Source of the DNA: Marsupella aquatica
Lineage: Eukaryota > Plantae > Marchantiophyta
Length of the DNA stretch: 64,000 bases
Assembly: GCA_973895155.1 (NCBI GenBank)
Contig: OZ316894.1
Location: 12,936,828 to 13,000,827, forward strand
Reading direction: 5' to 3'
The notes under the pieces were generated by a model, which was not told the origin of the DNA, did no database searches, and saw nothing but the letters and a program-made list of their open reading frames with translations. The translations under genes were made by a program, and so were the position numbers. This document shows, one piece after another, positions 1 to 64,000 of this stretch; positions within the stretch are counted from its first letter, which is position 1; each line of letters opens with the position of its first letter.

Positions 1-1110
1 TTTTACTAGCTTGTGTATATTCATATGGTTTGTAGTGATTGAAGGCTAGCGACCTCGCTAGACATAAAACTGAATGATCCCATTCTAGAAAAAAGATTCA
101 TTTCTGTTGTAGAAATCTCACTATCCTCCCAATCTGCCACTCTGACCATTAGTTTTACCTTGCTAGCAAACATTAACCTTGCTGTCAATTTCTCCTGTTT
201 CCTCACACCATACAAACCCCCAACGAATGAGAAGTTCAACATTGTTGGACAACTCTTCCAAGTTTGTGTATGACATATTTTGGGAGTGAGTGTACCGTCA
301 CCACTCTGGACAGTGGCTCATGAAGTCTGCAGTCATTCTGAAATCAGTCTGAAAGCCCCCGGACACAATAATGTAATTATCAAGCTGAAGTTATTTTGCA
401 CCCAATTACTTATGACTGAAAGATGAGAGGTCCTCCATGCAATCTTGTTTGATGAGGCCAAAAGGTATTTGTCTTGTGGACACACAGCCATAGGCCGCCA
501 CTCATGTCTTTTGCACGCCATGCAGTCAAAACACATTGGATGTAATTGCATGTACACAAACCACATAGGAGTTTACAACTTCCAAGGGATGAAAGTCCAT
601 GAGATATATGGTCATCCAACAAGGGGTAAATGGATGGCACCAACGGAGGATAGGGGCACACACCCTAACCCTAAACTATTGATGCTTGGGCAAATCAATT
701 TGAAATGCAATAAAGATGCTCAGAATGCCAAGGAAGTGTTATGGACAGATGCGAAGGAGCTCTAGCCATCTACCCGGGGCTACTGGACAAGACAAAACAG
801 ATGCATATTGTCTTCGTTGCATGAAAACAGAGCGGACCATATTAAGACTCCGGAGTTAAACAAACCTGCCAGGTGGATCCACATAGATTTGTAAACAAAC
901 CTTGTTGTAGAAACTCTCTTCCAGTCATATACTTTGTGTAGTCTAAGTGCCTAGATTCATTACAAAGCAATAGTACAGCTGTCCATTAATGTGTCTTGAC
1001 AGGTGAAGTGCCCAATAAAGGCAACTCCCATTTCATTGTGTTGAATGTATGTGGCAATGTCGTCTCAAATTTCAACCTCCCCACTAATTGTAAAGCAGTC
1101 CATACAAATC

Positions 1111-1260
1111 TAGCACTTGGTCAATTAGTAATTATTGCAAAAACTGGGGGGTAGGTTATTTACCTGATAGATAGTATAGCACTAGGCCAATTTGTAATTA
1201 TTGCAGAAATTTGGGGGTAGGTTATTCGCTGATAGAAAGTATGCTCAATTTGGTCGATTC
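1111..1260. repeat. ~66-bp imperfect tandem repeat (about 2.2 copies) downstream of NUP88
   Basis: 'agcacttggtcaattagtaattattgcaaaaactggggggtaggttattt..gatag..agtat' recurs as 'agcactaggccaatttgtaattattgcagaaatttgggggtaggttatt..gatagaaagtat'. Confidence 0.7.
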
Positions 1261-1389
1261 AGTTGGTTAACATTAGGAAGAGAGAGAGAACAGGAAAATG
1301 TTGTAATGGACAAATATCTCATATACCAGATGCAAACTGCTACAACTACAGCTGGGAAAGATACATAGCATCATATAAATGTGGACACA

Positions 1390-4300
1390 TCATCGATCCT
1401 TTAGCAGCTCCCAATGTCCCACTGATTCATCTATCAACTTGACTTTCATGAATGAATCCTCTACATAGCGACCTAGGTGTTCCACAGCATGTTTCAGACG
1501 CCGCATCTGAGAATCTGGTATACCAACCTTCTTGTTCACTTCCGCAGGGCCATTGACTGATGACTTCAGCGAAGATTCGGTCTGTGCACCTAAGAAACGT
1601 TCAGAACGCACCGAGAGTACTTCCACAGCAGAATTGAGGATGTCAATATCTTGGAGTCTCATGGTATCTATCACAAAACACGTCCAACGGCAGAAGATGT
1701 GAGAAAATGAAATGCAATGATTGAAATCCAGGCCATAGCTGACTTGTCCAGATTTCTCAATTTGGCACTTACCTACCTCTAAACGTACGATGGTTTCAAG
1801 AGTCGTGAAACATACATAACAAATCTACAGCCCTAATGCCCTTCGTGTTCTCTTTGTACTGTTTTGGTGCTTTTATGGAGAAAATGCAGAGTCCAGATTT
1901 GGATTAGGATTTATGAAAATTTTCCTCTACTTTTCCTAAAAATAGGGAAAGAAAAACCTCATAGGCCTTTAAGTGTATTGCGGCGTGCTACGAGGGCATT
2001 GTGGGCAATAAGAGCCCTTATAAACTCGAGTACAGCCCTCATTTTTTGGTGCTTTATGGCCAATTACCAGGGCGTTAATATATATAAAAGATACTGCCCA
2101 CACGTAATTCATACCTCCATGCCACTGACACAAAATTAGAACCAGGCAGGAGTATCCGGACTTACCCAGCTGACTTTTGAACTTGCGTTCTGATTGTGTA
2201 AAAGGTTTTTCCGATACACTGGGTAATGTACTACATCGCCTTACTTTTTGTTCTAAATTTCGGTTCTTCAGTAGTGCTTGCTGAATTCGAAAATCGAGAA
2301 AACTTGACTGTGTCTGTGAGCGCCTTAGCCTTGCTTCGGCTTTCTCAAGAAGATGCTGTTGCTCTTTGACAATGTCACAGAGGCGTGAACCATGAGATAC
2401 AACTTCAACGTAAACCTGTAATAACACGACTGAAGTCTTAGTGAACCGAACCACCCATTGAACCTGATGGACCCTGTGCATGAGCAGATTGTCTTTCTGA
2501 CTTGTATTTGAGCGACATAAAGAATTGTCACTGAGTTGCCTCAGTTCTCAATTAGTAGGTAGCAGCGTCCAAGGAAGTCCTCCTCAGAGATACAGAGAAA
2601 TTATGGAACCCTTAACATCGTTAACCTCCCGTCAGCTAAACAATGATTGCATGTGATCGTCAGAAGCGAAATGATCCACACAACAGAAAGAAGTCATACC
2701 CTGTGCGCATACTCAATGTACTTCTCCCGAAGCAATTTGCATTGGTCATGGAGAAAAGTACGACCTTCAATCGTCTCCGATAACAAAGGAGCGCCAAGTG
2801 ATGTCAGCTGCAACAATAAGAACAATTATTCAACAATCAACAAGAGAAACTAAAATCACCACAAAAACCCAGCGATCCAACCGTAATTAGCCATTAGTAT
2901 CAGGAAATCGTAATTATGAACAATTAACGTATGCTCAGTGTAAGCGTGAAATATATGTCTTGCGAGACAAAACAGTTAGTTCCTCGTAGCCTATTTCGGA
3001 AACTCCGACCCGACCCATTGCATGGTGAACAGGCTAAATTACCAGACCTAGGTCGCACAAGAGGAACCACCGGCATCAATACCTGAGTAAAAGGAATGTC
3101 CTTGGGTCCACTTAAAAGTTCTCTGCTCATCATCTGAAAAACGCCGACCTCCAAATACCCTGAATCCTGATTTTCATTACTATTCCCTCCAAGAACGAGG
3201 GGCTCTGGCAAGGTCCTGTGTGGTTTCATATTGACCACCGCGCACTCACACTTGGCTGTAACAGCCACAACCCATGACTCTCCCAAGGAATCTATGATAA
3301 GTGTGACTCCAAGTAACGGTTGTGGGTTTGTACAGTCACTGGGGTAAATGTCTAGTACAGGAAACACTGCGGGAGATAGAGCTTCTGAGGAAACCTTTGC
3401 TAAATTTTGCACTGAAAATGGCAACCACTGCAGAAGAATCACATCTAACCCGGCAGCATGCTGACAGTACAATCTCTCAGGAACAACAGGGTCCGCAAAG
3501 AGGACCACGGGACCAACCTCGACAACTCCAGGTTGTAGCGCAAGATCAACTACAGCTAACAGTAGCAAAGGTGGTATTCTGCCCGGCCATAGAGAATCAG
3601 CACAATCTTCTACTTTGCCATTGTGTTGCATGGCAGACACAACATCTGTACTGGATGATTCTACAAGCATACCGACGGCCAGTATGTGCCCTTTGTCGTC
3701 TACAGTCAATTGAGGTGGTTTCCCTAGATCCCAAGCTGGTTGGACCTCATCAGCAAGTACAAAAATCTGTACATGTCCATCTTTTGTGCTGACGGCAAGA
3801 ACACTGTCTTTACCAACGACGTTGCACAATAGCCCCACTGCCTGACCAACAACAGCATTTGTCTCCTCCAGATATTCCAATCTCTCATCCTCTACTGCTC
3901 CTCTGCATAATGCCGAGAAGGATCCCTGAAGTACAATTGATCACGAATGTCTAAGGGGCGCGGACAAGAAATGCAGCTGCATGGACCTGACACTGACCAC
4001 GGCATAACGTAAAGGAAGAATCATTAACAAGTGACGTGACAAGCTCGAAGTCACTAAAAAGGATATTGAGATTAAGTTTGACCATCAGATTGACCTGAAG
4101 CGACAGAGACGCATCAAGAGGAACGTGAGTATGAGCTTTTAGCACGAATGGGCTTCCTGAGAAATCTTGAGTTGGATTGTTACTGAAAGAGCCGAGGCCA
4201 GGGAATACAGCTTCCAGCCAGGCAAGGGCGAGAGTTGCATTCTCCACACTTGCTCGAGGGTAGTCCTTGCGCGACTTCAACTGCCTTGCATCCCTTGCCA

Positions 4301-6638
4301 GCTCATCGATAGCAACACTGCTGTACACGCTGATCAGAGACAAATCATACCAAATTAGTTAACATGCCCTGGACAAGCCTCGCCTAAAATTGAAACAAAA
4401 GTTCTGGCAATCATTAAAACATCTCACGCAACCCAAACAAATGCAACGATGGATTGCAAAATCCAAAATCTGTCCAAAAACAATCAGAGATCCAACCTGC
4501 TAAACGGCACTATTGGGCACAAAGCAAACACACTTCCATCGTTATAAAGTAGAAATACCTGCAGAGAAACGGGCGAGAGCAACTTATCTCTCAGATTACA
4601 GCCTCATGCCACAGTCGGAAGTGAAAATTATAGAAGTGACAAAGTTGAAAGGAGAAACCATTCCCAAGCAGACCTTCCAAGCGCTTAACATTCTGATTAT
4701 ATAAATTGATCATTATATAACATGGGCAAACCAATAGGTTCCGAAACTTACTGTAAATCGGTCCCACAAATGCTCGCCACCAAAGGCAAAAGCAGTCGGT
4801 CGAACCAATAATGCAGAACCAGATCGGGTTGAAAACCTTGGTTGTAGATAGTACTCCTGCTCTGCGCATTCTGCATTTAGAGATAAATCAAACAGTCTGC
4901 AGAGTCAAGAATGGAACCCATCAGTGCGGCAATAGGAGGCAGACCTTCAATGACGACCTGGGATGTATGTCTAAGGCTATATAGCACATAAATTCGGTGA
5001 CCTGCAGGCGAGCAACATTGTATCCTTCACGTGACTACAGGCACTATGGGCTATGTGGTTGGTCAGTAAACGCACCCAAATTCATACACGCATTTCTACC
5101 ACAAGCGTTCTAACGTTCAATCATCTCGTAATTTGTTAGGTGAGCGTTCACTTTCAACAAATCCCTGTCTCAAAAATTACGAGTCTAGTGCGGAAACAAG
5201 GGTTGCTGATAAACCATGCCGCTCTACAACCTTCCATATTCTCTTCAGCATTCAAAACCATGGCCCTCCACTTTGACAACTTGGCCCAACGTGGCAAGTC
5301 TTACGGCAGAAGTACAGTTATGGGTGCTGATATGTGGCATGAAGGTAACAAGATCTATTAGATTGATAATTGGCTCAACAAAGTCCACTTTAAACTACCG
5401 CTGCCTATGGTGTCCTTGATAAGTCGAGGAATAAGAGTCAAACCGGAAGCATCCATCAGAAGAAAGCACGCCGAGATGGGTGTCACTGTGAGGATGCCAC
5501 GCTATCTGTAAAATACGCAACCAAAGCCCGTCTCCTGCGCTAAAGATTTTCTTCGATCCCACCTTCTGAACTCTGACAATTGTCATTGATACATGCAAAC
5601 AACAATGCCTGTTTATGTGAGCTTAGTAAGCATAAGCAACAAGATAGAAGTAGCCACTCAAATCCGTCCTGGGGGGCCAGTTGTGCCTTGACCTACAAAG
5701 ATATTACCAAGCCTAGGAAACATCTAATTCAATGGATTCAAATAAGATGAAAACTGAGCACACCTGCAAAGTCCGGTGGCTACTCCAGAGCTTGGAGCAA
5801 GAAGATTCAAGACCATCAAAGCTTCGTCTCCTACAAGCACCAGAGATCGGCCCGTCCTGTTGAAAGCCAAGTGCAGGACTTGAAAATCCACTGGAGAGCT
5901 CAATTGAACGCTCTGGAATCAAGAGCACAGAGGTTTAATTCATCTGCTCTTTGGCAAACACTCAAGTGAGGTGAACGACTCTGTCTTTATATAATTCAAA
6001 GATGCAGATTACAACGCTTGGTTGCTCGGAGAAATAAGTCAGAATCTAAACTCAACCAGAAGCTGGCGTTAGTGCGAGAAGGGGGCTCAGTTCCATGTAT
6101 CGGTAGAAACGCACGGCTACAGAGCAGCGAACGTTGCTGATCAAACTTCTTAGCCCAGTTTAGACTCATCTCAAACTCAGAACTAAGAGAGGGCGTTTAC
6201 AGACTTGGAATCAACGAATAAGACACAAACCTGGAATTTCCTGCTTGCAAGAAGTGTGCTCGCCTCGCAGCCGAAGGCTTGCAATGAATCAGAGCACTGA
6301 ATTTCCAAGTAGTGCAGTTGCTTGCGCTCTGAATCCCAGACAAATAGCCGACCTAGCCCGTCGTAAGCAATTAACTTTAAGGGAATACGAGGCCTCCATC
6401 CTTCTGAATTATCTTTAAGAACTACAGATGCAGAATTCACGAGTCCTTGTTTGAAGACGAGGTGATGTTCTAGCTTCTCGTAAACAGAGCCGTTGTCGGT
6501 TTGCTCGTTAATATGCCCTATTGACTTCCTGCCTGGAACGGAGGCCAAACCGTTATCCCCCCAGTCCTCTTCCGTGCCTGTCGCGCCCTCCGTGTTCTCC
6601 ATGCCCTCATCGCGTCCTTGCTCCTTTTGCCCTCTCAT
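1390..6638 (-). CDS. NUP88: Nuclear pore complex protein NUP88/MOS7 homolog, 10 exons (approx. 6638-6231, 5912-5764, 5572-5444, 4896-4752, 4558-4497, 4331-4095, 3928-3083, 2807-2700, 2414-2167, ~1668-1390)
   Basis: Spliced translation gives plant Nup88 signatures: 'FQVLHLAFNRTGRSLVLVG', 'ILQIAWHPHSDTHLGVLSSDGCFR-LFDLS...EQEYYLQP', 'AFAFGGEHLWDRFT-VFLLYNDGSVFALCPIVPF' and a C-terminal coiled-coil-like region. GT-AG boundaries were checked for exons 1-5; later ones are approximate. The start ATG could be 6638 or 6602. Confidence 0.92.
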
Positions 6639-6996
6639 TGTAACTATCCCCGACACTAGTTGCCCAAGTAAGTCTCACTTGTTGCTCCGGCAATTTGCGA
6701 CTCGGGCTTGTTGCCTGATACACTTGTTATGCTCATTGAGGCCAGAAGAACCATCATGTTACCAACATTGGAACAAACTATCGGCAAGTGAAACCCGACC
6801 TACGCAACTCTAGGCGTAAGAAATTTTGCAGACCCGCACGATGGCTCTTTCATGAATGGAGGAGAGTTCACGGTTTACTCTTTCCACTATCCGATTTCAC
6901 CTCTTGTCGCAGCGTTATAGGAGTTGGATTTCGAAGGATGGTCTTTTTTAGTGTGGGGCCATCTTACTCTAGAGATACTAAAGGATGTCCGTGCAC

Positions 6997-7520
6997 GAAA
7001 GATGTCGAGTGATAAAAAGATGTCGAGTGATAAAAAGATGTCGAAGTGATAAAAGATGTTGAGGTGATAAAAAGATGTCGAGGTGATAAAAGATGTCGAG
7101 GTGATAAAAAGATGTTGAGGTGATAAAAAGATGTTGAGGCGATAAAAAGATGTCAAGTGATAAGCAAATGTCAAAGTGATAAAAAGATGTCAAGGTGATA
7201 AAAGATGTCGAGTGATAAAAAGATGTTGAGGTGAAAAAACATGTTGCTCAGGTGATAAAAAGATGTCGAGTGATAAGCGGATGTCAAAATGATAAAAAGA
7301 TGTCGAGGTGATAAAAGATGTCATGTCGAGTGATAAAAAGATGTCAAGTGATAAAAAGTTGTTGAGGTGATAAAAAGATGTTGAGTGATAAGCATCTGTC
7401 GAAGTGATAAAAAGATGTTCAACAAAGAAAAATATGTTGAGATGAGCAAAAGATATCGAGATGAGCAAAAGATGTCCATAAGAGAAAAGATGTTTAAGCA
7501 AGGCACAAATGTCAAGGTGA
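6997..7520. repeat. Minisatellite with an 18-20-bp unit, AAAAGATGT(C/T)GA(G)GTGAT, degenerating to the right
   Basis: A tandem array of more than 20 units is directly visible. The ORFs called over it are low-complexity artefacts. Confidence 0.95.
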
Positions 7521-7841
7521 TAATGGGATATGGCAAACATGATGAAAATGAAATACATAACATGCTTAAATACAAATATGAAGATATTCATACCATACTC
7601 ATGCCAATTTTCCTTGGAAATGTTTTTTCTTTATTTATTAGTGACCACGAAAACCCCGTGGCAAGGAAAAACAGGAAGTGTCCCACAACACACAATCAAC
7701 CACCCCGCCTGAAGAGCGGAAACAACAACATGCGATGAAAGCCCAGAGACCAGGCTGTCCACCACGAAAACAGTGATCCACACATCTCGCCAGGTGAAAG
7801 CAGAGCTCAAGTACTGCATTCCCCATTGGCCAGCATAATTC

Positions 7842-10800
7842 CTATCTAGATGTAATCCAAGTCTGCCGGCTGTTCAGCCACACTATTCTTTCCTGGATAA
7901 GGAGCTCCTTCACTCGTAACAATTGTGTGTGTCGTCTGCTCGGGGGTAAACACAGGCCCACCGCCGATGCATGGTCAGCAGCCTCTGAGAGAATAAAGCA
8001 AAGATCAAATGTCCTATAGCCATTGGCCTGAAACATGTGCACATTCCTACTCTGCCATAAAGACCAGAGGATCTGATAGAGAATAAATAGTTTGGCTACT
8101 GTGTTGGGGTCTTTCGCTGCTGTGAGAATCAGCAGATCTAGTAGTCTATCCGAGTAATCAGTAAAGGTCCCTGAAAAACAAGTGGCAGCAAGTGACCAAC
8201 ATCTCTTGGCATGAGCACACTGTGCAAAAAGATGGGGGATAGTTTCTATTTCTCCATTACACAGTTTACATTACCCTTCTCCTTTATCAATGCACCTGGC
8301 TCACACACCAGTAAAGAGACCTGAAGCCAATATTCTCCAAATAAATGTCTTAGCACGGGAGGAAAGGTCAGAGCGCCACAGTCCACTCCACCCTGCATTC
8401 CATTCACCTTCCGTTTTCATGCTACCCCAAGTGTGATTCAGGCTTTCGTAGTCTCTGATCGGGGGGCGAATCAAACATGTACGCCCTCAGATTGGATATC
8501 CTAAAAATATTGATAGGATCAGGTCTGTCAGCCCATCTCCAGCGTCGGGAACCAGTAACATAGTTCATCCTACAACCATCAGGTATCATAACAGTGGGTG
8601 CAAATATCAGGTGGGAACGAAGTTGTACCCACGCCTTCCACAGTCCTCCAGTATATGCCAGTCCATTGAAGGACCGAGGACTGCATAACAACATCTTATC
8701 CTGAAAGGAGTACTTGTTCTGGCATATCCACTTATAATTCATCCAGCTCACTAGTTTTAGATTTTCTGCAAAGAGAGAGGCCCATTCCGTCTCCGGGCAA
8801 TCCAGAGCTCCATTGAACCATTTGGATAACAGAGCGTTGGAGTGGCTGCGGAAATCCTTCAGCCCGAGTCCCCCCTCCATCCTAGGTCTGGCCATTCTGG
8901 CCCATGAGACAAGAGGGATCCTCCTGCCCCCCTCCGAGTTGTATCCCCATAAAAAGTCCCGGCACAGCACAATCATTTTCTTCGCCAGTCCCTCAGACGC
9001 TCTTAGGAACATGGAGTGGTAAATAGGAATAGCCTGTAAAATGTGTCTCACCAGAAGTGTCCGCCTTGAAAAGGACAAAAGTTTATTGGCCCAGGAGGAT
9101 AAGCGCATGCCAATTTTATCCAGAACAAATCTGTCCAGTTGATCCGTCTTCAAGTCTACCCCCAGGGGGCACCCAGGTACTTCTATAGCTCTCCTTTGTG
9201 GCTAATCACGCAACCTGTATTTGACAGCCACCTCGGTATAGTATCTAGTGACAGTGGGATGACAATGGATTTCCGTAGGTTGAGTTTTGCTCCAATTGTT
9301 GTTTCATAGCAATGCAAAACAGTTGTGGCCATTGTAAAGCTCCTCAAAGTGGCAGGGATAAACATCCCCATGTCATCCGCAAATAACCTATAACATATTG
9401 TTAGCTCCTCCGTGATTTTGATCCCCAGTAATCTTCCAGCCTCAAGCTCAGCATCCATGAGATCCATGAGTGGTTGAGTGGAGATAACGAACAGTAAGGG
9501 TGAAAGCGGGCAGCCCTTCTAACGCCTCGCTCCGCGCCCACCGATTCTGACAGCAAACCGTTAACCTCTATTTGCGAAGATGAGTCCCTTAGTAATTCTT
9601 GTACCAGCTTGATAAAGTTGCTGCCAATCCCTAGTAGATGCATTGATTCCCAAATGTACTCATGATCTACTCTATCAAAGGCTTTTTCAAAGTCCAGCTT
9701 AAGAAACAGGGATTCCATTTTCCTGTTCTTAACCCAATCACATGTTAGCCAGGCAAGCAAAATGTTCTCCAAAATATTCCTGCCAGGGATGAACCCTGTT
9801 TGCTGTACGTTGATGAGCTTAACTAGAACCAGCTTCAATCTATTGGCCAAGATCTTAGCAATAAGCTTGTAAATCGTGTTCAACATAGTCAGGGGCCTCC
9901 AGTCCTTCAAGAAACGTTTATCAGGCTTCTTTGAAATAAATTTAATAATCCCATCTTTCACTCCTGCAGCTAGTTTACCCGTCAACCAGAAAACATGCAT
10001 CATGGCAACTATGTCCACTCCCATAAACTCCCAACAGGCCCGGTATACCTCAGCAGTCATACCATCCGAGCCTGGGGCCTTATCCGACGGCAACAGCCAG
10101 AGAGTTCGCTTGATTTCCTCGCTAGTGGGCAATGCTTCCATCCTATTCAAGTCTAATATGGTTACTGTATGTCTAGTGTGGGCTAGGAGGGTGCTCCTTG
10201 CTCTCAGCCGCTCTCGGTGCTCCCCGACTGCAAGAGGAGGGGGGGCATAAAGTTCTTTATAGTGTCGTACCACTTCCTACAAAATAGCCATCAGCTCGGT
10301 AATAGTACCTCCTCCCTCCATTGACAGAGTCCTCATGGCCTCCCTGCTTCTCTTAGCTTTCACTGTAGCAAAATAAAATCAAGTGGGCTCATCCCCTTCA
10401 CCCAGCCATTTGATCCTGGCATGACGTCTGCTTATGTGTGCTTCTTCTAATTCAGCAACATGCAAAAGATCTTTTGCATCGACACTCGTTCTCAGATCAT
10501 CCTCTGAATGGGCATCCAGTAATTAAAGCCTCCTTACATTCCCATAGCTTATTTTGCAGCACCCTCATCTCTTCCGGCCGTTCTTTTGGGGAGCTCTGTT
10601 TCATCCTATACATCTGTTGCATCCTACTACTAGCTCGATCAAAAGCCAGCAACAGCTCCATACATCCTCCCTTTCCTGCGTTCCATGCGCCCTCTAGTGC
10701 GGTCAAATTTTCCTGATTTCTTACCACTGTAGGATCAGCCTTGAACAAAACTGCCCCCTAAGGGGGGAGGTGTTGTTCGTCCGCTCTCCTAGTCCAATTA

Positions 10801-11521
10801 TTATCACGACTGGGTCGTGGTCCGAAAGCGTAGATCCCCCATCATGAATCAATTTCATGAGTTCTTCTATCCATACTCCTTTTCCGCTGAAATAAAATCT
10901 ATCCAGTCTTGACTGCACTATTCCCGTATTCCTGAATCTGCGCCATGTGAAATGTGCGCCCATGGCCTCCCCCTTAATCCTTATAGCATCAACCAAGTCC
11001 AATCTGACTTTCAAGAAACGCTAGAACTCTGCTTCCCGTCCCTTAATCAGAGGAGAAATTCCCATAGAATCTTCTTGAAGTTCCGTCATATTGAAGTCAC
11101 CCCCTAGAATCCAGTCTCCATGGGGAAGGAGTTGCGTCAGCTCATGCCATAGGCCCGCCCTCTGGCGAGGGGAATTAGGTGCGTAAATGCTTACAATGCC
11201 AAAAGTGATGTCGTCAACCTCAATCCATGCCCACACTGCTCTACCCAGATCAACAACTCCCCGTGCTACAATCTTAAGGTCAGGATGCAGCAGCAGGGCA
11301 GAGCCTCCCTTGCCCTCATCTGGGGCGGATGTCAAGTGCTGGTATAGTGGTAGTATTGCTCTCAGAGCGATGTCAAGCCTGAATTGGTCGGCCTTTATTT
11401 CTTGTAGCGCCAGGATATCAATCTTCTCTCTACGGGCTTCAATCCAATTTTGTACGATTGTTTTTTGGTTTGGCTCACATAAGCCACAAACATTCCATGT
11501 TCCAATGCGTATAGTTCTCAT
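7842..11521 (-). pseudogene. LINE ORF2 (APE endonuclease, reverse transcriptase, zf-RVT), with stops and frameshifts
   Basis: Motifs: 'IGTWNVCGL', 'ALQEIK', 'SIYAPN', 'GGDFN', 'SRLDRFY', 'SDHDPV', 'KAPGSDG', 'WRPLTMLN', 'LDFEKAFDRV', 'LFADD', 'GGLGL'. Confidence 0.92.
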
Positions 11522-11565
11522 CGTGTTGTGTGAACCGCAACCAAGGAGCCAATGATCCTATTTTC

Positions 11566-12720
11566 CTAGATACGTGCACGTCCACCCGGAGAGAAATTGT
11601 GTCCCTCACAAACAGCCTGTTCGCCCTTCCTACGCCAGGGTGTGTCCCCCGGCGCATCCTCCATCCAAGTATCATTCACCTCCATTATCCGAAGGGCCAC
11701 CTCTGACCTGGTATTCCTTGGCATTTCCTTGGCATTTCCTTCTCTCGCTCCTCCCTGCTTCCCCTCCCGTCCCAGCCCTCCACAACACCTGCGGTGGACA
11801 CAAATATATGCAGGTGAGAACTGGATAGAACGTTGCTTCTTAGAGTCCTGCTTACTCCTATCTCTCTTGGCAGGAGGTGGCGTTTTGCTCTCAAGTTTTG
11901 GGGCTCTTTCTTTTCCATTGCCAGAAACGTACTCCTCGTACTCAAACATGTCCAGGTTGGCATCCGAGTCTCCATGATATGAAAAGGTCCCTGGATCCAC
12001 ATTGTTAGCTGAGGGATTCATTTTCTCCAATGCTGTCTCAGCCGGGTTGGCGATTCCAACAGGAGCAAAGCTGATTGCCTTAGCGGCCAAGATATTAGTT
12101 GCAATCGGTGTAGGCAAAGTGGCGAGTCCTCCAGGCCCACGGGGGGAGCATTGGTGCTTCCACCGTGTTGCCTCTGTTACCAACAAGTTCCCTCTGGGGA
12201 GTAGTAACCAATGCAACTGCTTTACCTACGTCATCTTTGTTGTGTTCCAGTATCTGTTCCACAGTTGTGATGTCCGCAGCAACCGAAGGCCTCGCTGTGG
12301 GGGGCTCCTTATTGCCGCAACCTCTTGCACGCAAATTCATAGCTAGTTGATTTCACAGCACCTCAGCAGGATCTCCCTCTACTTCAGTATCCCTTTCATC
12401 CGGTGAGTGTACTGCATCTTCGCTCTCAGTGTTAGCAAACTCTTTTTCACCCAGTTGGTGAGCTGTGTTCTCCTTCACAATGTGGTCAACCTCCGGAGCA
12501 GCCGGCTCCTCCAGCCCTTCCCTGCATTCCCGTGCTAAATGCCCTTTCTTGTTGCATTTAAACCAATGGAAAGGGATGTTCTTAAACCGAATTGGCTGCC
12601 AGATACTTATATCCTCACGAATCTTCACTCGAGCACTGAAGGGCACTTCGCGCTCCGTGTCCCATAATATGCAGGCACAATCATGCGGAAAGGAGCTATA
12701 CTTGTCGCCCTGTATATCAG
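11566..12720 (-). pseudogene. LINE ORF1 remnant (zinc knuckle plus disordered tail)
   Basis: 'QPIRFKNIPFHWFKCNKKGHLAREC' is a degenerate CX2CX4HX4C directly upstream of ORF2. Confidence 0.75.
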
Positions 12721-13110
12721 ACAGATCTAGAAATAAGCCAAAACATCATTTACTTTTCATTTCGCTATTGTCTTATGTATTCATTAGGACTTTGTGTTCA
12801 TTGTATATAGCCTTCTCACCTCTTAGGACATCAGTTTGTATTTACTTTTAATTTTCTGTTTATAGAATAATACTTCTCTTCAGATTTTGCGTTGAGTGAT
12901 CCATTTGCCTGTCCATCTGTAGTCTGAACTTTGCTTAGTTCTTCTCTATTTTTGAGACTAAATCTCCTACTGTCCTTCTTGCTGTATGGTGGGGCCATCT
13001 AAATAATTCCATGATCCACACTATCAGCGTCACGAGGTTTGACAGCATTTTTGAACATAGACTGAAAATGATTTTTAGAACGAGGTTAAGTCTGGCTGGA
13101 AATGTAAAAG

Positions 13111-13250
13111 TGTCATAAATCATAGTTTACTTTAACCCTAGACTAGAGTAGGTTAACCTTAACCCAATATGTTAACCTCTTAGGACTATATAAGTCCTTG
13201 ATATAATGGAAGTGTGTGGAAGATTACAATCATCTACTTTGTTTACAACA
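13111..13250 (+). repeat. 5' LTR (140 bp) of the copia element
   Basis: Matches 18760-18899 with 3 substitutions counted by eye. Confidence 0.95.
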
Positions 13251-13265
13251 CGTTATTAGCACGAC
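13251..13265 (+). promoter_or_regulatory. Primer-binding site complementary to the anticodon arm of tRNA-Ile(AAU) (half-tRNA priming)
   Basis: CGTTATTAGCACGAC is the reverse complement of GTCGTGCT-AAT-AACG. It abuts the LTR and lacks the TGG of a 3'-CCA-type PBS. Confidence 0.8.
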
Positions 13266-13765
13266 TGGCTCAATGATTTTTTTTGCCTAGGCTGCCCCAA
13301 CAGACATATTGAGAGATCGTAGTTTTTACATAGAAAATTACCAAGAATGTTGCGTTTTTGGCACCGGAATCCTATGTAACCGCCTAACTACCCCAAAATT
13401 GAGTACAATCCCACCTAAAAAGTGATGCTAGTTTACGCAAAAATTGAGCCCGGACATCAGATTGCTATGAGGAAGGCATCCATTAGCGATCTCAATCTTC
13501 ATTGCCGTAAGGACGGATTTGTCTAATTTTTTTTGTTCCATCCAACTTATTTCATCAAGGAATCCAATGCAGGATTTGGGAATGGCCGTTATGCCAAATT
13601 AGAAACAACAATGCTACGGTGAAATCCCGAAATTGGACTTATAGGTGCTTCGAACCAGCACCTATAACTCCCCGAAGCATATATTTACCAATTGGATAGA
13701 CCCAAGTATTATATATATACACCACCACACTGAGCATTACAATCCCGAGTACAAGCGCAAGAAAT

Positions 13766-16700
13766 ATGGCAACATTGGAGAAATTGCATTTTCAGGCCCT
13801 TTCAGTAGACGGCAGCAACTACCTAACGTGGTCAGTAAATGCAGAAACATATTTTGCATCACTGGAACTCGAAGATACTTTGATAACTGATAATAATGTG
13901 ACACTACAACAGAAGGCTAAGGCCGTTTTCTTATTACGCCAGCATTTGGCTCCTCCACTCAAAACCCAATATATGAACGAGGTCAACCCACGCCTACTAT
14001 GGGATAAATTAAAATCAAGATTCGACCATATGCGCGAAGTCTGGCTCCCAGAAGCCCGCCGTGATTGGTATAACCTGCGAGTGATGGACTACACATCAAT
14101 AGCCAGCTACAACAGCGCATTATTTAGAATCACATCCCAATTGGAGTTGTGTGGCCATCCGGTCCCTGATGCAGATATGATCGACAAAACACTAAGCACA
14201 TTCCCAGAAGCAAATATAGCCCTCGGTACACAGTACAGAAATATGAGATTTACAGTCTACTCAGACCTCATTGCACATTTACTGGTAGAAGAGAAGCAGC
14301 AGACCGTTGCCCTGCAGAACGCTAGAAAACGACCTGCAGGATCAGCCCCACCACCACAAAAACCAGAAACAAATTATAATATGAGAAACCAAAGGGGACG
14401 AGGCAGATCAAGAGGCAGAGGCGGATATCAAGACAGAAGCAGGAATCAAAATCCCAGAGGCCAAGGAAACCGTTTTTCATACAACTCACGGGGTCGAGGA
14501 GCAAGCGGCCGAGACAGCAGACGAAACACCCCACCTGATAACATCAGAGAAGATAGGCTGTGTTACCGGTGTGGTAAAATAGGACACATAAAGAAGAACT
14601 GCTGGGCATCAGACCAAGCAGCTAAACGACATACAGAAGCAAGGGCCCAATTAAAGCAAAATCCAGAAGGCAACTATATGGAGATGGAGGAAGACTTAGC
14701 TAACTATCAGGACCCGAAAGAAACACCTACACAACAACCTGAAGAACAGGAGACCCATATGGTAACACCAGCATCAATACACACCTCATTAGATGACCCC
14801 AACCTTGGGATAATTGACAGCGGAACATCACATACAATTCTTAAAGACAAGAAGTACTTCCACAGTACCACCCCATCTACACGATCAATGACCACAATTT
14901 CGGGTATAAACCAGATAGAAGAAGGTAAGGGAGCTGCAACAGTGACATTCCCACAAGGAACAGTTATTGATATTGATGCAGCAATCTTTGCCCCACGAGC
15001 TACTCAAAATTTGATAAGCTTTCGGGACGTAGTCGCTAATAAATACCAACTGCGAACGGCAAAGACAGATGAAGAGGACACACTACAAATTTTGGAGATT
15101 ACCAATGATGCAACCAATATTAAAGAGACATTACCACTCATACCCCCCGGTCTCTATGCGACTCAAATTATTGTAAATTATTCTACAACTGAATCATCAA
15201 AAATAACACACCTATGGCACTACCGACTGGGACACCCAGGAGTAAATATGTACCGAAGAATTATCAAGGACTCTAGAGGAATCCCACAAGGAGTCAACCC
15301 ATCCACAATGAAACAACAATGCTTAGCCTGTTCTCAGGGGAAGCTGATTACAAGACCACCAATACCGAAGACGATCCATGCTATCCCGAATTTTTTGGAA
15401 CACCTGAACGCAGATGTATGTGGGCCAATACACCCACCCAGTGGACCGTTTAAGTACTTCCTGGCCATAATTGACTCATCGACTAAATGGTTACAAGTAT
15501 CCCTCCTTTCTAGTCGAAACTTAGTCTTTGCACGAATCTTAGCCAATATATTAAAACTTAAAGCACAGTTCCCAGAAAATCCAATCCGGAAACTGAGAGT
15601 GGATGGAGCAGGGGAATTTACCTCCAAAGCATTCGATGATTTCTGCTAGACGGCGGGAATTGACACAGAATACTCAGTTCCCTACGTCCATTTTCAAAAC
15701 GGAATTGCCGAATCCGTTATAAAGCGTATCCAAATGATTACTCGACCACTCCTACTGAACTCCAAGTTACCCCTCTCCGCATGGGGACATGCAGTCCTCC
15801 ACGCCACCACATTGCTGAAGTACAGGCCCTCAGCATTTAATACCAAAACTCCACACCACTTAGCGTTCGGATTACCCCCTGACCTGTCACATCTGCGCGT
15901 CTTTGGATGCAAAGTGATGGTCCCCATCCTTGGGCCAAAGCGCACTAACATAGGACCTCAAAGACAGGAAGGCATCTACGTTGGCTACGACTCCTCATCC
16001 ATAATCCGTTACCTGGAACCGACCACTGCAGACCTATTTAAAGCCAGATACGCAGACTGTCACTTCTATGAAGATTCATTCCCCCAGTTACTTACAGAAA
16101 AACCATTGACGAGGGATACACCTCCACAAAGCATAAATTGGAATAGTCAAAACTTACTCAACCAGGACCCGCGAACGAAGCGAGCGGATAAGGAAGTCCG
16201 CAGACTACTACACCTCCAAGAAATGTTGGACAAGATCCCCGACGCCTTTAATGATGCAGCCAACGTTACAAGATCCCATGTAGAGGCAGCAAACGTACCA
16301 GCTCGAGTACAACCTGCCACAAAATCAGCAATGGAGACCACGGCAAAGAAAAAAAGAGGTAGGCCACCAGAATCTAGAGACTCCCGACCACGCCAGAGAC
16401 TCCCTCATCAGGTACTACCTGAAACCACGATGCATGCTATTACTAATGAACCAGATAGATCTAACATACCAGATAATGAAGAAATGGCCATCCCATACCA
16501 ATACACCGGACAAATCTATAAAAGACCCAACACTGTCGTTGATGCACAATTCGCCTATCACATAGCTCAGCAAATATCAACTGACACTCCGGACCCCCTA
16601 ACCATTAAAGAAGCACAAGCGAGGTCGGATTGGCCACAGTGGCAAGAGGCCATTAACACTAAAATGGATGCATTGATCCGTAGGCATGTCTTTGGCCCGT

Positions 16701-18376
16701 TAAAACAAGTCCAACCTAACAATGATTACACAGACAGCAGATTCACATTTGTCAGAAAGAGAAATGCCAAAGGAGATGTCATTAGATACCGCGCACACTT
16801 AGTAGCGAAAGGCTACACTCAAATCCCGGGAAGGGATTATGATTTGACCTATTCACTTGTTATGGATGTGACTACATTCAGGTATCTTATAGCTTTCTCT
16901 CAAAAACACCAACTCTGTAATATACTAATGGACGTTGTAACAACGTACCTATATGGAGTACTAGACTCCGAAATTTTCATGAAAGCCCCAAAAGAACTAC
17001 TCGCAAGAGTGATAGAACATGTCCAAGGGAAACATTTCCAGAACTTGAGTAAGGACATGAAGTCGGGAATACGACAGATTGTACCAGATGAGAAGCTCAA
17101 AGGCCTAGTGTTGAGCAGTGGCAACACAAATAAAGATCCACTCCAGCACCCCAGAAAAAGTGGGACTGGACAGCAGGCGTTTGCTGTGCAAGTCCTGAAA
17201 TCCATCAACGGGTTAAAACAAAGTGGACGCATCTGGTACCAGAAGTTTAAAACTGAGATGCAAACCCTTGGATTTATCAACAACGATATCGCACCGTGCA
17301 TATTCATCAAACACATCGATACAGAATTTGTCATCCTCGCCCTATACGTCGATGATGTCAACTTATTTGGTACTCCACAACTCTTACGCAAAACTATTAA
17401 TACAATGAAGAGTATTTTCGAGATGAAAGAAATTGGAGAGCCGACATACTGCTTAGGACTACAATTTGAATACCTGCAAACTGGCACATTTATTAGTCAA
17501 TCAACCTATACCAAGAAGATCATTCGACAATTTCATATGCACAATGCATATCCTGTGTCCACACCCATGGAGATGCGGTCATTGGACACAGCTAAGGACA
17601 TGTTCAGGCGACGACAGGAGAATGAACCAGCCCTTGACTCGGATAAGCCATACCTATCAGCCATTGGCGCCCTTCTCTACCTGGCAAACAATACAAGACC
17701 GGATATCTCCTTCGCAGTAAGCTTACTGGCACGACACAGTGCACATCCAACTATTCGGCATTGGAACGACGTGAAAAGGGTATTCCGCTACCTTCAAGGC
17801 TCAATAGATATGGGCCTTTTCTTCCCAAACGACAACCCAGATGAACTCATCGGTTATGCAGATGCGGGGTACCTCTCTGACCCACAGGACTTGAAGTCAC
17901 AGACTGGCTACGTTTTCCTGCAAGGGAGAACTGCCATATCCTGGAGGAGTACGAAACAGAGCATGACCACAACCTCCTCGAATCACGCAGAAGTCATCTC
18001 TCTCTATGAAGCATGTCGTGAGGCGATATGGCTCCGCAGTATTATCAACTATATCCTGAAACAAACAGGCAAAACGATATTGACCAAACCAACAATTATT
18101 TACGAAGACAATAAAGCATGCGTCGACCAAATTGTTGCAGGCTACATGAAGACAGATCGGATCAAACATATTGATCCAAAATTCTTTTTTACGCACGAAC
18201 AGAGTGGAAACCAGATCCAGGTGAAGTGGATCCGTTCACAAGACAATTGCGCCGATCTTTTTACGAAGCCCTTACCTGCGGGACCCCATCGACAGCACGT
18301 TACCGCCATCGGAATGTGTCGACTCTCTACCCTGCTTTCCCCCACTGCCGACGCACCCCACCAAGCAGATGCTTGA
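13766..18376 (+). pseudogene. Copia gag-pol polyprotein with a single in-frame TAG at 15647-15649
   Basis: CYRCGKIGHIKKNC; protease IIDSG; integrase HYRLGH...CLAC, ADVCGP, RVDGAGEF; RT LYVDD; RNase H YADAGY, ADLFTK. The frame continues unchanged across the stop codon. Confidence 0.93.
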
Positions 18377-18749
18377 AAAACGAAACGAGGACTTCAGAAT
18401 TTGGGTTTCGACCTTTCCCCCCAACACCTCCCTGTTTACCAAATACCCGACCTAAGCTATACACATATACCTCCGACTTTACACCATTACTTCGATTCAA
18501 TTAACCGTTCGGGCATAAGACATTATACTTTTAGACATAGTGAACTACTCTTACTCTAAAGTTACCCTAAATTTTAACATACCTTAGAATTTAACAGGAT
18601 AATTCATCATATAGAACATACATTTTATGGACCATAAATTCTAATGATGGTAGTACTCCGCAACAAGTTTTAATGAGGCTACATCAAAAGTGGATTCCAT
18701 TTTACACTAGGGTTAAAAGTGTGGTTACTTGACACCCCGTCCAATTAAC

Positions 18750-18899
18750 CAAGGGGAAGTGTCATAAACCATAGTTTACTTTAACCCTAGACTAGAGTAG
18801 GTTAACCTTAACCCAATATGTTAACCTCTTAGGGCTAAATAAGTCCTTGATATAATGGAAGTGTGTGGAAGATTACAATCATCTACTTTGTTTACAACA
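18750..18899 (+). repeat. PPT (CAAGGGGAAG) and 3' LTR (18760-18899)
   Basis: Purine tract directly before TGTCATAAAC; the LTR ends ...TACAACA followed by the TSD. Confidence 0.93.
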
Positions 18900-18999
18900 A
18901 AAAGGAGGCAAACTAAACCAATTTTGGAGTTATTTGTAATATGGTACAAACCATGCCACAATAGTGGGGTAACTTCTCTTTCTGTACAACATTGTGCTG

Positions 19000-19913
19000 A
19001 GTTAGGTAATTCTTGTAGCTAGTTTTTGCAGTTCAATAGGCTAGTGCTTTTTTGTGGTCCATGCTCCTTTAATTCTGTGATTTGGTGGGGCCTATTAGGA
19101 CTAGGCTACATCTCTTTTTATTTTTTAAATGTAGAGTTCATTATCTACTTGCAGCCTATAGCTCACATTAAATACATGTTTTATGCCTTTGTATGCGGTG
19201 AGATACATTAAATGTGCTTACTTTTTTGATGCACTCACTTTCGAAGTCCTTGTCGTCTCTATTAATGGTAGACGTATGAAGGTATGAATTTGGCAGCGGA
19301 GTCAAAGTTTCTCTTGTTTGTATGCAACAGTCTGAACCTCTGGTAGCTTTATTTGTATAGTTTAAATTGACATAAAATGTTGAAAAGTGATTTCCCTGTA
19401 CTTGTGTTAAAATCAGAGAGCATCCTTCAAATTCACATGTTTGTAATACATTTTAAGGTCTCGACTAGAAGGTAGTTTTCTTCTAGTGACAGCGTGCTTG
19501 TGATCTGAATAACCTAAATTGTTTGCATGGACTAATTTAGGGGAAATTGTGGTAAAGAGTTTCTGATTCCAGTCGCCCTTAGACCCTTTGCCAATTTCTT
19601 TGAGAATGTTAATGCATTCCTTTGTCACTATTTCTGATTCCAGCCCCGTCCCCGAAGCAGCATTCTTCTTGGTACTACCATTGTCCTGCGGAATTGGCTC
19701 AGCATCAGCTTGATGTGCCCGCACATTAGGAGCCCTGTGTGATTCAAAGGCCGTTGCAGCATTAAATTGGGTACCGATGTTAACCGGCCGCCGATCATGC
19801 ATATCCTCATTCCCATTACTTCTGTCCGCGTGGATCTCGTGAGACCCAAGACGCATAGAATTAAAACTCCATTGTTGCTTTGGGTTCTCAAAGAGGTCAA
19901 AAGGGCGCTGCAC
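19000..19913 (-). pseudogene. Highly decayed coding remnant, possibly a Sola-like DNA transposase
   Basis: Frameshifted translation '...NLKDALSDF...FSTFYVNLNYTNKATRGSDCCIQ' loosely resembles the STFY...DxCxxC segment of Sola-type transposases. Weak evidence. Confidence 0.25.
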
Positions 19914-20781
19914 AACAAATGGTGGGCGGCGATACGAGGCAATAACGGACCGCGCCCCCGCCCGCGGAAGGGAGAGCTGCAGGAGTCCTGCCGGCTGAAT
20001 TGCTTAACTCCATAGAGAACCTGCCCTGGATCCTGCAATGGTTGAGCCCCGCCATCCCGATACATTCTTGCAGGGCTCACGCCACTTTGCCCGCCGGTGC
20101 TGTCCACTTCCATTATGCACTCGATACCGGAACAGGAAATTACCTTCTGCCACAGCCAGGTCCTCCGCCCCTAAGAGCACTCAATGCAATGCGAGATTCT
20201 AATGAAACAATGTTATCTATATTGAATGGGTTAAAGCATTTAGATACGCAACTCAAGAGGTACCAGAGTCAAGAGTACCGTCTGCCACTGATCCTCCACA
20301 CCCCATAGCCCGCTTGACTCAATTTGAATTATGATGCTAATCAGCAGCAGCTGATTCAAGAGCTTAATTTGTCGCCTCTATTATCCTCGCCAATGCATCT
20401 CATCCAGATTATCCCTGGTTGTGGAAGAATTGGGGGAAGAATAGTTGATACCTTGTCTTGCGATAAGCCTCCCTAGTCCCCCGCTTTGACAGTCGCAATT
20501 CTAATCTCTCCACCCACCCAACCTTTAGCATCCTCCGAGAGCAAACTCAGCCAATCCCATTCAGCTCCACGCCTGTTTGTGCAGGCTAAGTCCTTACTAG
20601 TGCTCCTTATTACTACACGCCACCGTCCCCATGGCTAAGCCACCACAATCCAGAAGCACAAGCCCCAAACCCCTCTAGCCAGGAAAAATCTTCCGTCCCA
20701 AAAGACACACCGGGTCAATCTAATACAGTCAAATACCCACAATTCTGGTGTAAAGAATACTCATGCCAATTTTATTCGTGT

Positions 20782-22430
20782 TCAATAAAGAACTTCATCA
20801 TGTACATCATTTTTGGTCAAGCTTGCATGACCCTCCTCGAAATCTGGAAGCAAAACCTTAATACTTCTAGGCGATGTTGCTCTTGAGAATGCTACGTACA
20901 ACTGGTCGTGACTAAATACAGGTTTTGAAAGTTGCAACCCTACATGTTCTAAAGTTTGACCTTGAGCCTTGTTGATGGTCATTGCATATGCCACTCGGAT
21001 GGGAAATTGGACCCTACGTAATACAAAAGGAAGTGATTCATCAGACGTCAACGGAATGCGTGGGATGAACGTAATAGTTCCCGCATATTTTCTTGCAAGG
21101 ACTGGTGCCTCAATGACACGACGATTCATGGATCTCACAATGAGCCTTGTACCATTACATAATCCAAGCGAGTGATCTATATTCCTTAGCAAGATTATAG
21201 GGCATCCAACCTTCAATACCAGCTTGTGAGGTGGTAAACCACTCGGTGTTAGCGTATTCAAGAACTCCGTAGGATAAAAATTCTCCCCTTCCAGTTGGTC
21301 CGGATGATCGACGCTTAAAAACTCCTTTGACTCCCTAGGAAGTCCTTCTAGAATGCAATTGTTGATTTTGAGCGCCTCATCGTTGGTTGGCGCCAGGATA
21401 GTCCTCTTGCTTAAGAACTTATCATCCACGTTTAAAAGAGATGGGTACGTAGATTTCACTAATCAAAGATTCCACACATCCTCCCTCCACCACCATAGAC
21501 TCCGGACATGTAATAAGGTTATTTGAAGGTCCCTGCTTTGGGAGTTTGTCATCGCCCAATGCAAGAAGCCACTCTGCAAATGTAATCTTGATTGCCAAAC
21601 TCAGGAGACGCTGAAGTTCCTCTTGCCCGCATATTCTCTGTTAGTTTGTACGTTTGTATACTACTCCATATGTGGGATTTCTTCAAACACGACCCCACAA
21701 TCTCCGGACGACTGGCCCTTGCCTTCACAGGAAGTACTTGACAAAAATCTTTTGCAAACACAACCACAACTCCTCCAAAAACTTGGTCACAATCTCGAAT
21801 GTCACATAGCATTCTATCCAACGCCTCAACTCCATGCCGATGAATCATGGGTGCTTCATCCCATAAAACAAAGGTGGCCCTCCGTAACAATCCACCAAGG
21901 TTAGATTGTTTTTGAATAGCACACGTTGATATTGAGATCGGTTTCAACAAAAGCTTGAATCATGAATAAGCAATGCGCCCTCCATCTGACAAAAGACCTG
22001 CAATACCCAAGGAAGCCACAGCCAATGCCACATCCCCATCTGCACGCACTCTCCTCAATAGAATATTCTCAAGAAATGTTTTTCCCGTCCCCCCTGGCCC
22101 ATCAACAAAAAATGTTCCTCCTTCTCGAGCCCTCACCGCTGCAAGTATTGCAGTGTAGGCTCCCCTTTGGCTGTCATTTAATAATGGCTCTTGTTCTGCA
22201 AGTTGTTGAAGAAGTGCATCAATCGGGTAGCATGTCTCCTCCCGTATCAAGCAATTCCTATTTTTTGGTTTTTCAAAAAATTGCATACTTGGAACCGGAA
22301 GACCAAACCCCAACAATGTTTTACCAATACTTTTCAAAGCCTCATTGGTCAAATATAGGGCAAAGCCCTGTTGTTGCTCCTCAGTGGGATCCAAAAAAAC
22401 CCATTGAACGTAGACAATAGCAACAATCAT
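20782..22430 (-). pseudogene. Helitron-type PIF1 helicase remnant; Rep/HUH domain absent
   Basis: GPGGTGKT, WDEAPM, 'QVLPV', 'LTENMR', 'ILAPTN', 'GLCNGTRL', 'QFPIRVAYAMTINKAQGQTL', 'QLYVAFSRA'. Broken by stops and frameshifts. Confidence 0.9.
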
Positions 22431-24314
22431 CGCTCAAATTGGATGCATGTTGGGTCCACAGGTCGCACGGTGTCCTAAGGATAAGCAAAAAGGTGGAAAA
22501 GATCTTGAGAAACACGCTAGATTGCCTGCTTGAGATAGTAGACCAACAAGACAACTCTAAGCATCACAAAATTATCCACCTCATCCATAGCCAAAGCAAA
22601 GTAACTCATCCATTTACAAAATTGAGGACAACTTCTCCTCAATAATCAAATTAATATAACTATAGGTTTTTCTAAGTCAAAAGTAGGTCTCCATCAAGAC
22701 CCTCCTAGCAAGTAACACCAAGTAGTATGTATAAGATTGCATCTCAATCCCTCCAACAAGTCTATCAAAAACAAGGCTTCAAAATAGCCTATCTACTCTT
22801 GTCCTACACCATCATAACAACTTCAAGAACTTCAACTCTCAAGCAAGCAAAGCCTCAACCATGGAAAAAAGTTCTTCCCCTTCCATACTCCTTACTTATC
22901 ATCCTTCAATGTTTCCTTCTCCCAAACTGAGTGGAAAATTGGTCAGCGCTTCCGCACAAGAGTGAAGCCAATAATTTCCACCTTACCTTCAATGTTCTAG
23001 ATATTGGGTAAGGATTGCAACAAAGGTGCCCCTTCCAAGCTACACAGACCCCCAAGGCAAGACAAATCCACACCGGTAGGTGAATGAACAAGTCAATTAC
23101 CAAGGCAGATGCACTCAAGGTTAGGCAACACACCTCCAAGCACACATAAGCCCAATTCCTTCACATCTACTTCCCTAGGTCCTTCTTCCATCAAAGAAAC
23201 TACCTCCCAACTCTCAACTAGGCCCTTCAAACATTAGGCACCTAGAAGAGAGGAGCTATGGCTCTTTTACTCACAATCATGGCAATATCTCTCTTCCCCA
23301 CCTCCAAGCTCTCAACTCTGAGAAAGTGAGAATGAAGAATGATCCCCTCCTTCCCTCCAAGCTCTCCCTTAAGCCCCTGACCTGCCTCCCCCATCAGAAT
23401 TTGCAACTTCCTCCTCCAGCCCACTTCACACCAACCAAGCACTTGGTAGCAATTCACTAGCAGCCCAACAACTGCCCGCCACCTCTCCACCATAAACGAG
23501 GCACTAAATCCAAGTGAATGTTAAGCAAATAGGGACCAGACAACAGCAAAACCATGGACCAATCTCAATCCAACCTGAACTCGAGCTCCAACCACCCTCC
23601 AAGCTTCCCCAACACTTGTCAAGGCCTAACTTGCACTAGTCCAACTAGCTTTTGCCACCTCTATGGGGTATAGCCACCAAGACAGAAAACAGGAAAACAG
23701 GAATTCTGGTAGCAAATTTGTTTTTGCTGTTATCAGGAATATGTTGTTGTTACCTAGAAAAGTTAGTCATTGGAACAGGATAATCTGAAAAAAAGCAATA
23801 TGCATTGCGCTTCATTTACATTCTAGAGCTTAGAACCAACTAACATGGCAACAATTGTTGTCTGATGATAAGTGAGTCCGGAATCACCAACATACTTCTG
23901 GAAAATAGTGTCCCAAGAACCACAGACACACAACCATTAACCAGTGAATGCCATGAGAAAAAACATTGACATGGTAGGTCCCACCATAATTAACTTAATA
24001 TTATAGGCCAACAATAAGGCAGAAAACCACAAATGAAAACTTCGGACAACAATAAGAAAGACCACCAACGATGGGCTAGCGCCTGGCGCTAGCTAAAATG
24101 GAAACAACCAACACATTTAGAAATGACATTGGATGAATGCAGAATGTGGCAAACAAAAATTTAAAATATCATTTGTAGTGATAGGATTACAATGGAGTAA
24201 ATGATAATAAGGAAGACTTCCATCCCAGCGCCAGGCGCTAACACAAAATTATACCGTTGTAATACGACAAAAACTAATATAACCGTTTCGAGTATAGGAC
24301 AAATATATCATTCT

Positions 24315-27300
24315 CTATAAACCATGAGCATTCTCCCTTTCCAAGATCAGTCGGACTTCTCCAACTATGAGAATTGGTTGGCTGGTCAAAGTAGATTCCT
24401 CAATGTCTAGTTTGAAAACGGTCTGGAAAACCCAGTACAAATGTTTGCAAGGCATATATGGATATCTGTGAGAATGTCGACGATAGAAATCCTCACAAGA
24501 ACAAGTCAAGAAAATACAAATCTGCACAAAGTAACTATTCGGCGTCCTTAGATTCTCATGTGTTTGTACTTTGAATTGCTTCCCCCATGAGTTCCCAATA
24601 GAAACATCCCACTGTCCTTGGACGGACATGGTCTCTTTTCTTGCAGATTCAATCCTCTTCATGTGACCATGGGTCAAGGTCGATCGAGGAACCGTGTTCT
24701 TTCCATTCCGACTCCGGAGACGAACAGTGGGTTCCAGAAGATTGACTCTCTCTGGAAATAAGTTTACGTTGATTCGAAGATTGAAAAGTGATGGTGGAGG
24801 TAGAGGACCGTCTCTTCCTTGGGCTATAGGTATTCCCTGGTCAACAAGATACTTCATCTCAGCTTCCGAAACATTTGTTCCTTTTATAACAAGAAGAACA
24901 TCAGGAAAGGAGGGCAGGCTCACTACACCACGGCGGGGACGGCTCCGATAACATGTGTTGTTTGGGCAGAACCATATCATTTTGGCTATGGGTTCCCTCT
25001 TGAACATGCGTTGTCCTTTGACAACAATGCCGATGACACCGTTTGATGAGGGGAACCCAACTTTCTTCACTCTATTTTGACACTCATCTCTCTCGGAACT
25101 ACCACCAAATGACGCGTTGCACTGTGAACCGGCCCCAAATCTTGATGTCCGACGCAGATGCCCTAAACCCTCACTAAACCCTATGCCATGAACCTTGCAT
25201 GACTTCTGTTTCAAGAACTGGAGATTGGAGCGATGTCTGCTAAAGTACAATGGGAGCGCTTTGTGGGTATTGTGTTGAACATGATTGATGTCGACCATGC
25301 GGTGTACTGAAATCATCACGTTCTGCATCCCTCGAATCATCACTTCCTGAGAGATTGACAACGGACATGTCATCAGGTTTTTCTTCCGATACGGAAGCAA
25401 ACATTGTGTGGTGCAGATTTTTACGCTTGAGTGATCTGGTATTCAGTGATGTGATAAGGACTTTATCATGCCGGTGGGAGTCTTGTGGCGAGACAATCCC
25501 AGTTGCAAGTCCTTTCCTCTTGACAGACTTTGTTAGAACATCTCCGTTGAGAGGAACGCTTCTCTCCAAGTCAAACTCAGCTGCATTGGAGAGGAGCATG
25601 TTCATCGCATCCTCGAACAGCTTTGGGGAACCTGCCTGGTCAACTGAATGGAAAGCCAGTTCCCATATTGTAGGACCTCTTCCTCTACTCAATCCTTTCC
25701 GATATGCGGTATATGCTGCAACCTGAGATATAGCTCGAATCTGATCCATTCACATGCCTCGAAGAGCCCCACTTTTTTTCATTACCCATGCTTTCATTCC
25801 TGCGTGAACAGACTCTGATCCGGTATAGTTAGGAATCCTAGCGCCTTCTTCAACACTTTTGTCCTAGAACGACAAAGCATAAACACTAGTAAGAATCCGC
25901 AAAACATACTAGCGCCAGGCGCTAGGCAGAACATTTCGACAAAACCATCAATATTATTGTGTAATCACATGTTTATGAAAATAAACAGGTCAATATTTGA
26001 GAATCAATGACATTATTTGGATTCTTTGGATGGAATGTTGAGGAATGTCATCTGAAAAATGTACTTCTACAAAGGAATCTGATTTACATATTACTAGCGC
26101 CAGGCGCTATTACTCACCAAGCGAATAAAATTTCCCCACTGCCTCCAACGCACGACCCACCACGATATCCAACTTTGAAGCATTCGGAGCTTTCCAGGTA
26201 AGCAGTTACCCGACTGCCACCATAGGTCAATCTCTCTTGAAAGTTGGTAAGCCTCTACAAATGTTGGTGCGTTCCGTAATTTATCCCATAGCATTCGATG
26301 TTCCACCTGCTTCTCTTCCAACACTCCTTCAACAGAATGGCGATGAAAAGCTTGGTAAAAATCAAAAGCTTCCATCCTCTCCCGTTCAGGGTTTGGGTGC
26401 CCTCCGAAAAAAACATTATGGACTGCTAACCATCCGGCTTGGGCATTGTCTGCCATGAAGCCATGAATGGTTGGATTGTCTAACCCATTCTCTTTGGAAA
26501 CCTCAATCATTAATCTCCAAGCCTTCTCGAACGACGCCGTGTCCTCAGCTTTTAGCTTGCAAGTAAATATTGTACACAATGCGCGGTAATTGTGATCGTA
26601 AACGTGTGCGCTGAAAGTCACCCAATCCTTGGCCATTCGTTTCATGACATCGAAGCTTACCCAGGCACCTTCAAGCATCCCTCCAGGTTGCATTTGCCGC
26701 AAAAGATCCACCCCAGACCCATGGCCTTTGGAAGTCATCTTAAATATGTGAGGTCTGTCTTCTTGAGATCCTTGACCTGGAAGGATGTACCTCTGTAGAA
26801 AAGGCATGTTGATATTCTTTTGATACCGAACAAGAAAATCCAACTCTCCACGGCCTTTTTGGTCCTGCCTAACACTCCTGAAAAGAGATGCAAACTTCTG
26901 TGGAGTAGAAACTACCATTAGAGACTGGAAAATCTCTATCTCTTCGATATCTTCAATCTCACCCAGGCTCTCACACAAAGACTATACAAAAGATCCTGTC
27001 GCTACATTTTTAATCCCGGCAGGCGTCCAAGTCGGATTGCCTTCCAATTTCTTTTTTATGACATCTTCAACTACCTTTTCCGCACTCCGAGAAAATACCT
27101 TACGACAAGGATGATTGTGGGTACCCATATGAATCGCAAGGCGAGACATGTGACTACAGGTATCTGAGTCAAGCAGAACTTGAGGATACATATAAAACAG
27201 TCTTGCAGAGCATGTCTCTACACAAAAAGAGAGCTGCTAGCAATAATGACAAACAACTCCACCCTGCTCAATGAACGATCCAACACGGTGAGAGCCTCCA

Positions 27301-28102
27301 AGTTTTGGGGTACCAGCCCATGCCTTTGCATTCCTCCTCTTCTTTCGGCGGAAGTAGTCACAAGTTTTATTCATGCACTCAATAAATCCAGTACAAGTGA
27401 CTTTACCAAATTCCCAGTATTTCTTGGGCTGCACGTTTGCAGTGGTAGGAAATATTCTAGTCCAGATGTAGCAATCCTTGGTTCGGTCCATGTCCCGTAG
27501 ACGGGATCCTTTTGAAAGAATTCCCGACGATGGAGGCAACTCAAACACTACATTTCCATTGTACTTCGGAGGCAAACAAGGTACTTGTTCATGCCGGAAG
27601 TTTCCAGTCGCAATGAACCTCGAAAGTTTGTTGGACCCAGTTGACTTGAGCAGCGCGTCCATTGCACTTCTCCGGTATACAATATGGGATTTTGATGATG
27701 GCATCTCCTCTTTGACCAAGACCACGTCAGGCACCAAAGGCTCCACAAAGGGGATCCTTGGTGGCTCCTCATCATCACTATCGGAAAGAGTAACTACATC
27801 CACCGGATCCCTCTGAGGGGATTGCCGATCTCCTTGATTTGGTTCCCGAATGACAATGGAGTAGCGCAACCCAACATTAAGGTGCCAGAATCTCACCCCA
27901 TCATTGACATCAAAAAGTGCGACAGATTCGAAGTCATTGGCTTCCGTTCCCTCCTGAACGATTCCTCTATGTCATTCATGCGCAAATCAAACCTTCCACA
28001 AAGATAAAGCTCACTTATTTGCCTGTACCTTTCGGCCACAGACACTGGAATGGAAACAATGTCACCGGTGGACATACGGGTAACTACGATTGACTGAGAC
28101 AT
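24315..28102 (-). pseudogene. MULE-type DDE transposase with an N-terminal GCM-like Zn domain and a C-terminal SWIM finger; intron 26117-25864
   Basis: N-terminal C/H-rich region 'CTGFIECMNKTC...CHYC...CVETCSAR...IHMGTHNHP'; catalytic-like 'WVSFD', 'GFMAD' and 'SESVHA'; SWIM 'CSCEDF...PCKH'. Canonical GT-AG intron, in-frame TAGs and frameshifts. Confidence 0.8.
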
Positions 28103-28249
28103 CACAGAAGCCTCAGAAGCGAATGAGCGCAGGAAAATTATGAATCAAAATTCCACTAGCGAGGACTGTTATTGATCCTGACTAACAGTTCCCTAAAGCC
28201 ATTATAATAAGACAATCCTCTGACACCATAAATGTATTTTGTCGTTATA

Positions 28250-28790
28250 TCAACGTCATTTATGATCAACGTCATTTATGATCAACGTCATTTAGGAAGA
28301 ACCCTTTTGTTCTAGAAATATCAGATGATGAATAGCGCCAGGCGCTATTAAAAACAATCCAAAAGTAAAGGCCCATATAGAGTCAATTTATGTGTAGCGC
28401 CTGGTGCTATTAATAACAATCCAAAAGTTTAGGTTCCGTCTAACGTCAATTTATGTGTAGCGCCAGGCGCTAATAAAAGCAAATGATATAAAACAAATTC
28501 CTAAAGGAGACACTGGATGATTAGCGCCAAGTGCTAATATTGATATCATTCATATTATGAACGTATACAATGGTAAAAACTTGAAGTAGGAGCCTTCAAA
28601 AGGCTAAAAAAGCTTTGTTTTTTGCTAGCACCGGGCGCTAGTTTTCTTTTGTATCAGAAATATGAGAAAACCGGATTTTTGGGAAAGTAATGGCGTATTA
28701 ATGCCTCTTATGGCTCTATATTGAATTCCCAACTGACATAAAAATTGAAGATTTTAGGCCTTGGAAATTACTAGCGCCGGGCGCTACTAT
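28250..28790. promoter_or_regulatory. Divergent intergenic region with six TAGCGCC-N-GGCGCTA palindromes, a ~63-bp tandem unit and 3x TCAACGTCATTTATGA
   Basis: Palindromes start at 28333, 28395, 28458, 28522, 28626 and 28772; the 16-bp tandem lies at about 28250-28293. Confidence 0.8.
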
Positions 28791-29285
28791 TTGGTGAGTA
28801 AAAATGAATTCAATATATTCTTAGGTTTTCCTTTCAACGGTCATATTCAACGGTAACTATAGGTTGCGTGACCCTCAATCCATCGATCCTCTTTGGTGTT
28901 GTCGAATAAGATAACGACATGTGTCACAGATCCAGGCCAGGGGTTCAGTTTCCTTAGCGTATATGTCATGCTTTGTGCTCTAGATTCTTCTTATTTCCCA
29001 TGTTAAGTACAGTATGATCGAAGCTATTTGACGGGTTTTTGCCATTTGCGGTATGGAAAGAGCGCGGTGGTCGTCAGTACTTCCTTCGCCCTTGTGCGAG
29101 CAATGGACCTTGCCTTCTCCTCTCAATGATTTAGTGGAAACGGACACAAAGAGGTCATTCCCTCGCAAACATCTGAGTGCTCATTTTCAGGATCTGTGTA
29201 TAGTCGTCGAGTGACTCAATCCACTGCTTCGCGAGCTCTTGAATCACAACCCGTTGTATCATTCCCGAAGAGCAAGAGAGGGAAG

Positions 29286-30600
29286 ATGGATGATTCTGAT
29301 TCGTTTGCTATGGAGGACTTCGGAGAGACATCGCTTACTATTTGCAATGTGATCTCCAAACACATTATGTCATTTGGAAAAGATTTCCGAGGACATGACA
29401 AGGATCCGCCAAGGATTCCAATGTGCCGACTACTTCATATGGAAGTAGTGCGGATATTACAGAAGGGAAGTCCTTCGATAGAGAAGCTGAAAGACTCCTT
29501 TCAGAGCACAAGATACAATTCTAAGATCGGCATGCTATTTTACGTCCAACCAACAGATTCCAATGGAGAAGTCCACATCTGCACGCCTGAGATTCGTGCT
29601 TCCTAGGATGCAATTTGGGTCGTAGAGAACAAAAAGTTTGAGGCAGAATGTGCTGCAGACCCTGACTTTGCAATTTTGCAGGATAAGATGTTTTTTGTGT
29701 TTGATGAAACCATCAACTCTACACATGGTCCATCGTCACAAAGGAGAATCCGGATGATGTGAAATACCATCCAATGCACAATATTCAAGGGAGAAAAGGG
29801 GTCCTTGATCGAGATTGAGGCGGCGATGCACACTGTTAACCAGTAAGTGTCTCTTCCAACATATTTCTATTCTAATCTATGATCACACTACTGACTCCCT
29901 CTCTCGTTTTCAGGCTTGGGCAGGTAGTGGTCGAACCCTCTTGGATACTTGACGCATACCGTATCAACCAAATTCTCTCGAATGAACTCGATTACTACAA
30001 GTCTATCATTGACGTTGCAAACTTCAAGAAGTTTGGACAGATCATGCAGAAAACACGGAAGGGATCGTGGTATACCAAAAAAATGCCTCAAGAAGCGCTT
30101 CTATACATCTTGTGTGAGAATAAGATCAAGTCTTATTCTCGACAGTTTAAGATGGATCTGGAACATGCTGCCGCTCAGGGTACACCTTGGTCTCCCGGAG
30201 AGATTTCAAAAAGACATGCAGCGATGATGAAGGAGGCAACAAAGGATTGGGCGATAAAGGTGTCAAAAATCATTCCTCTATTAAGCCTCGCTTTTGAGGA
30301 TTTCATGCGGACATGTGCCAAGATGTACCCCCTCACAGAGAAGAATAAGAGAGAGAAGAAGTCGGATGCAGTTGTCTGTACAATGGATTGAGCAAGATTG
30401 TTTACCGTTGTCTCTGCCCTCGACCCCAAGCTAAGGAGTACCCTTCTGGTTGCCCATTGTACACCGGAGCCGAGAAAACAATTCTTCCATCCACAGAGCG
30501 TTAATGACAATCCAGTGAAGCAATGGTGCCATACCTGGCAAACTTGGAACACTGTGGAGGGAATCGCTATTGGTTTGCTACAAACCTCCCTATGCCAGGT
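29286..30600 (+). pseudogene. Accessory transposon gene with a ParB/Sulfiredoxin-like N-terminal domain; intron 29843-29913; 3'-truncated
   Basis: 'IPMCRLLHMEVVRIL...SIEKLKDSFQST...FYVQP...KMFFVFD(G)NH(Q)LYTW' follows the ParB-N pattern (PR...L.ELA.SI...G...DGxHR). The DGNHR motif is disrupted by a 1-nt loss and a CGA>CAA change. The intron splices in frame (…MHTVNQ|LGQVVVEP…). Confidence 0.65.
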
Positions 30601-30979
30601 CAGTGATATAGTGTGACACGGGCAATGTGTCACTTGACCAAACCGAGGTCGAAGATTAGGACTTATACGGTCATAAGGACCGTAGCCATAGCGTAGAATA
30701 GCACGTATAGCCGCCAAGTTGCCATTATGATTAGATTAGGAGTAGGTTAAGATAACCGAATAATTACGAGTTCAGGAAAGGGATTATTACGCACGACCGA
30801 GGTACGGTGGCGGCAGCGGAGTAAAAATCAGTTAGAAGAATCACGCTTGGACCGAGATGCCGACTTCAGCTCGTTATCAATGACCAAACGGCCTGACCTT
30901 CTCACGCTCGGGCTCGTCCTGGCACCCCCATAAGAGAGGAGCCGATGGCACTGCGGGCCATTCGCTCACGTTTACCTTT

Positions 30980-33900
30980 TTGGAATTCACGGACGCTGCC
31001 ATCCGCTCGCCTTTTTGATTGAATCCAGTCGATCTTTACGAGGAAATTATCGAGGGAGAAGAGCAGAATGTGGTGAGATTTAGTCAGGACGAGCGAGGCC
31101 TCCGCGAAAAAGGACCAGCCAGGTGGGAACGTGGACGCAACGAACCAGACTACGAGGTTAGTATGACCCTCACAGCCTTGGGATTTTGGACCTTGTTTGG
31201 CGAGGTAGGTGCTAAGTTCTCCGAGACTTACTGGTACTCTTGCCCCGAGAAAGCCGCTTATGAACGAAGGTACGTGAAGCTGGTAACCAAGGTAGCACTG
31301 GTTAATTGCGAAAGGACAGCCATCACCGGGGATTCTAGCTATAACGAGCTGCGAGACTACATCACCGAACTATATCTCAGCGAGGAAGGGCTTAGATCGG
31401 TAGCAGAGGCGATTCTTGAGGTTCCAGCTAAGTTCTTTAAGCTGAAGGGCAACCAGCGGCTTACTCGAGCGGAGTTCGACAAGATTCCGGGGTACCTAGA
31501 CCAGCAGATCGCAACCGAAAAGCGCCAAGAAGACATCAGCAGACAACGGGAAGCGGCGTGTAATCTCACGTTCCTTGGGGAAAGCTCCAACGCCTTCAAC
31601 TGGGATATGGCTACCCCAGCGCCTCAACCGATGACCACCGGAGTACCGCCGAACCAGTCCCAAGTCCGTCCAGTAATCAACGCGGAGTGTTCTTCGGGTT
31701 CCGAGCAAGCTAGTCCGCAACTCGAACAGCGTCCTCGTAAGCGGTCAAGGACTACGACGGCCCCCGAATCAACACGGACCGACGCCGCGCCTGCACCTGC
31801 CCCGACAAACCCCCCGACCAACCAGACCCGACGGCCCCCGGATAACCCAAAGTCCAACTTATTACAGGTAATCCGCATCCCCGAGGTAGTCTGGATCGCG
31901 ATCAAGAAACTCGAACATGCGGACTATCTCAAGGAGCATCAGTTGGAGCGGTTCGCCCACTTACTATGGAGGCCATGCGCCACCGGGCCGAAGGAGATTT
32001 GTGAGTTCATCTCCAATTTCGACATTGATGCGTCGACCACCAAGGTTGCGGGGCAGACCTTATCACTCATGGAGCATCGGTTAACGCAAATTTTCGGCCT
32101 ACCAACCGGGCCGGTGCCGGTGGAAATCCAAATTCGGGATAAGGAGTATACGCCGCGGCACTTCAAACCCGAGGGTAAGACGGACAACGGATAGAAGCAG
32201 GGGGCGTGCACCAACTTAACCTGTATGGAGCGGCTTAACTTCATACGGACTACCCTACACATGATTGAGCCACGATCCGAGATTTCCCTCTGCACGATCG
32301 TGCAGGTGGAACAGTACAAACGACAAAACTGGGCCCAATTCTTCTACCGAAGATTCTCGGGGGAGCTGAAGCGGGCTCAGGGTGGTATGGCTATTGGAGG
32401 GAAGACTTACTTGGGAAGTCATATCGCCATTATCCTTGCCTGGTACAAGGCACGGCGGGAGGCCAGAGGAAAGAATACGGCCACCTCAGCCCCGGGTAAT
32501 GTCACCCCCGCCCTAGAGGAGGCAACCCCGACTACGCGGACTACTGTCCCTCGGACAAACCCCGAGCCGGAAGCCCCGACTAATACTCCGCAACCGCCCC
32601 CTGTGGAAATTCCACCGCCTCCTTCCGTTGAGCCTCCGCTACCTACAGTACAACCACCCCCAATCCCTCCACCACCTGAAGAAACCTTCCCCTCCCCAGC
32701 GCTGACTACGGAGGAGCTCATTGCCCCTGCCGAGGAACCACCAGTACCCGAGAGGATGGAGGACTACCAAGTAGCCCCGGGGACCATGGCCTACGACCTG
32801 GTCCAGAATTTTAGCCAGACTATCTCTCTGAAAAAAGGGTCCTTGCTCCAACTCTTCCCCAAAGATGCTGAGCGCCAACTCTCCACACATTTCCCCGTAC
32901 TCCATGGCTCTATTTTTAGCATAGTTGGAGGAAGTAGAAGTTTGGATAGCGCCAATTAGAAGAAGCGGTGGCTTTGGAAAGAACCAAGAAGGACGAGGTC
33001 ATCCGTCGGCTCAGGGCAAGGGAAGCCGAAATCAAAGACCTGAGGGCGGCCAAGAAAGCCCAAGATGAGCTGCAGATTAAGCGGCATGAGCTAAATATCA
33101 TTCAGGGCCAATTGGATACCGCACAGTCTGATAATCGGATTATCGAGAATAAATTGACTCGAACCCAAGAAGAGTTGGCCGATGCGATCAAGGAGCGGGA
33201 GAAGTGGAAGCGAGAGCTGAGGGGTGCAGAGGAGGCCCACATAACAGCCAACAACCGGGCCAGGGCAGAGACCCAGAGAAGGGAAAGGGCATTGAAGGGG
33301 GAGCTCGAGGTTATCCGCGGAGCCCTTGAGAAGAAGGAGGCCGAGTTGGGGAAATCCTATCAAGGGATTATTGCGCTGTAGTAGGAGCTTGCATCCCTGA
33401 CGGCCAGCTTCAAGGCCGACCTACGTGAGAAGGACAATATGCTCGATCAGACTTACGCCAAGATGAACCAGATGGAGTCTGTCATCATTGCAGAGCTCGA
33501 CAAGGAGTTAAGAGCGACCCGGGAGGAGAGAGCTGCGTTTAAACAGGAATTGGAGGAAGCCCAAAAGGAGCTGGAGGAGGCGCGCAAGGACCTGGACGAA
33601 GTGCAGGAAGAGTTGGAGGAAAGCACGCGGAAGCTAGAGAACTTACAACGACGAGCCGACAACCAAACGGAGCGGCTGAAGAAACAAGCCGCAGTATTTA
33701 AGTGCTTGGCTTCATCAGGGCCAACTCAAATTGAGGCCACTAAGTTACCAGGAGTGGTACTGGCCAAAGGACAAGCCGCGCCATTTGCACTAGTGCCGGA
33801 AGTAAGTGGGAAGGGGAAGGGGCCAGCTGCCGAACCAGAAAAGAAGAAGCGGAAACCTTCAGGGTCAGGGAGTAATACGGCTCCACAGGCCATGGTGACC

Positions 33901-34218
33901 AAGGAGGTAAACCCAGCACCGACCTCAGGCAGGGTTACGGCAGAGGATCCAACTACCCTAGAAGAAGGGGATGACAAAGCCGAGGCCAGGATACTCGGTA
34001 ATGAAGCCAAGGTACCCAATCCGCCACTTGAGTGTGCAAGGGAGGCCGTAGCCGAGGCTGATGTTGAAGCCGATGCCGTTGCCAGGGGTGGACCCAGTCA
34101 AGCCGATGGAGAGTTGACTCAGTCAAGGGCAGGTAATTTGTCAGAGAACGAACCTATAGCAGTGGCTGAGGTGGAAGCGTTGGGGGCGTCCACTGAGGAA
34201 CAGCCACCGCTGCCATGA
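30980..34218 (+). pseudogene. Retrotransposon-associated extra ORF: plant-mobile-domain/transposase_32-like core, Pro-rich linker and long coiled coil
   Basis: 'EICEFISNFD...KVAGQTLSL...LTQIFGLP' core, followed by Pro-rich and heptad-rich segments; several stop codons. Confidence 0.55.
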
Positions 34219-35103
34219 CGGTGGTGGAGGGCGGACGTGGAGGGAGGAGGCGTGAGTGGGCAGGGCGGGCTCAGATCTCTAAGTTTAGGATTAGGATCAG
34301 GACCAGGAGGCGGCCCTGACACTTAGCTTAGTGGGATTGCGGTTCCACTGGTAAGAGCAACACTTGTACTCCTGCCTCGCTATACATAGGTAGATTCAGT
34401 TAGGTAGATTAAGCTTACACTGCAAGGAATTAGGCGGATCCACTACCAGGATAAGTACCTGGGCAGCGGGGAGCTCAGGGCCTCTTCTTTAGCAAGTTTT
34501 TAGTTGCACCAGCTGGGCTGGGATCAAGTAGTAAGAGAAGCTCTCGGTTAGTCATACAGTGACCCTTGTGTATATTCATTTTTCCTCATGCCTAAGAGCT
34601 GAATAGAGTTGGCCTCACGGCTTAGTTCGCAGAGCTTGTGTATGAGATGTACTATTTGTATGGCAAGTGCATGGTATGACTCAGTCAGAAGGAGTCATTT
34701 TGCTATTTGTGTGTCGCATTAACTTGTGTGAAGAGTGCCCACATCAACTAATAGAGGAAGGAAAGTAAGCAAGAGAGTGAGAGTTGGATGTGTCAAGCTG
34801 AGAGAGGTCTTAGCGGCTTAACCAAGCCTATTGGGGATCATTCCGGCGGCGGAATCCAAATATACCTAACAAGACGGAGGGGAAGACAAGGGAAGGCCTA
34901 GATTAGGCCGGCTACGTATCTCATGACCCGATGAAGGATCTGTCCAGTATATGTGTGTAAAATGTTAATAGTAGTAGTAGAAGGAGGTTAGCAGCGTCCA
35001 ATGCCACTAAGCCGCGGAAACGGCCTCGCCAAGCGCAAAACCCGCGGGAATCGGCTTGTGAAGGGGGGTTTCTGGGGTTTAGGGAGCCATGGGATGCACC
35101 ACA

Positions 35104-36968
35104 AAACACAACCAAAAAATCTCACCAAACTAACTCGCTTTGCAGTACAAGTACTTCGCTCAATGTATGGTCTGAAACAGAGCGAATTGACATGGTATAA
35201 GAGATTCAAATCAGAAATGCTAGCAATGGTATTCACGAATGCAGACATAACACCATGCATATTCATTAAGAAAGAAGGACGAGAACTCATAATCATTGCC
35301 ATATACGTGGATGATCTGAACTTATTCAGGACCAGCCGAATCATGCTGGAAACCATTAAATTACTGAAAAGGGCATTCAAGGTGAGAGACTTGGGGCAGA
35401 CTACATCTACCTCGGATTGCAATTTGAACACTTGCCCACTGGAATTTTCCTGCGTCAATCTACATACACAAGAAAGATATTGAAACAATTTAACATGCAT
35501 CAGGCAAAACCGTTCCAATCTCCAATGGACATTCACTCCTTGGATAAGGATAAGGACATCTTCCGGAAGAGGAACAAGAACGAGCCACTACTTGGCTCAG
35601 AAAAACCATACCTATCTGCTATAGGTGTCCTAATGTTTCTCGCCAACCAGACCAGACCTGATCTGGCATTCTGGGTGAACTTGCTGGCCCGCCACAGTGC
35701 AGCACCAACAATACGCCACTAGAATGGCATCAAGCAAATTTTCTGCTACCTAAGAGGTACCATAGACCTGGGATTATTCTACCCGAAGAACGCTACTTAC
35801 TTACTAACTGGATATGCTGATGCAGGATATGTGTCCGATCCTCAAGACGCTAAATCACAAACAGGGTACGTGTTCTTGATGGGGCAAACGACGATCTCAT
35901 GGAGGAGCAACAAGCAAACGCTTACCACGACCTCATCAAACCACTCTGAAATAATTGCGTTATACAAAGTCAGCCGCGAGTGCATCTGGATACGAACGTG
36001 ATCAACCACATACATTATAACACAAGAACGCCAAGACTGACTGCACCCCTACATGTATACGAAGACAACCGACCATGCATCGATCAAATTCAAACAAGTT
36101 TCATCAAGGGTGACAGGACAAAGCACATTGCCCCTAAGTTCTTCTTTACTAAGGAGCAGCAGAGCAAAAGCATTGAAGTGCACTAGATACCAAGCAAATC
36201 AAACTCTGCAGATATGTTTACGAAAGCCCTACCACCCACTCTCCACAAAAAGCATGCACATTTGATAGGGCTAAGAAACTTATCTCAATTGCAGATAAAC
36301 TAACCAAACTTGGGATCGTAGTTGATACGCTCACACCATTCAGGGGGAGATCCGCTCGACCTCCGCCTGATCGTAGACAAAAATTAACAGCTTTGCAGCC
36401 GAAAGTGCGTTCCAAACCAAGAACAACGAGACGACCCCACATAAGAACAATTCAAGACCATCAAAATGGCCGAACGTCCAATAACCCAAGAATGACACTC
36501 GGCAAAAGACATCACCACTACGACACCACAATATCGACAAACCACGTACTTAGGGCAACGACAATACACGACAAAACATCAAAGGACACCAATGTCCACT
36601 AGAATCAACGTTACACACTAGCATATAAGGTTATGTTAGCCCAATACAACAATACTTTTAAGTTAAATTACAAAGTAAATCATGGAGGGAATGGTAATAC
36701 TCTTTCCCCCCACAAGAAAGGAGGGGGGGTTTTAATGAGATTACAGTCCCCCATAATGATTAAAGTAGGCTTTAATTGGTTGCAACATTTCCCCAGACCA
36801 TGTTACACCCAAGGGGAAGTGTTGTAACCTAAGTTAACTCTAGCTTACCTAGGACCAAGCCTACTATGGTTAGGTTAAGACCAACTGCCCAACTGCCTTA
36901 CCTACCTAAGGGGCTATATGTATATTATGAGGAATGAATGGAAGCATGATTGTTGATGAGCTACAACA
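35104..36968 (+). mobile_element. 5'-truncated Bianca-like copia: RT-RNase H remnant, PPT and 3' LTR (36820-36968)
   Basis: 'SMYGLKQS', 'IYVDD', 'PYLSAIG', 'YADAGY', 'KHIAPKFFF'. The PPT CAAGGGGAAG is identical to that of the 13-kb element; the LTR runs TGTTGT...TACAACA. Confidence 0.88.
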
Positions 36969-37060
36969 CAATGCAATTACTACGGCTCGATTCATGTATG
37001 AGCAGATCTTCACCAGGTATGGCGCACCCCTAGAGTTAGTTAGTGATCATAGAGGAACCC
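36969..37060 (+). pseudogene. Short Ty3/gypsy integrase-core fragment (target of the copia insertion)
   Basis: Translates as NAITTARFMYEQIFTRYGAPLELVSD. Confidence 0.7.
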
Positions 37061-37333
37061 TGTAATGCCTAGCTAGGAATCACTAGGCCAGTTAAAGTGG
37101 TAAAACCAGGAGTGTACCCTGAAAACACATTAGTATAGTAACAAAACAAGGAAAATATAAACAATTAAGGGTGACTATGGAACCCAAGCCGAGGCCGGTG
37201 TCATGAGGTTTTCTTCCTAAGGGAGAAATCCTCATGTTTAGCTTGTGCAAAAGAAGAGAAAGAAAAAGATTAAAAACATGCAACTTTTGCAAAAAAAATT
37301 TGTGGTATTTCAAAGTGTAGTCAAGTCTGGTTT

Positions 37334-38170
37334 TTGAGTAAAGATGAGTGTTTAGGTGTAGGGAGTCAAAAGCTGAAAAATAAAGAAAAGTTCATGTTGC
37401 GTGTAGGAGAGTTGGTTGCTGATGAAGAGATCCTTGGTTTATATGATGAGTATGGCAATGAGCCCTCTTTTGTACATATTTTGAGAGATATTGCTAAAGG
37501 TGAGAGTGAGATAGAGGTAGGGGGAGAATTCTATGGAGAGATGATTCATTTGTTGGGGCCTGAAATGAGTATCCACACAAAGTACAAAATAGTGGAACAA
37601 AAGGTTCGTCCCGCATCTGTTCCATTACCACCTAAGGCTAGGGAGATGATTGAGAGTGCAAGTAGAGAGCCTTGCTTAAGACCTTCAGAAGATATTGGGC
37701 ATGTGTTTACAAAAGAGACATTGGCAAGCTTGAAGATAGGAGGTGATGGGCTATTGACTGATGTGGAGATTTCAGCTTTTAGAAACATGGTAAGGGTGCA
37801 TGGAAAGGCATTTTCTTTTGTGTTGGAGGAGATAGGATGTGTCAACCCAAGTGATGTGGCTCCTATGATTATCTTTTCTGTTCCTCATATCCCTTGGGAT
37901 CTCAAGCCTTTACCAGTACCTAGGGCTATGCTTCCAAAGGTTATTGATTTGTTGAAAGAGAAGATTAAGGCTAGAATTCTTGAAAGGTCAGATGCTCCAT
38001 ACTCAAATCGGTGGTTTATTGTTAAGAAAAAGAATGGTAAGATGAGATTCATTCAAGATATGCAACCACCTAACAAGGTGACCATTAGGAATGTAGGGAC
38101 TGGATCTGTTGTTGATGAGTTTGCTAAAGAATTTGCAGGAAGTGCTATCTATTCCATTGATGACTTGTTG
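37334..38170 (+). pseudogene. Ty3/gypsy RT N-terminal fragment, paralogous to 42897-44273
   Basis: Shares 'TKYK.V..KVRPA', 'ERSDAPYSNRWF.V.KKNG..RFIQDMQPPNKVTIRNVG'; ends abruptly. Confidence 0.9.
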
Positions 38171-38194
38171 GCTACCTCCTATTCACTTAGATCT

Positions 38195-38520
38195 TACTCA
38201 AGTTAAAATGCTAGTTAAACCGATAAGGTGGCAGTTTCCGGTTTGCAAGCAAATGAAGGGGAGACAATTGTTAGGTGGCATGTGCAAGAGATAGGGCTCA
38301 AGCTTTGGAGTGCAAGACAAGCTTGGGTAGGTGAAGAGGAGGGTTGTGGCGTGGCACTAATGGCCATCGCTTCTTACTAAAGTTAAAAGAGTTGTTAAAC
38401 CGGTAAGATGGTAGTTTCCGGTTTGCAAGCAAATGAAGGGGAGACAAGTGTTGGTGTTGGCATCGCTAAGGGTGAAGCTCAAGCTTGAGTATGACAACTC
38501 AAGCTAGGAGATAAGGTTGA
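38195..38520. repeat. ~180-bp imperfect tandem duplication
   Basis: 'agttaaaa…gttaaaccg…agtttccggtttgcaagcaaatgaaggggagacaa…gctcaagctt' occurs twice. Confidence 0.7.
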
Positions 38521-38597
38521 GCCTTGCCTTGGTGGTGGGCTACTATTTGTGGAGGTTAACCAGGTGGTTGAGTTCATAGAGGGAGGTGTTTACAAAA

Positions 38598-39870
38598 GGC
38601 AGGAAAACAGGAAACAGGCATTCATAACAGAAACCGGTAACAGGGAAAAAGACTGGTAACAGGAAAATTCTAGTCTCAAACTTTTGAAATTTTTTCTGGT
38701 AGCACCCGACGCTGGTAAAAATAGTGCCAAAGGTGAGGTTTTTTTAAAAGACACCAAAAAAACAAACAGGAGTAAATATAAGAAACTCGTAGCGGTAGGA
38801 ACTCTCCATGATTATTGCTAGCACCGGGCGCTATGAAGAGTCTATAATTTGTACCAATTGCACTTTCGGAGGATATTTAATGAAGGGGGTTATGAAATGT
38901 TCAATCTCGGAATGCTATTTAAGTCAATTATAATTAACCAAAACCTTTCAGTAGCGCCTGGCGCTACTACAATAATCCCAATAGACAACCATCGTCTATT
39001 CTAGCCTCCTCCCGATCAGGGTCTTTCCAGAAGACATCTAGCTACAAAGATCCATGACTGTTCCCGCTAGTTCACCTAATACCACAAAATCAGACGGAAA
39101 ACTAAACATTTATGCAACCACAGCCCAGAAAGAATCCACACCCAATAACCCTTAGAAAATTGGGAAGCGCCCGACGCTAGCCAATATTGCACCTGAGAAC
39201 ACGTCTTCACAACTCAAACTTCAAGAATCTGAAATAAAAATATAATAGTGACAGTATGTTTGAGGAGTGCCTGGTGCTAGTAAAACTTGAAAGGGCTTAA
39301 AATCAGCCAATTCATCGAAATGGTTACACACTGAAACATTAAATGACGTATTTGAAGAAAACCCCATTGCTACCTATAAACTATCAGATGTTTCTGATGC
39401 GGAGCCTTCAGATCTGTCTGTGGACTCGGCTTCGTCATCAATGTACTTGCTTTGGGAAACATCATCTATATAAGGGTTCCTCATGAACTTCCTGTCTGCT
39501 CCCCTCTAAAGACGTAGACCTTTTGTTTCCCAACAAAGCGTTCTAATTTTCTCAACCCTCCTAGCGGCATTTTCAGCGTATGAGGGCAAAACAAACGGCT
39601 TCTCAGGAGTGACAATTACATTCCTAGCTAGTCTCCTCCGGAGTTGGAAACGCTTCCTCAAATTCCATTCTGACCTGATCCAGTACAACGGAAAAAAATA
39701 TGAGTTTAGGAGATAAGAGAGCAAGAACCCAGAATTGTCAACAACACTTGAAAGGATAAAGAAGCTTACTGGAAGAACATTACTCGTCTGAGTCTTCGCT
39801 CTTCTCCGAAGAATCTTCCTCCTAGGTTTTCTCTGTGTCATCTCCGACATTGTCGTGACAAATTGTTTCT
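38598..39870 (-). mobile_element. Terminal fragment of a related MULE-like element, probably the opposite end, with five palindromes and the last exons of a gene
   Basis: Starts GGCAGGAAAACAGGAAACAGGCATTC. Palindromes start at 38700, 38819, 38952, 39165 and 39265. A minus-strand spliced coding tail ends '...SKYIDDEAESTDRSEGSASETSDSL*'. Confidence 0.6.
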
Positions 39871-40536
39871 GTGCCGCGACCAGGAATGAGGAAGTTGGTT
39901 GGTGTTCCGTTTTCTGTGAACTGCGAATGGTTTGGAGTCGAATCATTTCGACTTCAAGGTTGACTCCGAGAGTCGATTGGCATTCCGTTTTCTGTCGAAT
40001 CGTTTTGACTTCTAGCTCGACTCTGAGTGACGATTGGTGTTTCATTTTTGATGAGTTTTGGGCATGCGGAAGCTAAGGAGTTGGGAGTTGGTTGCGATTG
40101 GGATGCGAAGGGCTGTTGGATCGTCTTCTGGCGACCAAGAGTCTGGCTGCTGAGTTCTGAACCCGCCTAGCGATGACTCATCGGGCGGGGATGCTGCTTT
40201 TGAGGCGTATTTGAGGGCTGAGCTTTGGCTCAATCCAGGAGAGTCGATCGTTTATGGAGATTTGGATTGAGGTTTGAGGTGCTACCGATTGTGGACCAGC
40301 GAACCTGAGTGCTGGATCATTGGCGATGCGAGCTAGAGATTCTGAGTTCTGAGCTTGAGCACTTGAGTAATTGAGTTTCGTGGATTTTCAAACTTGATAG
40401 CCTTTGAGTGGACGATAGCCCGATGGAAGATAGATAGTAGCCCGCCGAAGGGTTAGAGATCAAACTTCCACGAGTGACCCGCCCAAGGGCACCCATTGGC
40501 GACCATATTGGGGATTCCTTGGGGCGATTAGGCAAG

Positions 40537-42867
40537 ATGGGTGATAGCGACGAGATTGATCGGATTTCCCACATCGTCATGACGATGATGCGGAGTATAA
40601 GGAAAGAGGAGATTGAAGTTGAGAAGGAGAACAGAGATGTAGGCAGAACGACTCGTTGTCTCCAAGAGGTTTTGAAAGTGAAAGGGCAATTTGATGGAAG
40701 GAACGTAACAAGTTACCTGAAGAGTTACCTAACAGAAGCAGCTGTCTACAAGTTCAGTGAGGATACAGCCATGAGGGAGTTCCTGGTTCTGGTGGAGCCA
40801 GAGCTAACCCCCACGGTAAAGTTGATCATTGGCTCGGCTGAGAATTGGGATGATTTTGATTCCAGGATGAAGGAAGAGTTCCAGGCTGAGGATGTAGATA
40901 GAGTCACTCAAGCTACGTTTCTTGATTGGGTGAATGATTGCATAAGAAGCTAAAAGGTCCGCAATAGTTGCTAAGGGAGTTCAAGCGTAAGGTGTCCCAA
41001 TTACCAAAGAGGGATGTTGGGATATTTGAGATGCAGCGCTCCACTCTATTCTTGAGAGCAGCTGATGAGGATCTCAGGGAAGAGTTGGAAAATGCGATGG
41101 AATTGCTCGAACCAACTAGGGTGACCTTGTCGAATGATTGGAACCAAGTGGAGAAGGCGGTGTCAAAAATGAGCAATCGGCACCGGAGGCGAGAGTTGGA
41201 CAGAGAAGCCATGACTCTTGAGCTGAAGGTGCCTGAACCGTTGTTGGCTAAGGCAAAACGGGAACTATCCAAGGAAGAAGCATTGCCGGTAATAGATGAT
41301 CTTGCGGAAATGATGCAGAATTTGAAAATCCTGACTACACATTTGGCTGAGAAGCCTAAGGTTGGAAGCGTCCCAGAGAGGAGACGACAGACCCAGAGCT
41401 GGCCATGCATGTGGTGCGACAGTAAGGATCATGACAAGAGGGAATGTCAGGATCTGAAGGAAGCAGTTGATAAGGGGTTGGTTAAGTTTACCGGAGAGAT
41501 TGGGCAAAAGAAGATATCATTTCCGGACAATAAAGAACCGATTCCCTTCAATTCAAACAAGGGAGGGATGAAAGCATTGGCCGAGAGGCGAGCTGGTAAG
41601 AGAGGAAGTGGAGAGGCATCCTCTTCACATGCGGAAGCAAACATTTATAATATTGAGTTGGATGGCCCCGTGATCGAGTCGAATGAATATTACCAAAGAT
41701 TGGCGGATTGTGTCCGTCAAAAGTCGGGATGGGAAGACCCGGTTCTGATCAACATGATTACAGTGGAAGTAGGAGCGACTTGGGACGTGGAAGCAAACTC
41801 TAAATGAAGGAAAACTGATGAGGATGATACCCCATTGCAGTCAGGGGAACGAGAAAGAAGGGAACCTCATCATCGAGAGAGGAAGGTAAGGTTCGAAGAA
41901 GAGGAAACCGAGAATCAACCAGCTGCGGAAAAGCCGATTAGGAAGGATCCGGGTTGGGTGCTCGGAAGAGATTTGGATCAGGCCATGTATCCGGAAATGG
42001 TGGCCGAAAAGTTTTGGAGCCAGCAGGCTCAAGGGTTTTCCAACGCTGAGCTATTTGGGAGCATGAAGCGAGAGATCCAGGAAGCCATTTTGGAGAGGTC
42101 AAAGAGAAACGGATATAAAAAGAGGGACCTCATACCTTGATGGGGGGGCCCGAGGGTTGGACTTGGGTGGATTTTGGACTTATGCGACCATTGCTGATGC
42201 GGAAACTGATGATGAGTTTGAGGATGCGAACGAGGAATTCAAAGAGGAAGCTGAAAAGAGCAAAGTTGGAGTTGCGCTCGATGATAGGCTCGTGGCCAGA
42301 GTCGAAAGTCAAGCACCTGAGGTCCAGGTAAGGTCGTTTGCAGGCTTTGGGACAACGAAGGAAGGTTTCTCTTACCGAGATGGGCATTGGGCAAGGGCTT
42401 GCCCAGAAGGCGAATGCAAAATAAGGGGAATGAAAGGCAAAGTGAGGGCCTTGTTTGACTTAGGTTCCGAGATTAACTTGATGTCTAAAAGTGTTTATGA
42501 AAAGGGACAATGGATGATTGATAAGGAGTTGGTTTGGGCTGTGAATTCCGTGAATTCCATGAGGGATTTCCTTTGGGGAGGCTGTCCTGATGTTGTTGTG
42601 AAGTTCGGGAATGTGGCCCAACCTTGTAATATTTTTGTTCATGAGTTGTTATCGTTCCCAGTCATTTTGGGCATCCGATTCATAACTGCATTGAGAATGG
42701 AGACCAAAGTACTTGATGATACTACTTATATGGTGAAAATTCAGAGTAGCGATGGGGTCCAGGTGGTGCAGTTCCCTGCTGTGTTCCCTGGAAATGTGCG
42801 AAACCGGAAGGAATTGCGAGAGCCAAAGGCTGAGGTTGAGAGGAACTCTAACGAAGAAAGAGAATAG
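40537..42867 (+). pseudogene. Gypsy gag-protease, disrupted
   Basis: 'FDGRNVTSYL' gag motif, zinc knuckle and aspartic protease; broken into several ORFs. Confidence 0.8.
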
Positions 42868-42913
42868 GGAAACGGTTTTGCGCTCCGCTGAAGTTCGTGG
42901 ACCAGCGGAGTGC
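42867..42913 (+). promoter_or_regulatory. -1 programmed ribosomal frameshift signal: G GGA AAC, 6-nt spacer, 11-bp stem-loop
   Basis: The heptamer is in the protease frame; the stem is GCGCTCCGCTG/CAGCGGAGTGC; the -1 frame is open into the RT ORF. Confidence 0.75.
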
Positions 42914-44935
42914 TTGTGTTTTGGTTTCACAGGATAACGATTGTTTTTCCAGTTTGTTTGTAGGTTGCACTCGAACTAGCAAAGTTACCTATGTTGGTGG
43001 GAATGAGATGACCGGGCGGCACAAGAGATATGTGAAGGAGGTAAGTCAGACTTTGGCCGAGTCTAACAATGATGAGAGTCTGGAAGGGGTTTTGGTGGAA
43101 ACCGGATGTGACGAGCCACTCGAGAGTGTGGTTTCTGACTTGGAAAGTGGAAAGATGGAGATAGAGTTGAGCGAGTATCAGTACTCGCTCATCTCTGAGA
43201 TTGTCCATTCGAACACAAAATACAAGACCGTTGATAAGACAGTGAGACCCGCAGCGATACCATTACCGGATAATGCGATGGAGGTGATGGAACGAGCCAG
43301 GCTGGAACCGAGATTAAGACCCGAGGGTTGGATAGGGCATGTGTTTACCCAGGAGAGTCTAGCAAGGCTCAGAATTGGTTCTGATGGGCTGCTTACTGAG
43401 TTGGAACAGGAAGCATTTCAAAGGATGATTATGGAGCATGGCAAAGCTTTCTTGTTTTCGATTGATGAGATTGGTTGTGCGGATCCAAGTAAGGTGACAC
43501 CGATGGTCATCTTCACTGTCCCGCATGTTCCATGGGATCTGATGCCGATTGCCGTTCCACGGGCTTTGGCTCCAAAGTTGGCAGAACTATTGAAGGAGAA
43601 GCTAAGTGCTGGGATTCTCGAGAGATCGGATGCTCCATATTCGAACAGATGGTTTACAGTTCGGAAAAAGAATGGGAGTTTGAGGTTCATTCAAGACATG
43701 CAGCCGCCAAACAAAGTGACGATCAGGAACGTGGGAGTAGGACCACTTGTGGATGAATTTGCCAAGGAGTTTGCCGGAAGGGCAATCTACTCAATGGATG
43801 ATCTGTTTTCGGGCTATGATCAGTTCCGATTATCGCAAGAAAGTTGGGACATAACAACTATGAGGACTCCTTTGGGCCTCTTGCGGATGTGCACTCTTCC
43901 GCAAGGGGCGACTAACTCAGTGGCGCATATGCAGAATGCGATGAGTAAAGTTCTGGAACCGTTCATTCTTGAAAAGGCGAGACCGTTTATTGATGATGTT
44001 CCGATTAAGGGATGCTTGGATGAGGCTAAGGATGAGACCTTGAGGAGTGATGGGATCCGGAAGTTTGTTTGGGACCACATTATTGATGTCAAGGCCATTC
44101 TTGGGAAGCTCATTGAGGTTGGACTTACTCTTTCAGGGGAGAAGTCCAAGTTTGGAATGAGAGAGGTGAAGGTTGTTGGTCAGATGTGCGGAGCTTATGG
44201 CCGGAAGCCAAACATGGATAAGGTGATGGCTATAAGTAAGATGAAGGATTGCGAGTCGATGCCGGAGGTTTGAAGGTTTCTGGGTGCTTGTGTGTTTTAC
44301 AAGATCTGGATCCCTCATTTCTCGCACCTTGCAGATCTGCTCTATGAGTTGCTGAGAAAACGAGTTAAGTGGCGATGGTTACCTGAGCATAGTGAGGCGA
44401 TGTCGAGGTTGAAGAGTGCTCTTATGAGCCCTCCGGTGCTTCGACCTGTGGATTATGAGTGTGGGAGACCGTTGATAGTTACCGTTGATGCGAGCCCATT
44501 CGCGGTTGGATGGGCTATTGGACAGGACGATGAGAAAGGTGAAAGGTATGCGATCAGATTTGGGGCAAAGATCTTTACGGAAAGGCAAAGGAGATATGCC
44601 CAAGTGAAACGGGAGCTTTGGGGTGCCAAAGTGGCACTCCATCAAGAGAGGAATTACCTGATCGGATCTCCAGTGGTGATTGAGACCGATTGTCAATCAT
44701 TACTGGGAATGATAGCAAACTGCAATACGCCGGATATAGCGATGCTTAGATGGATTGCTTTCATTTGGATGTTTGACCCTGAGTTGAGCCATATTGCTGG
44801 GAAGGATAACCCGGTTGCTGACATGCTCTCGAGAGCCAGGTTCGGAAATGAGGTTGAGGCTCGAGTGAGTAGGGCGGCCAGTTATGAAGCTGACGGAAAG
44901 CTAGAGTTTAAGGAGGAACTCTATTTGGGGGAGTT
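42897..44935 (+). pseudogene. Gypsy RT-RNase H
   Basis: 'DLFSGYDQ', 'LPQGATNS', 'FIDD'; one in-frame TGA at 44271-44273. Confidence 0.92.
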
Positions 44936-44961
44936 TGTCAGACCCTCGCTTATGAGCTAAT

Positions 44962-45226
44962 TGTTGTAAACCCTAGTTTACCCCTTAACCATAGGGCGAG
45001 AACCCTTAACCATAGTATGAGAACTCCTAACCATAGGACCAGTATAAGGGCATTTGCCTACCATGTAACCAAGGGGATATATATATCCCCTCATCAATAG
45101 TAAAGGATCTATCTTGTTGGAGTATCTTTGAGCGTTCCTTTAGTTGTCTATTACAACACGTTATCAGCACGAGGATCTATCTTGTTGGAGTATCTTTGAG
45201 CGTTCCTTTAGTTGTCTATTACAACA
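44962..45226 (+). mobile_element. 265-bp Bianca-type mini-insertion: LTR (44962-45158), PBS (45159-45172) and the LTR 3' segment again (45173-45226); TSD CTAAT
   Basis: Directly visible; the TSD lies at 44957-44961 and 45227-45231. Confidence 0.9.
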
Positions 45227-47291
45227 CTAATAAGCCTTATTGTACTAAAAGCTTGCACTTGATAGCTCTTTATCACCAAGAACTACGGGAGGGATGCTCC
45301 ATAAGAAGGAACTACCTCTATTTCCATTAAGCCTTTGCTTCTCCTTGAGACTGTGCAGATGTATTTGGTTTCCGTCACCAAAAATGGGTATTCTTTGGTT
45401 TCCACCGCTGGAAATGTCCCCCTACCCGGCAAGACAACTAATCTAGGTCTCCCTTTCCCAAAGAGAAGACTTCTGGACTCACAACAATCATATGAGCAAC
45501 ATGCTAGACCACAAGGGCCTCAAGATTTCAGATGAGTGCACATCAACAATTACTTTCCCAGAAACGCGCTGAAATTTCATAAGAATTTCAAAGGAAGTAC
45601 ATGGGTAGGTTGTCACTACCTACTTGCTATACTTTAACTTCTTCAACTCCTACTACTTAACACTATGGTCCTTTCAAGCCTCAAGGCATACACTTGAGTT
45701 CTAGTACCCCTAGAACATCTACCTTAGTTCCCCTAAGGTCTCTTAGTGCTACTCCTTGATTCTCCATACTTGGACCCACACAAAGTAACTCACACCAACT
45801 TAAGTACTCCTTGCTTGGCTTCAACTCATCACAAAGTCCAAAACCACCCCAAAGGCCAGCAAGTGACTTACCACTAAAAAAAGACCAGCCCACCTTTCAA
45901 GGGGGTCAAAGATCCTTACTTATCCTCCTAACTATCTCACTAACTCACTTGTTTGTCTTACCTAACTAATGAGCTAGTTGGTGGCCTTTTGAAAGCCTAA
46001 ATCGACTCCTTGATTTTAGCCCTTCATTCAGGTCCACCTCACCTCCTGACTTGGTTGTCCTATCCCTCCAAATCAGGGACTAAGTCAGCCTCCAAAGTAC
46101 AGTCATCCCTATCTACCAAATAGCTCTAAAAATTGTAGAGGGATCAACTTCCAATGGCCCTCCAAGTTCCTCCAAAGTCTCCATGTAACTCAGGTCCTTA
46201 GGTACCCTCCATGTTGGCTTTAAGGACTCCACTCCTTACCCTCCTTATTCCTGGACTCCAGAACCAGCCTAGGTCCCCTTGACATGAAAGAGCCCTTCTC
46301 CAGGCCTCACCCATCCGATTAGGGCCTTGCGAATGACCCAAGCATGGTACCTCCTTACCGTACTGGTTAGTGGCTTGGTAATCTGGTTGTCCTCTCTGAA
46401 ATGCTTGAGGTACACCTTGGTGAAAGCCCTCAGATTTGAACTTCTGCCCCTCTTGTCCACCTTTGAGCAAGCTAGGTATTGGGCCAGCCAAATGTCGGGG
46501 TCGGCATTTGCTCTCCCATGCTTACTCCACAAGGTGAACTTAGCCTTGTGGACCAGGGGAGGAAAATGCTGATCAGGCAGCCCTCTTGGATCAGGAACTC
46601 TGGGATCAGCCATGCACTTTGATTGTAGTCCCAATTGACCTCCTTTTAGAGCCTTACCACGATCGAAACCTCTCAAGTAGCTGGCAATATCAAATTGTTA
46701 TACAACCTGACTTCCAAGAGAATCTTAGTGAACTCCCAATCCTCCTAGCTTGTGCCAGCCTCTAGCCACCGTCGATAGCTTTCCAATGTATTTAAAAGTA
46801 CTTCAATTGAGTCTAAACTAAGCGAGTTATTCAGGTTTCAGCAGAACCCATTGATATCGTCACTTTAAACTAGGGTCAGCCTTATCTCAAGGCTTAGTTA
46901 TTGGTGTAAACTCGGTTTGCCTGACCCTGCATGTGTAAACTCAGGTGTACAAAGCCAAATAGTAACCCCGTGAGACTACAAACGTAAAGGCCCAGTACTC
47001 CTGTGAAATATAAGCTCTGGTCTTGACAGTAAGTGCATGGGTGAACGGAGAGAAAGAACTCATGGAAATAGGAGAATGAATGCTTCCCATCTATGGTAGA
47101 GTTAACTGCCTGATTCAATTTGGAGCAAGGAGAGAACTAAGCTAGGACTTAGAGAACTGAACTTGTTTGAAGGGATCGTGGCTTATTTGAAGGAAGTCTG
47201 GCTGGTGCTTCTGTTCATACCAGCCCTCCATTCTCACAAAAAATATCTCCCTTCCATGTGTTCTTCTCTCGATTGTCGGTTGACCTTGGTA

Positions 47292-47508
47292 GCATTCAAT
47301 TTGTGAGTCCAAAGAGCAGCCATTCTAATTTCAGAAATATCTCTATGGACTTGATACTAATCCTGCATTCAATTCTTGAGTCCAAAGAGCAGTCATTCTA
47401 ATTTCAGAAATATCTCTATGGACTTGATCCTGCATTCAATTCTTGAGTCCAAAGAGCAGCCATTCTAATTTCAGAAATATCTCTATGGACTTGATCCTGC
47501 ATTCAATT
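47292..47508. repeat. Three tandem copies of a ~67-bp unit inside the solo-LTR-like insertion
   Basis: gcattcaattcttgagtccaaagagcagccattctaatttcagaaatatctctatggacttgatcct x3. Confidence 0.9.
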
Positions 47509-48762
47509 CCTGAAGTTAAGGGCCACAACTCAGATTTCTTGTCAATCACCCTAGCTGAGGAAATGGTCTTCTAGCTGTCCACTGTTGCCACCTCGAAGTT
47601 CCCCTATAGAAGGTGCAAGTTGATTTCGCCTGAAGAGCCCCCTTGTTAGCAGTCGATGACTTCTCCTTTCTGTAAAATATTCTCTCTGATTCAGAAATTT
47701 CAATCTTCTCTATTAATTTCCCTTCCAGCCTTTGCTTTCCCTTCGATCTCCTCCTTTAATTCGTGCTCCAGAATTTCCTCTTCTAGTTCAGGTCTTCTGA
47801 TTCTCCTTGAGCCCAACATTCCAGCCCAGTTCTCCTTACTTGATTTGGTGGAGTATTGGCTCTCCATTCAGCTGCAGCGTTGAGCTCCATTCTCCCTTCA
47901 ATTTCACTTTGATTTTTGCTCTATTGAATTCTGGGCTCGACACTTGGCCTTAGCTAGCTCTTTTACATTGTAACCCTGCCCTTTACAGATGTAAATGAGT
48001 CCACCACGTTTTCTCTACGCAGTTGAATTACCCCTTTGTATGCACAAAGAACATTCCTCCCTTTAAGTCCCTTTAAGTGCTACTTATGGCATTTAACATT
48101 AGCCATCTTCGCCTATAGCTCAAAACTCACTCATAAGAAAAAAACTATTATGAACATACTCCTGGCTTTCCTAGCCCTAGGGCTTCCTAAAACAATTCTT
48201 AGAATTGATATATAACTAAACTTGGCTTTTCTATAATTGTTCAAAGTCTGCAATCCGTCATAATTCATAGCTACTTTTACATCATTCGGACCACTCCCAA
48301 AAAGTATCTATAAGTCCAAAACTAGGTTTAGTAATTCTAAGGGATAGTGTTAGGTATAGTAACACCATGGCTAGCCTTCAAAATACATTTTTTGCTCTAT
48401 GGCTATTTTCCCTAGGTCCTGCAAGTTGGCTATTTTAAGTTTTGTTCCACTGTAAATAGCTTCTAATTGAACGGTCGAAATGACTTGCACTTTTACAAGG
48501 GTTCTCCAGGGCCTGCCTAGAACCTTCAGAAAAAATCTCAGCCTAAATTACAAACTCTAAGGATCTGATTACCTATCTAATCCACTATTAAGTTAACCGT
48601 GGTTTAAACTAATGAAACTTTCTTACTCTGCTTTACTGAAGAGAGTTTACTTCAGTTTCACTTCTACTTCCCACTCATTTACAGGCATAATATGCTTACT
48701 TAGAACAAAAAAGAAAAAATCTAACCTAAAACTAATTTAACCCACTAATTGAGCGGCTCACA

Positions 48763-50241
48763 GAGTTGTTGGATGTTGCAAGGTATATCAGTACTCTGGA
48801 GAAGCGACCAGAGTGGGATTACAAGGAGTTTGTGAGAATTCGAAAGAGGTCTTACAAGTTCCTGTTGAAGGAGGGATACCTGTGGTGAAGGTCGAAGGAA
48901 CCGGGACTGTTACTTCAAAGGGTTGTGGGAACGAAGGATGAGAAGGACCGAATTCTCAAAGAGAGCCATGATGCGGAAGTTGCTGGACACAGAGGGGTTC
49001 AAGCAACTTATGACAGAATCAGGAACCTTTATTGGTGGCCTGGTTTGTACTTGAGCATTCGGGATTATGTGGAGACTTGTGAAGTCTGCCAGTTCTATTC
49101 GAGTATCCGACATAGAGATGGATTGGTTCCAACTTACCCGGTGGCACTACATTTTCAATGGGCAGTTGATGTGGTGTACATGCCAAGGGAAAGCAATGGG
49201 GCGAGATACTTGGTTTTGGCGAGAGAAGACTTGTCGTCTTACGTTGAAGGGAGAGCTTTGGTTACCAATACGACTGCTGCTGTTTGTCAGTTCATTTTGG
49301 AAGATATCATTGCGAGACATGGATGTTTTACGAGGATGAGAGCTGATAGGGGGGAGCTGAGCTCCAAGGAAGCTCAAGAGTTTTTCAACCAGTACCGAAT
49401 CAAGTTGAAGCTTACCTCGAGTTACAATCCGGAAGGCAATGGGAAATCTGAACGAGGTCATGTTCAGATCATTAGTGCATTGGCGAAGGCCTGTGATGGG
49501 GATCTTGGCAGGTGGTTGAGTCTTCTTCCACTTGCCTTGCTTGCTGATCGGATGACTTGCAGTTCTGTTACCGGATATGTTCCCGCTGAGTTGCTTATTG
49601 GACATTTGCCGATGATGCCTCTTGAGGAGGACATTTGTAGTTGGAGATTGATTGGTTGGAAAGATGAAGTTTCGAGAGAAGAGTTGCTGGCTCGAAGGAT
49701 CGAGCATTTTGGGCTGTTACCTGCGAAGATCAAAGTGCCTCGGAAACAATTGAAAATGGCACGGCTAAGGAACAAGGGAAGGTTTGATCGGACTCATCGG
49801 TTGAGGCCGGTTTTGGTTAACAAAGGAGATTGGGTTTTGATTTATGAGATCAAGTTGGACGAGCAACACTTGAGCCGAAACAAGTTTGCTCAAAGGTGGC
49901 AAGGTCCGTATGTGGTGGTGACTGTTCACCCGAATGCTACCTATACAATTCAAGAGTTGGATGGGACTATTCACCAAGTACCTTATGCAGGGAAAAGAGT
50001 GAAAGTCTTTAAGAGGAGAACTGATAAAGGAATGGACTCAAGTTCCGACTTGAGTGAAAACGAAGATGAGGTGCTGGTCCAGGCGCATTCAAAGGACTTA
50101 GACTCGGATTTGGGCAAAAAGAAGGGAGTTCGGACAGGTTTGAAAGGTTTAAGTTCTAAAGGAAGAAAAAGGGAAACTGAAGCAGATTCTGAGTACTTGG
50201 ATTTTGGACTTCTTGAAGGAGAAGTGGTCCAGGTGCATGGG
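48763..50241 (+). pseudogene. Gypsy integrase
   Basis: 'SHDAEVAGHRG…YWWP…CEVCQ', 'WAVDVV', 'RADRGE', 'NGKSERGH', 'WQGPY'. Confidence 0.92.
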
Positions 50242-50375
50242 ATCCAGAAGCACAAGCCCCAAACCCCTCTAGCCAGGAAAAATCTTCCGTCCCAAAAGAC
50301 ACACCGGGTCAATCTAATACAGTCAAATACCCACAATTCTGGTGTAAAGAATACTCATGCCAATTTTATTCGTGT

Positions 50376-52024
50376 TCAATAAAGAACTTCATCATGTACA
50401 TCATTTTTGGTCAAGCTTGCATGACCCTCCTCGAAATCTGGAAGCAAAACCTTAATACTTCTAGGCGATGTTGCTCTTGAGAATGCTACGTACAACTGGT
50501 CGTGACTAAATACAGGTTTTGAAAGTTGCAACCCTACATGTTCTAAAGTTTGACCTTGAGCCTTGTTGATGGTCATTGCATATGCCACTCGGATGGGAAA
50601 TTGGACCCTACGTAATACAAAAGGAAGTGATTCATCAGACGTCAACGGAATGCGTGGGATGAACGTAATAGTTCCCGCATATTTTCTTGCAAGGACTGGT
50701 GCCTCAATGACACAACGATTCATGGATCTCACAATGAGCCTTGTACCATTACATAATCCAAGCGAGTGATCTATATTCCTTAGCAAGATTATAGGGCATC
50801 CAACCTTCAATACCAGCTTGTGAGGTGGTAAACCACTCGGTGTTAGCGTATTCAAGAACTCCGTAGGATAAAAATTCTCCCCTTCCAGTTGGTCCGGATG
50901 ATCGACGCTTAAAAACTCCTTTGACTCCCTAGGAAGTCCTTCTAGAATGCAATTGTTGATTTTGAGCGCCTCATCGTTGGTTGGCGCCAGGATAGTCCTC
51001 TTGCTTAAGAACTTATCATCCACGTTTAAAAGAGATGGGTACGTAGATTTCACTAATCAAAGATTCCACACATCCTCCCTCCACCACCATAGACTCCGGA
51101 CATGTAATAAGGTTATTTGAAGGTCCCTGCTTTGGGAGTTTGTCATCGCCCAATGCAAGAAGCCACTCTGCAAATGTAATCTTGATTGCCAAACTCAGGA
51201 GACGCTGAAGTTCCTCTTGCCCGCATATTCTCTGTTAGTTTGTACGTTTGTATACTACTCCATATGTGGGATTTCTTCAAACACGACCCCACAATCTCCG
51301 GACGACTGGCCCTTGCCTTCACAGGAAGTACTTGACAAAAATCTTTTGCAAACACAACCACAACTCCTCCAAAAACTTGGTCACAATCTCGAATGTCACA
51401 TAGCATTCTATCCAACGCCTCAACTCCATGCCGATGAATCATGGGTGCTTCATCCCATAAAACAAAGGTGGCCCTCTGTAACAATCCACCAAGGTTAGAT
51501 TGTTTTTGAATAGCACACGTTGATATTGAGATCGGTTTCAACAAAAGCTTGAATCATGAATAAGCAATGCGCCCTCCATCTGACAAAAGACCTGCAATAC
51601 CCAAGGAAGCCACAGCCAATGCCACATCCCCATCTGCACGCACTCTCCTCAATAGAATATTCTCAAGAAATGTTTTTCCCGTCCCCCCTGGCCCATCAAC
51701 AAAAAATGTTCCTCCTTCTCGAGCCCTCACCGCTGCAAGTATTGCAGTGTAGGCTCCCCTTTGGCTGTCATTTAATAATGGCTCTTGTTCTGCAAGTTGT
51801 TGAAGAAGTGCATCAATCGGGTAGCATGTCTCCTCCCGTATCAAGCAATTCCTATTTTTTGGTTTTTCAAAAAATTGCATACTTGGAACCGGAAGACCAA
51901 ACCCCAACAATGTTTTACCAATACTTTTCAAAGCCTCATTGGTCAAATATAGGGCAAAGCCCTGTTGTTGCTCCTCAGTGGGATCCAAAAAAACCCATTG
52001 AACGTAGACAATAGCAACAATCAT
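50376..52024 (-). pseudogene. Helitron PIF1 helicase remnant (copy 2)
   Basis: Duplicate of 20782-22430. Confidence 0.9.
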
Positions 52025-53908
52025 CGCTCAAATTGGATGCATGTTGGGTCCACAGGTCGCACGGTGTCCTAAGGATAAGCAAAAAGGTGGAAAAGATCTT
52101 GAGAAACACGCTAGATTGCCTGCTTGAGATAGTAGACCAACAAGACAACTCTAAGCATCACAAAATTATCCACCTCATCCATAGCCAAAGCAAAGTAACT
52201 CATCCATTTACAAAATTGAGGACAACTTCTCCTCAATAATCAAATTAATATAACTATAGGTTTTTCTAAGTCAAAAGTAGGTCTCCATCAAGACCCTCCT
52301 AGCAAGTAACACCAAGTAGTATGTATAAGATTGCATCTCAATCCCTCCAACAAGTCTATCAAAAACAAGGCTTCAAAATAGCCTATCTACTCTTGTCCTA
52401 CACCATCATAACAACTTCAAGAACTTCAACTCTCAAGCAAGCAAAGCCTCAACCATGGAAAAAAGTTCTTCCCCTTCCATACTCCTTACTTATCATCCTT
52501 CAATGTTTCCTTCTCCCAAACTGAGTGGAAAATTGGTCAGCGCTTCCGCACAAGAGTGAAGCCAATAATTTCCACCTTACCTTCAATGTTCTAGATATTG
52601 GGTAAGGATTGCAACAAAGGTGCCCCTTCCAAGCTACACAGACCCCCAAGGCAAGACAAATCCACACCGGTAGGTGAATGAACAAGTCAATTACCAAGGC
52701 AGATGCACTCAAGGTTAGGCAACACACCTCCAAGCACACATAAGCCCAATTCCTTCACATCTACTTCCCTAGGTCCTTCTTCCATCAAAGAAACTACCTC
52801 CCAACTCTCAACTAGGCCCTTCAAACATTAGGCACCTAGAAGAGAGGAGCTATGGCTCTTTTACTCACAATCATGGCAATATCTCTCTTCCCCACCTCCA
52901 AGCTCTCAACTCTGAGAAAGTGAGAATGAAGAATGATCCCCTCCTTCCCTCCAAGCTCTCCCTTAAGCCCCTGACCTGCCTCCCCCATCAGAATTTGCAA
53001 CTTCCTCCTCCAGCCCACTTCACACCAACCAAGCACTTGGTAGCAATTCACTAGCAGCCCAACAACTGCCCGCCACCTCTCCACCATAAACGAGGCACTA
53101 AATCCAAGTGAATGTTAAGCAAATAGGGACCAGACAACAGCAAAACCATGGACCAATCTCAATCCAACCTGAACTCGAGCTCCAACCACCCTCCAAGCTT
53201 CCCCAACACTTGTCAAGGCCTAACTTGCACTAGTCCAACTAGCTTTTGCCACCTCTATGGGGTATAGCCACCAAGACAGAAAACAGGAAAACAGGAATTC
53301 TGGTAGCAAATTTGTTTTTGCTGTTATCAGGAATATGTTGTTGTTACCTAGAAAAGTTAGTCATTGGAACAGGATAATCTGAAAAAAAGCAATATGCATT
53401 GCGCTTCATTTACATTCTAGAGCTTAGAACCAACTAACATGGCAACAATTGTTGTCTGATGATAAGTGAGTCCGGAATCACCAACATACTTCTGGAAAAT
53501 AGTGTCCCAAGAACCACAGACACACAACCATTAACCAGTGAATGCCATGAGAAAAAACATTGACATGGTAGGTCCCACCATAATTAACTTAATATTATAG
53601 GCCAACAATAAGGCAGAAAACCACAAATGAAAACTTCGGACAACAATAAGAAAGACCACCAACGATGGGCTAGCGCCTGGCGCTAGCTAAAATGGAAACA
53701 ACCAACACATTTAGAAATGACATTGGATGAATGCAGAATGTGGCAAACAAAAATTTAAAATATCATTTGTAGTGATAGGATTACAATGGAGTAAATGATA
53801 ATAAGGAAGACTTCCATCCCAGCGCCAGGCGCTAACACAAAATTATACCGTTGTAATACGACAAAAACTAATATAACCGTTTCGAGTATAGGACAAATAT
53901 ATCATTCT

Positions 53909-56900
53909 CTATAAACCATGAGCATTCTCCCTTTCCAAGATCAGTCGGACTTCTCCAACTATGAGAATTGGTTGGCTGGTCAAAGTAGATTCCTCAATGT
54001 CTAGTTTGAAAACGGTCTGGAAAACCCAGTACAAATGTTTGCAAGGCATATATGGATATCTGTGAGAATGTCGACGATAGAAATCCTCACAAGAACAAGT
54101 CAAGAAAATACAAATCTGCACAAAGTAACTATTCGGCGTCCTTAGATTCTCATGTGTTTGTACTTTGAATTGCTTCCCCCATGAGTTCCCAATAGAAACA
54201 TCCCACTGTCCCTGGACGGACATGGTCTCTTTTCTTGCAGATTCAATCCTCTTCATGTGACCATGGGTCAAGGTCGATCGAGGAACCGTGTTCTTTCCAT
54301 TCCGACTCCGGAGACGAACAGTGGGTTCCAGAAGATTGACTCTCTCTGGAAATAAGTTTACGTTGATTCGAAGATTGAAAAGTGATGGTGGAGGTAGAGG
54401 ACCGTCTCTTCCTTGGGCTATAGGTATTCCCTGGTCAACAAGATACTTCATCTCAGCTTCCGAAACATTTGTTCCTTTTATAACAAGAAGAACATCAGGA
54501 AAGGAGGGCAGGCTCACTACACCACGGCGGGGACGGCTCCGATAACATGTGTTGTTTGGGCAGAACCATATCATTTTGGCTATGGGTTCCCTCTTGAACA
54601 TGCGTTGTCCTTTGACAACAATGCCGATGACACCGTTTGATGAGGGGAACCCAACTTTCTTCACTCTATTTTGACACTCATCTCTCTCGGAACTACCACC
54701 AAATGACGCGTTGCACTGTGAACCGGCCCCAAATCTTGATGTCCGACGCAGATGCCCTAAACCCTCACTAAACCCTATGCCATGAACCTTGCATGACTTC
54801 TGTTTCAAGAACTGGAGATTGGAGCGATGTCTGCTAAAGTACAATGGGAGCGCTTTGTGGGTATTGTGTTGAACATGATTGATGTCGACCATGCGGTGTA
54901 CTGAAATCATCACGTTCTGCATCCCTCGAATCATCACTTCCTGAGAGATTGACAACGGACATGTCATCAGGTTTTTCTTCCGATACGGAAGCAAACATTG
55001 TGTGGTGCAGATTTTTACGCTTGAGTGATCTGGTATTCAGTGATGTGATAAGGACTTTATCATGCCGGTGGGAGTCTTGTGGCGAGACAATCCCAGTTGC
55101 AAGTCCTTTCCTCTTGACAGACTTTGTTAGAACATCTCCGTTGAGAGGAACGCTTCTCTCCAAGTCAAACTCAGCTGCATTGGAGAGGAGCATGTTCATC
55201 GCATCCTCGAACAGCTTTGGGGAACCTGCCTGGTCAACTGAATGGAAAGCCAGTTCCCATATTGTAGGACCTCTTCCTCTACTCAATCCTTTCCGATATG
55301 CGGTATATGCTGCAACCTGAGATATAGCTCGAATCTGATCCATTCACATGCCTCGAAGAGCCCCACTTTTTTTCATTACCCATGCTTTCATTCCTGCGTG
55401 AACAGACTCTGATCCGGTATAGTTAGGAATCCTAGCGCCTTCTTCAGCACTTTTGTCCTAGAACGACAAAGCATAAACACTAGTAAGAATCCGCAAAACA
55501 TACTAGCGCCAGGCGCTAGGCAGAACATTTCGACAAAACCATCAATATTATTGTGTAATCACATGTTTATGAAAATAAACAGGTCAATATTTGAGAATCA
55601 ATGACATTATTTGGATTCTTTGGATGGAATGTTGAGGAATGTCATCTGAAAAATGTACTTCTACAAAGGAATCTGATTTACATATTACTAGCGCCAGGCG
55701 CTATTACTCACCAAGCGAATAAAATTTCCCCACTGCCTCCAACGCACGACCCACCACGATATCCAACTTTGAAGCATTCGGAGCTTTCCAGGTAAGCAGT
55801 TACCCGACTGCCACCATAGGTCAATCTCTCTTGAAAGTTGGTAAGCCTCTACAAATGTTGGTGCGTTCCGTAATTTATCCCATAGCATTCGATGTTCCAC
55901 CTGCTTCTCTTCCAACACTCCTTCAACAGAATGGCGATGAAAAGCTTGGTAAAAATCAAAAGCTTCCATCCTCTCCCGTTCAGGGTTTGGGTGCCCTCCG
56001 AAAAAAACATTATGGACTGCTAACCATCCGGCTTGGGCATTGTCTGCCATGAAGCCATGAATGGTTGGATTGTCTAACCCATTCTCTTTGGAAACCTCAA
56101 TCATTAATCTCCAAGCCTTCTCGAACGACGCCGTGTCCTCAGCTTTTAGCTTGCAAGTAAATATTGTACACAATGCGCGGTAATTGTGATCGTAAACGTG
56201 TGCGCTGAAAGTCACCCAATCCTTGGCCATTCGTTTCATGACATCGAAGCTTACCCAGGCACCTTCAAGCATCCCTCCAGGTTGCATTTGCCGCAAAAGA
56301 TCCACCCCAGACCCATGGCCTTTGGAAGTCATCTTAAATATGTGAGGTCTGTCTTCTTGAGATCCTTGACCTGGAAGGATGTACCTTTGTAGAAAAGGCA
56401 TGTTGATATTCTTTTGATACCGAACAAGAAAATCCAACTCTCCACGGCCTTTTTGGTCCTGCCTAACACTCCTGAAAAGAGATGCAAACTTCTGTGGAGT
56501 AGAAACTACCATTAGAGACTGGAAAATCTCTATCTCTTCGATATCTTCAATCTCACCCAGGCTCTCACACAAAGACTATACAAAAGATCCTGTCGCTACA
56601 TTTTTAATCCCGGCAGGCGTCCAAGTCGGATTGCCTTCCAATTTCTTTTTTATGACATCTTCAACTACCTTTTCCGCACTCCGAGAAAATACCTTACGAC
56701 AAGGATGATTGTGGGTACCCATATGAATCGCAAGGCGAGACATGTGACTACAGGTATCTGAGTCAAGCAGAACTTGAGGATACATATAAAACAGTCTTGC
56801 AGAGCATGTCTCTACACAAAAAGAGAGCTGCTAGCAATAATGACAAACAACTCCACCCTGCTCAATGAACGATCCAACACGGTGAGAGCCTCCAAGTTTT

Positions 56901-57696
56901 GGGGTACCAGCCCATGCCTTTGCATTCCTCCTCTTCTTTCGGCGGAAGTAGTCACAAGTTTTATTCATGCACTCAATAAATCCAGTACAAGTGACTTTAC
57001 CAAATTCCCAGTATTTCTTGGGCTGCACGTTTGCAGTGGTAGGAAATATTCTAGTCCAGATGTAGCAATCCTTGGTTCGGTCCATGTCCCGTAGACGGGA
57101 TCCTTTTGAAAGAATTCCCGACGATGGAGGCAACTCAAACACTACATTTCCATTGTACTTCGGAGGCAAACAAGGTACTTGTTCATGCCGGAAGTTTCCA
57201 GTCGCAATGAACCTCGAAAGTTTGTTGGACCCAGTTGACTTGAGCAGCGCGTCCATTGCACTTCTCCGGTATACAATATGGGATTTTGATGATGGCATCT
57301 CCTCTTTGACCAAGACCACGTCAGGCACCAAAGGCTCCACAAAGGGGATCCTTGGTGGCTCCTCATCATCACTATCGGAAAGAGTAACTACATCCACCGG
57401 ATCCCTCTGAGGGGATTGCCGATCTCCTTGATTTGGTTCCCGAATGATAATGGAGTAGCGCAACCCAACATTAAGGTGCCAGAATCTCACCCCATCATTG
57501 ACATCAAAAAGTGCGACAGATTCGAAGTCATTGGCTTCCGTTCCCTCCTGAACGATTCCTCTATGTCATTCATGCGCAAATCAAACCTTCCACAAAGATA
57601 AAGCTCACTTATTTGCCTGTACCTTTCGGCCACAGACACTGGAATGGAAACAATGTCACCGGTGGACATACGGGTAACTACGATTGACTGAGACAT
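53909..57696 (-). pseudogene. GCM/DDE/SWIM MULE-type transposase (copy 2)
   Basis: Duplicate of 24315-28102 with the same disablements. Confidence 0.8.
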
Positions 57697-58879
57697 CACA
57701 GAAGCCTCGGAAGCGAATGAGCGCAGGAAAATTATGAATCAAAATTCCACTAGCGAGGACTGTTATTGATCCTGACTAACAGTTCCCTAAAGCCATTATA
57801 ATAAGACAATCCTCTGACACCATAAATGTATTTTGTCATTATATCAACGTCATTTATGATCAACGTCATTTATGATCAACGTCATTTAGGAAGAACCCTT
57901 TTGTTCTAGAAATATCAGATGATGAATAGCGCCAGGCGCTATTAAAAACAATCCAAAAGTAAAGGCCCATATAGAGTCAATTTATGTGTAGCGCCTGGTG
58001 CTATTAATAACAATCCAAAAGTTTAGGTTCCGTCTAACGTCAATTTATGTGTAGCGCCAGGCGCTAATAAAAGCAAATGATATAAAACAAATTCCTAAAG
58101 GAGACACTGGATGATTAGCGCCAAGTGCTAATATTGATATCATTCATATTATGAACGTATACAATGGTAAAAACTTGAAGTAGGAGCCTTCAAAAGGCTA
58201 AAAAAGCTTTGTTTTTTGCTAGCACCGGGCGCTAGTTTTCTTTTGTATCAGAAATATGAGAAAACCGGATTTTTGGGAAAGTAATGGCGTATTAATGCCT
58301 CTTATGGCTCTATATTGAATTCCCAACTGACATAAAAATTGAAGATTTTAGGCCTTGGAAATTACTAGCGCCGGGCGCTACTATTTGGTGAGTAAAAATG
58401 AATTCAATATATTCTTAGGTTTTCCTTTCAACGGTCATATTCAACGGTAACTATAGGTTGCGTGACCCTCAATCCATCGATCCTCTTTGGTGTTGTCGAA
58501 TAAGATAACGACATGTGTCACAGATCCAGGCCAGGGGTTCAGTTTCCTTAGCGTATATGTCATGCTTTGTGCTCTAGATTCTTCTTATTTCCCATGTTAA
58601 GTACAGTATGATCGAAGCTATTTGACGGGTTTTTGCCATTTGCGGTACGGAAAGAGCGCGGTGGTCGTCAGTACTTCCTTCGCCCTTGTGCGAGCAATGG
58701 ACCTTGCCTTCTCCTCTCAATGATTTAGTGGAAACGGACACAAAGAGGTCATTCCCTCGCAAACATCTGAGTGCTCATTTTCAGGATCTGTGTATAGTCG
58801 TCGAGTGACTCAATCCACTGCTTCGCGAGCTCTTGAATCACAACCCGTTGTATCATTCCCGAAGAGCAAGAGAGGGAAG

Positions 58880-60194
58880 ATGGATGATTCTGATTCGTTT
58901 GCTATGGAGGACTTCGGAGAGACATCGCTTACTATTTGCAATGTGATCTCCAAACACATTATGTCATTTGGAAAAGATTTCCGAGGACATGACAAGGATC
59001 CGCCAAGGATTCCAATGTGCCGACTACTTCATATGGAAGTAGTGCGGATATTACAGAAGGGAAGTCCTTCGATAGAGAAGCTGAAAGACTCCTTTCAGAG
59101 CACAAGATACAATTCTAAGATCGGCATGCTATTTTACGTCCAACCAACAGATTCCAATGGAGAAGTCCACATCTGCACGCCTGAGATTCGTGCTTCCTAG
59201 GATGCAATTTGGGTCGTAGAGAACAAAAAGTTTGAGGCAGAATGTGCTGCAGACCCTGACTTTGCAATTTTGCAGGATAAGATGTTTTTTGTGTTTGATG
59301 AAACCATCAACTCTACACATGGTCCATCGTCACAAAGGAGAATCCGGATGATGTGAAATACCATCCAATGCACAATATTCAAGGGAGAAAAGGGGTCCTT
59401 GATCGAGATTGAGGCGGCGATGCACACTGTTAACCAGTAAGTGTCTCTTCCAACATATTTCTATTCTAATCTATGATCACACTACTGACTCCCTCTCTCG
59501 TTTTCAGGCTTGGGCAGGTAGTGGTCGAACCCTCTTGGATACTTGACGCAGACCGTATCAACCAAATTCTCTCGAATGAACTCGATTACTACAAGTCTAT
59601 CATTGACGTTGCAAACTTCAAGAAGTTTGGACAGATCATGCAGAAAACACGGAAGGGATCGTGGTATACCAAAAAAATGCCTCAAGAAGCGCTTCTATAC
59701 ATCTTGTGTGAGAATAAGATCAAGTCTTATTCTCGACAGTTTAAGATGGATCTGGAACATGCTGCCGCTCAGGGTACACCTTGGTCTCCCAGAGAGATTT
59801 CAAAAAGACATGCAGCGATGATGAAGGAGGCAACAAAGGATTGGGCGATAAAGGTGTCAAAAATCATTCCTCTATTAAGCCTCGCTTTTGAGGATTTCAT
59901 GCGGACATGTGCCAAGATGTACCCCCTCACAGAGAAGAATAAGAGAGAGAAGAAGTCGGATGCAGTTGTCTGTACAATGGATTGAGCAAGATTGTTTACC
60001 GTTGTCTCTGCCCTCGACCCCAAGCTAAGGAGTACCCTTCTGGTTGCCCATTGTACACCGGAGCCGAGGAAACAATTCTTCCATCCACAGAGCGTTAATG
60101 ACAATCCAGTGAAGCAATGGTGCCATACCTGGCAAACTTGGAACACTGTGGAGGGAATCGCTATTGGTTTGCTACAAACCTCCCTATGCCAGGT
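58880..60194 (+). pseudogene. ParB/Srx-like accessory gene (copy 2)
   Basis: Duplicate of 29286-30600. Confidence 0.65.
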
Positions 60195-60573
60195 TAGTGA
60201 TATAGTGTGACACGGGCAACGTGTCACTTGACCAAACCGAGGTCGAAGATTAGGACTTATACGGTCATAAGGACCGTAGCCATAGCGTAGAATAGCACGT
60301 ATAGCCGCCAAGTTGCCATTATGATTAGATTAGGAGTAGGTTAAGATAACCGAATAATTACGAGTTCAGGAAAGGGATTATTACGCACGACCGAGGTACG
60401 GTGGCGGCAGCGGAGTAAAAATCAGTTAGAAGAATCACGCTTGGACCGAGATGCCGACTTCAGCTTGTTATCAATGACCAAACGGCCTGACCTTCTCACG
60501 CTCGGGCTCGTCCTGGCACCCCCATAAGAGAGGAGCCGATGGCACTGCGGGCCATTCGCTCACGGTTACCTTT

Positions 60574-62535
60574 TTGGAATTCACGGACGCTGCCATCCGC
60601 TCGCCTTTTTTATTGAATCCAGTCGATCTTTACGAGGAAATTATCGAGGGAGAAGAGCAGAATGTGGTGAGATTTAGTCAGGACGAGCGAGGCCTCCGCG
60701 AAAAAGGACCAGCCAGGTGGGAACGTGGACGCAATGAACCAGACTACGAGGTTAGTATGACCCTCACAGCCTTGGGATTTTGGACCTTGTTTGGCGAGGT
60801 AGGTGCTAAGTTCTCCGAGACTTACTGGTACTCTTGCCCCGAGAAAGCCGCTTATGAACGAAGGTACGCGAAGCTGGTAACCAAGGTAGCACTGGTTAAT
60901 TGCGAAAGGACAGCCATCACCGGGGATTCTAGCTATAACGAGCTGCGAGACTACATCACCGAACTATATCTCAGCGAGGAAGGGCTTAGATCGGTAGCAG
61001 AGGTGATTCTTGAGGTTCCAGCTAAGTTCTTTAAGCTGAAGGGCAACCAGCGGCTTACTCGAGCGGAGTTCGACAAGATTCCGGGGTACCTAGACCAGCA
61101 GATCGCAACCGAAAAGCGCCAAGAAGACATCAGCAGACAACGGGAAGCGGCGTGTAATCTCACGTTCCTCGGGGAAAGCTCCAACGCCTTCAACTGGGAT
61201 ATGGCTACCCCAGCGCCTCAACCGATGACCACCGGAGTACCGCCGAACCAGTCCCAAGTCCGTCCAGTAATCAACGCGGAGTGTTCTTCGGGTTCCGAGC
61301 AAGCTAGTCCGCAACTCGAACAGCGTCCTCGTAAGCGGTCAAGGACTACGACGGCCCCCGAATCAACACGGACCGACGCCGCGCCTGCACCTACCCCGAC
61401 AAACCCCCCGACCAACCAGACCCGACGGCCCCCGGATAACCCGAAGTCCAACTTATTACAGGTAATCCGCATCCCCGAGGTAGTCTGGATCGCGATCAAG
61501 AAACTCGAACATGCGGACTATCTCAAGGAGCATCAGTTGGAGCGGTTCGCCCACTTACTATGGAGGCCATGCGCCACCGGGCCGAAGGAGATTTGTGAGT
61601 TTATCTCCAATTTCGACATTGATGCGTCGACCACCAAGGTTGCGGGGCAGACCTTATCACTCATGGAGCATCGGTTAACGCAAATTTTCGGCCTACCAAC
61701 CGGGCCGGTGCCGGTGGAAATCCGAATTTGGGATAAGGAGTATACGCCGCGGCACTTCAAACCCGAGGGTAAGACGGACAACGGATAGAAGCAGGGGGCG
61801 TGCACCAACTTAACCTGTATGGAGCGGCTTAACTTCATACGGACTACCCTACACATGATTGAGCCACGATCCGAGATTTCCCTCTGCACGATCGTGCAGG
61901 TGGAACAGTACAAACGACAAAACTGGGCCCAATTCTTCTACCAAAGATTCTCGGGGGAGCTGAAGCGGGCTCAGGGTGGTATGGCTATTGGAGGGAAGAC
62001 TTACTTGGGAAGTCATATCGCCATTATCCTTGCCTGGTACAAGGCACGGCGGGAGGCCAGAGGAAAGAATACGGCCACCTCAGCCCCGGGTAATGTCACC
62101 CCCGCCCTAGAGGAGGCAACCCCGACTACGCGGACTACTGTCCCTCGGACAAACCCCGAGCCGGAAGCCCCGACTAATACTCCGCAACCGCCCCCTGTGG
62201 AAATTCCACCGCCTCCTTCCGTTGAGCCTCCGCTACCTACAGTACAACCACCCCCAATCCCTCCACCACCTGAAGAAACCTTCCCCTCCCCAGCGCTGAC
62301 TACGGAGGAGCTCATTGCCCCTGCCGAGGAACCACCAGTACCCGAGAGGATGGAGGACTACCAAGTAGCCCCGGGGACCATGGCCTACGACCTGGTCCAG
62401 AAGTTTAGCCAGACTATCTCTCTGAAAAAAGGGTCCTTGCTCCAACTCTTCCCCAAAGATGCTGAGCGCCAACTCTCCACACATTTCCCCGTACTCCATG
62501 GCTCTATTTTTAGCATAGGTGGAGGAAGTAGAAGT
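60574..62535 (+). pseudogene. PMD-like extra ORF (copy 2), truncated before the coiled coil
   Basis: Duplicate of 30980-32941. Confidence 0.55.
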
Positions 62536-63981
62536 CATCGACATCATCCACCGCGGCCTGTGCTCCCAAGCCGCCTTGCGGATCTCTTCTATTGTGGCTG
62601 GAGGGATGCTTCGTTTTTCTGCAAGCCGCCTGATGTCCTCTGGCCATTCTCCTCCTGGTAAATCCTTTTCCCTAGCCAGGGCTCTCTCCTCTTCCTCCCT
62701 GATTTGCTCCTGAAATTCCTGCACCGTTTGTTTTATGCCGTCAAAGCTCGGGGGAGCAACATCTGGTGGGGGAGACTCGGGGCTGCTCTGCTGGCTTGGG
62801 TCTCCTCGAACTACTCTTGGGAGCGTGGGGATGAACCGGCCACAGGTCCTTACTCCTGGAACATGATGATCCGACCCGTAGCCGGAGTCATCATTGCTGT
62901 AGTCCTCTACCGCCTCCTCCTCGGCTTGGACTACCGGCTTCTCTCGCTGTTCTCCTGGTTTTGTTGTGAACACGGCTTCACCTCTCACCGGTCTTGGTTC
63001 CTCCTCCGGCTTCCGTGTTGATCTCTTGTTCTCCTTGTCGTGGTCGGGAGCTACGGCCTGCTTCTCCTCGGCTTCGGGACTTGAGGCTCCGACATACATC
63101 CGGACTCCCGGCTCATGTTCCGGCCTCCTTCTCTCCTTGACCCCAGTAAAGGGGTTTTCCCTTGTGAGCCGGCTTAGGCCCACCTCTGGATCAGTGTCCT
63201 GCATTGGTGTCGTTGTCGTTGCCATTGCCGTTCTCTTTTCCTTCTCCAGTAATTTCAGCAGATTCTGCATGCCTGGTTGCTGCATCGACAAGTCCTCCGT
63301 CCTTGGCCTAAACACTTGCTCGATTGTAGGACTGTCGGGCGGGTTGGGTTTCTCCATTGCCGGCGTCTGCTCCGAGACCTCCTCCGGTGCTCTTGCCGAT
63401 AGGGGAAGTACTGGGGCAAAGATTTGACTTCTGGCATACCGGCACAACAGCGGCATGTGATAGCCAAGCCGGGACACGCTTCCCACGCCAACCACCTGCT
63501 GTTCCTCCTTCAAGATTTTCTTCAGTTGGTTGAGGAGATACCCGTTGTAATCCCGGCTTGGGTCTGGCCTTTCTGCCAGGTAGACCTGAGCCTTGCCGAT
63601 CTCTGCCCTCGGCAAGTTACAGTGCATGGTTACCCACAAGAAATCGATCATCTCTCCGATGTGCGGGTTGGTGCAGGTGTTCCGGAAGAAGCCATTCTTT
63701 GTTGATGGTCCTGGGAACGACCAAAACTCCTTGTCAGGTAAGGTCTTCCTGGTATCAACCTTGGTCTTATTACCCATCGGCAAGCCAAACACTTCAGCAA
63801 TCACCCGGGGAGTGAGATAGAATTCCTTCCCATACACCCTTGTGGAATTGGTCTCGGACTCCCATGATCCCACGAATTCTAACAAGTCTGAGTCCGGCAC
63901 CTCCGGCTTCAGCCATGGTAATCTTACGAAGGCTTCCAAGCCGGATCCGGCCATGAAGCCTTGGTACTTCTTGGTCTGCAT
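62536..63981 (-). CDS. Second, divergent PMD/transposase_32-like retroelement ORF, truncated at the duplication junction
   Basis: 'GLEAFVRLPW…LLEFVGSW…RVYGKEFYLTPRVIAEVFGLP' parallels the core of the 31-kb ORF; open for more than 480 codons. Confidence 0.55.
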
Positions 63982-64000
63982 AGCTGTAAAGCATGCATCC

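What the first reader, a model, noticed from the sequence alone, without database searches (positions are those of the whole stretch)
23681..30600. Two-gene Mutator-like transposon carrying a ParB/Srx-like protein and its own array of 15-bp palindromes (candidate parB/parS-like or anti-silencing system)
Seen: a DDE transposase (minus strand) and a spliced second gene (plus strand) diverge from a shared spacer. The second gene has a ParB-N-like pattern ending in a decayed 'FD(G)NH(R)L' at 29703-29716. Ten copies of TAGCGCC-N-GGCGCTA sit only in non-coding parts of the element. Established: bacterial ParB proteins are CTP-dependent clamps that load at 16-bp palindromic parS sites, and Arabidopsis VANDAL MULEs encode VANC proteins that bind short motifs amplified in the element's non-coding DNA and counter silencing. 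Inference: this is a plant transposon with a dedicated ParB-fold factor and cognate binding sites, used for anti-silencing, end synapsis or chromatin modification. The gene is cut off at about 30600, so any C-terminal DNA-binding or methyltransferase domain cannot be seen. Both local copies are pseudogenised.
Basis: partly seen in the sequence, partly recalled or inferred. Interest (0 to 1): 0.88.

Follow-up and report, generated by a model that had tools for sequence, protein, structure and literature searches.

The report
Mutator transposon with ParB-fold accessory gene
This is a broken, rearranged copy of a cut-and-paste transposon, likely from a liverwort-type plant, carrying a second gene with a predicted ParB-like fold and 15 copies of its own mirror-image DNA word, which that gene's protein likely binds to mark or switch on the element, a pairing already proposed for algal transposons.

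Summary
Observation confirmed and extended. Ten palindromes (6 exact) lie in 23681-30600, all non-coding. Five more lie in the element's missing right end at 38583-~39840, which is inverted: both ends share a perfect 8-bp target duplication and ~40-bp imperfect TIRs. The transposase is Mutator-like (DDE, GCM-like zinc domain, SWIM). Gene 2's first exon has 18 relatives, 7 with intact DGNHRL. A relative's model matches ParB/Srx-fold proteins in the top 8 of 48,161 chains, each weakly (Z 4.0-6.2). Other genomic copies carry the base that opens the motif's frame. A relative with a 60% identical transposase has the same half-site, without a spacer, in the same intron. The 'second local copy' is a 99.76% block duplication, not a second insertion. 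Which protein binds, which nucleotide it uses and whether it counters silencing are untested; the gene's middle is missing. The concept is in print for red and brown algal transposons (ParB-like accessory gene; inverted-repeat arrays in red algae). This scan noted similar elements in other genomes. New here: a land-plant Mutator version with dispersed sites and a family-specific spacer.

The parts
23658..23665 (+). target-site duplication, left copy (CCTCTATG)
   Evidence: identical to the reverse complement of 38575-38582; empty-site contigs join the two flanks
23666..23705 (+). left terminus, short imperfect TIR with CAGGAAAACAGG repeats
   Evidence: aligns to 38583-38622 with score 32; 0 of 2000 shuffles reach it; motif count
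24077..24240 (.). 2 palindromes, left subterminal region
24315..25863 (-). transposase 3' exon(s): candidate third catalytic residue in ESVH (25804-25815), SWIM-like finger (24438-24503); frameshifted near 25772
   Evidence: SWIM E=0.0039, below Pfam cut-off; ESVH also in L001; 2-base insertion in other copies
25864..26117 (-). transposase intron with 2 exact palindromes (25910, 26095)
   Evidence: splice sites; the homologous intron of L001 holds 3 zero-spacer versions
26118..28075 (-). transposase first exon (5' limit approximate): GCM-like zinc domain and RNase H core (SFD 26646-26663, ADN 26445-26459); two in-frame stops (27239, 26984)
   Evidence: 9 relatives at 45-64% identity; relative's model matches ISCth4 transposase and the GCM domain; stops
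28333..28786 (.). 6 palindromes in the divergent spacer; first four spaced 62, 63, 64 bp (local tandem unit)
29103..29842 (+). gene 2 exon 1 (start inferred): Ser-rich leader and ParB/Srx-fold domain with broken DGNHR motif (29700-29719); stops at ~29127 and 29604, two frameshifts (~29705, ~29769)
29843..29913 (+). gene 2 intron; position conserved
   Evidence: GTAAGT...TTCAG; 8 of 8 full exon-1 relatives end at the same place, one residue after the conserved Asn
29914..30612 (+). gene 2 exon 2, about 230 codons with no known domain; one stop at 30389; cut by an inserted repeat
   Evidence: other copies read C at 30389 and continue in frame past 30612
30613..38574 (.). inserted repeats (begins TG, LTR-like; Copia- and Gypsy-type pieces recognised by eye) plus inverted host flank; not part of the element
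38575..38582 (-). target-site duplication, right copy (inverted)
38583..38622 (-). right terminus (inverted), imperfect TIR
   Evidence: contigs begin at 38583 with unlike upstream letters (X3: 8 contigs, agreement 0.44)
38700..39279 (.). 5 palindromes, right subterminal region
   Evidence: other copies read consensus letters at 38709, 39268, 39275 in 4 of 4 runs
39370..39840 (-). spliced 3' coding remnant (acidic stretch, basic ~85 aa, acidic tail with YIDDEAE); likely the end of gene 2 or of a third gene
   Evidence: no Pfam match; assignment to gene 2 is inference from orientation
50242..62535 (+). 99.76% duplicate of 20648-32941, including flanks, left TSD and the truncating insertion

Best explanation
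This is one dead, rearranged insertion of a high-copy Mutator-like transposon whose second gene encodes a predicted ParB/Srx-fold protein that likely binds, as a dimer, the element's own 15-bp palindromes and would thereby mark or activate the element. Shown: boundaries, target duplication, both genes and all 15 sites inside one insertion, non-coding placement, an intact motif in relatives, and a conserved half-site with a changed spacer in a related family. Predicted: the fold. Inferred: the accessory protein is the binder, with a DNA-reading part in exon 2 or the missing middle. Its nucleotide pocket (ATP or CTP, unknown) would gate loading or spreading from the sites. The likely outcome is self-specific relief from silencing or a self-written DNA mark, centred on the divergent promoter, which holds 6 of the 15 sites.
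For: Top 8 of 48,161 chains are KorB, PadC, two sulfiredoxins, SerK, pNOB8 ParB-N, Atu1540 and SbnI (Z 6.2-4.0; that the last two share the fold is recalled). The top 9 Foldseek rows are Noc, KorB and ParB. Nearest Atlas clusters are DUF3723, ParB_N and DUF6551. DGNHRL is in 7 of 18 relatives and DGNHCL in 1. 15 of 15 sites are non-coding, p about 1e-7, and none lies outside element DNA in the window at <=3 mismatches. The same half-site, with spacer 0, occurs three times in L001's homologous intron although the intron is otherwise diverged. A palindrome with a 0-1 base centre suits a dimeric protein rather than a hairpin (inference). Precedents: PAG3 with inverted-repeat arrays, Sola1 ParB-methyltransferase on the strand opposite its transposase, VANC21 motifs in non-coding DNA.
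Against: Each fold match is individually weak (no Foldseek E<=0.001; Z under 8, which the tool calls common). The fold is of a relative (P0015, 38% identical), not of the window protein. No HTH, methyltransferase or oxygenase domain was found in the parts present. The one distant locus (L001, 2,078 bp) links the palindrome to the transposase and is too short to show gene 2. The transposase has its own zinc DNA-binding domains, and AtMu1 transposase alone activates its copies. A phage ParB that partners a DNA-modifying enzyme lacks an obvious DNA-binding domain and works without its NTP residues. 7 of 14 site mismatches are CpG transitions, so these sites were probably methylated in this copy.
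Confidence: 0.5

Rival explanations
1. The transposase (GCM-like and SWIM zinc domains) binds the palindromes to activate or synapse the element, and gene 2 has another job such as a partner enzyme or activator.
For: GCM-domain match (Foldseek E 8.3e-3; Z 6.1). The palindrome follows the transposase intron in L001. The TIRs are short and imperfect, so internal sites could compensate. AtMu1 transposase alone hypomethylates and activates its copies.
Against: AtMu1 binding peaks are at the TIRs, whereas these sites begin 117-411 bp inside the ends and are densest in the spacer. The termini have their own repeated CAGGAAAACAGG motif, a more natural transposase site.
Confidence: 0.22
2. Gene 2 is a structural transposition helper: an NTP-gated clamp loaded at the palindromes that bridges or brings together the two ends, with no role in chromatin marks.
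For: 7 of 15 sites are subterminal, at both ends. The best fold match is KorB, a clamp. The GxxR-type motif and a final Asn at the Box III-like position are conserved (the box assignment is my reading).
Against: 8 of 15 sites are in the intron and spacer. The DGxHR form is nearer DGQHR/DndB, SerK and Srx (1 of 12 members hits TIGR03187, E 0.002) than canonical ParB. No dimerisation or HTH domain was identified.
Confidence: 0.15
3. The palindromes are host transcription-factor sites or neutral by-products of local duplication, and gene 2 is unrelated cargo.
For: Three to four spacer sites sit in a ~63-bp tandem unit. One L001 site lies inside a 60-bp perfect inverted repeat, so local copying occurs.
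Against: Most sites have unrelated flanks. The half-site survives between families at 60% protein identity. Other copies carry consensus letters where this copy has decayed (28405, 38709, 39268, 39275 in 4 of 4 runs). Gene-2 relatives are 29-61% identical yet keep the motif.
Confidence: 0.13

Closest known systems
PAG3 of red-algal Plavaka (EnSpm) elements, with homologs in Chondrus Mutator and in Zisupton elements (Petroll et al., bioRxiv 10.1101/2025.02.11.637652; sections 8 and 21 read)
   Same: DNA transposon accessory gene with an N-terminal ParB-like domain; inverted repeats in the element proposed as its binding sites; self-modification proposed and untested.
   Different: There: a 17-19 kb element with three accessory genes, tandem arrays next to PAG3 and a 2OG-oxygenase domain. 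Here: a Mutator of likely liverwort-type plants, 15 dispersed sites in every main non-coding region, effector domain unseen. Sequence homology to PAG3 was not tested.
Sola1-1_Ec32 accessory gene of Ectocarpus (PMC12477816; passages read)
   Same: Gene on the strand opposite the transposase with a ParB-like domain; the authors propose a class of accessory proteins that bind and modify their own element.
   Different: Sola1 transposase; N4/N6 methyltransferase domain identified (1104 aa); no palindromes mentioned in the passages seen. No methyltransferase domain is visible here.
VANDAL21/VANC21 of Arabidopsis (PMC5735166; abstract and section 8 read)
   Same: Mutator-like element with an accessory gene; motifs in non-coding DNA that spread by tandem repeat formation and differ between families.
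   Different: VANC binds a 9-base motif arrayed in one orientation, with demonstrated demethylation. Here the site is a 15-bp palindrome, the protein has a predicted ParB fold and no function is shown.
Bacterial ParB/parS, KorB, Noc and the wider ParB-NTPase fold (PMC12704722; passages and section 7 read)
   Same: Predicted N-terminal fold, GxxR-type motif, palindromic candidate sites of similar length.
   Different: No ParA or segregation context; HTH and dimerisation domain not found; DGNHR rather than the canonical motif; nucleotide unknown.
DUF3723 (PF12520) proteins of fungi, including Starship cargo (search listing only)
   Same: Nearest Atlas cluster for relative P0027 (score 0.93; 31% of members carry the family).
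   Different: No direct Pfam hit for 18 of 18 relatives; 141 of 256 shared features, so at most a distant relative.

Membership tests
Mutator/MULE superfamily | DDE transposase of IS256/Mutator type | tested here: met
   SFD, ADN and ESVH motifs; best Foldseek hits are ISCth4 transposase, E 7e-4 (its IS256/Mutator membership is recalled); no Pfam MULE hit
Mutator/MULE superfamily | 8-11 bp target-site duplication | tested here: met
   perfect 8-mer at 23658-23665 and, inverted, 38575-38582
Mutator/MULE superfamily | terminal inverted repeats starting with G | tested here: met
   about 40 bp, imperfect, no similarity further in; short for a classical long-TIR MULE
Mutator/MULE superfamily | WRKY/GCM-type N-terminal zinc domain and C-terminal SWIM | tested here: met
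   1odh GCM match; SWIM E 0.0039, under the curated cut-off
ParB/Srx fold superfamily | ParB-N fold | tested here: met
   model of relative P0015, pLDDT 79.6, pTM 0.75; top 8 VIA rows and top 9 Foldseek rows are this fold, each weak; Atlas
ParB/Srx fold superfamily | GxxR (Box II) motif | tested here: met
   DGNHRL in 7 of 18 relatives; other genomic copies open the frame and one loose end reads N-H-R-L; broken in the window copy
canonical ParB/parS (CTP clamp) | central HTH and C-terminal dimerisation domain | tested here: inconclusive
   no hit for exon 2; middle of the gene missing; exon 2 not folded
canonical ParB/parS (CTP clamp) | CTP binding, clamp closure, spreading from the site | not testable with these tools
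   nucleotide preference cannot be predicted from sequence or co-folding (PMC12704722)
canonical ParB/parS (CTP clamp) | partner ParA gene | tested here: inconclusive
   none in the parts present; the element's middle is missing
PAG3/Sola1-type ParB accessory genes | ParB-like domain in an accessory gene of a DNA transposon | tested here: met
PAG3/Sola1-type ParB accessory genes | fused DNA-modifying domain (2OG oxygenase or N4/N6 methyltransferase) | tested here: inconclusive
   none in exon 2 or the 3' remnant; middle absent from the window
PAG3/Sola1-type ParB accessory genes | sequence homology to PAG3 or the Sola1 protein | not tested
VANDAL/VANC anti-silencing systems | short motif enriched in the element's non-coding DNA | tested here: met
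   15 of 15 sites non-coding
VANDAL/VANC anti-silencing systems | VANC-type protein | tested here: inconclusive
   exon 1 is ParB-fold; no Pfam hit of any kind for gene-2 pieces; no direct comparison with VANC
VANDAL/VANC anti-silencing systems | sequence-specific demethylation and activation | not testable with these tools
   needs expression and methylome data

The most novel reading that the evidence does not exclude
Land-plant Mutator elements run a true parB/parS-type switch in chromatin. A nucleotide-gated clamp loads at dispersed palindromes and spreads over the whole element, shielding it from silencing or writing a self mark. Families keep the same half-site but change the spacer (1 base here, 0 in L001) as a self/non-self code.
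Probability: 0.2. Interest if true: 0.85.

Novelty: new variant of a known kind. Interest (0 to 1): 0.52.

Why it matters
[quoted passage not shown] This family extends the design to Mutator elements of, likely, liverwort-type land plants (one relative is from Calypogeia fissa), where genetic tools and methylomes exist for model species. It supplies a clean candidate site with a natural spacer variant, so binder, nucleotide and effect can be tested directly. If true, it would be an anti-silencing or self-marking system built from a bacterial segregation fold, unrelated to VANC, and a possible tool for targeting chromatin changes.

Tried and rejected
No whole genome is held, so copy number and full-length copies could not be examined. 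Family scans gave no significant hit for gene-2 or transposase pieces: Pfam, PHROGs, PADLOC (best E 0.04). PDB sequence searches found nothing. Word-based searches with gene-2 pieces found nothing: 0 of 839 candidates and 0 of 6; these are weak negatives. Viral contigs held no transposase relative (0 of 99 stretches), no P0015 relative and no double palindrome; phages had no P0015 match. The metagenome scan gave 1 locus from 131 stretches, too short to test gene-2 linkage. The gene's continuation is not in the window. The transposase 3' region did not align with the end of L001. No RNA holder was listed, which is no evidence on expression. The Atlas gave no answer for exon 2 or the transposase. 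No listed contig spans the element, and depths were not used to rank parts. Rejected: two independent local insertions (block duplication); RNA hairpins as the sites' role (0-1 base centre; inference); a link to Marchantia DN4MT1 (its preprint has no ParB mention). Iyer et al. 2011 was not held.
Full report
Observation. TAGCGCCNGGCGCTA occurs 13 times exactly in the window (shuffle mean 0.00) and 23 times at up to 2 mismatches (mean 0.08). Ten more are the same sites in a 12,294-bp duplicate block (20648-32941 = 50242-62535, 99.76%, no gaps) that includes the flanks and the truncating insertion, so they add no independent evidence. At up to 3 mismatches there are 15 distinct sites: 2 left subterminal, 2 in the transposase intron, 6 in the spacer and 5 at 38700-39279. 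None lies in about 5.4 kb of coding DNA (p about 1e-7 if placed at random), and none lies outside element DNA.

Boundaries. Contigs of four DNA-type or untyped runs from two studies (one search listed 6 runs; 4 were laid) begin at 38583 with unlike upstream letters, marking a terminus. Three contigs of run X1 follow the flank to 38582 and continue with letters whose first 17 match the reverse complement of the flank left of 23658: the empty site. The 8-mer at 23658-23665 equals the reverse complement of 38575-38582. The first 40 bases inside each end align better than all 2000 shuffles. So 23666 and 38583 are the two ends of one insertion, whose right part was later inverted and whose middle is lost or lies outside the window. 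Two independent insertions at the same base of a host repeat cannot be strictly excluded. The left flank further out encodes a PIF1 helicase, which suggests a Helitron.

Transposase. The main exon found 9 relatives among 668 candidates (45-64% identity), all unnamed. They conserve SFD/SD, ADN and a D-x-F-H motif. ESVH follows the intron in the window and in L001. The model of P0003 (pLDDT 72.4, pTM 0.39) matches ISCth4 transposase (E 7e-4) and the GCM domain (E 8e-3), and integrase cores at Z 6-7. A SWIM-like finger ends the gene (E 0.0039, under cut-off). With the 8-bp duplication this supports Mutator, although Pfam gave no MULE hit.

Gene 2. The stop-free part of exon 1 found 18 proteins at E<=0.001 among 1.84 billion. 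Seven carry DGNHRL, one DGNHCL, one ends in DSNH, one reads other letters there, and eight stop or leave the frame earlier. Eight full exon-1 relatives are 29-61% identical, and all end at the window's intron donor. One is annotated from the liverwort Calypogeia fissa; the window's own lineage is inferred from that alone. I aligned 12 of the 18, dropping six short or frame-shifted ones, and folded P0015 (pLDDT 79.6, pTM 0.75). The top 8 of 48,161 chains were KorB (Z 6.2, rmsd 3.0, 95 aligned), PadC (5.5), Arabidopsis sulfiredoxin (5.4), SerK (5.3), pNOB8 ParB-N (4.9), Atu1540 (4.6), SbnI (4.5) and human sulfiredoxin (4.0), ahead of unrelated helices. Foldseek's top 9 rows were Noc, KorB and ParB, best E 0.038. 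The Atlas placed P0027 near DUF3723, ParB_N and DUF6551 clusters, and 1 of 12 members hit the DGQHR model at E 0.002. Each match is weak; their agreement makes the fold likely. Other genomic copies have an extra G after 29705 in contigs of 4 of 4 runs (a minority by depth in three), a loose end reading N-H-R-L-Y-A-W, C at the 30389 stop in 4 of 4 runs, and an in-frame continuation past 30612 (most difference rows were not shown). Exon 2 and the 3' remnant match nothing, so no DNA-binding or effector domain is shown.

The site across families. L001 (60% identical transposase; 1 locus from 131 stretches) has three copies of the same half-site with no spacer in the homologous intron, which is otherwise diverged. 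In the window 7 of 14 site mismatches are CpG transitions, and other copies carry the consensus letter at four such positions. The family consensus therefore has the sites, and this dead copy was probably methylated. L001 is too short to show gene 2, so cross-species linkage of gene 2 and palindrome remains untested.

Mechanism. Most likely (0.5) the gene-2 protein binds the palindromes as a dimer and marks or activates its own element; binder, nucleotide and effect are all inferred. Rivals: the transposase is the binder (0.22), gene 2 is an end-bridging clamp (0.15), or the sites are host or neutral features (0.13). CTP should not be assumed: the fold also binds ATP and GTP and specificity is unpredictable (PMC12704722, passages and section 7). 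A phage ParB activates a DNA-modifying enzyme without needing its NTP residues (PMC13229309, abstract and passages). AtMu1 transposase alone activates its copies and binds at the TIRs (bioRxiv 10.64898/2026.08.24.746577, abstract and passages).

Prior art. Petroll et al. (bioRxiv 10.1101/2025.02.11.637652; abstract, sections 8 and 21; supplements not seen) describe PAG3, a ParB-like plus 2OG-oxygenase accessory gene with adjacent inverted-repeat arrays, and draw the parS and VANDAL comparison themselves. PMC12477816 (passages) describes a ParB-like plus N4/N6-methyltransferase gene opposite a Sola1 transposase and calls such proteins a possible new class, citing Iyer 2011 (not held). VANC: PMC5735166 (abstract and section 8). 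Also seen as passages, with nothing on this family: PMC4738411, PMC6431247, bioRxiv 10.1101/2021.02.12.428880. The listed rows of searches showed no land-plant Mutator case; only top rows were seen and subscription papers are missing. Four unchecked notes of this scan report similar elements in other genomes; none matched by sequence or place.

Verdict. Interest 0.52.

Noticed in passing
window 20785-22433 (-): Fragmented PIF1 helicase gene (Pfam E 7e-19 to 9e-33), probably a Helitron, about 1.2 kb left of the element's end.
   Followed up: partly
transposase relative P0003, residues 16-100: The N-terminus is predicted to be ubiquitin-like (Mpe1 Z 8.5, DWNN Z 7.6), unusual for a Mutator transposase as far as I recall.
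   Followed up: partly
L001 1172-1231: One palindrome is the centre of a 60-bp perfect inverted repeat (29-bp arms), suggesting sites can extend by local copying.
   Followed up: no
window 29843-29913: Other copies have a longer version of the gene-2 intron; one contig insert there contains a degenerate palindrome (tables 5 and 5c).
   Followed up: no
palindrome centre: The centre is CCNGG here and CCGG in L001, and each arm holds GCGC: all cytosine-methylation contexts, relevant if gene 2 carries a methyltransferase.
   Followed up: no
window 39425-39478 (-): Acidic tail with NPYIDD and YIDDEAE; it resembles acidic motifs of chromatin-factor binders (recalled, untested).
   Followed up: no
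window 20648-32941 and 50242-62535: 12.3-kb direct duplicate with 29 substitutions; 16 of them fall in the last 2.3 kb (from 30601), so the block may be composite or a haplotype duplicate.
   Followed up: partly
window 13700-18376 (+): Copia-type retroelement with gag, integrase and RT in two long frames split by one stop.
   Followed up: no
window 40968-44960 and 48889-50382 (+); 37274-38206: Gypsy-type pieces (RT E 6e-11; integrase E 2e-19); 37575-38169 is 69% like 43213-43807.
   Followed up: no
window 6998-7493; 47292-47513; 28245-28294: Tandem arrays: 18-19-bp unit x about 25; 67-bp unit x 3; 16-bp unit x 3 inside the element's spacer.
   Followed up: no
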